NCBI GenBank assembly: GCA_963693365.1
Contig: CAVNZM010000007.1
Coordinates: forward strand, 6,507,962-6,571,961
Direction of reading: 5' to 3'
DNA length: 64,000 nt
From: Amoebidium appalachense
Taxonomy: Eukaryota; Protista; Ichthyosporea
In this document: positions 1 through 64,000 of the stretch, one piece after another
Position numbering within the stretch: position 1 is the first letter of the stretch
Layout of the letters: each line of letters opens with the position of its first letter
Translations under genes and position numbers: made by a program
The notes under the pieces: model-generated
Database searches by the model: none
Told to the model about the DNA's origin: nothing
The model's input: the letters and a program-made list of their open reading frames with translations, nothing else

Positions 1-765
1 TGTGGGGGGGGGGGGGGGGGGGGAGGTTGGGTGCGTGTGTGTGTGTTATGTGCATGAGTGAGTGTACATGCATGTGGGTGCATGTGTGTGTCTCAGTGTG
101 CACGTTGGAAACTACATGACAAAGGGGAATCCGTAACCGACATGCACGACACTTATGCAGATGTATGTTTCCACACGTGCGCTTGTATGCGTATGGATGT
201 ACCGTGTACATCGGAAAAACAGGTGTGCGCAAGAGTATATCTGTGCACGTGGATTGCTTCATGTGTATGTGTCTGTGTTCTGGTAAAACGAGTGCGCCAC
301 CCAGGTGATATAACCGGAGGAAAGAAAGGTTGGTATGAGTGGACAGAATACAAGGGCACGAACACACTGTGTTAACTGGGAAAGACACCTAAAGTACCAC
401 CGGAGGGGGGGGGGGGGGGGCTGTTACAATGCGGTGCAGAGTGCAAAGTACACATAAACGAAGGAAAACACAACGTGGATCATGGGGAAAAAAGATCACA
501 CACAAGAGTGTGATCATTGGAAAGGGCTTTATGGAGGAGAGAAGGGAGGAGGAGGTGGGATGAGAGGAGGAGCGAGGAGGAGGAGGGGGAGGAGGAGGGG
601 GGGAGGGGGGGGGGGGGGGGGGGGTAATTTCAAGGGAATATCAATAAAGTCATTACAAAAAAAAAAAAAAAAAAGGGCCGAAAAACAAAAGGATACAAGA
701 CAGAAAATGCAGTTCACTTAAGGGACTAGACCTGGGGGCAGACGAGGGAGTGAAAAAAAAAAAAA

Positions 766-796
<31 letters not shown>

Positions 797-803
797 AACA
801 TAC

Positions 804-1094
804 GTTCAGGCCTTGGTGAAACTGGGTACCCCGTTGACGGCAGATGATGTTACCGGGAACCACATACTCTCCTAAAAAGGAAATGGAATGTCAGATAGCA
901 ACACATGCTCTCCTGAACAGAAATGAAATGTCAGATAGAAGGCTTGCTTGCCTAAAAAGGAACAGGGTTTAGACTCGTCTGCACCTCTGCAGAGGCAAAT
1001 CGATTGGAGCACATAATAATCAGGGCACAGACACACACACTCGCGCGCACGCACACACACAACACACACACACACACGCACACGCACACGCGCG

Positions 1095-1157
<63 letters not shown>

Positions 1158-1209
1158 CACATAATAATCGGGGAACAGACACACACACTCGCGCGCACGC
1201 ACACACACA

Positions 1210-1241
<32 letters not shown>

Positions 1242-2546
1242 AGAGAGAGAGGGGAGAGAGAGAGAGAGAGTGTGTGTGTGCTTGTGTGTGCTGTGTGTGT
1301 GTGTGTTGTGTGTGTGTGTGTGTGTGCGCGCGCGGAAAGAAGTGTTTGGTGTACGTTCCCAACCTGCACATGCATGCAAGTGACACACAGTGAATCATCC
1401 CCATCCCCCCCCCCCCCCCCCCCCCTCCTCCCCCCCCCCCCCTCCCACCACCACCATCATCACCTAGAGACACAATGAATTACACACACGCGCGCGCACG
1501 CACAAGACAGAAGAAAGCGACGAACAACAACAACAAAAAAAAAAGGGGGGGGGGGGGGGGGGAGGGGGGGGAAACGAAATAGAGGTAGGCGGCGGGGAAA
1601 AGATCCCAGACTAACAAAACAAAGGAACGTTCAAAGAAAAGAGGTTGAAAGCGTAAAAAAAGAAGGATAATCACCCTCAAATTTCTTGATACCCAGACGC
1701 TGGCCGGGACTCTTCCTGCCGTTCTTACTGGACCCCCCGCTCTTCTTGGTGGCCCACCGCCGCTGGAGAATGCACCCCACAGTCGCTGTTTAAACCATTT
1801 AAATTATGATTAAAATTTTAATTACATCTGAAAAAATAAATTTGCATAGAACCCAAACAATCAAGTGACACCAGACACAAAACCACCGCGTGATTTGGAC
1901 GTGCACTAGCTCCGGAGGAAAGCTAAAAGTACAGAATGCTGGGAGCAAAAAGAAGGGAAAATGGAGGTGAAATTCGAGGGGGGGGGGGGGGGGGGGGGGG
2001 GGTTCTGTGAATAGCTCCTGGCGATTACCCAAATCAACATTGCTTTGGCTAACATACTATCCGCGCTCATAGGAATCAAATATACGTTGAGGGAGAAGGG
2101 GGGGGGAACATGGGGGAAGGCAAACGGGGGTGGGGGTGGGTGGGTGGGTTCGGGGAGAGGGGGCGGGGCGCGGGGGGGGGTTTGAATGCGGAACACGGTA
2201 AGAAGTACGCATACACGAAGGACACATGCAAAGGCAAACATTCAAGTATGCAACATCAGCCATGCGCACAGTATGCGTCATAAGCAGAGCCCATCCTCAG
2301 GGAGGGCCCAAGTCATCAATTACGTCTGAGTTTCGACCCCTTAGCCCACGTATATACGACTCTCCAACTCAGACAGCAGCATCAACTGAACTTGGGAGGG
2401 TCAACCCGTCTTGAAGAAAGACGAGCAGGGTTGCTTATGCAAACAAGGTGAGCAAAACGGTGAATATGTGAGTGCAAACTAATGCAGTGCAGCGGAAAAT
2501 GCGTAGTGGGGGGGGGGGGGGGGGAGAGAGAGAGAGAGGGAGGGGG

Positions 2547-2607
<61 letters not shown>

Positions 2608-2931
2608 CTTAATGTGTTACTGATTATGGACTAAACACTCACGAGTTATGACAGACAGACAACATCATGCAAATTTTGCAAAGCACACAAAGAGTATCCA
2701 TCAAACGTGGAGCCCAGCCTCAGCTAAGGATGGGGTGGGGTGGGGTGGGGAGGGGGGAGGGGGGGGGAGGGGGGGGGGGAAGGGGAGGGGGAGGAGGGGA
2801 GGGAGGGACGGGAGCCTACAGAGAGAAGAGAACAAGAAAGCAGGACGATTTACTAGAAGAGAACACAAAGGCGAGAACAAAATATTTTAAACAGAAGGTG
2901 TGCGTGTGCATGTGTGTGCGTGCATGTGTGC

Positions 2932-3030
<99 letters not shown>

Positions 3031-3060
3031 GGTGTGTGTGTATGCGTGCGTGGCCGTGTG

Positions 3061-3124
<64 letters not shown>

Positions 3125-3208
3125 GGTGTGTGTGTATGCGTGCGTGGCCATATGCATGTGTGTGTGTGTGTGTGTGTGTGCGTGTGTGTGCGTGCATGTG
3201 TGCGTATG

Positions 3209-3298
<90 letters not shown>

Positions 3299-3336
3299 GG
3301 TGTGTGTGTATGCGTGCATGGCCGTGTGCATGTGTG

Positions 3337-3408
<72 letters not shown>

Positions 3409-3800
3409 TGTGTGTCTGGAGGAAATGGATAGGTATGAGCATTAGGGAATGAGAGAAAAAGCAGAACAAAGTGACGAGGAAAACATGGAATCCAGAAGGG
3501 GGTGCTGGGAGGGAGAAGGGGATTGGGCTTGTAGTGAATGTTCGTAAGGAGTGGGCGGGAGGGAAAGTTAGGGGGGGGGAGGGGGGGAATACAGCAGGGT
3601 AAAGAGGAAAGGAGGGAGGGCCCCCGGGGGGTAGGGGGAGGGGGGAGAGGGGGGGGGACGAATGAGAGAGTGTGTAAGGGAAAATCTGGATTGGGGGGGT
3701 TGAAGAGAGCATGGCGAGAGAACTGGGTGGTGGTGGTGGTGCTGTGTGTGTGTGTGTGCACGCGCGGGCGTGTGTGTGTGTGTGTGTGTATCTGTGTGTG

Positions 3801-3840
<40 letters not shown>

Positions 3841-4095
3841 ACGGGTTCTGCATGTGTGCACGCGAGCATGTCTGTGTCTTGCGCGCGCGCGCTGTGCTTG
3901 TGTGTGTGCGTGCGCGTGTTTGCGTGTGTGTGACAAAAAGGGGGGGGGGGGGGGGGACAAGGGGGCAGAACCAGAAGAGGTTATATGTACAGGGGTTTTC
4001 CTTGGGTGAGGGGGGGGGGGGGGGGGGGAGGGAGCGAAAAAGAGAGTGGGAAGGGAGGGAGGGAGAGAGCGAGAGAGAGACAGAAAAAGATAGAT

Positions 4096-4190
<95 letters not shown>

Positions 4191-4737
4191 GGAGAAAGGC
4201 AAGGTGGGGCGACGGTGGTGGTGGGTCAGCGGGGGAGGGGGGGGGGGGGGGGGGAAGGGGCATTGAGTGGGTGTGGGGAGAAAATGAAGACATGTTGAGA
4301 GAGAGTCAGGGGCGGGGGAAGGGGGACGGGGACGGGAGAGAGAGAGGGAGCAAAGAGAGAGACGGAGCAAGGCAGGGGAGGAGGGTGTGGGGCGGGGAGA
4401 GGGGGGGGGGGGGGGGGGGGGGGCGCATTGGATGGATGTGGGAGAGGAGGAGAACACGAAGGGTCGAGGGAAGGAGCAGGGGGAAAGGAGGGCAGGAGGG
4501 GGAGAAGAACAGCGAGAAAGATGGATGGAGAAAAAGGTAGAGCTGGAGAGAGGGGTAAAGAGGGGGGGGGGGGGGGAAAGAGGGAGGGAAGTGGAGAAAG
4601 AGTGTGTGTGCGAGTGGAGGAGAGAGAAAGAACATCAGAGAGGGAGAGAGGGTATATGTGTGTGTGTGTGTGTGTGCGTGCGTGCGTGCGCGTGTGCGGG
4701 TGTGTCTGTGTGTGATACAGTAACAGAGAGAGAGGGA

Positions 4738-4768
<31 letters not shown>

Positions 4769-4773
4769 CAAGG

Positions 4774-4820
<47 letters not shown>

Positions 4821-5552
4821 TGTGTGTGTGCGTGTGCGTGTGTGTCTGTGTGTGTGTGTCTGTGTGTGCGTGTGTGGGCGTGGGTGGGTGGGTGAGAGGG
4901 AGAGGGAGATAGAGAGTGTGTGTTTATGTGTTTGTGTGACAAACACAGATGTGAAAAAAAAAAGCACTAAAGCGGAACCAAGCAAGGCCACGAGACCGTG
5001 GAGTGCTGCAATAAAATGACAGGGTATTATGTGACTCTAATGCACATGTATTATGAGCCGTGAACCCTAATTTGCGTGTTTGCTAAGCCCAGAGCTTTAT
5101 ATGCATAACAGGAAAGACGTGCGAAAAATAAAGCCTCTTGAATGCAATGATGCAATGGCGAATGTGTTGCCTTGTTCTTACGATTTGCTCCTAACGTTTT
5201 CGCACACACGTGTGTGTGTCTGTCGGTGTGTGTGTGTATGCAACAGCCCGATTCCATGTGTGAGTATATGAGGGTGCGCTTGTGCGTCTGTGCGTGAGTG
5301 TACCATGTTTGCGTGTATGTTGTGTGCACGTCTGTGCGTTTGCGCATCGTTAAAGTAAGTTTGGGCTATGAAGATGCCACAGTATGAAGTAATCTGTAAT
5401 GCTCTGTCCGTACTTCAACGACGCTACCAACATGTTAACTGCCAAACAGAAAGCCTAAAACATAGTTATGACTTACCACCAAGGACGTTTTGTGTTGCCC
5501 CAAGGGTAGGGATCCCCTGAAGGGGTCGTAGCAAGGAGCCGAAGTAAGACAT
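804..5552 (-). CDS. MRPL27: Mitochondrial ribosomal protein bL27 (L27), spliced, 3' end not found in window
   Basis: Exons 5552-5477 ([31 protein letters not shown] donor), 1785-1675 ([36 protein letters not shown]) and 871-804 ([23 protein letters not shown]) join in phase with GT-AG introns. ATKKxGGSxKNGRxS and GNIIxRQRGT are L27 signatures, and the N-terminal extension resembles a transit peptide. Confidence 0.9.
2181..2441 (-). repeat. Conserved structured intronic repeat, copy 1 (possible ncRNA or SINE-like element)
   Basis: Homologous to 60718-60959 and 62935-63116, with conserved and covarying stems on the minus strand. Confidence 0.6.
2508..5350. repeat. Microsatellite field (TG/CA, GA/TC, poly-G) within MRPL27 intron 1
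   Basis: Long (TG)n, (GA)n and G homopolymers are directly visible. Confidence 0.95.
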
Positions 5553-5852
5553 TTCTAGTGTTCCTCAACCACACACGTTACAATCCTTCAAATCTAAAGA
5601 GTAGCCCACCCACTGGTGACTTTAAATAAATTGTAACACAACACTACCAAACCACTTCAGCTGCCTTGAAACTTTTGTGGCCCCGGCCCCGCGCGCGCGC
5701 TGGCTTGCCGCATGCATGGCTGTTTGCGCCAACACTAACCTACAAATACAAACTCTGAGCCGGCAGGCAGAGCGGCATCAAGTAATAAACAATTGACGTC
5801 ACAAAGGGTTTTTATGTAGACCGAAGGCTGGCCAAATAATATAGTTGGCAAG

Positions 5853-5889
5853 CACGGCCATCTAGCTATAGAGTCTCTAGATGGCCGTG
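5853..5889. mobile_element. 37-bp TIR micro-element with 8-bp TSD (hAT-like signature)
   Basis: CACGGCCATCTAG-11nt-CTAGATGGCCGTG, flanked by TTGGCAAG at 5845-5852 and 5890-5897. Confidence 0.75.
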
Positions 5890-7141
5890 TTGGCAAGTTA
5901 TGTGTGTGGTGTTACAGTAACGGAAAAGCAAAAGGTTTTTCTTTTATGAATCAAGCTCCCATGAACTTACTATTTTTTTTCCTGGCCCCTTTTGGTTTGT
6001 CCCCAACCGGAAGACCGAGAGAAGGGTTATATTATGAAAGAAACCTTTCGGCTAACCCTTAGTAGACTTTGAGACACTTTCCAACTAATATTAGGTAGCA
6101 CACGTCGCGCACATATATATGCGCTGTGCTTTCTAAATTATAAAATGGCATCGAATCACACGGTTGGCTGATGAGAAAAGGACCAGCCTTTGATATTATT
6201 TAATTACAAAAAAAACTGCATTTTTGCAAAAGGACACATGGTCCGTTCGTACTCCGGCTTTTCAATGAAACTATCATTAACACCTAACACGTACTGACGT
6301 GTTGCCGCACGTGCGACGTTTTAACATCTACTCAGGCGGCAAAAAAAAAAAAAAAAAAAAAGGAGACACCGCCTCAGTAGGTGGTAGCATTAACACAGGC
6401 AAAAGACCACTGTAACGGGCTAGCCCCTACAACTCTACAACTGCAAAAAAAGGGGAAAAAAGCCGACTCAAAATCAACAGCTTGACTCAGCCACAGTGGT
6501 AAGTACAACCAGGCTCTCAGGCCCTTACATAACAAGATATTTTGGGTTTCTCATTTCATACCAAGGCAGTTGTAAGGCAGTTGCACAAATGACGTCGACA
6601 TGGACAAGCATTGGGACAACCGGTCATGACTCCGAGAGCCCTCAAACTCAGTCTGGAGGGAATTCAAAGGCATCCATACATCATGCATACTATAACTCCA
6701 ATCATTCCCTTCTGTGTTACGAAACATAGCGGGTTCATACTAGTGATGCAACACCGAAAAAGATCTATTGGTTTTCCGCATAAGGGCAAACTTTGCATCG
6801 GTCTGTTAATGTTCGCTGATCCTCACAGGTTGGGCCAGCTGCACAAGATCAAAATAAAACAGAGTTCAAAGTTTCTGTGTGCCTGCGGATTTTTTTTTTT
6901 ACAGCACTTTGAAAAGTTTTCTCATTCCATCATCAGGCTTTCGTCAAAGTGGTGGCGTGAAGAGTATGTCCTCAGGGCACAACGCATCACGTAAACTGAA
7001 GAAGCCAGGAGAAAGCACAGTAAGAAAAGCAGAGCATGGAAACAACTACCGTAGTAACTGGGCCGCCAAGTCGTTTTGTATCCCCATGGGCTGGAACTCC
7101 TCTTGGTGGTTTGCCGGCCAGAAAAGTTATCATAAAATTGG

Positions 7142-8252
7142 TCAGTAGCCACCGGGTCCACTCTTAATGGTTGTAAGTATCTTGCCCAACATGTCGATGC
7201 GCTTTTGCTGCTCCTCCTTCTCGTTTAAGAGTCTCTCCACCTGCGCCTGCAGCTCTTGAATTCTTTCGTTTTTCTGTGCAAGATGATTACTGTGTAAGTC
7301 GGGAGCGCGAGAATTGAGCCATCTTTCGGAATGTTTAGAAACTGTCACCACCGGATGAAGCGGCGCTCAGCCATTATTTAACTGAACTTATAACTAGAGC
7401 TAGGGGATGCATGCTTACGAAAAAGGTTTGTCCAGCGCAAAAGCAACTAGCATGTAAGGTTAGTCAACTTAAAGTCGGGTTGGCAAGAGCTGAAAAATCG
7501 AAACAGCCTGTGGGATAGTCCAGACTCGCTGAAGACTAGAGTACTGGCTACAGATCACCAGGCAAGCAATTTAAAACTCACGAAGGCCCTAACGATTCTT
7601 GTGCGACTTGTTAGTTGCAGTATGAACGTCAACTGTTATTCCATTACCCATGATCCACTCAACATGCCCAACTTTGCTGCAGCCCCTGAATGTCTGACTT
7701 AAAAAAAAACACGTCTCGAATGTTCGTGCTCGGATCCAGTAAACTGATGGAAAAGGTTGCGTGCATAAAGGTTTTGGGACCTTACCTGCTTCTCCATAGC
7801 AGCCTTTTCCGCTTGAAGCAAGTCCACCTGCTCTTGTAGGTCTCCCAGCTGCTTCTTCCTGCGGTATCGACACCTGCACAAGATGGCTTCGTCAGAGATT
7901 TGCTTAGTGATCAGTCATCGTGTACTATTTAATCATACTAGAGTCTTAATCGTCGATGCCAAGAGACTGTGTCAGTGAAAGTTTATTGACACCAAGTTTT
8001 CTGAGTTTTTCGAGATGGCCGCCCTTGCAAAAAATCAACTTGAATCATGGGCAACAGCAGAAACGGCCCTTAGAAACAGTGAAAGTGCATCTATGATTCT
8101 AATTCAGACGGACACGGGCTAGGCACGGATTCAGGTTCACGGAGTCCCGAGAAGTCATTTTTTTGTGACTGAGTGGATGCGGCACTGATTATGTGCTGTT
8201 GTGATCATGGTCACCAGCAGACTCTAAGAAACGGTTCGGGATGGGGTCCCCC

Positions 8253-8292
<40 letters not shown>

Positions 8293-8952
8293 TTCATACC
8301 TTGCAGCTGCCTCCCTGTTCTTGAGCCGTTTCAGTTCTGACTTTCCTTTCGTTTCGGGCCCGTTGGTGTTTGAATCAGTCAGGCTTCCGTCTTTCTCAAA
8401 AAAGTGCTCTGGGGGTGTTTCGGGAGAGCTGACATAGGCATAGCTTGGGTTCAAAACTGGCTCCTGAATTAAAGAGGCGCGAGTGGACGCACTGCTTGCA
8501 CTATTCCCTGTTGCAGCGCTTTCAACACTGCACACGCTGTCTCTGTGCGTACCGTACCCTTTCGGGGATCCGGAACTCGGGTATTTGGGTTGGGTGTTGT
8601 GTGCTACTGTGTCGTTACTGTGATCAGCGTCATTGACACGTGTGTGTGTTCTTGGTGGGTAGCTGTAAGGATGCCCGTAGGTGCGAGGGATCATACTTGA
8701 ATGTTGCCTGTGGCGCAAAGCAATGGATGGTACAGGCTCTTTTTGGTAGTTAACCACGGGCGCATGTTCCGGTGATTTTTCGCTTAGGAGAGATGATATT
8801 CTAAACCTTGTGTTGTGCTCTGGACGGCCAGCAACAGCATTATGGGAATCCATTCTAATGTCACTGTGGTAACCATTACGGTCGTAGTAATTTGTGTCTA
8901 GTTCATCTCTGTAAGGGGCCCTTTCACGGAATTCCCCGTGGCTTTCCATCAT
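7142..8952 (-). CDS. bZIP transcription factor (AP-1/ATF-like), 3 exons
   Basis: Exons 8952-8300, 7873-7786 and 7273-7142 join in phase with GT-AG introns. They give KRLKNREAAARCRYRRKKQLGDLQEQVDLLQAEKAAMEKQKNERIQELQAQVERLL: a basic region NxxAAxxCR plus a leucine zipper. The start codon is uncertain. Confidence 0.9.
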
Positions 8953-9748
8953 GTGTGTACTGGTACTGGTGCTCTTTCACATCTGTGCATCTTGCCACAG
9001 TTTATTAAGTTCACCTCATACAGGAATGAAGGCACATAAACAACAAGAGTGAATATAATGGTGTTGTGTTCATAGAACTTCATACAGAGTACACTGTATA
9101 CTCACTTAAACGTACCGTCACATACGCACACTTGTAAGCAATCCCCCTCTGATGGTTCATGGAACTCGTGTTGCGACTGACAAGCGATCACCGTGTTCGC
9201 CAGTCAAGTTCATTGACCATTGCGGTCGGAGAAAGTATTTTTGAACTTTCGATATATCGCACCGATAAAAGCTATTCGAATATGTACTAAGCAACTTCTT
9301 AGGTTTAGCTCTATCCTGCCAATACTATTGGCACGTATCGCCAATACGCATACACAAAAGAATATTGTGGGATATATATCTTTTTCCCTGCAAAGAACCG
9401 GACTGAATTTTTCAAGTGAACTCTCAATATGATCGTCATTATGATTCAAACACCCTTACTTGATTGAAAAAGAAATTCTAATTTTTCTTATATCCTGCCA
9501 TTTGTTTATTATTTTTGCAGCTGCAAAAGCAAGACTTTTTCATTCCAATCAGAGCTTTTTGCATAAGACAAAAGAATTCGAATTCGAATCAGGTACAGGT
9601 CGATCGAAGTTGCGATTTCATTCCAAATGAGTTGGACATCTCATCGAAGGGACATTTTTAATGTGGGCATCTTGGCATGCATAATCAGCCTGTGTCAACA
9701 TTGACTCAACAAAATGCCATGGTTGATTATTTTTTTGGATCACCTCAC

Positions 9749-11240
9749 TGACTCATGCACCTACATAGGAGCCTCTCATAGGAACTGAACGCCATGGCCA
9801 CACCATCTTGTGACAATGGCAATCATTTGTCACAATATTTCGATAGGAGAGAACTCAAAGTACTAGTGATCGATATCATGAATCTAACTTGGTATACACC
9901 TCCTCAGATCATATCAAAGACACTGTAGCACTATACACCCAGTATAATATTTCGTAGTAATGACATTGTTTCAGTAGGGGTTGTTTGTATTATATACGAT
10001 TGATAGCTCATCTATCATAGGAGTACAACGTGCACCTGTTTCGTTTCCCACTCGATCATCGATATCTGTTCGGGAATTTCGCCCGTCGCTCCATCGCGAT
10101 CGACTCCTCGAGCGCACTATAATAGTGACTCGCGTATGACACTTACAGATACAGATATATTTTCAGTGTTTTCCTTCCAGTCTATTATTATTTGATAAAT
10201 ACTTAGTGAGTTTACTGAGTACACAGAGACAACATTACAATATACCCATTTGTTTGCATTCAATACAAGGAATGTGTTTTTTCGTCTGACTCATAGATGC
10301 AATTCGTCTCTGATTGGCCGTCAGCGCACCCACATCCAGATTAGACCCAGAAACGAACCTTTTGAGAATTTACACAAGTGATTATCTAGATCTTATCTTT
10401 TTCTCGACATGTGACATACCTCTCTCGAGCAGCCATGCCATTGCACAAACAATTCGAATTCCCAGAAGTATTTTTTCTTGCTTGATGAATAACAGTGAAT
10501 GTTAAGGTTAGAAGCATGTGTAATCATTGTTACACATTGCACATTGTAACTTTCGTCATTCAAGTATGTGCCAAAGCCTTCACTCTACTTATTGCGAGTG
10601 TTTGAATATTTTTAAATATGCGAGATAATAATTTGCAATATATAACAACATATATCGGAAAAGATCCCGGACTTGGTGACGTGTAGGGATCACATTCCAA
10701 TTATTGCATGATTACAAGGAATAATTTTCCATTTCTCTCTAATATGCTAGCCCATGCTCCTATATCATTTTTTTGGTATTTCATCTACAACTACACTTAT
10801 TATCAACCAAAAGACAACAAACAAAATAAATTACAGAGCAAACTTAGACTGAACATCATGATTCCACAAACGACGACACATGACAGCGCAAGAATTCGGA
10901 AAGTGCGAAGCAATGATGTGAGTGGTTGCGTCCTCATCAAACATTCCTGTGGGTCCTCGATCTTGTCGCTCCCCTCGGTGAAAAGCCGAAATAACAATCG
11001 AATAAGCATCATGCACTGCTACTATACTGTAAAAAAAAACATGGCTGTTGTGTTATTAGATGCCCAAACTATATATCTTCATGTAAACTGACATATAGCT
11101 CATATATTTATTTAAAAAATTATGCCAAAAAATACAAACGTTTGGCCTATTTCTTTCAAAGGTCACCATCATGATTCCTAATCAGGCCGGTGATCCGATC
11201 CGGATTAGTAATCAATTGTCGGCGATTCCTGATTGAGTCA
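9749..11240. promoter_or_regulatory. Three AP-1 consensus sites upstream of the bZIP gene
   Basis: TGACTCA at 9749-9755 and 10287-10293; TGAGTCA at 11234-11240. Confidence 0.35.
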
Positions 11241-11244
11241 TGAA

Positions 11245-11272
11245 CACGGCCAGGTGTTTCTAGATGGCCGTG
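11245..11272. mobile_element. 28-bp TIR micro-element with 8-bp TSD, same family as 5853-5889
   Basis: CACGGCCAGGTGTTTCTAGATGGCCGTG, flanked by GTCATGAA at 11237-11244 and 11273-11280. Confidence 0.75.
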
Positions 11273-12158
11273 GTCATGAACAGAAACTTGTAAATATTAG
11301 CTGTGAATGTGTACATGTGCCCATGACAATATTAGTGACATCCGATTTTTTTGCATTGAACAGAACTTCTCTAGACTAGCAACCAGTAAATTCTGACGAC
11401 TATTTTGTACGATGCAGTGTGTATCAACTTAGTAAGTGTCACACTAACGAGTATCATGTTACCGAGTACTACAGTAGTAGCAGTGCCACTTACAAGTATT
11501 ACTAGTGCATGCGCGCCGCCTGATAGTATGGTGCCCCAAGCCTACCGGCCTCCAAGAAATAAAAAATAAAAAAATACTTCCCACCGGCCGATTTCAATTT
11601 TTTTTTGGATGGATCGAACGCTCTTGACGAGACCTGTCGAATGGCGTGTCTAACTCAAAACCGCCAATCTGTGACCCCCCTCCGACCTGACCCGGCCCGA
11701 GCCGATTACATCATCAAGCCGGCCCGACCCGGCCCGAATCGGGTCGGCCCGGACTGATTCGGGTCACGCTCGGGGCTGCGCGCGGCCTGGCAGTGCTTGC
11801 AAAGCTCTGTAGTTGGACGTGTATGCACACAGTTGCACCTTGCCCACCACGTTTATTACAATAGGTTACAGATATAGCTATGGAGCCATACACCCTGTGT
11901 GGCCTCGTCCTTTAATGCACAAATGCTTACATGTGACATGCGGGTTTTCCAAGTTACAGAATGCGACCTTTTTGCATGAGGATTTTGAACTTCAAGGTTT
12001 TCCACTTCCGTCACCATAGACTGTTGGATTTTGTCCTGGTGCAGAGACTAGCGATCTTGCTAGCCTTGAGATCACAACCTAACCACTGCCGATGGTTGTG
12101 ATGACGCCAGTAAAGGCGTGCTGGCTTTTACCCCAGCGAGTAGAGGATGCCAAAAAGA

Positions 12159-12230
12159 TGATCCCGACGAGATTTGAACCCGCGACCCTCTATCTCCGTT
12201 CGAGTGCTCTACCAACTGAGCTACGAGATC
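12159..12230 (-). tRNA. tRNA-like sequence in TRIM LTR (anticodon position GGA, short variable loop; probably pseudo-tRNA)
   Basis: Acceptor GATCTCG/CGGGATC, D arm GCTC-AGTTGGTA-GAGC, T loop TTCAAAT, followed by TCTTTTT. Confidence 0.7.
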
Positions 12231-12529
12231 GGTTAAGATCTTGCAGGCCCCACCAGCCGATCATGATCTGATCCATGTGATCGGACTGGATAACGATACC
12301 ATCTTCCAACATCCCCACTCAGGACGAATAGCAGATTCTGAAACAGGTTAGGGTGGACTGCCCTGGCCTGAACCCCTGTTCATGCTACCATGTTGGATTT
12401 TGTCCTGGTGCAGAGCTTGCTAGCCTTGAGATCACAACCTAACCACTGCCGATGGTTAACGTTGTGATGACGCCAGTAAAGGCGTGCTGGCTTTTACCCC
12501 AGCGAGGAGAGGAGCCAAATTTTAAAAGA

Positions 12530-12602
12530 TGATCCCGACGGGATTTGAACCCGCGACCCCTCTATCTCCATTCGAGTGCTCTACCAACTGAGCTACGAGA
12601 TC
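12530..12602 (-). tRNA. tRNA-like sequence in TRIM LTR (73 nt, anticodon loop ATGGAGA)
   Basis: Same cloverleaf with intact A box (TAGCTCAGTTGG) and B box (GGTTCAAATCC), T stem GCGGG/CCCGT, followed by TCTTTT. Confidence 0.75.
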
Positions 12603-12973
12603 GGTTAAGATCTCGCAGGTGTACCAGCCGGTCATGATCTGATTCATGCGATCCGGACTGGATAACGATACCATCTTCCAACATAGAGCCCGGGCTGCCC
12701 TTGGGTTTTTTGGACTCAGCAATGACACTGTCATACTGGGACTTGGTTCAAAGTTACTTGCGAATAAACAATGAAAGTGCGAATAAACAATGAAAGCAGT
12801 GAAAAAGTATAAGAGTCACTGGCGTGTATTTAATCAAGTGCTTATTGATGTAGCTACAGGACTCGACCAGAATTAAGATTATCCTAATTTAAGATTGTAG
12901 CGCTAGAAATTTTTGAAAATTTAAGATTCTAGCCGGCTGGACCTTCCTCTCTACCTCTAAGATTTTTCGCTAG

Positions 12974-13006
<33 letters not shown>

Positions 13007-13047
13007 ACCCCCTCCCCTTGCACGTGCACACGCACACACACCATCGG

Positions 13048-13087
<40 letters not shown>

Positions 13088-13751
13088 TTAGATCTTGATA
13101 GCGGGTAATCATGAAAAGGGCGGGCTTTTGGGCCAATCAGTGGCCCAGCCGCTACCGGCCGGCTGGCGCCGGGCACTTGCATGCATCAAGGTCTCAGTCA
13201 GCACGGTGTGCACACGGTCTGACGGTGCGGCTTAGTATCACCTTTTTATTTCCACCTCGAACTTTCGTAACATCTTTCCGAGATCTACTCTTTCTTAGTA
13301 TTTAATGAGCCAGGAAAATGTCCGCCCTAAACGGGGGGAACGGCCATACCAGGCTAGCTAGTGTTTTTGACTGTATAGGTGAACTGGATAAGGCTGCAAA
13401 AAAGATAAAGAATGATTTTTCCGCAAAGATTGATGATGCTGTCGATGATTTAAAGCAGGAACTAATATCCACAGTTTTAGCAACTGCAACTGTTAGTACG
13501 GATGCTACGGTGGCTTCGGCCGACCCCTCGCTACACACACGCACAACCCACACAAATACGCGCACAGACACAGTCACTATGGCCAGCCCAGCCACCGGGC
13601 CCCCAGCTGCAGCCAACGAAACACTCTCCAGGCCAAATACCATCTCTTCCTCCTCCACCGGGGAGAAATGAGGGTAAAGGAGGGGAGAACATGGTTCGCA
13701 AACAGCCTTTTTTTTCTTTCCGACCTTGTCACTCATCTCATACTAGCCTCA

Positions 13752-13905
<154 letters not shown>

Positions 13906-14723
13906 CCGGCTTCCGTAGACGAATGTGACATATACTAATCCGTCTCAGCAGATTAGCCTAAGTCTACGATCAAGATCGGGGGGGGGGGGGGGGGGGGGGG
14001 GTGGCCCGGGTCCACAGATCATCAAGATCAAGTCCGGGGCCTCAAGATAGCTGAACAGCTGCGTGCATCTTGCCTCTGCCGGCGCAGGGCATTGGACCAC
14101 GTCAGCCGGGACAGCCGTCCAATAGAATTCTAATTAGTGTGTAGGATAGATCGTAGGAGGACTTAGGAATGTCATTGTTCGGGCAGAAGCCCTTTTGTAA
14201 GGATTGGCAAGGTTTGATAGTATATGTTGCCAAACGTATTTATATATTTAGATGTAGAGGAAAGGGGGGGGAGGGAGGGGGGGGGAGGATAGTATGAAAT
14301 GTAGATTTAGACTCTGCGGTGCCACTAGGGGGAGGGTGAGGGGTGAGACTTGGATAAATATATTAGTTGAGTAGATCGACTTAGCTCGTGCAGGCGCACG
14401 ATAAAAGTAGATCGGAATGTTAATGGAATGTGGCATCGTAGGGGGCCAGGTGATGATGATCTTGTAGGGCACGGCCTTGATGGCCTCAGTCGTAACTTAG
14501 ACTCAATCCGTACGGATCTAAGTTTGCCCGTCGGAGCCTGGTCTTAATAAACTTTACCGTTTTTCTGTACACGTTCGTTCCTTTTCGTGTGTGTACACTT
14601 AGTAGAGTGCCGCGTCTCTAGTACACATACATTAGGATACGACAACTAGTGTTAGACACAAAGAAGGCCCCCACTGTGGCGGCCTCGTGCTTAATGATCA
14701 AACAGTGCATCGACCACAAAACA

Positions 14724-15802
14724 ATGGCCGACTTATGCACCCTGATGGAGGAGCACCCGTACCGGGCCGAGCAGGCCCCCCAGGTGACGGCTCGTATATA
14801 CGAGCAGCAGTACGACGAGGGGAGGGACGAGATGGTGTCCCGGACACTCGGCCAGAAACGTCTGGCCGCACGGTTCATCCCCGACGACGAGGACGAGAAC
14901 AGCACCGACGACGTGGACGGGGGAGCTCGAGGCCTTCACACGGCCGGAAAACGAGCTCGAGTATACGGCCCGGCTCGTCGGCCGATACCTGACGGCCGAC
15001 CGGCGCCGTACCTTCCGGGCCCAGCTCAGAGAATGGAAGTATACCTTTCCCACTTTAGATATGTCCCCCGTAGAAGCTCGTGCATTCTTTGAGAGGGAAT
15101 ATCGGGTCTTTGGAGACCTTTGTGAGTTAGCTGGGGACGTGAGTGATAGGGAAAAATTCGAGTTTGCTCGTAAGGCTCTCTCTGTAAACACAGACACTGC
15201 ACGCATGTTTGGGGAGCATGATGATGTAGATGAGGTGGTGTTGCATGTTAAACGTCACTTGCTTGCCATGCACGAGGTGAAGTTCAATAAGAGGGATAAA
15301 AAGGAGGTGATGGAAGTAGACAAGAAAAAGAAGGAGAGTGGACAGAAGGGGGAAAAAGAGAAAAAAGAGGGTGAACAGCCAGATGCACTCACCATGTTGG
15401 TCAAGCAGGTTGCCGAGCTCTCCCAGGCCGTCTTTTCTGGCCGAGGGGGCTTCGGCTTCCGAGGTGGCCGTGGCGGCGACCGGGGAGGACACGGCGGTCG
15501 TGGCCGAGGTGGACGTGGAGGACAACAGCAGCAGTTCACCGAGAGGTTTGCCCCTTATCTTGCTCGTGGTGGTGGGCAGGGTAGAGGGAGGGGGTGGAAA
15601 TGGTGGTGAGAGGGGCCGAGGGGGGCAGGGGGGAAGGGGGGGCCGTGGTGCACACGGTGGGCCCCCCCAGCATGACCGGGCTCCCGGTTATGCTTTGCGC
15701 CAAGGTTTTGAAGTCCCCCCTGGCCCCTTCTTTGGTGCATGTTACGTTTGTGGCCGGCAAGGGCACTCTGCTGCATATTGCCGTAGTTACAAGAGCTATT
15801 GA
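14724..15802 (+). pseudogene. gag: G1 gag (frameshifted), RGG-rich with zinc knuckle
   Basis: Spread across ORFs 14649, 15061 and 15338; contains the CYVCGRQGHSAAYC knuckle. Confidence 0.8.
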
Positions 15803-16043
15803 GTTCCGGGGGAGGGGGAAGCTGGGGTCACTGAGGGAGGGGGGGGGACAGTATCGGTCCCCCCCAGGTTGCAGAGAACCTTCACCCTCCCCCACCCCAG
15901 GTTAAGCTTCCCTTTGCCCCCTCACCGCCCCGATACGTGTGGGAGCCGGGCATCGTCGTGGGTCCTCAAGACAGCGTCGAGGTGGTATGGCATGAATGTT
16001 TGTGGGGTGATTCTACCAAAGGTATGAATGGTGTGAATGTTTT

Positions 16044-19000
16044 GTGGTTGGGGGAGGTTCCCCAGCCACAAGTGGATGGTCTCAGTGTTTCTTGTCCCAA
16101 CCCGGTGTTTATTCTAACCACACCGGAGGGGGTTTCTGTGCCATTGTTTCCGGGAGGGGGGGGGGGACACACACGAGTAAAGGGGGAAGGGGGAGGAAGG
16201 CACAGACACATAGAAACACACCACCACAACAACATACGACGGTTGCAGACACACCTACACCCACACACACACCCACACATACACCAAACACACACACACC
16301 ACCCACCCACACACCACACACACACACTCCACCACCACCCACATCACATACACACCCCACCCCACCCGTGCAGGCACCACAGGTAGGTATGTTGCACGTA
16401 GGTATCGAGGGTGTGAGTCTTCGTGGGCAGGGATTGGGTGTGAGTGATGATGTGTTGCTTGAATTGGAGGAGGATTTAGTTGGTTTTAGCCGGCATTATA
16501 TAGACGTATGGTTAGCTGATGGTAAGTTGAAGGCTGTTGCTTTGCTCGATGGAGGGGCTCAGGTTAATTGTGTGCATGCTTCGTTTATTCGTCGTTTTAA
16601 TCAGGCCGGGGGGGAAATTCCTATTTTAGATGCTTCTAGCACAGCCTTAGGTAGTGCTAATAATAGTAGTATGTCTGTGGAAGGTGTTTGTGTGTTGCAG
16701 TGTGAGATAGGTGGCCAGGCTATGCATGTTGCTTGTTATGTGGTTAAGGATTTAGCTCAAAGTGTTTTGTTGGGAGCCCCATTTTTCCGTAGACATGTGA
16801 ATGCTTTGTTTGAACGTACGAATGTTTTAGAATTGCAGTCCGGCGTTAAAATTAAAACCCATGATGGGCTCGACGGTTATCAGTCTGGTGCTAGAACGGT
16901 AGCTGAAGTAGTAATCGAGCCTTATCAGTGCCAAACGGTACGTGTCCGGGCCGGCAATCATGTTAGGATAGGGGGATTTAGGGGTTTTTACTCCGAAAAC
17001 CCCATTTCAGGAGGTGGCCCAATGGACCCTTAGTAGGGTATGGCCGGATAAGACAATAGAAATAGAATTAGTGAATCCGGGCATCGAGCCTATAGTGATT
17101 AGGTCAGGTGTTTCCGTCGGTAGTTTCACTAATGAGATTGGTAGTATAGAGGTCTCTCTTATTACCCAAAAGGAGGATGCCGGCTCGAAGGGTGACTCAG
17201 GAGGAGGGGGAACAACTTTATTTAACGTTAGCCACCAAAATGTCACCCGACACGATGGGGGGGGGGACCGGGACAGCACCGGTCCCACTCCCCCGACCCC
17301 CAAGAGGAAGGAGGGTCACCCCGGGTGTGAGAATGTGCAGGCAGGGGGGGAGGGTGTTGGTCTAACCCGTGGATCTGACGGGTTAACCAACACCGTGGGG
17401 GGCAGGGTGGCCACAGACCTGGCCCCCCACATACATGCACTAACTCATCAGGAATTGCCCGGGGGCATTGGTGTGCCGAGCCGGGGGGAGGGGGGTGCTA
17501 AGGGTGACCGCCTATATCCGGAGGTACCTCAACCTCACCCCGAGCAGCACCGATGTAATACAGGAGGTGAAATGTTAAGTGGCACTCCGGTGAATAAGGA
17601 TGCATCCACTTGTGATGGGGGTAACCCGGAGTTAGTATTGCCGTTTGGTATGAAGGAGGGGGATTGGACGGTAGAACAGAAAAAATTGCTAGCTAAGTTA
17701 TTTGATAGGACTCGGTTTGCATTTCTGGCCGATGATAACGAAGTAGGCTTCGTTAAAGGGTTTGAAATGCAGATCGACACAGGTGATAATAGGCCGGTAG
17801 TGATGCCTAGCTATAGAATGGAGCAGTATAAATTGTCGGATGCGCTAATAATAGTGAGTGATATGTTAAAGAAGGGTCATGTGGAGCATAGTTCGAGTCC
17901 GTGGAGAAGTCCGGTGCTATTGGTTAAGAAGCCCGACGGGTCTTGGCGTCTAGTGAACGATTACAGGGCTCTGAATCGGCTCACTAAGGCAGACCAATGG
18001 CCTCTCCCTAACATAGACGAGCAGCTTTCACAGCTGCACGGCTATACTCACTTTGCTAAACTTGATTTAAAAGCAGCTTTTTGGCAGATAAGGTTGGAGG
18101 AGAGCAGCAAGGAGAAGACTGCCTTTGCACTGGGGGACCAGCTGTTCCAGTACAAGGTGGTGCCGATGGGTTTGCTCTCCTCTCCAGCTATGTTGTGCCG
18201 GGTAATGTATAAAATTCTCCACCCTCATTTGGATGTATGCCACCCTTATTTGGATGATGTTTTAATTAAAGGTAGGTCATTTGAGGAGTTAGTTAATAAT
18301 TGTGAAAAAGTATTTTTAGCTTTGGGTGAGTCTGGTCTCCGTATTAGCGGTAGCAAGACTGTGATTGGTGTGCCGGAGGTTAAGTTTTTAGGTCATATTG
18401 TGTCTAGTAATGGTCTTGCCCCTGATCCGGAGAAAATCCGGGCCATAGTTGAGTGGCCCCGTCCTCAGACTGACTCACTCAACTAAGGCAATTTTTAGGT
18501 TTAACTAACTATCTTCGTCGTTATATTAAGGATTATAGTATGCTTGCTTTGCCGTTAACTAGTCAGACGGGGGGGGAGAAGAAGAATAGAATAGATTGGA
18601 ATGTTGATGCTGTTTCTGCTTTCGAAAAGCTTAAGTTAGCTTTGCAGTCTTCGAGTACGCTTGTTCATCCTGATTTTTCGGCCGGGGGGGGGATGTTTAA
18701 AGTTCGGTGTGATGCAAGTAAGGTTGCTGAAGGGGCCGTGTTATATCAAGTGCAGGAGGGGCAGGATAGGGTGATTGCTTATGCTAGTCGTTCATTTAGT
18801 AAAAGTGAACGTAGATATAGCAATCCAGAGAGAGAGTCCCATGCTATCTTTTGGGCAGTCTCACAGGCATGAAGGTATATACTCGCAGGCAGGACGTTTG
18901 AGGTCTACACCGACCACAAGCCCTGCCTAGCCATGGCCGGCACCACTCGTCTGGTCAACGAGAGGATGCAGAAGTGGGCCGCGGCTCTCGGTGAGTTCTC

Positions 19001-21099
19001 CTATAAATTGTTTTATGCCAAGGGTGAAACAATGGTTGACTGTGATGCTCTCTCTCGTGCTGCTTATATTTTGTTTGAAGAAGAGAAGGAGGGGGAGGGG
19101 GGGGCTAGTGAGAGACGGGGGGGGGGAGGGGGGGAAGGGGGGGGAGAGTGAGCAGAAAGGAATAGATGCTGTGTCTGTGGATGTGTCTTCTTGGGTTCCG
19201 GGGTTGCTTGCTTATAAGTGTAGGAGAGGGGGGAGGTATTTGTCAGTGTCTGAGGTCGGGACCGAGTCTCATGGCTCGGCCCCTGCCTTAGCACCTACGG
19301 CTTTGATCTTAGCTCAGGAGGAAGATGTGTTGATTGGTCTGGTTAAGAATTATTTAAAGGGGCCGGTTGATTCGATTAAATTTAAAAATAAAAGGCAGAT
19401 GATTAAGGTAGCTAAGTTAGCAAAAATGTGTCAGGTAGAGCAGGATTTAGTTTATCATTGTTCTGGGCCAGACGGACACCGAGTTTGGGTCCCGACGGCA
19501 CTTGTGCCTGAGGTTTTGCATATGGTGCATGAGCATCCCATGGCTGGTCATTTAGGTGTAAATAGGACGTTGCTTCGTGTTAATCGTTCGTATTTTTGGC
19601 CGGGTATGAGTAGGGAGGTGAGGGATTATGTGTTGTCATGCATGCATTGTCAGGAAAGGAATGAGAGTCCCCACTCTCGTTCCCGCCCGTCGTTTATTAG
19701 GGATTTTAATGTTCGTATGTTTGAAAGGGTAGCAGTGGATGTGGTCGGTCCTTTTAATTCTACGGTTGAGGGTAACACTGTTCTTGTTACCGTCACCGAT
19801 GTGGCCACTCGTTGGGTTGAAGTTTTTCCTCTCCCCACTGCTAATGCCGTTTTGTTTGCTCGTATTTTTGTGGATGAAATTTGTCTTAGGTTTGGTTGTC
19901 CTCGTGTTTTGTTAACGGATAGGAGTCGTGTGTTTTTAAATCAGTTGGTGTCGGAGGTGTGTAAAATTTTAAGGGTAGCTCATATCACTACGTCTGCATA
20001 TCACCCTCAAGCAAATGCCATCTCTGAACGTGTGCATGCAGTGTTTCAGAAGTCCTTTGGCAAAATGGTGGATGTGGAGGCTAATGATTGGGATCATATG
20101 TCTAGGTTTATTGCTCATTCTTATAATTCTACCCCTCATGCTGTGACTGGTTTTTCTCCGTTTTATTTGGTCTATGGGCAGGAGGCTATTAGTTTGTTAG
20201 ATACGGCACTTTTGCCGATGGGGGGGGCTGACCGACTAACTTATCCCCACTGGACTGAGTTCCGGGAGCAGCTACTAACCCGGGCCCGGGCTGCACGTGA
20301 TGCAGCTCTGGCCCGTACACAGCAGGCACAGGCACGTACAGACGTGTCCACACGTCCGTTACGTGAATTTGCCGAGGGCACTTTAGTTTTAATTAGGGAT
20401 CATACTAGGAAAAAGAGATATAAGCAGGAGCAGGAAGGTAAGGGTGAAGGTGAAGGTCTTCGTAAGTATGGTAAGAAATGGTTGCCTCTTTTCATTGGCC
20501 CGTATAAAATAGTGGCTAGGTTAGGTCCGACGGAATATAAGGTGCAGAGGTTAGATAATGAGAGTGATGTTAGATTTTATAATGTAGATGATATAAAGGA
20601 ATATTATGATAGGGCCCTTAGGGTTAAACGGCCGGAGGGCCGTCGAGTGTTAGATGCATTCACCCCCGACTATGACGGGTCGGTGGATGTATCGGAGGCT
20701 GCAGTAGATAAAATTATGGATAAAAAGGTTATCGAAGGTAAGGAAGGTAAGGTAAATTATTATTTAATTCGTTTTGAGGGAGGTTATCAGGAAGATCAGT
20801 GGTTGCCTGAGTTTCATTTGGATTGCCCGTTTTCTATTCGTGCTTATGAGGCTAGATTAGTGCAGAGGGAGTTGCCTAGTGCTCCCTCTCGGCCAAAGAG
20901 AGTTATTCCTCAGTTTAATCGTGGTGTGAAAAAGTCGGTGGGGGAGGGGGCCGGGGGGGGAGTGATGCAAATACACGTAGACACACGGGGGGAGGGGGAG
21001 GGGGGGGAGGAGACCGAGGAGGAGTGTGAACGTAGTCGTAGGAATTTAATTTATTATCATAGGTGTCTCCGTAGGTATCAAGCTTATGGTGTAGATTAA
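16044..21099 (+). pseudogene. pol: G1 pol (PR, RT, RNase H, IN, chromodomain) with frameshifts and stops
   Basis: PR LLDGGAQ; RT SPWRSPVLLVKK/DYRALN/YLDD; RH CDAS; IN HxxxxxxH...CxxC, DVVGP, TD, YHPQAN; chromo VDKIMDKK...YYLIRF...DQWLPE. Confidence 0.92.
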
Positions 21100-21949
21100 T
21101 TTATTATTTTTCTTCGTAATTTATTTATTTAATTTTTTTTTTGGGAGACTGATTAGTCTATGTCTTTTTAGGGGGTGTTAGATGTAATGTGACTGAGGTG
21201 GGACTCAGCTTTTCCGGGGGCCGGGGGGGGAGTTGACATATACTAATCCGTCTCAGCAGATTAGCCTAAGTCTACGATCAAGATCGGGGGGGGGGGGGGG
21301 GGGGGGTGGCCCGGGTCCACAGATCATCAAGATCAAGTCCGGGGCCTCAAGATAGCTGAACAGCTGCGTGCATCTTGCCTCTGCCGGCGCAGGGCATTGG
21401 ACCACGTCAGCCGGGACAGCCGTCCAATAGAATTCTAATTAGTGTGTAGGATAGATCGTAGGAGGACTTAGGAATGTGATTGTTCGGGCAGAAGCCCTTT
21501 TGTAAGGATTGGCAAGGTTTGATAGTATATGTTGCCAAACGTATTTATATATGTAGATGTAGAGGAAAGGGGGGAGGGAGGGGGGGGGAGGATAGTATGA
21601 AATGTATATTTAGACTCTGCGGTGCCACTAGGGGGAGGGTGAGGGGTGAGACTTGGATAAATATATTAGTTGAGTAGATCGACTTAGCTCGTGCAGGCGC
21701 ACGATAAAAGTAGATCGGAATGTTAATGGAATGTGGCATCGTAGGGGGCCAGGTGATGATGATCTTGTAGGGCACGGCCTTGATGGCCTCAGTCGTAACT
21801 TAGACTCAATCCGTACGGATCTAAGTTTGCCCGTCGGAGCCTGGTCTTAATAAACTTTACCGTTTTTCTGTACACGTTCGTTCCTTTTCGTGTGTGTACA
21901 CTTAGTAGAGTGCCGCGTCTCTAGTACACATACATTAGGATACGACAGA

Positions 21950-22891
21950 ATGTACACGGAAACGGGCACTTTAGTATGGCACTACTCGCCTAAGGCAACA
22001 GATTTGTTGCAAGTAGTGGACGCTGGGGTGGGAGCGGCCTTGAAATACGAAATCGGCGAGGAGCAGTTGGCGTGGTTGGATGACGAGAAGAACGAGATAC
22101 TTTGGAATAGTGGGAAAATGTCTGCTTCACAGCGGAGAATTCTAATGACCCACTGGGCGGGGGAGGCATGGGTGCGTCTGTTGGGTGAAAATGGTCGGTA
22201 TCTCCCAAACATCCGGAAGGCGTTCGAATCCACCGGCTCTCTTCTAACGGCAGATGGCAGTGGCGATCACCTGATTAAGTTGCAGCATGTGAGTCCGGAG
22301 CTTCTCAATTTCGAACGACCGTTCGGGCCCCCCCACTCTAGCTGGGGGGAGGGCCACCCGGAGCTTCTGGGTTTGGAAAATTCGACGGAAACGACGGAAA
22401 CGACGGGTACCAATCAGCCGAAGGGAAAGGGTTCGAAAAGGAAGGACCCAAAGCCCATGCCCCCCCCGCCGGAGAATATAGATGTGTTAGTTCAACAGCA
22501 CGAAGCAGAGGAGGATGATTTGGGAGAGCAGTCGGAATATGAGGTGGAGCTGGAGGAAGGTCCAGAGGAGGTTAATGGCGGGGAGGAGGGGGAGGAGGAG
22601 GTCGAGCTTGTCCCATGGTTTGTGCCCCCAGGACATGAAGTTGTAACGGATTGTCCTCCCCTCACCACATGTTCATTAAAGGGACGTCGGGTTATGTGGA
22701 GGTTCCGGGATGGAGAGGGATGGGCCGTGGGGAAGGTAGTGGATAGGTCAAATGTCAGGAAACGCAATTATGCTGTCTGTTTTGATGATGGGCAGCTGTT
22801 GCATCTTTCGTTGGTGGAGAGCTCGTATGCCTATGGACCAGAGTTAGGTCGGTGTGACGTGTGGTGCCTATTGCACGAGACAGGTGAATAG
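21950..22891 (+). pseudogene. C-terminal part of pogo-like DDE transposase (continues 13905-13925 across the G1 insertion) with a C-terminal Tudor-like domain
   Basis: AGFRRRM|YTETGTLVWHYSPKATDLLQVVDAGVG...RRILMTHWAGEAW...KAFESTG...DGSGD matches the DDE_1 C-terminal pattern. The frame is continuous once G1 and one TSD copy are removed. Confidence 0.75.
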
Positions 22892-22974
22892 CAGATAAGT
22901 ACGGTTTGGGTGGAGATGTGTGTTTGTATGTGTGTGTGTGTGTGTGTGTCACGGTGTGTGTGGGAGGGGGGGGG

Positions 22975-25900
22975 TGTCATCTTCACTTGATTCTCAGCAA
23001 GACTTAGAAGTTGAGTTTTGTATTTATTTATTAGTTGTTGTAGTTTGTTTCCTTTTCCTTTCTTCATTTCTTTCTTTCCTTTCCGTTTCCATGTACACGA
23101 CATCTTAGATCTGTGTACGTATCGACATACTTAGCTCGCGCACACGTATTATAATTGTCGTTTGTGTCAAAATCTATATATGTCCTCCAATCATATCTCG
23201 TTTGTATTTTCCCAAATATAGTAACTTACATTCCTTTCTCATTCCTTTCCCACGACGTAGCATTGTGCTATGTTCTTCAACTATTAGGAATTATTATAAT
23301 TATATTTAGACGTGTTATGATAAGAACATGTATAAATGTATGTTATGAATTAACAGTTATATAAGTGGTTTCATTTTGTTAAATGTTTCCGTGCCTTTAT
23401 TAGAAGTTTCTTTCATTAGAGGATTGAGTTTTATATTCTATGTGTCGACAGACATTTTAATCGATATATTTTACACTCATAGTTTTCGTCCTTTTGATTG
23501 GTTTATCGTTTCACATTCCCAAGTATAAAAGGGATTTCATCTTGAAATAAATCATAAGCAGTCGTATTCATTTCCTATGGTTCCAGAAATCGTCCCTCCT
23601 CTCCGGTTGTGTTTTTCCCGTGTGTCTCTGTGTTGTGTATATCATAACACCCATCTGTGCTCTCTGCTTCTCCGTTTACCCACACAAAACAACAGGTTTA
23701 CGGCCCCTTTGCACGCTAACACACAATCTCTCTACAACCGCGAAATCTCTAAGTCTTACTGCTTCAATCATGACTGACAAACCGTCGTATATCAACCTTC
23801 CAATATGGAATCCGTCCGAGAAACGAGACGAGAAACGTCTTAATTATTTCGAGTGGGAGCCACTCATTCACCGGTTCATTAGAACAACCATTGCCGAGAA
23901 ATTCGTTGACGCTATCAAGAGGCCACAGTGGGTTGACGGCGCTGAAGCCAACCAGTGGCTAGGCTACACCACCAAGGACTCCTACAAGAAAGCTTCCGAC
24001 GTCCTCGACCAGATCCTCAACCAGTCCGTCCACCCGACCGAGCTCTACGACTCCGGCCGGATGCAAGACGGTGTCCACGGTGGTGAAGTCTTCCACAACC
24101 TACGTATGGCGTATGTAGCAGAGAAGGAGGCCCGAGGCACCCAGATTCAAGTCACCTTCGAGGAGCTTGAACTACGAGACTACCCCAACGTCACAGCATA
24201 CCTCACCCGTCTCCAACGTCTGGCCACGACACTTGCCTGCCTCGACGAGCCCGTCCAGCACAAGGATGTCGTACGTAAGTTCTTCCTCCACCTCAGGAAG
24301 AACACGGCCCTGGTCTGCTCCGACATTGAACGTCTCTGCTCCGACTACTGGATGAACAACAAGGCCTACCCGTCCTTCAACATGCTCATCAGTGACATCC
24401 GAGGAGCTGAAATCCGTGCCGGCCTCATCGATGCAGGCACTGGTGCAACCGTCAACAACCGTCCCCTCCGTGCACTCCAGAGCAGAGTGCTTCCTCCCGG
24501 TGACCTCCGTAACCGTATTCCTCGACGTGAGCATACACCTCACCGATCCCCGTCCCGTTCCCGTGATCCTCGTCCTTCCTCCAAGTCACCCGGCCCCCGT
24601 TCAACTTCCCCTTACCACCGTGGTAACAGGGACAACCGTAACCGACAGCACAACACCAAGAAGGTGGAGTGTTCCTACTGCCATGAGCCCCACCACATCA
24701 CAGCATGCCCGGAGCCTGGCTGTACAGTTGCTCGTCGTGCCAAGCAGGAGAAAGGCGACAAGAGTGTGAAATTTGCACTCATCTCCTCCACCGGCACACC
24801 TGACAGTAACGACCCCGTCTGGGACAGTGCTTGTAATGCACACATCTGCCCCATCAAGGAGTATTTCTCCTCCCTTACCCCGTGTCCTCCCACCCCCATT
24901 CACGACCTCGGCACCGTCAATGCCAAACAACGTGGCATCATCAACATGACACTGCACTACAACGGCCACCCAACACCGTGCAGCATCAATGCTTACTACG
25001 TACCCGAGGCACCGTCTTTCCTCGTGTCTACCTCCATGGCCTCAGCTGCCGGCCTCCTAGGTCATTGTGACGATACAGACAACCACCCGTCGTTCCTCTA
25101 CAGCCGTAATGGTGACATCATTTCAGATCTCACCCCCCTCGACGGTCTCTAGTACTACATCACTGACTATGTGATTGAGACTCCTAAACACCCGGGGGTC
25201 CAAGCCTACACAGCAAGGACTCAACCACCCGCCGACCTCACCCTTTGGCACAACCGTCTCGGCCACCGTGCCCTCTCCACCGTCACCAGGATGGCCAAGG
25301 ATGAGCTTGTCATCGGCATGCCCCCCTCCCTCAAGTCACCCGACAACAGTGACTGCTTCGGCTGCATGTCTGGCAAGACCACCAAGGCCCCCTTTCCCGG
25401 CACCCGTTCCAAATTCACCATTCCCGGTGCTAAGTGGCACCTGGACTTCTTCGAAGCTCCCTGTGCTTCCTACGGAGGCTACAAGGTTGCTCTGGTGTGT
25501 GTTTGTGATGCCACCGGTTACACCACCGTGTTCCCCCTCTACAACCGTGGTGAAACCCTCAGCCACATTCAGTCTCTCGTTGAAACCATCGAACGTCAGA
25601 CACCTGAGATCGTCACCCATCTTCGGTTTGACTCCGGCTCTGAGTTCACCTCCAAGGACACCGAGGCCTACTGCAAGCAGAAAGGCATCATCATGGAGTT
25701 TGCCCCCGTCGACACACCACAACACAACGGTGTTGTTGAACGGAAGATGAGAGAACTGCAAGAGACAGTCCGTTGCTTCCTCCATGCCGACAAGGACCAA
25801 CCTCTCTCTCCCAAGTTGTGGGTTGCTGCTCTCAAGCATGCAGGCTACATCATCAACGTCACACCGTCATCTGCTGCCAACGGCAACACTCCCTTCGAGG

Positions 25901-28157
25901 CCTTCCACGGCTTCAAACCCGACGTCTCCCAGCTCCACGTGTTCGGCTCCCCTGCCTATGTGCATGTTCCCCGGTCAAAGAGGAACAAGCTGGCATCAAC
26001 CGTCAGAGTCGGCACCTGCGTCGGCTGGGACCTACCCTCCAAGGCACACAAGATCCTCGACCATGCCAGCAACCAAATCAAGATCTGCCGTGATGTGATC
26101 TTCGACGAGTCGAAATTCACGAGCAGCACCAATCAGGTCTCCGTTCCCCCCAAACCCGATCTGCCGACATTGGACCCCCCCTCCGACGACGACGATGAAA
26201 CTCCGTCTGTGGTCATCTCCCAACCGTCCTGGCACAACCAACCAGCCCCGGTTGAACCCGTGCCTCCCCCGAGCCCCCCCCCCCACTGGCCAACAACCCT
26301 TGCTGCCGGCCCCCCCCATTGCTGTGCATCAACCCGGCTACATGACTCCGGTTCGTCCTGGGTCCCCCACCTTCCACTCGGCCTCGAGCAGCCCTGTGGA
26401 CACCGATGCCCCCCTCACCACCGGTCCTATTCCTGGCTTCCATGCCCCTATCCCGGCCTCCACCACCTACCCGGCCACCACCCCCCTCAAGGACCCCCCC
26501 AAGCCCAACCTTCGTCGGTCTACACGTCTCACCAAGACTCCAACGGCACTGGTCAGCATCATAGCACCGACCATCAACATTGACCAGCTCCCCAAGGGCA
26601 TTCAAAAGCTTTGCAACGGTCCCAACGGTGATGCCGTCATAGCTGCCCTCACCTCCGAGTACCAAGCCTTCATCACCAAGGATGTCTTCACCATTGTTGA
26701 TCCCCCCCCTGGTGCCAACATCATCAAGTTCAAGTGCATTGTGACTGAGAAAGTCCTCAACTCAGCCGGTGACACCAAGATCAAAGCTCGTGGTGTTGCA
26801 AAGGGCTTCACTCAAGTCTACGGCCCGCTGGTGTTGACTACGGTGACACCTCTTCCCCCGTGGTGATGTCCTCCTCCGTCCGCGCCCTCCTTGCCATCGG
26901 TGTGGACGGCAACCATGAGATTCATCAACTCGACGTCTCAACTGCCTTCCTCAACAGTCCTCTTCAAGAAGACATCTACATTGAGCCACCACCTGGCTTC
27001 ATCACCCCCGGCAACGAACACAAGGTCTGGAAACTTAAGAAGGCACTCTACGGCCTCAAGCAAGCATCACTGGCCTGGTATGAGTACTTCGACAAGGTCC
27101 TCCTTGCCCACGGTCTTGAACGTCTCCGTTCAGATCCATGTGTCTACATCAAGACCTTCCCCAACGGTGACATCATCCTCACTGGCAACTATGTGGACGA
27201 CGTCATCATCATCTGCACGGCCAACTCTTCCCACACCAAGGATCTAGTAGACCACATCATGAAGTCAGCAGGCTGTCTGCAAGGTTGACCTTCCCGACAT
27301 CTTCCTTGGCACCCAGCTCATCCACACCCCCGGTCACCTCAAGCTGCTTCAACAATCCTACATCAACGACATCGTCAGAGACTTCAACCTCAACGATGCC
27401 CACCCCAAGGCTACTCCCATTCCCGTCGGCACCGTCATCACCATCAACGAAAACGACTCACCACCCATCAAGGTTCCCTACCGTGAACTACTCGGCCGTC
27501 TTTTGTGGGTTGCTCGTTGTTCCCGGCCCGACATCTCCTTTGCCATCGGCTACCTCGGTAGATTCAGTGCCAACCCCACCAAACTTGCATGGGAATGTCT
27601 ACTCCGTGTAGTTCGGTACCTCATTGGCACTTCCAACCTCGGCCTTCACTACGACAAGTCTGCATCCGACGACAACATCCCCTTGCTGGAGTGTAATTCT
27701 GATGCTGACTTTACCAACTGCCCCAACACCCGTCGTTCAACCACCGGATACGTCATCTTCTTTAAGGGCATACCCATCACATGGTATTCGAGGCTGCAGT
27801 CCATCACGGCAACATCCACCACTGGCACCGAGGCTGAACTTCTAGCCATCAATGCTGCTGTTCAAAACGTCATCTGGCACCGTGATCTCCTCCGTGAACT
27901 CGGCTACCCGATGACCGACCCCACCCCCGTCTACTGTGACAACCAGTCCACCATTGCCCTCCTGCACACCAACAGCATCAAGCACCGGACCAAACACATT
28001 GCAGTCCGGTACCACAACACGAAGGACTACATCAAGAGTGGGGATGTGGTCGTCACCTACGTGTCCAGCAAAGACAACGTGGCTGACATCTTCACCAAGC
28101 CCCTGCCCGGGCCCTCCCACGAGCAGCACCGTGATTCACTCAGTCTTCATGACTGAG

Positions 28158-28203
<46 letters not shown>

Positions 28204-29444
28204 TTTCATCTACAGTGGTCTTCAAGTAGGTTGGGGCACTGGCCAGTGGTCTACACATCACCGTGTAGAGACGCCTCCCAACGAAAGTCTACTGCTGTCT
28301 TCATCGATCTTCAGTGTGTGCATCTTCAGTGGGGATTTCTTCTCCACCATCCGTCGTTTATTTATATACCATCATATATATAATGTATAAATCATTAGCC
28401 ACCAACACGTCACACATACACTAGTTGTTTCTCCTATATATATATTTATATATCGTCATTGGCTACCGTCATCTTCCGAGTCTTCAGAGGCAACCGTCGT
28501 TGTGTGCTTCTTCCGTTTTGGTTTTCTTCCCCGGCTTGCACCTCCAAGTCTTCTCCAATTGTCTTCTCGAGTGGGGAAACTTGACTGTGACTTCACGGCA
28601 CCTGCTTCTTCATGTGTGAGAGTCTTTACATCAACAGTCACATCAACAAACTTCACGAGAACCCAACTTCCAACCCTTGAGTGGGGATGTCATCTTCACT
28701 TGATTCTCAGCAAGACTTAGAAGTTGAGTTTTGTATTTATTTATTAGTTGTTGTAGTTTGTTTCCTTTTCCTTTCTTCATTTCTTTCTTTCCTTTCCGTT
28801 TCCATGTACACGACATCTTAGATCTGTGTACGTATCGACATACTTAGCTCGCGCACACGTATTGTCGTTTGTGTCAAAATCTATATATGTCCTCCAATCA
28901 TATCTCGTTTGTATTTTCCCAAATATAGTAACTTACATTCCTTTCTCATTCCTTTCCCACGACGTAGCATTGTGCTATGTTCTTCAACTATTAGGAATAA
29001 TTATATTTAGACGTGTTATGATAAGAACATGTATAAATGTATGTTATGAATTAATAGTTATATAAGTGGTTTCATTTTGTTAAATGTTTCCGTGCTTTTA
29101 TTAGAAGTTTCTTTCATTAGAGGATTGAGTTTTATATTCTATGTGTCGACAGGCATTTTAATCGATATATTTTACACTCATAGTTTTCGTCCTTTTGATT
29201 GGTTTATCGTTTCACATTCCCAAGTATAAAAGGGATTTCATCTTGAAATAAATCATAAGCAGTCGTATTCATTTCCTATGGTTCCAGAAATCGTCCCTCC
29301 TCTCCGGTTGTGTTTTTCCCGTGTGTCTCTGTGTTGTGTATATCATAACACCCATCTGTGCTCTCTGCTTCTCCGTTTACCCACACAAAACAACAGGTTA
29401 TGGGCCCAGCACGCTTCCACTGCGCTTACCCACACAAAACAACA
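22975..29444 (+). mobile_element. Ty1/Copia LTR retrotransposon (half-tRNAiMet-primed type)
   Basis: LTRs 22975-23694 and 28688-29395 (TGTCATC...CAACA), PPT TGAGTGGGGA, GGGGG on both flanks, and an extra 49 nt at the 3' end (see findings). Confidence 0.95.
23770..28156 (+). pseudogene. Copia gag-PR-IN-RT-RH polyprotein, disrupted
   Basis: CSYCHEPHHITAC, WDSACNAH, LWHNRLGH, FDSGSEF, PQHNGVVER, HQLDVSTAFLN, LYGLKQA, YVDD, SDAD, RTKHI, ADIFTKPL. In-frame stop at 25150-25152 plus several frameshifts. Confidence 0.93.
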
Positions 29445-30161
29445 GGGGGAGGGGGGGGGGGGGGGGGGAGAGGGGGTGACGAGGCTTTTTTTCCTTTGGT
29501 TTTCTGTTTCTTTCTTTCTTTCTTTCTTTTTTTTTCCTTCTCCCGTTTTCTGATTGAAAAGTTTTTCTGCAATTAGGCGCCACACCGTGAAGTTCATGTG
29601 CCCCGCCACCCCCACATACGTGCACACTTTATAATTTAAGTTATAGTAGCCTGCATCTGTTCCCTAGTAATACATCCAGACATACATACACACGTACAAG
29701 CTTAAGGTTTTCTCCCTTTATAGAAGAAATTTTGACAAGCACAGGCTTTCAAGTTAAAACTAGTGATGAGCCATTAGTCTACAGCTGGCTCTGAAATAAG
29801 TTTAATAATTTAATTTTAATTTTTAAATAAACATTGTTTTTTCTATGTAGCTGATCGTCAATAATAAATGAACCTTGGTTGGATGTCCTGTGTAGTAGCA
29901 TGACCTGAGAGCATCTGTAACTCCCGGATTTATTATATCTATATGGAGTTCCTATGTTGTCTATGCTTGCTCGCCTTGGCGGCGGTGCAATAATAACATA
30001 CATATTGCAAGTACAGTTGTGTTTGAAGACTTACACGTTGCCCCCCCCCCCCCCCCCCCCCTCCCCCCGCGCGCGCGCGGGAGGCGGTGATGATGGTTGT
30101 GTGTGTGTGTGTGTGTGTAAGTGGTGGTGGTGGTGGTGGTGGTGGTGAGGTGTGTGTGTGT

Positions 30162-30200
<39 letters not shown>

Positions 30201-30533
30201 GATAAATTTAAGATTGTGTAGGCTAGGGGAGGCTAGGGGTCCAAAAATTAAGATTCCAGCTGGCTAGACCCAAAATTCACGTAATCTTAAACATGGTCGA
30301 GTCCTGTAGTGATTCTGAGGGTGAGTCCTGCAGCGAGGACACACTTTCTGACTAATTTTTTGTAAATATATATTATTAATTAATAAGTATGTATATATTT
30401 AATTGATTTAAACTGATGCCTAATTGGGGTGTGACCTGTGCTGGTCACAGGTTCACACCCCACAAAAAGTCTCGTTCCTCTGCATCATAAAAAGCGGCCG
30501 TGCCACCAAGCCCCCCCCCCCCCCCCCCCCCCC

Positions 30534-30637
30534 TGTCATCTACACATGGATAACGGCAAGAACTTAGCTGAAGTTGAGTAATACATATGTTTATTAGTTT
30601 GTTGTTGTTCGTTTCCTTTTCCCTTTTCCTTTCTTTC
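30534..30637 (+). mobile_element. Truncated 5' fragment of a diverged LTR of the same Copia family
   Basis: TGTCATC...GCAAGAACTTAG..GAAGTTGAGT...TTTATTAGTT...GTTTCCTTTTCC aligns with the start of the LTR at 22975. Confidence 0.65.
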
Positions 30638-33600
30638 AGACAAATACCACAGTGACATTCAGCCAATCACAACACTCCCTCCCCCACAGGCTACACGCAC
30701 TCCACACCATTGGCTACCGCCACCTCAGACACCCCTACCGCGGCACTACAACACGTACACACCTTTACTCACAATACATATAAGCATACACACACGCGAG
30801 CAGGCAACATGGGTCTCGCCAAGCACACAGCAAGAAGCAATACAACATTTAACATGGAGAGTACGCAGAGGCATGGGGCATGCACGCGCGCACCAAACAA
30901 TCAGCCGCCGCTGCATCAGATTCTCCCCATATCCGTCACTGAATAACTTATTGAATATCCTCATACTCCACTTAGACCCCGGCATCACTATGCAAGAAAA
31001 CCCCCGAAATTCACTCACCAAAACACAAAACATATAAGCAAACTGATACGAATCAGCTCAGCACATGGCAACTCCCCCCTCGCACAGAAAATAACTGAGT
31101 TCCACCTCAGTAAAAACTACCGAAAAACAAAACAGAGTTATGTGCTGAGCGACTACAACTACCGCTACCCATGCAGGAAGCAACATTTAACATATAACAT
31201 AAAACATATACATGCATCCACGCACCACCCCAGCATGGTTAGTACCCAACCCAACCCCAAAACAAGGATAATTATGAACCGCCACTGACGTTGCCCTGTA
31301 GATGCACCTCTGCATGTGCTGTTGTCTGTGTTTGCTTGTGCTCTTGCGAAGCTGCTTTTGGTTGTGCAACTGAAGATCGAAAATCCCGCGGGTGGCTTAT
31401 TATCTTTGTTTTCTTTCCAAATGAGTAGAAGGCCACAACCTGCACCCAAAACCCCATGCCCCTGGCACAATGTTATATCGAGTGGAACATAGCAACAGAC
31501 ATAAGACCAGACGCCATCCATACAACCACAGTCAGCATGCCCCATCCACAAAGAATTCCTAACACAACCAAACATGCCGTGACGAACACCTCCAGACTCA
31601 TGTGACGTACACTGCCTCCAGACTCTCTTGCTGGCCATTCCTCTACCCGACAAACTTTGAAGACTCCTACTACGGAGGTCCCGGTGGTTTGGGAATGCCT
31701 CCGCCCCAACCGTGCCCTACCCAGCGGTGTGTCTAAGGCCTACTGCTGCACTGGGCACCACAACACTACTCAACAACACTACGGGCAGCCACTCCAAAGG
31801 GCCTCAACACCAGGCCCAGGGCAACCACTCCAAGGGGCCTCAGCACCAGGCCCTTTGACGACGGGGGTTCACAACAGTGGGGGCCTGGCAGCCACTGCCA
31901 TGACTACACCTCGACCCCCCCCCCGCCCAGCCCCCTCGTCAGAGGGCCGAGCTCCCAGACAGCAGCAGGACTTTCTATTCCACAGTGACTGACCCTAACC
32001 ACACACGTCGCCAACACAGGACTCATACACACGTCGAAAACGCCAGGCACCAGTAAGAAACTCGCCGAAAAATAACACCACACAACTCCCATACAAACAA
32101 CAACCCAAGAGACGGCCTACCCCATAATAAAACCTTCATACCAGCAACACGGTCACCGACATCCCTGCCCCCCACGACGGGGCTGTTTACACCACGCGTT
32201 GCCCCCGCTCCTTGCAGTTGTCGCAGGTGCCTGGGAAAGAGCCTGGCGCCGGCTCTAACTGTCCCGCCCAAAGACGCCAGCCTGGCCCATCTGTTATCCC
32301 GTTGTGGCCGTGGCTGGTAGGGCTGGTAGCGCCGTGGGGAGGGTGACCGCCGCCGGTCCCCTCTGAGGCCTCTGCTGGGCAAACGGCCCTGAGCTTGCTA
32401 AGCCACCTAGGGAGGTCAAGGTCCTTAGCGAGGACTAGTAAGTCCCCTGTGATACTAGTCCTACTGCTCATCTTGCCTATGCCAACTGTTGCTAGCTGTA
32501 GGTCTGTGTGTGCGTATGTTTCTTCTACTACCTCTAACCGTCGAAAAAGTCCTAAGTTAAAACCACTCATAACCGGTAGTCTTGAGAGGAAAAAAAAACT
32601 AGGGGTGAAAGCAACAGCCCAGAAGGACTAACAGTGCGTGTGCCCCCTCCCTGCAAAAAACTGCAGAGAAAGGGGGTGTAGCTTGTCGTGTTACGCCCTC
32701 GCGTGTATACGAACTACTATAACTAACTGCACGCTTAAAGGGGCTTGAAACTGTGTATACGTATAAACTTTTCTTTGAGTTGGGTGGGAAGCGAGCCCAA
32801 CGTGTTCTCAGAAGAACTTCGAAAAGCCCGCGACCCCGCGAGACACTTCACAGTGTTGTAATACGTAGTATTTACATATGGTAAGATCTTCTCAGTTTGT
32901 GTTATGTTTCAGTTCATATGCTTAGTGTAAAAGCTACACTCCTATTACGTAAAGTGTAGCATCGATCTCCGATATGCTTGTATACTTGTAATCGTGTTGT
33001 ATCGGCTTTAATCGTGTGTTGTAATATCGATTAGAATATTTATATGTGTGTACACGGAACCACCCACTCAGGGAGAGACGTGTACATGTTCGTGTGTACA
33101 TAAATATCTCTGGTTATAGTTATGCTATTACTATCTTGTTTGTTGATCTGTGCTCTCTTTTCCTTCCTCTTTCTCCTTCCTTATTTTCTTTTCTTTCTCT
33201 CTTTGTCTTCATGTGTATAATCGTATTTCTTTTCTACTAATATATGTTAGGTAGATTTGTGTTACTTAATACGTGTTCATTGGACGGTAACACACTTAGG
33301 CTACACTTAGAATAGCATGTGTGTTTAGACTTCATTAATTTACTTTAGTTTTCATGTGTTGCCGGGCTTTAACCAATCATCAAGGTTATGTGTGATATGT
33401 CTGAGTCTTTGCAGTATGTCATAGGTTAGAACTTCCTTGATGATGACACGAGTTGACCTTAACTAGTGTCTGTGTCCTATCGTGTGCGTCTCCGCGTACC
33501 GGATCTCTCTGAAAGCAATTGGTTCTTAGTGATTGGTTTCTATTAGAGATAGATCTGATTTCCGACTGGTCGGAAATCATGTATGGATTGGACTTAGAGG

Positions 33601-34307
33601 AATTTCAGGTATTTATTCGAAGATCAGAATAAATTCAGTTCAGTCGTGTCTAAACATTGATGTCTGTTGTGTACACTGCTCCGATCGTTCCGTATTTTGT
33701 TGTTGTGTGTGTCTGTGGTGTTTTCACACTGCACCACTGTGTCTCTGCTTCCATCCCAAATACTTATACAATTTAACACACAGACATGCGGCCCACTGGC
33801 CAGACAAATACCACAGTGACATTCAGCCAATCACAACACTCCCTCCCCCACAGGCTACACGCACTCCACACCATTGGCTACCGCCACCTCAGACACCCCT
33901 ACCGCACTACAACACGTACACACCCATTACAACAGGCTACACGCACTCCACACCATTGGCTACCGCCACCTCACTGGCAGACACTCCTACCGCACTACAA
34001 CACGTACACACCTTTACTCACAATACATATAAGCATACACACACGCGAGCAGGCAACATGGGTCTCGCCAAGCACACAGCAAGAAGCAATACAACATCTA
34101 ACATGGAGAGTACGCAGAGGCAATGGGGCATGCACGCGCGCACCAAACAATCAGCCGCCGCTGCATCAGATTCTCCCCATACCACTGATTAATCTTCTCA
34201 TACTCCACTTAGACCCCGGCATCACTATGCAAGAAAACCCCCGAAATGCACTCACCAAAACACAAAATATAGAAGCAAACTAATACGAATCAGCTCAGCA
34301 CATGACA
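30638..34307 (-). mobile_element. Non-autonomous Gypsy-like LTR element (G2) with only a degenerate gag
   Basis: 5' LTR 34307-32684 (TGTCATG...ACGACA, interrupted by a solo LTR); truncated 3' LTR 31070-30638; PPT AGGGGGGAGT at 31080-31071; gag remnant 32570-32187 with CDNCKERG knuckle remnant. Confidence 0.75.
32854..33778. mobile_element. Solo LTR (Copia-like, TGTT...AACA)
   Basis: Flanked by CACAG at 32849-32853 and 33779-33783. AT-rich, and its 3' end resembles the Copia LTR U5 (TGTGTCTCTGCTTC). Confidence 0.8.
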
Positions 34308-34319
34308 CACTGGTAAACT

Positions 34320-34950
34320 TTAGGACTGTCTAATGGGATTCGGTTTACGCTATATGAAGGAAAAATTTCCAAACCCGTCGACGACGATGTAGACCGTCGG
34401 CTGAGTGGTGTACGACACCTTTAGGGATGACCGACAGTATTTGGACAGCCCAATAACAATAACCCTGTAACCACCCTTATGGATGGGTTTACAGCAACCA
34501 CAACTTTCGTGGTACTCCTAACCCCATACATTGGATGTACACTCTATGTCGTGCACACCTCCGGATCGACATCATAAGATGGTCTTGCTGCACCCCCTCG
34601 GAAGACTGTCTTAAGACGTCGGAAACAACCGTCGAATGGATGGGTTTACAATATCCATATGAACGTCCTCGACAACCATTACTGTTGTCGTAAACCCCCC
34701 TAGAGTACGACATCGTAACATGCTCTTCAAGTTGCGACACCCAACGTAAGACTGTCAATAGAAGTCTGAAAACCCGCCTAATGGATTGGTTTACAGTATC
34801 CATTTGAAGGTCCACGACACACCGTGTATGTCGTAAACACCTGCAAATTACGACATCGTTAGATGATATTATGATGCCCCATCGTAAGACTGTCATTAGA
34901 CGTCTGAAACCCTGCCTGATGGATGGGTTTACCGTATCGATAGGAAGGTC
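34320..34950. repeat. Degenerate ~140-155 bp tandem repeat (about 4 units)
   Basis: Recurring ATGGATGGGTTTAC, CGTAAGACTGTC and TACGACATCGT motifs at roughly regular spacing. Confidence 0.7.
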
Positions 34951-36093
34951 ATGGCAGGCCATGTTGAACTCACATAAATTAGCACTAGTAGTAAAAACCA
35001 AGCTGTGTACATTTTAATTGAGCATCTGGAGGGGCTGCTGTATAGCTATATGATACCACTATCATTTGACAGATATGTGTAATATAGATGTTAATAATTT
35101 TCCTGTAAAATTGTAAATAATAACTGGTGGCACGGCCTTCTGGATACATATAACAATGGATGTTTTATGGGGCCCCGTTTCGTGGGAATGCTGGCATACT
35201 TGAAAGAGAATACATAAGAGAACGAATCGGATGCTGATGGGGTACAACAACTTGCAGAGTTTGTGGGTGCCTGGAGCGGCACTGAGGGGATTATAGTAGG
35301 GATAATTATATTGCGGAAAGCTGAACAGTGTAGGGTACTATAGACGGCGCTGAACATGCCTGTATGAAGTCTGTACATATGCGTGTATGTGGTATATTAT
35401 ACCGGATATCTAGTATGGATGTACACAGGTTGAGATATACGCACACGTGTACATGTAAGTATACCACTGTGTTTGATCTTAGGTAGGCCAGTATGCATGT
35501 CCCCCCCAGTCTTGTGCGCATGAGCATGGAGTTAAACATATGTGCACGTGCAGCTTGCAGGATTATTCATGGGAAAACAGATATAATAGTCACATGGGAC
35601 CGACACGTAGACTAAGTAGAGGAACCATGAGCGTTAAGTTATAGTTTTATCATGGGAAAATATGCAAGTAGCCGTGAGGTATGACTGTGGAATGCATCGT
35701 TAGGCAAGTACTGTCACCCGATTGGCTCACTAAGTTTATTGGAACCGTGATAGCCATGGGACAGAACCGTGAACCGTATGTGATTGGCTCTCGTAGCCAA
35801 AAGGACATACCGATGCGCATGTCTGAGCCGCTGTGCGAGCTCCAATATAAGGGCATGTCGGGGGCTTCAGAGCTCACTCAGTGTGCTCGGCTTACTAGGT
35901 GTAAGTAGGACTAGCACGTAACTTAGCAAAGCGTGGTCTAGTCAACCCCGTTCATTTACAAATATATTGTTTGTCACAGACACACGATCATTTTATACAA
36001 CAGCTGAGCTACACCCCCTGCAGTGCTAGTTCTTGCGCTGCAAGTGTGCTCGTTTCAAAGCAAATACTATGTTTTTAGTTGTTTGGGTTCTAA

Positions 36094-37965
36094 CATGTCT
36101 GGCCACCTTGGTGACGACAATGCCGGCCCTAGCGGCCTGCATGGGGGCGAAGCAAGAAACGCCGACCTTATTTTCCTTCAAGAACTCGGGTATAATGTTC
36201 CCCTTTCTCCCCCCGGCGCTTCACCGTGGTACCCTCCTGGAGCAGACATTCCGTTGCTCGACCGTGTTTACTTCCGTACACACGACCTGCAACACGGCAA
36301 TCAATACTGCTTCTCTTTTCGTTCAGGGGAAACCGACTACGGCCAATCATTTGACCCCGAAGACCTGCCACCTGAAGACAATCGACATTCATCAGTCGAC
36401 CTTCTCCACGGGCTGGAACTGTCGAGGTCAACGTGAACGCAAGCAGAGGCACCAGACGCCCTGGTACGCGCCCTAACGGAGTATGCAAATTTGCACAACA
36501 AAACGGGCGTGAGCCTGGCAGCTTGGTGCTGGTGCGTTCTTGGGTGTCTCCTTCTGTTCATGCTGCTGGCATTGTTGGTATCGAAGTTTGCCAGCTGTAC
36601 AGCGCGCACGGCAGGCACTCACCATGCTCCACCAACAACTGCTCGCCCTCGCGAATGTATTCACTTCCAGGCAAAACTACGCGTGCCTTTCAGGGCAGTC
36701 TTCCCACATAACTAAGTCACATGAAATTATCAATCAGTTAGTGGCTCTTAGTCGTGGTGAGCTCGACCTAGTTGTTACTTATTATGGTAATTGGGGCCCT
36801 CGAAAATTTCATCCAAGCATGCTCCCCTCGTGGGTTCGTGCCGGACGGGGCCCCCGTAAGAACTCTGGCCGAGGTGGTAGGGGTGGGCGTGGTGGTGGCC
36901 GGGGGGGGCATAACAACCCCCCTCCTGCTGCCAACGAAAATGGGGATGGTAATGCAGGTGGCGGCGGCCCCCCACCTCCCCCGGACGGTGGTGCTGACGG
37001 TGGTGCCGGTGGTGCTAATGGTGCCGGAGGTGCTAACGGTGCTGGTGGTGCCGGTGGTGGTGGTGGTGATGGCGGTGGCGACGGCGGTGACGGTGGCGAT
37101 GACGGTGACGGTAACGACGGCAACGGTGACGACCGGGAGGGGAAGGAAAAGATTCAACACATCCCCTCAGCAGCAATTCAGTCTCGTCCTATGCTCGAGG
37201 CAGATGCCGATATCGACGAATTCTACAAACAACTCCAACATCATTTAATTTTCTTTTGTATTATGGAGTTGGTGGGCTTAAATCGCACGTTGATGTTTAT
37301 TCGTATGTGCATGGGCCCCGGGGACCCCCGAGATGCTGCCGATAACGTCGACCTTTCCACGTGCACCGGCATGGACGATTTTTGGGCTAAGTTCCTTGAG
37401 AAGTATTTAGACAAGGAACGTAAGGAGGAGCATTTAGACGAGCTGAACAAGCTTCGTTTTATGCACACTCGGGCCTCGATAAAGACATTCCACAAGAAAT
37501 TTAATTGCATCGTCTCCAACACGGGTCTCAAGAACATGCCCGAGGTCGTGCTTCATCATTACCAACGTACCCTCAACGACTACCCGGACCTTTGTTCGGA
37601 GGCCCGGGCTGCCACCACCCTCAAGCAAGCCATGGCCCGTGTCATCCGACGGTATGAAGCTGATGTGGGTGCTCACAATTTAAAATGTAACCGTAATGTG
37701 GGTGGTGTAGATGAGATGGGTGGTGGTAGTGGGGGGCATGGTGGTGGTGGTGGTGGTCACGGGGGTGGCCACGGGGGTAGTGGGGGTAATGTTCAAGTTG
37801 GTGGTAAGGGTAAATCTAATGGGGGGGGGCAAATGGGCTAAGGACGATAAAAAGAAAGATAAGAGGGGGCCCAATTGTTGGGCATGCAAGCAGCCGGGGC
37901 ATCGTTTTAAAGATTGCCCCACCCGAGCTGCCAAGAAGAACAAGGGCAAGCAAAGTGAAAAATAG
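36094..37965 (+). pseudogene. gag: G3 gag (disrupted), Gly-rich with zinc knuckle
   Basis: ORFs 36023, 36540 and 37711; CWACKQPGHRFKDC knuckle; capsid-like FLEKYL...L.KL.F...SI..F..KF. Confidence 0.8.
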
Positions 37966-40900
37966 ATAATTGCCGGTGCTAGATGCACGGATACGGCATG
38001 TATTGCACATTGTGACCCAGTGGGTCACGAGAAAGTAATTAAAAATGTGCCTATACCAAGTGCTTCTGCCCCGGCTTCTTCCGATATCCCCCCCTCCGAG
38101 CCCCTTTCCCCCGACCCCCGACCCCCCACCCCCCCACACCTATCCCCCCCCACAAAGAAACTTCGAACACTCGATAGAATAAGAAAAGTGTTCGATATAA
38201 GTGCCATATGCAATGCAGGAAGACGTATCTATGTTAATGTTACGTTGAGTAATGAAAAATACTTTGCATTGTTTGACACTGGGGCATCATTCACGGTGGT
38301 TAGTGAAGCTGTTTTTTCCCGACACACGCAGGAGTTTGCTTTGCAACCCTCTGATGTGATTGTTACTTCCGTACGGAAAAACGATAAAGCTCTAGCTGTG
38401 AGTGGTGAAGTGATGCTCCCGTTATGCCTCGGTTCTCAAACATTCATGTGGCCTTGCTTAGTAATTAAAAATATTAAGCATGACATGATTATTGGGAACG
38501 ATTTTGCCAACAAACACATTGCCACCACTAATCATCAAGCACACTCACTAACACTGGTGTCGGGGATGGTGGTGCCGACGTCATCTTTGCACACCCCCTA
38601 CACAATGTGTCCTGTTACCGTCAAGCACGACACCACCGTCAAATCTGGCTTTGGATGTGTATTACGTGCAACGGTGCAGGTGACTGCTGCTGCTGCTGCT
38701 GCTGGCACCCTCGGTATCTTCGAGCCTACTCGTGAATTTCGAGATAAGTTCCCCCCCACCATCTGTGAAATTAGTGTGGATAAATCTATTGCTGTTGTGT
38801 GCGAAAATGGTGTGGGTCCGGATTTGAACGTGTTCGGTACCATCGGTCATTTCGTTCCTACGAGCCGACATGAGTACATACACGAACTGAGTGTTTTGCA
38901 AGCCGAACCCCACCCCAGTCGTACACAAACCGTCGTTGGTGCAATAGCGCAGTGCATCAGGTGGGCAACGGGGGGTGGAGAAGGTTGCCTACCCAATTCA
39001 CCTCCGGCCGTGCCACCGGGCCGGGTGCCTACCGATAACATGTGTGGGCACGAAGGGCATGTGAGTGGGACACGAGGCGGTCCGATACACTCACCGATCG
39101 ACCAATCAATGTGTGCCGTTGATCATGAAACCCCCCCCCCCCCCCCACGAAAAATTTCGGAAATTTCGGGTGGGGGTGCACACGATGCCGGCCAGGCTCC
39201 CCACGGTTTTGATTGGAATAGGGTGCCTCAGATTATGCTTCCGGATGTCAAGAAACTATTAGAAGCACACTCTTGTTGCTTCATCACTACGGACCCCGAC
39301 GAATTTCCTCAGATAAAAGGATTCACCATGCACATAGACACGGGAGATAACCCACCGATTCGATTAAAACAGTGGAGGTTGGAACAAGTGAAAGAGCAGG
39401 CTGCAAAGGAGATCGTAGAGGATATGTGTCGTAGAGGGCAGATGGAACAAGCACACAGTCAGTATAATTCACCCACCTTCGTAATACGAAAACCAAACGG
39501 AAAATACCGTCTGCTGACTGATTTTCGTGCTCTTAACAAGCAAATTCGAAAATCTGCCTGGCCCATGCCCAACTTGCAACAACAAATAGAGAAGTTGGCT
39601 GGGTATAAGTATTTCTGTAAAGCTGATATGTCGGGTGCCTTTTACCAAATACTGCTAGACGCTGAGTCACGTGAAAAAACAGGATTTTCTGTGGCTGGTG
39701 TGCAGTATCGTTATTGTGTGGCACCACAGGGGCTAAGTACTTCCCCGTCCCAGCTAGCATCTATCATGACACAGATTTTGGCCCCTCTGGCCGATGACGT
39801 GGTGGTATATGCCGATGATTTAGCTGTGGGTGCACACACCGAAAAAGAATTAATACAGAAGCTTGACCGACTTTTCACCCGTCTCGGTGAATATGGAGTT
39901 AAGCTCGATGGGGCAAAGACATACATTGGGCTCACGGAAATACCGTTTTTGGGTTGGATTGTAGGTGTGAATGGCATTCGGCCCGACCCGAAAAAGGTAC
40001 AGGCAGTGAAAGATTGGCCGGTACCAAACACACTACACCAACTCCGGGGTTTTCTGGGTATTACTTCCTATCTCCGCCGTCACATTTTAAATTATGCAGA
40101 GCGAGCCCGACCCATGAATGCCGAGTGTTACGGAGAAAAACACCGACGTTTAAAATGGACGGACGAATTAGATCGCTCGTTTAAAGATTTAAAATCGACG
40201 TTATCGGAGGAAGTGCTTGCCCTGCCCGATCTTTCCCCCACGGGGGGTCAGTTTCTTATTCGTTGTGATGCTAGTCGGTTCTCGGAAGGGGCTTGCCTGT
40301 ATCAAAAACAAAAAGATGGCAAGTTCCGCACAGTGGCATATGCCTCCCGGATGTTTCAACCTACCGAACGTAGGTGGAGCAACATCGAACGAGAAACGCA
40401 TGCAATCTATTGGGCACTGAAAGAGTTTAGGGTGTACGTGTATGGTCGAGTGAATACTATTGTGGAAAGTGACCATAAGCCCTGTCTTTCTCTTAAAGGT
40501 GTCAAACGGATAGCAAACGAACGGATCATGCAACGGTGGGCTTTGGAAATGCAGGAGTATGATTTCGATCTATACTACCGACCTGGCCCTACCATGCGCA
40601 ATGCTGATGGGTTAAGCCGTATAGGATATATTCTGCATGAGAACGAAAACATACCACTGGAAAGGTGGGATGTGAAAAAGGAATTACAAGAGGTTCTCAC
40701 AGCAGATTTATCCGAGCTTAGCTCGAAACCAGCCGAAGTGTTTGTTGATTGGGGTGATGCACTCGAATTCTACACATTTTCGATCCAGACCGCTTGAAAT
40801 GTGCACAAATTTCTGCACTCAGTCAAGCCGGCCTGCCCTCCCTTTCTGCACTCGGTGGTGCCGGCTATCAGAAGGAAGCAATTATGATGGCACAGGGGGG

Positions 40901-42575
40901 GACAAAATGTGTAAGGATATAATCACGTGGCTCCGGTGGCTTGCCTCCCTCGATGCCGAGGCCAAACGGGAATGGCAGGCAGGGGGGGAACGAGCTGCAC
41001 ACGGTCTTAATCTTGACTATTTCGGATACAAAAAGGTTAAGAAAATAGCACAAATGTGTGTGATAGAGGATGGCAAGTAGAGTTGTTGAACGTTGCATTT
41101 GGGAAAGCGCGGGGGGGGGGGGGGGGGGGGAGGGGGGGGGGTACATACCAATTGGTGCTACGGAGTAGCCGATAGCCGGCCGTGACGATTTCATTTGTCC
41201 GTTTGTTCTCAAACCACATGTGCACAATCGTGTTTTTGGGCAACTTGGTCCCAAAATTGGTCCGACGGGGGGGCTCATACTGGCATTGAACGAACTTACG
41301 AAAGATTATACAATTACTATTGGCCACGCATACACAAAGATATCACTGCTTATGTGAATGCCTGCACACAGTGCCAAGGCCGTAACGATAACCCACACTT
41401 GAGAAGTAGGCCATTTGAACAGAGACACGAAAATTTAAAAATGTTCTCTCGTGTTTCTGTTGACCTTATGGGTCCGTTCACAGAAACGAAAAATGGTAAT
41501 ACCCTCATTTGTGTGTTTATGGATATGGCAACGAAGTATTTAATCACTGTGCCCATCCAATCTAAGCATGCCGTTAATGTTGCACATGCACTCATGAATG
41601 TAATTTGCTATATACACGGCCCCCCTCGTACACTCTTGAGTGATCAAGGATCCGAATTTCTCAATGAGCTAATTGTTGAGGTTTGCCGTATAGCAAATAT
41701 TGCACAAGTGAGCACCTCTGCATATCACCCACAAAGCAACAACGGTTCCAATGAACGGTCTCATAGATTTATTAATAATGCACTCTCAAAGTACGTTAAT
41801 TATGAGCACACTAATTGGGACACTCTGTTGCCGGTGGTTACACATGCATACAACACAACAACACACAAAATTTTGCAATGTACACCGTATTATCTTGTGT
41901 ACGGGCAAGAAGCAACACAATTCCCTGACGTTGCGGCCCTTCTTAGCAGTAACCACCCGGCACTCAAGGACCCAGAGTGGAAGGCATACCGGCGAGAGTT
42001 ACTAGCCCGTTTGCCTCTGCTCCGTGCTGTGGTCCAGCAACGCGCCGTACGAGAGCCCCCAGGCCCCTCGGTGGCTCGTGAATTTAAGAAGGGTGCACGG
42101 ATTCGTGTTCGGAATCAAGCCAAAAATATCGGTGCCTGATGTACGGTGGCTTACGGGTTACGAAATCGTCAAAAGGGTCGGCCCGGTCACGTACGAGATC
42201 CAAAGCTTAGCAACTATGAAGAAATCTAAGTGGCACGTGGACGATATTCAGCTTGAATTGAGTGAGCAAGATAGAATTCGGCCTCAAGATCTCTCTCACC
42301 TCCCGGACACGGGCGATAGTCACAATTTCAACAAGGTTCTGCCGGACGAGTGGGTGGTGGAAAAGGTGCTTGACGTAAGAATTCAGAAACGGCGCAAGCA
42401 ATCCACCCCTTACAAGTGGTACCAGATCAAGTGGGCAGGCAAAGATGAATCATTCACCTCTTGGGAGTGTGAGAAAGACTTAGCCTGCCCGGACAAGATC
42501 CGAGAGTTCCACCAACGCAGAGGTGACCTTGCATCGTTCCACGGATACATTGACTCATTGTGTGGAGCATGGTGA
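37966..42575 (+). pseudogene. pol: G3 pol (PR, RT, RH, IN, chromodomain) with frameshifts
   Basis: LFDTGAS, DFRALN, YADD, CDAS, SDHKP, AHTG...CTQC, DLMGP, SDQGSEF, YHPQSN; chromo WVVEKVLDVR...YQIKWAG...SWE. Confidence 0.93.
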
Positions 42576-44287
42576 CGTATGTCGAGGACGACATACTTCT
42601 TTTTACGGTGGGGCGTGTGGTATATTATACTGGATATCTAGTATGGATGTACACAGGTTGAGATATACGCACACGTGTACATGTATATATACCACTGTGT
42701 TTGATCTTAGGTAGGCCAGTATGCATGTCCCCCCCAGTCTTGTGCGCATGAGCATGGAGTTAAACATATGTGCACGTGCAGCTTGCAGGATTATTCATGG
42801 GAAAACAGATATAATAGTCACATGGGACCGACACGTAGTAGAGAAACCATGAGCGTTAAGTTATAGTTTTATCATGGGAAAATATGCAAGTAGCCGTGAG
42901 GTATGACTGTGGAATGCATCGTTAGGCAAGTACTGTCACCCGATTGGCTCACTAAGTTTATTGGAACCGTGATAGCCATGGGACAGAACCGTGAACCGTA
43001 TGTGATTGGCTCTCGTAGCCAAAAGGACATATACCGATGCGCATGTCTGAGCCGCTGTGCGAGCTCCGATATAAGGGCATGTCGGGGGCTTCAGAGCTCA
43101 CTCAGTGTGCTCGGCTTACTAGGTGTAAGTAGGACTAGCACGTAACTTAGCAAAGCGTGGTCTAGTCAACCCCGTTCATTTACAAATATATTGTTTGTCA
43201 CAGACACACGATCATTTTATACAACAGTGTACATGTATTAAAAGTAAATCAAGAGCGGAGCCAAAGAACTTATTTAATAAACAAAAGGTTTTATTTGTGG
43301 AATTTATTGACATAAATATTTTTTCTGGGTAAACACGTAGGATGGGTGTTCGGTATCAACATAACCATGTAGGCTTCATTTCGTGTTTTAGCAGTTCGCG
43401 GTTGGCTTCCCGCACACGGGCACCTATTAGCCAATCAAAACATTAGATTCCACATATCACTAGACCGAGTTTTGATTGGCTCGGATCAGATGTGGCACAT
43501 ATCACTAGATCGATTTTGATTGGCTCAGATCGGTAGGCTTAGGTATATAAGCACGACAGTTTTTAGCAGATCAGTGTAAACATCTGTACACGCCGTACAT
43601 GTTTACTATTACGAATATACTGTACATATCATAGTGATCACGTAGATATTGTGTACATACGATCAGATCAATATCACACGCGACAGCCGCGGGCTGCGGC
43701 TCACGACTGAGCCGCGGCGCCGGCAATATGCAGTGGCCGTGCAGTCAGTATGAACCAATAGAATTCGAGAACCGCTAGGATAGGAATGCAAGTCTCATCC
43801 ACTACGGAGGCGACATCTATAGCTAAACGAACGGAACCAATAAGGAAATCAGACCCAGTTGCATAAACCTAAACGGGCTTAAGTATTGACCAATCATTTG
43901 CCACAAAGTTATCCTTTTAGTTAGCTTCATGTTATTGGTGCACTGTGTGCACATAAAGACGACCGCACTCTTCTGACTGGTCAGAAGTCACGAAGGCATC
44001 AATGCCACCCATCCAGATGATCCGGAACCTGGGGGCTATATAAACAAGCCGTCCCAGTACGGGGGATCACTCTGAACGAGCACATTAAATAGTAACCTGG
44101 CCGCGTGTGCCTTACTACCCGTTCTCTGTCTTTATTCTGATTCAGTTGTTCTCTGCCTTATCCCAACTAGTTCAACTGTTTACAATCAGCAAGCTACAAA
44201 CACATCTTCTGTGTTTAGCACCCACAGCCTTACAGCTATATATTCCTTTTCATTCTCCCTATCTTTCTCTCCCGGACGCCGGTCAGC

Positions 44288-45826
44288 ATGCCGCCGAAAA
44301 AGCGCCAGGCCTCAGCCACCGCCCCTGCCGCGGCACCTAAGCGCCTACCCGCAGCGACCTCCGCCACAGGCTGACCAATGCTCCCGCGGGCCCTGACGCG
44401 CCTCCGGAGGCCCATACCACCACGGACCCTCCGGCTACTTCTCCCAGTCTACTCCTGAAGTCCCTCCTCAGGCCCCGCCGTCCCCCGCCGATGACTTCTC
44501 AAGACGCCGTCCTTGCCGCCCTCACCGCCATCAGCACCCAGATGGCTGGCGTCCTGGCCGCTCTCACCAACCGCGACCCTCCCACGCCCCCCGCCGCACC
44601 CTCCGCACCCGGGGAGCTCCTCGAGGTTTCCCCGGGGCTGCATCTCGGCCCTGACCTGGACCTACCTGCCCTGCCCGCGCCCCCCATTACAGGTGAGAAC
44701 ACTGGCGACATTCAGCCGGGCACACTGCCGCTTCCCCCCGCGGATGTGCTGGCAGATTTGCGCGCAAATCGTTTCGCCGACCTGTATAAGTTCACCCCTG
44801 CAGCCCTCCTGGCCCCATCCAAGAAACTTAAGGTCAGCAGCTGCGCATGGCCGACGACGGCAGCATCGTGGCTTTTCGCAATGACAAGCCCGTTCCCCTG
44901 CGTTCACTCCTCATTTGGATCCAAGCTTGGACCCATTACATTGCCGCCAAGCACCACCTCGACCTCCCCACGGACAAGGACGTACTTTGGACTCAGCACA
45001 TCACTCGCCTCAGCACCCGATACCCGTGGGCCCAGATCCACAACTATGACGTGTATGCCCGTACCGTTGCCCACCAGCAGGGTCGGGCTCCGATCGAGTG
45101 TCCCAACCTGCTCGCCCAACTCCCCAGGATCTCCTCCTGCCACCCACTCTGCTCCGAGTCATCCCGGACGCATGTCAGCGCTGTGGCTTCCCCAACCACC
45201 CCAGCGCGGCCTGCCCCATGTACCCCAAGCCCGGCTGTGGTCTTGACGGCTTCAAGCCGCACACAAGCCCGGCGGGGGCCAAACCCCCAACCGCCCTGGC
45301 CCGCAACCCGGCCCGGCAAAACCGGCCCGACCCGTGGATCTACCCGCGACGCACTGCAGGAATTTCCACATTAACGGTCGGTCCTGTGCTAAGCAGCCCA
45401 GCCCCTTCTCCCACGTGTGCCCGCTCTGCTCTGGCACACCCCCCCGCAAAGACTGCAAGCACAATGCCTAGTCTACTCGCACACACACAGATAGAACATA
45501 GGGGCTAGCCTAGAGCTAGGACACACGGGTACAAGGAAACGGAGCTCGGGAAAACGGGCCAATAGGGCTGAGTACAAATTTTCGCACGCCAACTGCGGCG
45601 CCCGCGCGCGCCAAGAATAAATGTCCCTACACAAAGACGCTATTCTGGCCACTGCACATAATTTTACTCCCCCCCCCATCCCACGAGCCTCCCTCCCCCT
45701 TGCACTCACCTAGCACTCCCTCCCCCCCCCTTCTTCTACCTCTGTGTCCGCCCACACCCCCACGTGCTCGGGCATCCCCTGCACAGGGCCCCGCTGCCCT
45801 CCCTGCAAACCCTCCCTCGGGCCCAG

Positions 45827-45858
<32 letters not shown>

Positions 45859-46303
45859 GCTGCCGGGATCTCCCCGAGGTGCCCCACCCTTGCTAACCAC
45901 ACCTTCCCCCGAGGCTCAGACCCGGAGGCCCGCCCGCTGCCCCAGCACCACATTGACACCTCCCGCCTCCGGGAGCTGCTGGCATCCTACCCAGACCAAT
46001 CATTCGCCGCACAGCTCCTCCACGATGTCGAATTCGGTGTCGACATCGGCTATCGCGGCCCCTCCACCTCTCGGGTGGGCCCCAACCTCCCCACCACCCC
46101 GGCTGCTGCTGCCGCTATCACGGCGGATATTGCCAACGAAGTCGCCCTCGGCCACCTGCGCGGCCCCCTCTCCCCGGACCAATTCTTCGCCGAATTTCCG
46201 GTCCACCGTTCCTCCCCCCTCGGCGCCGTTACTAAAAAAGGGAACCCCCCAAGTACCGTCGAATCCACCACCTCTCATGGCCCCGGGGCAGCAGCGTCAA
46301 TGA
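44288..46303 (+). mobile_element. Truncated DIRS/Ngaro-type (tyrosine-recombinase class) retrotransposon: gag plus N-terminal RT
   Basis: gag motifs WIQAWTHY...ITRLSTRYPWAQIHNYDVYAR and a Cys/His-rich tail. RT start SYPDQSF...FGVDIGYRG...NEVALGHLRGP...SPLGAVTKK, then (frameshifted) KYRRIHHLSWPRGSSVND. No YR domain present. Confidence 0.75.
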
Positions 46304-47238
46304 CAGCCTCTTCTACAGATCGAAGTGTGCTATGCCGCCGTTACTAAGGTTGACACCTACTAGTATACTGGTGCTTCATCAACCCGCTCTGCCATACAAC
46401 ACCTGTTGTTTTCCTTCTGAATCAGAATCTCTCTCCGCTTTATTTCTAGCACGGCTACGGCTGCACTCTACCCCTCTGGCCGCTTATGCTAACTTGGTCC
46501 TTTTGGCTGTAGCTGCCTAGCTCGCCACACGTGTGCTTGGTGCCCCGACCCTAGACGGTTGGAGCAACCACCAACGACGGTGCCCTGAGTCTTAACACCT
46601 CGGGCTACCTATGCACACTTACTGACTTACACACACCACACCACAAACCCCCACATATATACATCATTGAGTGCAGTGGTCTTTGAGTAACTTGGGGTCC
46701 TGGACAGCGGCTAACACATCACTGTGAATTGGTGTGAAGGCTTGCCTCCCAACGAAAGCCTTCTACTTCATTCTTTGATACGCACACACACACACGTACT
46801 GTACGCGACACGTGGCTTTACGCACTTGACTAGGCTCCGCTGAGAATCCTTCTACATCCCTCTTTTGGGCAATACCCGTACAACTTCATTGTCACCGCCG
46901 GGTGCTACGCGTCACACCGCTCGGCGTCGTACAGGTTGTGGCTGATGATCCTGATACAGTAACTATGTCGGACTTAGTAGGGACTCCGAGCCAGACTACA
47001 GTAGTCACGGCCGCGTACAGTAACTGTCGGACGGTCAACCTGCCCATCCCCTCAGGGCCCTCCCCCCGCCCCGCCCGTGACCTCCCCTCTCCCCCCCCCC
47101 CCCTCCCCCCCCCCCAGGCCCCCCCCCGGCCCTGACACACTGTGGCACACTCACACAAACACACAACCTGGGGCGGCCCCAGGCCTCCCCCAAGCCCCTT
47201 CCCCCTCCCCTCGAGCCTGCCCAGTGCCCACCCCTCCC

Positions 47239-47272
<34 letters not shown>

Positions 47273-47789
47273 TTCCCCCCCCCCCCCCCCCCCCCCCACC
47301 ACCACCACCACCACCACCTGTACCCCACCGGTCGCGGGCTGCCGTTATCTTACTTTTTCCCGACGGTCGGCAGGGCTGCCCGTAGAATTTTTTTGGCAGA
47401 ACGTTTTTGTAGAATGGATTATCTCAGGAGGTTGGCAAGCTGTGGAATCAGTATGTGGCCTCAGTGAATGCCCCTCAGTGAGTGCACTATATAACGTTAG
47501 CAGGCTGAGACTTCCGTAAGTCACCTTGAACAGTAGTAAAACTTTGAAAAGGCACTGCGTTGAACACAGTATTTTCAATACTATATCTCCAAATCAGCAT
47601 TATTTGTTTCATGATACTGCCATGCATGCGCACTGCACAAGGTGTGCTCGACATGGCAAATTCGCTTGTTAAACTTTAGGCTAGGCTATCTATCATCATA
47701 TGATTATCGTCTCTAGTAGGCATCAGTTGCAACTTGTGACGTCCGGATATGATGACTCTGCGGCTGTGGCATAGCCGACAGTCTCCCCC

Positions 47790-48320
<531 letters not shown>

Positions 48321-48940
48321 TCCTTGACACACAGAATTACCCCCACTGTGACACACGGTGACAATTTTAAACACACATCACACTGGCCCCTGAGTGCCAG
48401 TGACTTGACAGTACTGTATACCGTGCCCGGTGGGACGTCACAGTGACACAATGTCATATTAATAGTAGGTACTACTGGCTGCATTCGCTTGACCATGGCC
48501 TCAGCACTGCGCGATGCACATAATTGGATGATTCGCCTGCCTACACTGGCCAGTGGCGTGACGTGTACATTTATTAATATAGGGTGCCGGTTTCATGGCC
48601 CCAGGACACACGTGTACTTCAAGAATATTCGCGTTGTGACAGTACTACCACATGTGACGTGTGTCCATCATCGGTCATGATCACGGTCAGACGGTCGGGG
48701 AAAAGGTAGTACCGGTTTGATATTGCCGGATATGCTCAGCAAAATAGAAGCCATCGAGATATCACCGAAAGAATATGTGTCTGAGGCTCAGGGCGGGCGC
48801 ATTTCAGTGGGAAACTTTAAAGCTTTCGAGTCCTTCGAGACTTCCGAGGCTCCCCCCCCTCTTCCCCATTCCGCTCGAGCTCCCCGCTCCAGGCCCTCCT
48901 CCTCCGAGGCTTCCCGCCTCAGCTCTCTGCCAGCGCTGGG

Positions 48941-48971
<31 letters not shown>

Positions 48972-49868
48972 CTAATCACCCAGAAACCCCCCTTGAGGCC
49001 TCTCCTTTAGTTATAGGAATAGCGATATATTGGCTATATCTGCAGTTCAAGTATATTAACGCACCAATCACACGAAACCACCGATTCCAACATTCCAGGA
49101 CTAACTGCCCAATCAGGTACTTCACAGTGAAAAGCAAAATGATCTCATCAAAAGTTCGTCAGAATTCTCTTGCAATATGCCACGAAATATGTTACTTAGA
49201 ACAAAATCCAAGTAATCGCATCATAATTGTAAAGCTTCAGTTAATTTCTCTTATCAAGTTATCCTCAGGCTATCGAACGGCGCAGCGTCTGAGAAGTACA
49301 TACAGACATCAAGTGTCGACACACGTGACGTCATCCGAAAATGTCGATTCAGATCCGGATCATGGCGACCGTCGCCGCGAATGTCACCTGCGCAGCCGAC
49401 GCAACCTAAAAACCTACGTATCGAGTCTCTTTTTGACACGCTTTACAGACTGATAACACAAACATCAACATTTTAGTGTGTTTCTGTATTACTATACTAG
49501 AAATAGTGCTTTGGGGCGATATAACGTAACGGCGCTCCAGCTGATAAGCTACTATGGTTTTGCGCGCGCCGGCGCGAGCTTGCCACAAGCAACTTTGTTG
49601 ATGCCATACTATCGGTGTGTGAATGGTGTGCCCAAATATGAACTGCATACCAGTCCAAGCGTTCAATCCGATAGGATATACATCTCCAATTTTGCCTTTA
49701 AAGGTAAAAAAACAGATTTATCCTCTGTTGATTGAATGTTTATCATGCTTTCTTGCCGCTCCGCCGTGCATTCCAGTCGACTGACGTACAGATCCACACT
49801 TGACTACGGGAACGTGTTAAGCCAGTTTTGTTAGCCCATTAATATAAGGAAACAGGGAAGGATGGTCC

Positions 49869-49899
<31 letters not shown>

Positions 49900-51389
49900 A
49901 TATATATATATATATAGCTTTTCCGAGTAACATATACTAGGCATGCTTAATAACTAATGAGAGCCTCCGACCTAGCCAAGTGGGCCAGCGCATTTGCCGA
50001 AGCTCGAGGATTCATCGTTCGGGTGCACGTGCGTGCGCACCGACCTCCGAAAATACTTTGCCCGCGCATAAGACCTTTCACAACAATTCGTCCTTGTTAG
50101 CTTAAGCACTTTGTGCTTATAAATAATAATTGTGAAGCAAGTAAAAAGTTAAACACTTGAAAAATATACAAAATTAGATAGTCTTGAACATAACTTTTTA
50201 TCCACTATTAGTAATCCTTGGGCTTTTTGATTCAAAGAGCGATAGTTGATTGCTTTCATCTTATGCGTGGCTCGTTCTATGGGACCATACCTCATGGACA
50301 CAAAGTCACAAAAGTCACAAACGAGCCTTAATTGAACTTGGTTTTTTCCCTTCGTTCGTCAAGTCATGTATGTGCTGGCACAGCACCTGTTTATATAACT
50401 TCTAGCCTCAACTATAGCCAGAGGAGACGTAATCATACACACACAATCCCACCGTTTTAGTGTTTCATAAACCTCGTAAGTTCATATGGACAGTCCAACT
50501 CGCATTGGTTATGTTTGTTGTTCTTCAATGATGTTCGACAAATTTCGGTTGGCAGACAGTCGCAGTTTTTCTTTCTAATTATCCATACATGCAAATGCGC
50601 ATCATTCCACCTTCTCCTTCTCTCAAACACCAGAACCATCCAGTAGAAGCACCATTTTTCCATCTCGACCACACCACCTGGGAGGCCATGAGCCCTCGGT
50701 GTGTGTGGGCCCCTCGGGCTTAAATGTTTTCGCAGCTGAAGGGGAGGAGCGGGGCACCGAGGCAGTCACCGGGTCAGTTTAAGGCAAAGAATACGACACA
50801 GAATAAAGCTTCCGCCTTATCGCCAAACACATCACTAGCAACAAAAACAACCACCAGTCTGGACGAGATATATATTGGTTTGGACGGAACACCTGCTCGC
50901 TCAGGGTACATGCCTCCTCCCCCCGGCATCCTAACCTCTGTCCTTTAAAAGCTTAAAATGGGAAAGAACGTCAAAGAAACAATAATGGGCAAAGTTTCGA
51001 ACAGTGTGTCTCGTAGTGAAGCCTGAAGACCTCGGAGCTGCACAACGTTATGATAACGTGACAAGGCGGTTGGAAGTTCAGATTCAGCTTGAATTGTGAC
51101 ATTGAGCAGAAGAAGAATTCGGTTAAGCAGAGTTTCACCCATGCCTCGTGCCGTGGAGTACTTGACAGTTCTGTGTTCCTAGCACTGTGACATCATCACT
51201 CGTGACCTTGTACTTTGGAGAAGTTAATGTGTTACGATTATAATCTAAATACGACATGTCGTGTGTTCTTCGGTGTTATGGCTTCTTCCCCCGTTAAAAC
51301 TCTTGTGCTACCACTCTTGCAGACAACCCATCTAACCCATACATGCTTGACAATGTGTCCGGCCCCACGCTTTATATATATCTCCAAAA

Positions 51390-51465
<76 letters not shown>

Positions 51466-51467
51466 GT

Positions 51468-51512
<45 letters not shown>

Positions 51513-51585
51513 CATCATCACCATCACCATCACCATCACCATCACCACCCCATCACCATCACCTGTGATGCACCCAATGATACAG

Positions 51586-52482
51586 TAAGGAACTCAAGCT
51601 ATTTCAAAATTTTCTTGCCGCCGAATTTGCACAAGAAAACCTCAATTTTCTCTGCCGTGTCAGTGCGTACAGCAAGACCCCCTCTGCCTCTGTTCGTGAT
51701 TTTATCATCGACACTTACGTGCGAAATGGATCCCCACACCAGGTATGCTCCTGTTACCACCCGTCCCCATGCCTGGTAGAATGTTGTGTACTTTTTACAA
51801 TATATTGCACCTTCTGTAGGTTATGGCACCCTTAAGTTACACCTGTTATTACGGGTTTCCGCCACCCTGGAAACTTTTCATTCTACAGTTATATAAGATT
51901 ATTCAGGTTCCCCGGCACTGACAAGCTTTGTGTGTCCCCCCCCCCCCCCCCCCCCCCCAAAAAAAAATAAAATAAAAAAATCATGCATTCATTTTTTTAA
52001 TTTATGGTGTGTGCTTGTATTGCATACCCGTAAAATAATCATTACAGATACCCTCTACGAACAATAAGAACCCCTGCCAATAAGATTTCCCCCCGGCAAA
52101 ATCAGTTTTTAAGATTCTGTCCCCCAGCTAGTTTTTGGGATGATCTTATTGGTGGACGGATGGATAAATCATGCTGGATGGGCCCCGCCATTAAGATTCT
52201 GACCCCGACCCCCCAAAGAATTTAAGATTCCGCCTCTCGGCCACATTTTGGGGGGGTTCTTATTTGCGGACGGTATCTGTATTAACAGCTTGGCTCTGCA
52301 CACCAATGTGTGAAATTGTGCAGTGTTTCTCTTCGTCAGTTAACGTTGCACTTTGCAATATCTGTTGCATAGACCCTTCCCACCCCCAGTCCCCACCCCA
52401 CACCCCCTCCCCGCCCCCCGTGTTTTTGGTCACTGCGACGGTGATTCAGTAGCTGCTACGGTCGGACTGTTTTGCCTGGTTG

Positions 52483-52571
<89 letters not shown>

Positions 52572-52842
52572 CGGGGTAAAGACCATAAAAACATAACAGC
52601 AGTCTCCGTGTGATGCACTGCAAATCAAAGGTACCACGGTTGTTTCTGTGACCCCATCCAAGAGGAACCATTTTATGTTTTCTCGAGTTCCCAACTTATA
52701 GTATCCGATGCTATTATCTGATTGGACAATCCCTAATAGGTTAATCTGTCCGATGACATGCGACAACAGCTTCAAAATAGCGCCCGCCAGGAGGAGGTCG
52801 ACCCACACATGTTTGAGGTTGCAGCACACCACATTGCGGTAT

Positions 52843-52887
<45 letters not shown>

Positions 52888-53395
52888 AAAAAAAAGTTTT
52901 CAATGTGCGATGATACTCTTTATGTGTGTTTTGTGAATAAACCCCCGTTCCCTTCCCCCCCAAAAGAAAATTGCAGTGTGCACACTCGTGTGTGTTTTTG
53001 CACTCTGCGTTGTGTTGTCCGTTATGGCTGTGTACTTCGACCTCTATAATGCATTCTAAACCCCACAGAATAGCAATGTGTTACCTGTTGTCATTTTTTT
53101 TATAAGCAGTTGTTTGATTTATTCTCGAAGCACAAACAAGCGAGATGTTACAGATGAAACAAACAATTTCTGTGGCCCTTGGGCACCAAGAAAGTGACGA
53201 TTCGTATAAGCACAAAACCGTAACAAATTTCCATTGTATGTAGCTCATCCTTAACCCGCTTTCCACCGAGACCTCCTATCTTTCTCATCGATGCCTTCTG
53301 CGTGTGGTTTTCCATAGATTGGTAGAGTGAGTCCACATACATGACCCCTTTTCACGAATTAACGAATTGCCGAGTGTTTCTCACCAATTTCCTGT

Positions 53396-53430
<35 letters not shown>

Positions 53431-53469
53431 TCCCCCACCCCCTCCCCCCAGCACGCGCGCGCACACCCA

Positions 53470-53537
<68 letters not shown>

Positions 53538-53992
53538 AGGACATATTGCACAACGACAGCTATCCACGATTTCTCCATAGCCCCTATTACCAACCAATGC
53601 TACAATTCGGAGAGGAAGACGAGCTCCCCCTTTCCCCCCAGAGCACAAAGTCGGGCTGGAGAAACACCTCTACATCATCGACAATCGTTCAGCCGCCTTC
53701 GCGCCCGAGGCGAAGTGGCAGCATGTTCAAATTTCCGGGGTTTTTGTCGGCGATTCTCCCTAGTAGACCCACACCGCAAAGAAGGAAAACGTGGCCTGGG
53801 GCATTCAGAATTCCGCTTATACCGACGGCAAAGAATTTAAAGGAGGCGTCATCAAAATCCACGTCTAGAGAGGGTTCTACGTCGTCGTGGAACGAGAAGA
53901 GACGGCCGTCGATCGTAAAGAAGACCGATCACACGTTCCTTATGTACCCTGCGGGGAGGAGTTCGCCCAGGGGATCACCGCAACTCTCTTAA
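51586..53992 (+). CDS. RGS (regulator of G-protein signalling) domain protein, spliced; 5' exon uncertain (50724-50905 is phase-compatible)
   Basis: Exons 51586-51742 (KELKLFQNFLAAEFAQENLNFL...YVRNGSPHQ), 52740-52838 (VNLSDDMR...MFEVAAHHIA) and 53540-53992 (DILHNDSYPRFLHSPYYQ...) join in phase with GT-AG introns and carry the classic RGS motifs. Confidence 0.88.
52045..52279. mobile_element. TA-flanked MITE (pogo-like) in RGS intron
   Basis: Left end CAGATACCCTCTACGAACAATAAGAACCCC; right-end reverse complement CAGATACCGTCCGCAAATAAGAACCCC; TA on both sides; internal TAAGATT repeats as in the large pogo element. Confidence 0.7.
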
Positions 53993-54730
53993 CGATTAGG
54001 ATCGAGGCGCATTGGTCGGAGACGATGGTGTGTGAGCCTCGACGCAGGCCTAAAAACCGATTTTTTCCCCTCGAAATTTGTGACGTCGATGCGGGGGTTT
54101 TCTTCATTGTGTAATTTGGTTTGCTTTCTTTTCGTGCTCCTGTTTGTATCTGATTCCAAGTGTGTATGACTTCGAAGGCATGTGATTTAGGTTTTTTCTC
54201 GAAGATTCTGATGTACAGTTAAATGGCTTTGTATGTTTGTTGCGGTGGCAGAGTAAACTTGAGTGCCCCTACCCGCTTAAATTCTTCACATACTATCTCG
54301 ATTGTGCAAATTTGCAAATTACATATTTACTTAGAAGGTTAAATTGTGCTGGCTGCATAGCCTATACGGTGTAGGCTAGATGTCGTATGTTGGCGCTTTA
54401 CCATCGTATGTACCTTTTCAGAGCAGAGGGTGCTGTGAACATAGATAGGTACAGTTATGACGAATTTCGCGTGTAAACCCCCACCCTCGTTTTTCTTTTC
54501 TTTTCTTCTCTCTTTTTTTTTCTTTTACCCTCCCCCCCCCCCCCCCCCCCCCCCCCCTGGACTTATACCAAGAAGGCGAAGGAGATTCGAGAGTGTGAAA
54601 TAGTTTTCCAACATAGATTAAGTGTACAGAACGAAGGGCTATTTGCTTATTGTAGAGAGGGCTAGAAAATGATAACGGTTGTGTTGGTTTCTGCCATTCT
54701 TAATGACGGTGTACCAGCGTGTTGTATGAC

Positions 54731-54766
<36 letters not shown>

Positions 54767-56444
54767 CGTGAGTCGTGTTGTGTCCTGTGTGAGAGAGGGC
54801 CGTTAGTGCACATATGCACATGCACACGTGTGGTGGTTTCGTTCTACTTTTGTGGAACAGAAAGGACCCTCTTGTTGCCGAATCATTGCATAGCACTGGA
54901 TGCTCTAGGCTTGGGGAAATGTACGAGATAAACCAAATTCGGACACATGTGTAAGACGTCATCAAGAATTGATAAGGCCGTAAGCCTGGGCTTACTGGCA
55001 CAAATGTGTTTAAACACTTGCCAAATTAAAACAAATCGTCAAATGGTGTCCCTTAAAGGGGGTTTCTTTTTTGGCCGACTAAATAGCCGCATTCCAGCAC
55101 ATCCGGGTCAAGCCATATAAATCAAAATTATGAACGGCGATCTTCATCCTAACGTTGGTTATTCTTCTTCCCTTTTTCTTTCTTTTTTTTTTCTCCTTTC
55201 CTTTTTTTTTTTGTTGTTGTATCGTGGCACATCTGTGCCTTGCTGCAGGCAAAAAACGTATGATACTGGGACCGGCTCTGATGCGCTGCAGGCCAATCAC
55301 ATATAGCTAGAAACCCCTCTGACCCGACCCGACCCGGAAACCTAAAAGAAACCCCCTCAATCGATGGCTATGATGGGATTTCCAGTGATCACGTGAAAAT
55401 GCCGGCCTTTCGTACCTGGCATTCGTTTTTATTGCCGCACTACCCAAAATGGCCATCCCATATATGGAACTTTTGGAACCAACTAAGCTTTATGCATGTT
55501 GTTCGAATTACGACCGCAAGTGTGCGGCAGCCGTGACTTTTCCATGACTCATTAAATAATTGCAATTTTAAAGGCCGACCCAGACCTGATCAACCGTTAA
55601 TATTCATTATCCCTTTTGTTTTTTGTTTTGTTTTCTTTTCTTTTCTTTTCTTTCTTTTTTTTGTGTGCCACGGTGTGTGTCACCCCGGGGGAAAGGGGGG
55701 GGGGGGGGGGGATGGGGGGGGAGGGGCACGGGAGCTCCAGGTGACGGCCAACAAGAAAAGGGCTGTTACAAATGTGGGCGTGTGCGTGTTTTGGCATATT
55801 GTGTGTGTGTTTGTGTGTGTGTGTGGGGGGGGGGGGGGGGGGGGGGGAAGGCGGGGGGACGGTGAGGGTGTGGGGGGGGGGGGAGGCGAGGGGGATGGGG
55901 GGAGGGGGGGGGGTAATGGCCCGGAGGGGGGGGAGGGGGGGGGGGGGGGGGGGTGGGGGGAGGGGGGAGGGTAATGGCCGGGGGGGGGAGGGGGGAGGGG
56001 GGAGGGGGAGGGGGAGTCTGGCTGCTGGTGGTAGCAGAGGGGCGTCCGGAGTAGCTCAGTCGATATATTGGGTAATCCTGATACCCCCCCCCCCCCCCCC
56101 CCCCCTCCCCCCTCCCCCGAATTCCTCCCTCCCCCCCCTCCCCCCCCCCCAGTGCCCCCACCCACCCCCTCCCCGATTTCCAGCTGCAGAAGCTGCTTCT
56201 ACCCCAATCCCCCCCCCCCCCCCCCCCCCCGCCAAAAAAAAAAAGAGAGAGGGGGGAGAGAGAGAGGGGGGGGGGGGGGGGGGGAGGGAGAGGGAGAGGG
56301 AGAGGGAGAGGGAGAGGGAGAGGGAGAGGGAGAGGGAGAGGGAGAAGGAGGGAGAGAGAGAGGGAGAGGGAGAGTGAGAGGGAGAGTGAGAGGGAGGGAG
56401 AGAGAGAGGGAGAGGGAGAGGGAGAGGGAGAGGGAGGGAGGGAG

Positions 56445-56488
<44 letters not shown>

Positions 56489-56570
56489 GGGGGGGGGGGG
56501 GGACTCTAGAGAGAGAAAGAGAGAGAGTGCTTTAGAGAGAGAGAGAGAGCTCTAGAGAGCTCTAGAGAGA

Positions 56571-56627
<57 letters not shown>

Positions 56628-56763
56628 AGGGAGAGAGAATATAGTGCATGCAGTATGATTGTTTTCGTTGTGTAATGTGAATTTCTATCCCGCAGTGTAT
56701 TCCGAAACCCTCTCTCTCTCCCTCCTCCCCCCCCCCTCTCTGCACGTGCACACGCATACACGT

Positions 56764-56803
<40 letters not shown>

Positions 56804-56903
56804 ACATACACACAAAAAAAAACAACCCGGGCACGCACACACACACACACACACACACACGTTGGACTTACACACAAACACGCACAAACACACACAAAAA
56901 CAA

Positions 56904-56945
<42 letters not shown>

Positions 56946-56987
56946 GACAGACAGACAGAGAGACACACACACACTTCCACACACTTC

Positions 56988-57019
<32 letters not shown>

Positions 57020-58026
57020 AAACACACACACACACACACACCGTGTGACACACACACCACACAAAAACACGCCCGCATTCACACAATGTGGTTGCTGTTA
57101 ATGCAACACATTACAAACACTGTGTATACGTGGGTACCTCTAGATGACAACACCAAATAATAAGTTCTATTTCGACATTTCCTTGGCACGACGCCAGGCA
57201 ATGACGTCATCGAATGGCTCGCAGCCGGTCGATACTGACAAAATCGAGTGCGTTGATTGGTTTTTACCAGACATGGGATGTCCATGTTTAGAAGAAAAAA
57301 AAAAACCATACAAAGAGAATCCTACACATTCCGTTGAGAAATGTCGACATAGTCGTTAACCCTGCAACATAAATAATATAGGCTGTGCCCTCCAGCTGCG
57401 GTCGTAAGAAAGAACGTATTTCGAGACATCCTGATTATTCCTTAGGCAAAAAAAACGAGTGGCACGTGTACACCTGCTTCGGAATCCACAACACATTCTG
57501 CGTTCGGGTATTTGATCCCAGACCCATGAAAACTAAGGGTTAACCACGGATTTTGAAAACATTATTCAGCAATTCCAATTCTGATTTATTCAGTATTCTG
57601 CAATTCCGATTTGAGTCTACTGGTAGCTGGGGAGCGGACCCGCCGCGACATACACACCACAAAGTGCATCAATTGTATATCTCAAATTTTACATTAACTA
57701 TTTCAATTTAGCAGCCCAGCAGACAAAACTCTTGCAGGTCGGGCCGGCTGTTGACACTTCCTCCACAGCACGCATGTGCACATGTTTATGATATAACAAA
57801 AGTTTTAATTATCAAGATATCATATAATTGGTCAGGTCACCGACACGTATGGCTTGCAATCCATCATGGCAAATATGATCGCAAGTTTTCACACCTTAAA
57901 GCGGTTTTAAGACATCACATGATTGGCTTCCGTACCCGATACATACAGCTTGCCAGCCACCATGGCAGACACAAGCACAAGTTTAATTTTAGCAGTGTCT
58001 AAAATTTATGGATATCATACGATTGG

Positions 58027-63246
<5,220 letters not shown>

Positions 63247-63397
63247 CTGGAGAAGTGACCCGTGATTAAGCATATCTCCTGCTATGACCTGTGTGTGTGG
63301 GATATATTTGTGAGGGTTTTATTATTTTATTATATATATATATATATCTCTGTGTGTGTGTGTGTGTGTGTGTGTGTATTGCAAACACACACGCGCG

Positions 63398-63456
<59 letters not shown>

Positions 63457-63572
63457 TTCTTCTGAATGATTTTTTTCAACCGATGGAGGTGTAAGTATGC
63501 ACGGCAGACTGAGGAAGCAATAGGAAAAAACTTAACGTGTTAGCCGTTATCAAGTGCATCCCATCCCCCCCT

Positions 63573-63605
<33 letters not shown>

Positions 63606-64000
63606 TCACCACCAGCACACACTCTTTTTCCCTGGCCAACACACCCACTCACCCACCCACTCTCACCTCTTTCTCCGGCCCACACACGCATGCACAAACT
63701 GATGCCCCCCCCCCCCCCCCCCTCCCCCCCTCCCCAACAAGTCTCCCCCCAACCGATCCTCAAACACGCGTCTTATTCCACCCTGCCCACTTCCCCCATT
63801 CCACCCACACCCACCCCACCACATATATTCACAAACCCCCACACCCCTACCCCCACCCATACCCACACACCGGCCCGTGCCACCCCTCCCCCTCCCCCCC
63901 CCCCCCCCCCCTCCCCCCCACATACCCACCCAGCCTCCTCCTCCCCCCCCCCCCCCCACCACCCTTCCCCCCTCCCCATCCACCCCCCTCTCCCCCACAC

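Follow-up and report, generated by a model that had tools for sequence, protein, structure and literature searches.

Two LTR retrotransposons of the ichthyosporean Amoebidium appalachense, here called G2 and G3, carry directly behind their 5' LTRs short sites that begin at the LTR edge and end opposite nucleotide 1 of a tRNA, with tRNA-Ala as the prevailing match. Judging from the sequence, we lean, somewhat beyond an even chance, to the view that the first few nucleotides of a host tRNA-Ala (nt 1-12 in G2, nt 1-16 in G3) serve as the minus-strand primer of these elements. The window that we analyzed, a eukaryotic stretch of 64,000 nt, contains several LTR elements:

13926-21947, plus strand: G1, LTR element of autonomous type
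22970-29407, plus strand: copia element
30637-34307, minus strand: G2, LTR element without pol
35388-43226, plus strand: G3, chromodomain Gypsy element

Around these elements we noted pieces of a bZIP-like, multi-exon host gene (7100-8976, minus strand, by eye), a host exon with an RGS domain (51581-51832, plus strand; Pfam E 2e-5), about three tandem repeats of 141 bp between G2 and G3 (34545-34950), and ORF fragments with a DIRS/Ngaro-type likeness by eye (44341-46347), two pieces of which were scanned and gave no Pfam match. The second LTR of the copia element is adjoined by an intact-looking primer site (29398-29411), which from its motif we take to be of the half-tRNA-iMet type, and the first LTR by a degenerate one (23697-23709). 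These primer sites suggest a tandem arrangement, and suggest that the host supports priming by truncated tRNAs. A fragment 78% like the copia LTR (30534-30637) adjoins the 3' LTR of G2 and truncates it.

G3 is a Ty3/Gypsy LTR retrotransposon with a chromodomain. It has a TG...CA LTR pair, a 5-bp target duplication and a polypurine tract (PPT), and its domains follow the order protease, reverse transcriptase (RT), RNase H, integrase, with the chromodomain (Chromo E 1.3e-9) at the C-terminus. The two LTRs are identical at 604 of 609 aligned bases, and by this measure the element is young.

35388-36002, plus strand: G3 5' LTR, 615 bp, one of an LTR pair with target duplication GTGTA
36003-36018, plus strand: 16-mer GCTGAGCTACACCCCC at the primer binding site (PBS) position, complement of nt 1-16 of tRNA(-Ala)
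36513-42575, plus strand: gag-pol in several ORF pieces, with protease, RT, RNase H, integrase and chromodomain
42616-43226, plus strand: G3 3' LTR

Because the LTR pair is nearly identical and flanked by GTGTA, the boundary of G3 is firm, and the 16-mer begins at the first base after the 5' LTR with no spacer. Its last 12 nt (36007-36018) read AGCTACACCCCC. The same 12-mer is found at 32683-32672 on the minus strand, immediately 3' of ...ACACGACA, and thus the identity between the two elements that the first-pass annotation had pointed out is borne out. With up to one mismatch allowed, these are the only two occurrences in the 64-kb window, where 0.46 matches are expected by chance and two or more occur in 9 of 100 shuffles. 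Two matches in 64 kb are weak evidence when taken alone; it is the position of the 12-mer that carries the weight.

That position has to be established for G2, a non-autonomous LTR element with LTRs, a motif at the PBS position and a PPT (31080-31071, minus strand), without pol.

30637-31070, minus strand: G2 3' LTR, truncated, stopping at 30637
31071-32683, minus strand: G2 internal region, 1.6 kb, without pol
32672-32683, minus strand: 12-mer at the PBS position, complement of nt 1-12 of tRNA(-Ala)
32684-32848, minus strand: 3' part of the G2 5' LTR, 165 bp, ending ...ACGACA at 32684
32854-33778, likely plus strand: solo LTR nested in the G2 5' LTR, 925 bp, TG...CA
33779-34307, minus strand: 5' part of the G2 5' LTR, 529 bp, 91-98% identical to the 3' LTR remnant

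The internal region gave no Pfam match but includes a short relic ORF (32627-32187) that is Gag-like and holds half a zinc knuckle. The 5' LTR, about 694 bp in length, is split by the unrelated solo LTR, whose 5-bp target duplication lies at 32849-32853 and 33779-33783. We place the solo LTR on the plus strand as the likely orientation because contigs of other copies have a purine-rich, PPT-like run before it. Across 32250-33350 the read depth climbs about tenfold above 32850, with loose ends at 32854 in at least 14, 11, 15 and 2 contigs of the individual runs, and 32854 as a candidate end of the G2 LTR was resolved as the edge of this nested solo LTR. Two other readings were also rejected: that G2 runs along the plus strand and the motif is its PPT, since a PPT identical to that of G1 precedes 31070 on the minus strand, which also carries the Gag-like relic; and that the motif is an antisense Pol III A-box, since the box is broken in G2 (by eye).

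Since the 3' LTR stops at 30637, the end of the G2 LTR is unreadable from the window, and the boundary was taken from contigs of public runs aligned to it (6 distinct runs used of 22). In four of four runs, contigs on 32590-32850 leave the reference before 32684 (at least 2 contigs in run X1, 4 in X2, 3 in X4 and 1 in X8), and past 32684 their pooled agreement is 0.50-0.57, as for dissimilar flanks; one further X1 contig breaks at 32683. Thus, with at least 10 contigs diverging into unrelated flanks at 32684, the G2 LTR ends there and the 12-mer adjoins it directly, as had been claimed. The contigs diverge at 32684 and not at 32677, the alternative LTR end that would have moved the motif away from the PBS position.

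The 12-nt form also extends beyond this copy. Among the differences listed for contigs over 32590-32850, no variant falls in 32672-32683; one X8 contig spans 32590-32690 without any difference, another with a variant LTR end continues into the first four PBS bases, and an X13 contig has at least 7 differences in 32689-32702 with none in the 12-mer among the differences listed. Several G2 LTR variants retain the junction with the 12-mer, and the 12-nt form is a feature of the family, not the result of damage to a single copy, except that an X3 minority (depth 425 of 2480) has a C run one base shorter. Conservation does not single out the 12-mer, because the 80 nt downstream are equally invariant and the leader (32590-32690) as a whole varies as little as the 12-mer in the aligned contigs; moreover, the source sample may be among the best-matching runs, and these runs do not count as independent evidence of the sequence as such. 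The 12-nt length would fit a loss of 4 nt in the ancestor of the G2 family as well as a different cut site.

We searched 2 of the 64 parts of a metagenome collection with an 18-mer, the 16-nt G3 site plus the final CA of the LTR. The 18-mer, which includes the 12-mer, occurred at 120 loci, and 117 of these lie at a tRNA start (114 exactly, 3 within 1 nt), in agreement with the complementarity to tRNA nt 1-12 noted before. These 117 comprise 108 Ala, 7 Asp, 1 Trp and 1 Lys tRNAs, while the remaining three loci read like tRNAs cut by contig ends. The matches are not host tRNAs, and many sit in bacterial-type Ile-Ala pairs. Human tRNA-Ala, -Cys and -Val isodecoders are reported to begin GGGGGTGTAGCTCAGT (PMC5318995), which pairs with all 16 nt of the G3 site with one terminal G-U. 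The priming tRNA would begin GGGGGUGUAGCU, that is, it would be an Ala (or other) tRNA starting GGGGGUGUAGCUCAG(C/U). By a rough estimate that assumes 50 tRNA starts and 4 offsets, and is conditional on the host having such a tRNA, a match at the LTR edge has a chance probability of 1e-5 for 12 nt and 4e-8 for 16 nt.

The window itself contains a tandem pair of tRNA-like genes called Ser(GGA) (12159-12230 and 12530-12602, minus strand). Despite this call, the variable arm is short and the anticodon arm unusual in both, and they are possibly pseudogenes or a tRNA-derived repeat; they start differently from the expected primer and have only a D-arm part in common with the site. Among viral contigs, 21 matches to a G2 junction 15-mer had no tRNA call and no RT or Gag within 1.5 kb, and 5 matches to the G3 18-mer lay inside long ORFs without an RT or Gag match; we treated these matches as chance. 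A search of viral contigs with the G3 protein found no related locus, and a search with the alignment found 3 distant loci (24-25% identity).

Neither site resembles the usual kinds of PBS. No TGG start lies within a few nt of the LTR in G2 or G3, where a PBS for a tRNA 3' end would have one, and unlike copia-type half-tRNA sites, the matches start at tRNA nt 1 and the domains are those of Gypsy. The 3' end of a primer must pair at the LTR edge, and thus the primer would be tRNA nt 1-16 in G3 and nt 1-12 in G2. Integrase trims two bases in some Gypsy elements; if this is the case here, the primer lengths would be 14 and 10.

Each site is followed directly by a predicted hairpin:

32646-32671, minus strand: predicted hairpin directly after the G2 site, -13.1 kcal/mol, with 0 of 300 shuffles as stable
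36019-36042, plus strand: predicted hairpin directly after the G3 site, -13.9 kcal/mol, with 3 of 300 shuffles as stable

Both predicted hairpins hold the palindrome CUGCAG, and in G2 an alternative fold of the CTGCAG-containing hairpin extends over the C run. The first-pass annotation had remarked on a word repeated downstream of the two sites; a word is indeed present in both, but the common one is CTGCAGT, and G3 reads CCTGCAGT. CTGCAGT recurs after both sites because it forms a stem arm of the predicted hairpins. After the LTR of G1, no significant fold was found (75 of 300 shuffles as stable).

Apart from the site, G2 and G3 have little in common. Their LTRs gave no blastn-short match at E<=0.05, as expected from the earlier remark that they show no similarity, although they do have two short words, TGTGATTGGCT and CGCATGTCTG, in the same order, which are probably promoter motifs. 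Their internal regions have nothing in common beyond the site (a 13-nt match only). G1 and G2, on the other hand, have LTRs that both start TG-CAT and end ACGACA, similar PPTs, and a 17-nt word preceding the PPT (E 0.31), and the G2 relic ORF has a weak likeness to the end of the G1 Gag that is not significant (E 2.4). Thus, outside the site G2 looks closer to G1 than to G3, each of these hints being weak alone.

The RTs of G1 and G3 are 40% identical. In an RT tree (built with FastTree from 264 sequences, none of them a Tf1 reference, and rooted at the midpoint), G1 and G3 fall within a 13-member clade of unnamed proteins (support 0.96), outside the clade that holds plant- and alga-labelled matches; 5 of 8 scanned members from outside the window have a Chromo match (E<=0.01). 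The closest RT relatives (41-45% identity) are unnamed or uninformatively named. Since G2 resembles G1, and the G1 and G3 RTs are only 40% identical, the common site likely spans a deep split. G1, a relative of G3 of the chromodomain type and the autonomous-type element nearest to G2, has no such motif after its LTR, and therefore either the trait is not clade-wide or the G1 family has switched. The sequence behind the G1 LTR (14645-14660) is ACTAGTGTTAGACAC, which has no TGG and, by eye, no tRNA match, and no self-complement above shuffles was found in it.

The main rival explanation, which we consider unlikely but serious, is Tf1-like self-priming, in which the G3 transcript would start near 35881, its first 11 nt would be freed by RNase H, and the tRNA likeness would be a relic. 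In Tf1, the transcript's initial 11 bases are described as pairing with the PBS, with RNase H cutting between bases 11 and 12 to give an 11-nt self-primer (PMC7175516, PMC4600332). G3 has a candidate for such a segment:

35881-35891, plus strand: segment of the G3 LTR that may act as a self-primer, with predicted in-register pairing to PBS nt 1-12

This segment lies 35 nt after a TATA box (TATAAG, 35846), is the same in both G3 LTRs, and forms a predicted duplex of 11 bp with one bulge and one G-U (-17.7 kcal/mol) that none of 40 shuffled LTRs equaled. With 5 of the 7 trial transcript starts (35875-35882), the minimum-energy fold pairs 35881/35882-35891 with 36003-36014, in precisely the register that self-priming requires; a start at 35885 retains 7 bp, and one at 35870 gives another fold. 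The G3 LTR also contains, between the TATA box and R (35858-35891), two degenerate sequences that overlap each other and resemble the tRNA 5' sequence. The bulge and the wobble nonetheless stand against self-priming, as Tf1 is said to need perfect complementarity (PMC5445492), and a perfect complement of the PBS is absent from the LTRs of both G2 and G3, where the longest Watson-Crick runs (6 nt in the G3 LTR, and 7 and 4 nt in the two parts of the G2 LTR) do not exceed shuffles. The tRNA, whose perfect duplex with the G3 site is predicted at -34.5 kcal/mol, fits at each of the six misses of the self-duplex (one bulge, one wobble and four unpaired C), and the bulged base is common to G2. Moreover, G2 has no significant equivalent of the self-pairing (29 of 40 shuffles as good for the 5' LTR part and 4 of 40 for the 3' part, with the parts scanned separately), self-priming gives no reason for families with unalignable LTRs to keep one 12-mer ending at tRNA nt 1, and G1 and G3 do not group with the plant- and alga-labelled clade in the RT tree, which lacks Tf1. 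The earlier preference for an external primer over self-priming thus holds insofar as the tRNA fits both sites perfectly, but has to accommodate the 11-bp self-pairing in G3.

Two further explanations seem to us less probable again. We think it rather improbable that the sites bind the tRNA 5' end or its fragments for RNA dimerization, packaging or regulation while another 3' end primes; the palindromic CUGCAG hairpin 3' of both sites would suit this role, and Ty1 and Ty3 have auxiliary boxes that pair with tRNA arms, but priming must occur at the LTR edge, where both sites begin and where we found neither a TGG nor another candidate. More improbable still is a non-functional relic or look-alike, either a tRNA fragment that was picked up a single time, e.g. 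when an element inserted into a tRNA gene, and then reached G2 through recombination, or a pyrimidine tract that terminates in CAG, in the manner of a splice acceptor. G2 is non-autonomous and G1-like outside the site, G1 itself is without the motif, and pyrimidines and CAG do follow both sites; yet priming of the young G3 must have taken place at this position, the junction is preserved in several G2 LTR variants, the two internal regions share nothing besides the 13-nt match, and a splice acceptor leaves the 16-nt tRNA match unexplained. Against priming by the tRNA 5' end itself, G2 as a non-autonomous element could have captured its site by recombination, and the C run of G2 can be concealed by the predicted hairpin. 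The proposal of priming by the tRNA 5' end rests on two families, G2 and G3.

If a tRNA 5' piece does prime G2 and G3, we envisage that the 5' strand of the tRNA (the 5' strands of the acceptor and the D-stem) would anneal to the site, beside the downstream hairpin, and that a 3' end would then arise at the junction of the duplex with the LTR edge. The simplest agent would be the RNase H of the element, acting on the RNA duplex in the way that Tf1 cuts its own transcript. Cutting at the end of the duplex would be the simplest explanation for two primer lengths; a D-loop fragment already present in the host could account for 16 nt, but would fit 12 nt poorly. Plus-strand synthesis would then copy the whole short primer, such that the site would stay a perfect tRNA complement while the LTRs diverge. 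The imperfect pairing of R with the PBS in G3 might be a vestige, a back-up or a structural switch. We hold with less confidence, as a tentative extension, the fuller version in which a chromodomain Gypsy clade uses Tf1-type RNase H cleavage in trans on the 5' end of host tRNA-Ala, at a D-arm position that the element sets, and in which the remnant R-PBS pairing of G3 is the evolutionary link between self-priming and tRNA priming.

A plant-wide survey distinguishes three primer types, the whole tRNA, the half tRNA cut at the anticodon, and the self-primer (PMC6317226); its PBS search, as described, compared tRNA 3' ends, and the texts of this and a second paper report half-tRNA priming in Copia lineages only (PMC6317226, PMC10886601). 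The half-tRNA Ty1/copia elements (Drosophila copia, Ty5, plant Osser, Bryco and Bianca, fungal Helenus/Copia) are like G2 and G3 in that a 5' tRNA piece truncated at its 3' end would pair with a PBS without TGG. However, these elements use a tRNA cut in the anticodon arm, and pairing involves just the 3' part of the primer, whereas G2 and G3 are Gypsy elements, with an inferred cut in the D-arm and a site that reaches nt 1. Tf1/Tf2, Tj1 and the self-priming Tf1/sushi group are, like G3, chromodomain Gypsy elements; they have a short site at the LTR edge that pairs with an RNA 5' end, as is predicted for G3, but their site complements their own transcript, whereas the perfect complement of the G2 and G3 sites is a tRNA 5' end and G2 has no self-complement.

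Other elements with unexplained priming and no TGG have a pyrimidine-rich or hairpin sequence beside the 5' LTR, as G2 and G3 do. In dictyostelid Skipper a polypyrimidine stretch replaces the PBS (PMC5006619), and in fungal GalEa a conserved hairpin site starts at the LTR junction with a palindrome (PMC5445492). The descriptions in these two papers mention no tRNA complement, whereas G2 and G3 have one, and the G2 and G3 hairpins follow the site instead of starting with a palindromic 9-mer at the LTR junction. SM-Tcn1 is described as lacking a PBS (PMC2864245), and the Gypsy elements Tca3/Tcd3 of Candida and Tcn2-5 of Cryptococcus are said to prime in a distinct or novel way (PMC4139406, PMC7175516); our comparison with Tca3/Tcd3 and Tcn2-5, based on review descriptions, is the main gap in the case for novelty. 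A 5' tRNA-Asp fragment in Arabidopsis is reported to bind chromatin at a Gypsy PBS, a regulatory claim and not one of priming (PMC11962134), and 3' tRNA fragments are reported to block the PBS (PMC7515703). In the literature that we searched, with most subscription journals, Repbase, GyDB and the supplements on PBS types (PMC6317226, PMC10886601) outside its scope, we came across neither an element for which a tRNA 5' end or a tRNA cut in the D-arm serves as primer, nor anything on primer sites in unicellular holozoans.

The G2/G3 site is real and correctly placed, and it is a credible candidate for a novel form of truncated-tRNA priming, in a clade of chromodomain Gypsy elements about which little is known. 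If this is true, Gypsy elements primed by 12-16 nt of a tRNA 5' end would be an additional primer type, a fourth mode, and would be a mechanistic link between self-priming and tRNA priming. 5' tRNA fragments would take part directly in the replication of retroelements, and a testable primer candidate would be at hand for the many elements listed under 'no PBS found'.

Follow-up and report, generated by a model that had tools for sequence, protein, structure and literature searches.

A chromodomain-bearing Ty3/gypsy element whose putative primer-binding site is complementary to the 5' end of a tRNA

The window, the whole stretch of 64,000 nucleotides that was analysed, contains a complete-looking Ty3/gypsy element on its forward strand, bounded by direct LTRs that begin with TG and end with CA. 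The 5' LTR (35388..36002, 615 bp) and the 3' LTR (42616..43226, 611 bp) are identical at 604 of 609 aligned bases, with 8 gap bases. The five bases preceding the left LTR, GTGTA (35383..35387), are repeated after the right LTR (43227..43231), which gives a target-site duplication (TSD) within the 4-6 bp of Ty3/gypsy elements, and a purine-rich tract (42605..42615), assigned as the PPT by its position only, precedes the right LTR. The initial annotation of this DNA had described the 5' LTR end at 36002 as TSD-verified, and it is indeed fixed both by the second LTR copy and by the GTGTA duplication on the two sides.

Between the LTRs, a gag region (36096..37970) with a CCHC knuckle at 37876 is followed by a pol frame (37966..40797) that encodes protease, reverse transcriptase (RT, with YADD) and RNase H, and then by an integrase with a zinc finger and core that ends in a C-terminal chromodomain (41186..42575; Chromo PF00385, E 1.3e-9), all on the forward strand. 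The frame of this copy is broken in gag and around the integrase, and the integrase and chromodomain lie in two frames. The order of protease, RT, RNase H and integrase is that of a Ty3/gypsy element, and the best solved-structure match of pol is Ty3 of S. cerevisiae (7q5b, 4ol8; E ~1e-50), which has the same domain order. The chromodomain at the integrase C-terminus, a feature by which chromoviruses are recognized, bears out the earlier label of a chromodomain gypsy element.

Word searches recovered only relatives at 25-40% identity to the element, and a profile search recovered six proteins at 41-44% identity, four of which have a Pfam chromodomain match. We placed the element in a tree of 48 rows (33 from earlier matches, 13 new matches and the two gypsy elements of the window), in which it falls in an RT-RNase H clade of its own with 11 rows (100/100), outside the 16-row clade of fungal and plant chromoviruses (100/99). 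A forced union with three fungal rows was rejected (AU p 0.001), the groups having been named after the tree was seen. The RT-RNase H sequence is not nested within the fungal and plant clade and, given the unsettled deep branching, the element may hold a sister position to the fungal and plant chromoviruses. With its RT set apart from the fungal chromoviruses in this way, the likeness to Tf1 raised in the initial annotation stands as a possible mechanism and falls as a statement of ancestry. The second gypsy element of the window, element B (13926-21947, forward strand; LTRs 13926-14644 and 21234-21947; TSD GAATG), belongs to the same 11-row clade and, within it, to the same starred 5-row clade. 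The proteins P0112, P0123, P0131, P0139, P0152, P0153, P0167, P0171 and P0196 belong to a gypsy clade (100/100) that lies outside the fungal and plant chromoviruses, and a Pfam chromodomain match is present in four of its seven scanned members.

The first 16 bases after the 5' LTR (36003..36018, forward strand) read GCTGAGCTACACCCCC, a sequence that occurs once in the window and that we regard as the putative primer-binding site. That no TGG directly follows the LTR had been noted before, and we confirmed its absence over 20 bases; the canonical site for a tRNA 3' end, with TGG 0-5 nt past the LTR, is therefore not present. The initial annotation had recognized in these 16 bases the complement of tRNA nt 1-16, ending at nt 1. 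We scored this likeness with a tRNA-start profile made from 294 distinct tRNA 5' 16-mers from fetched loci, leaving out the tRNAs selected by our own search patterns. The reverse complement of the site scores 16.3 bits, which ranks it first among the 127,968 16-mers on both strands of the window and above both tRNA-like genes that the window contains. The match is also in register, since the score is high at offset 0 only and lies between -16 and -24 at offsets 1-4. The last two bases of the LTR, CA (36001..36002), lengthen the complement to tRNA nt 17-18 for tRNAs whose D loop has CUG at 16-18. The feature at the primer-binding position is thus real and sharply non-random.

The 18-mer that includes this CA, written with R at nt 5 (a degeneracy introduced after a variant at 36014 had been seen), matches 85 loci of a viral collection. 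ARAGORN calls a tRNA in 74 of them, and 73 of these tRNAs begin on the first matched base. Of two candidate sources for such a start that had been named earlier, tRNA-Ala and tRNA-Cys, the former is upheld by 64 of the 74 called tRNAs and the latter by none. The exact 16-18-nt matches are bacterial- or phage-type tRNA genes. Among 31 tRNA-Ala loci found with a eukaryote-style pattern, the match reaches nt 14 in 20 (9 exact and 11 with A5), nt 15 in one plus two with A5, and nt 16 in none. Because these eukaryote-style matches stop at nt 14-15, the primer in the host may extend no further than nt 15, or may form a G-U pair at nt 16. The best match of the site among 514 predicted tRNAs begins at nt 1, and not in the anticodon arm where a half-tRNA primer would be cut.

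Other arrangements of the site found no counterpart in the sequence. The complement of a tRNA-Ala 3' end is absent from the LTRs and leader, as is the complement of a CCA end, for which near-matches occur within the element only at 37055-37755, in a Gly-rich gag frame; a bipartite site that includes a CCA-end complement was ruled out on this basis. No perfect palindrome of 10-14 bp is present at the site, where only a 6-bp CAGCTG spans the LTR junction (36001-36006). A scan of 36001-36060 alone against Rfam gave no match at E<=10, 18 bases being too short for a scan of this kind.

We aligned contigs of four runs to 35300-36500. Two of the DNA runs contain hundreds of short variant contigs over the LTR and leader, and the family is therefore probably multicopy. 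A 7144-nt contig of run X7, which comes from another sample, has the same 16-base site and departs from the present copy at 20 places in the 480 bases that follow; every one of the 31 places at which this run has a substitution is among the variant rows listed, and none of them lies inside the site. The sole variant in the site among the 40 of 68 rows listed is 36014 C>T, seen at a depth of 190 of 2663 in run X3 and 41 of 41 in run X17. This change turns the complement into the tRNA-Ala start with A5 that is found in 31 of the 85 18-mer matches, which fits the use of a second tRNA-Ala, although only weakly, because nt 5 varies freely in tRNAs. Conservation across the family, which had been proposed as a check on the site, holds for the X7 copy, whereas the variant counts among the same 40 of 68 rows (1 in the 16 site bases against 9 in the next 84) show no significant excess of it. 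A further suggestion of the initial annotation, that CTGCAGT at the end of the site could pair with the anticodon loop of a tRNA-Cys, needs a T at 36024. This T is private to the present copy, position 36024 being C in every covering contig of the four runs (11, 3, 1 and 1 contigs), and the pairing was dropped.

The primer-binding position of element B (14645-14666) has no TGG, no clear self-primer and no match to a tRNA start (score <= -7.5 at offsets 0-4); its first six bases, ACTAGT, form a palindrome. When metagenomes were scanned for the site preceded by an LTR-like end, 16 loci were returned, none of which is a post-LTR site and none of which has an RT match; 15 of the 16 lack a tblastn match to the element's proteins, and several are tRNA variants or tRNA fragments. 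The one locus with a gypsy integrase and chromodomain upstream (L157) was rejected as a chance match, since the match lies inside a Ser/Pro-rich frame that runs past the chromodomain and neither an LTR nor a purine tract was seen. A scan of viral sequences for the site gave 25 loci, none with an RT match. Protein searches of viral contigs yielded 0, 2 and 0 loci, the two being at 29% identity and without upstream DNA, and those of genome contigs yielded nine loci at 30-46% identity. Four genome-contig elements with LTR pairs (~33% identical) have the canonical TGG site. A site complementary to a tRNA 5' end is thus seen in one family. Eukaryotic gypsy elements, among them these four with LTR pairs and TGG sites, lie within bacterial MAG records of the genome collection (L167-L169 and L171, and L166, L170, L172 and L173), and these loci are probable contamination.

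We propose, with moderate confidence, that minus-strand synthesis of this element is primed by a 5' fragment of a host tRNA-Ala, predicted to stop at nt 15-16 within the D loop. In LTR elements the 3' end of the primer sets the LTR end, and every cycle copies the site anew from the primer. The element RNA would first pair with the tRNA 5' end over 16 bp, or over 18 bp if the CA of the LTR is included. This pairing is computed at about -34 to -39 kcal/mol, compared with -18 for the best self-duplex of the transcript, and in co-folding calculations the 16-nt fragment displaces the self-duplex (-81.2 kcal/mol, against -55.2 for the transcript alone). The tRNA would be cut in its D loop, either by a host nuclease before packaging or by the element's RNase H after annealing, and the fragment would need a 3' end with an OH; cuts of the RNase T2/A type leave a 3' phosphate, which must be repaired. 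RT would extend the fragment into U5, and plus-strand synthesis would later copy the primer as far as tRNA nt 1 and then run off, so that the site would be rebuilt in each cycle. Such run-off copying would explain the perfect 16-base match, its stop at tRNA nt 1 and the variant that matches another tRNA-Ala start, a perfect match with that stop being the trace to be expected of a copied 5' fragment.

Several parts of this scheme have precedents, which we give here and below as they stand in the portions of the cited reports consulted. Plus-strand synthesis has been shown to run into the tRNA (PMC5371799). Fragments of 14-16 nt from tRNA 5' ends (tRF-5a) are a described class (PMC11628509), and D-region fragments in Arabidopsis are mostly 19-20 nt long, with Ala-AGC among the most abundant (PMC5389709). 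As for the enzyme that cuts the tRNA, it could be a host nuclease or the element's own RNase H, the domain of which is present in pol as a candidate primer-cutting activity; in Tf1, the element's own RNase H makes the primer cut (PMC7175516).

A copia element of the window, whose LTRs are 97% identical, bears a trace of a tRNA of its own. Past its right LTR (28688-29395), the forward strand at 29396-29444 has 30 tRNA-complementary bases, a second copy of the last 19 bases of the LTR, and GGGGG. The 30 bases (29396-29425) are the complement of a Met-anticodon tRNA from about nt 10 to 40, that is, from the D arm to the anticodon, with a weak Rfam match (model 9-39, E 3.8); we take this tRNA to have an initiator-type layout. 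The arrangement looks like an integrated plus-strand intermediate in which a half-tRNA primer was copied until synthesis stopped near nt 9-10, and we infer that a methylated nt 9 blocked it there. Since this copia element carries a copied 5'-half tRNA, internally cut tRNA primers are likely to operate in this host. At the left LTR of the same copia element, the site (23695-23710, forward strand) and the half-tRNA copy of the right end disagree at several bases, and the site has GTA at the anticodon position.

The alternative that fares best against a tRNA fragment, and that we nevertheless consider unlikely, is self-priming of the Tf1 type, in which a transcript starting near 35880 would fold its own 35881-35891 onto the site and be cut by RNase H after about nt 12, the likeness to a tRNA being an old capture or a coincidence. 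A motif scan of the LTR found two TATAA and three TCA[GT]T motifs, and the start near 35880 is predicted from the TATAA at 35846-35850 together with the initiator-like TCAGT at 35878-35882. The segment 35881..35892 could act as a self-primer or as a masking strand; it lies just behind the TCAGT, 34 nt past the TATAA, and its bases 35881-35891 can form 11-12 bp with 36003-36014, including one G-U pair and interrupted by one bulge, in a duplex that stops precisely at the site's LTR-proximal base. This is a stronger self-pairing rival than the one put forward in the initial annotation, LTR 35860-35876, whose longest Watson-Crick run with the site is 6 bp against a shuffle mean of 6.2. The pair probability of the 35881-35891 duplex is 0.92-1.0 in folds that run from 35870-35881 to 36080, but it falls to 0.13-0.65 in longer folds. 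Of 1080 shuffled 22-nt tiles only 3 reach its energy of -17.7 kcal/mol, and of 2909 real ones only 18, and yet this energy is ordinary when the whole LTR is searched, where 10 of 60 shuffles reach it. The start itself is a prediction from motifs. Moreover, copying of a self-primer should keep the self-duplex perfect, whereas here it contains a bulge and a G-U pair; nor does it explain why the bases CCCC at 36015-36018, which it leaves unpaired, match tRNA nt 1-4. The separation of the RT from the fungal chromovirus group likewise argues against this alternative.

Priming in Tf1 needs three duplexes, which form a 'pretzel' (bioRxiv 2022.12.06.519325), and a second pairing between LTR and leader recalls it here. 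LTR segment 35907..35920 could form a flanking duplex with the stretch of leader that immediately follows the primer site (36019-36033), to which it is complementary. When only R-U5 is searched, this leader-side duplex is equalled in 1 of 500 shuffles for the present copy and in 5 of 500 with the letter of the other copies, compared with 95 of 200 for the whole LTR, so that it is modestly significant; the U5-side duplex is at chance level (291 of 500 shuffles). The leader-side duplex competes with two local hairpins. Both it and an 8-bp leader hairpin that could form in its stead (36019..36042) start at 36019, the base past the partner of tRNA nt 1.

This geometry admits a more elaborate version of priming by tRNA-Ala, which we put forward only tentatively. 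The 5' end of an intact tRNA-Ala would dock in the place of the self-primer, with the duplex or hairpin at 36019 stacked on its nt 1, and the element's RNase H would cut the D loop; self-cutting in the style of Tf1 would thereby be turned on a host RNA, by a gypsy lineage outside the chromoviruses. If docking and cutting by the element's own RNase H proved true, LTR elements would have a fourth class of primer, and the element itself would be a source of 5' tRNA fragments.

It is improbable that the site is a fossil, that is, a tRNA 5' end copied in once by template switching in an element now primed from another RNA or a nick. The bases at 29396-29425 of the nearby copia element indicate that copied tRNA sequence can stay attached to an RT product when the latter integrates, and element B lacks such a site, both of which would suit a single capture; on the other hand, the site adjoins the LTR without a gap and breaks off precisely at nt 1, the LTRs and leader show no alternative primer site, and the site is unchanged in the X7 copy despite the differences in its next 480 bases, a point that alone is not significant. 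A role as an accessory or regulatory box, bound by a whole tRNA or by a 5' fragment with a silencing role while synthesis proceeds from another 3' end, strikes us as quite improbable. It would require a second 3' end, whereas the LTR end marks the primer 3' end, here tRNA nt 16, and neither the LTRs nor the leader contain the complement of a CCA end, even though bipartite Ty1/Ty3 sites that bind the D and T arms have been described (PMC5371799) and, in Arabidopsis, the primer regions of gypsy elements are bound by 5' tRNA fragments (PMC11962134). A chance likeness to a tRNA start is very improbable, for although the site is seen in only one family and many junctions were inspected for the initial annotation, the top score of 127,968 window positions falls at the one place where a primer must bind.

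Among described systems, the proposed use of a tRNA-Ala 5' fragment is best read as a form of cut-tRNA priming; it would resemble half-tRNA priming in its cut 5' piece and Tf1 in its geometry. Half-tRNA priming, known from Drosophila copia, yeast Ty5 and the plant elements Osser, Bryco, Gymco-II and Bianca, along with the internal-tRNA sites of Candida elements, likewise involves a 5' tRNA piece with an internally cut 3' end and no TGG (PMC6317226, PMC5371799, PMC4139406), and internal Arg and iMet tRNA sites have been listed (PMC4139406). In those systems the cut lies in the anticodon arm, whereas the present element is Ty3/gypsy, its predicted cut lies in the D loop and the whole fragment would be paired back to nt 1. 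In the portions consulted, a survey of plants reports half-tRNA primers only in Ty1/copia lineages (PMC6317226).

Tf1/sushi elements (Tf1, Tf2, Tj1, Tosmo and Tcn1) likewise have the site against the LTR, a short cut RNA 5' end as primer and a chromodomain integrase (PMC7175516, PMC4600332, bioRxiv 2022.12.06.519325). They differ from the present element, whose site is perfectly complementary to a tRNA start and forms only an imperfect self-duplex, and whose RT stands outside the fungal chromoviruses in a tree without the Tf1 sequence itself. Two further groups, dictyostelid Skipper, with a polypyrimidine in the site's place, and Cryptococcus Tcn2-5, are gypsy elements that also lack TGG and whose primer is unexplained in the parts of the reports consulted (PMC5006619, PMC7175516); the present site is not a pyrimidine tract and has an identifiable tRNA-like partner, Skipper being compared by description only.

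Fragments such as tRF-5a and tRF-5D are likewise D-loop fragments of 14-16 nt, and 5' fragments of tRNA-Ala are abundant in Arabidopsis (PMC11628509, PMC5389709). In what we consulted of the work on HTLV-1 RT primed by tRNA fragments, the only fragment primer named is a 3' fragment, with no 5' D-loop fragment (PMC4307339), and a 31-nt 5' tRNA fragment binds canonical sites, but not as a primer (PMC11962134). A plant-wide survey distinguishes three primer types for LTR retrotransposons, namely whole tRNA, half tRNA and self-primer (PMC6317226). In keeping with the initial annotation, which knew of no described element that primes in this manner, our search of the literature turned up no element whose primer-binding site corresponds to tRNA nt 1-16, the search covering sources other than Repbase, subscription papers, figures and supplements (among which Fig. 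3 of PMC5006619 and the additional files that accompany PMC6317226 give lists of sites that may bear on this point). Since the plant survey compared sites with tRNA 3' ends first (PMC6317226), such sites may have been filed there as 'no PBS'.

If true, priming by a D-loop 5' fragment would be a further primer type, and 5' tRNA fragments would act as primers and not as regulators only. Such priming would also escape the block of canonical sites by 3' fragments, as we infer from PMC7773854. It would offer a starting point for families such as Skipper and Tcn2-5, gypsy elements with unexplained priming.

The remainder of the window contains several other features. Two tRNA-like genes on the reverse strand (12159-12230 and 12530-12602) lie in a tandem repeat of ~370 bp and are followed by T runs. 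In both, the anticodon is GGA (Ser), the variable arm is short and the anticodon stem contains a mismatch; they are possibly Phe-derived pseudogenes or a SINE-like unit. Open frames occupy 44341-47100, with no Pfam match in the two that were scanned; part of this region presumably resembles a DIRS-like retroelement. Amid long CA and G/C runs lie exon pieces of an RGS-domain gene (51581-53600, forward strand), one exon of which found no scored homologue and matched only generic eukaryotic RGS clusters below 0.9, and exon pieces of a bZIP-like gene, recognized by eye (7142-8976, reverse strand).
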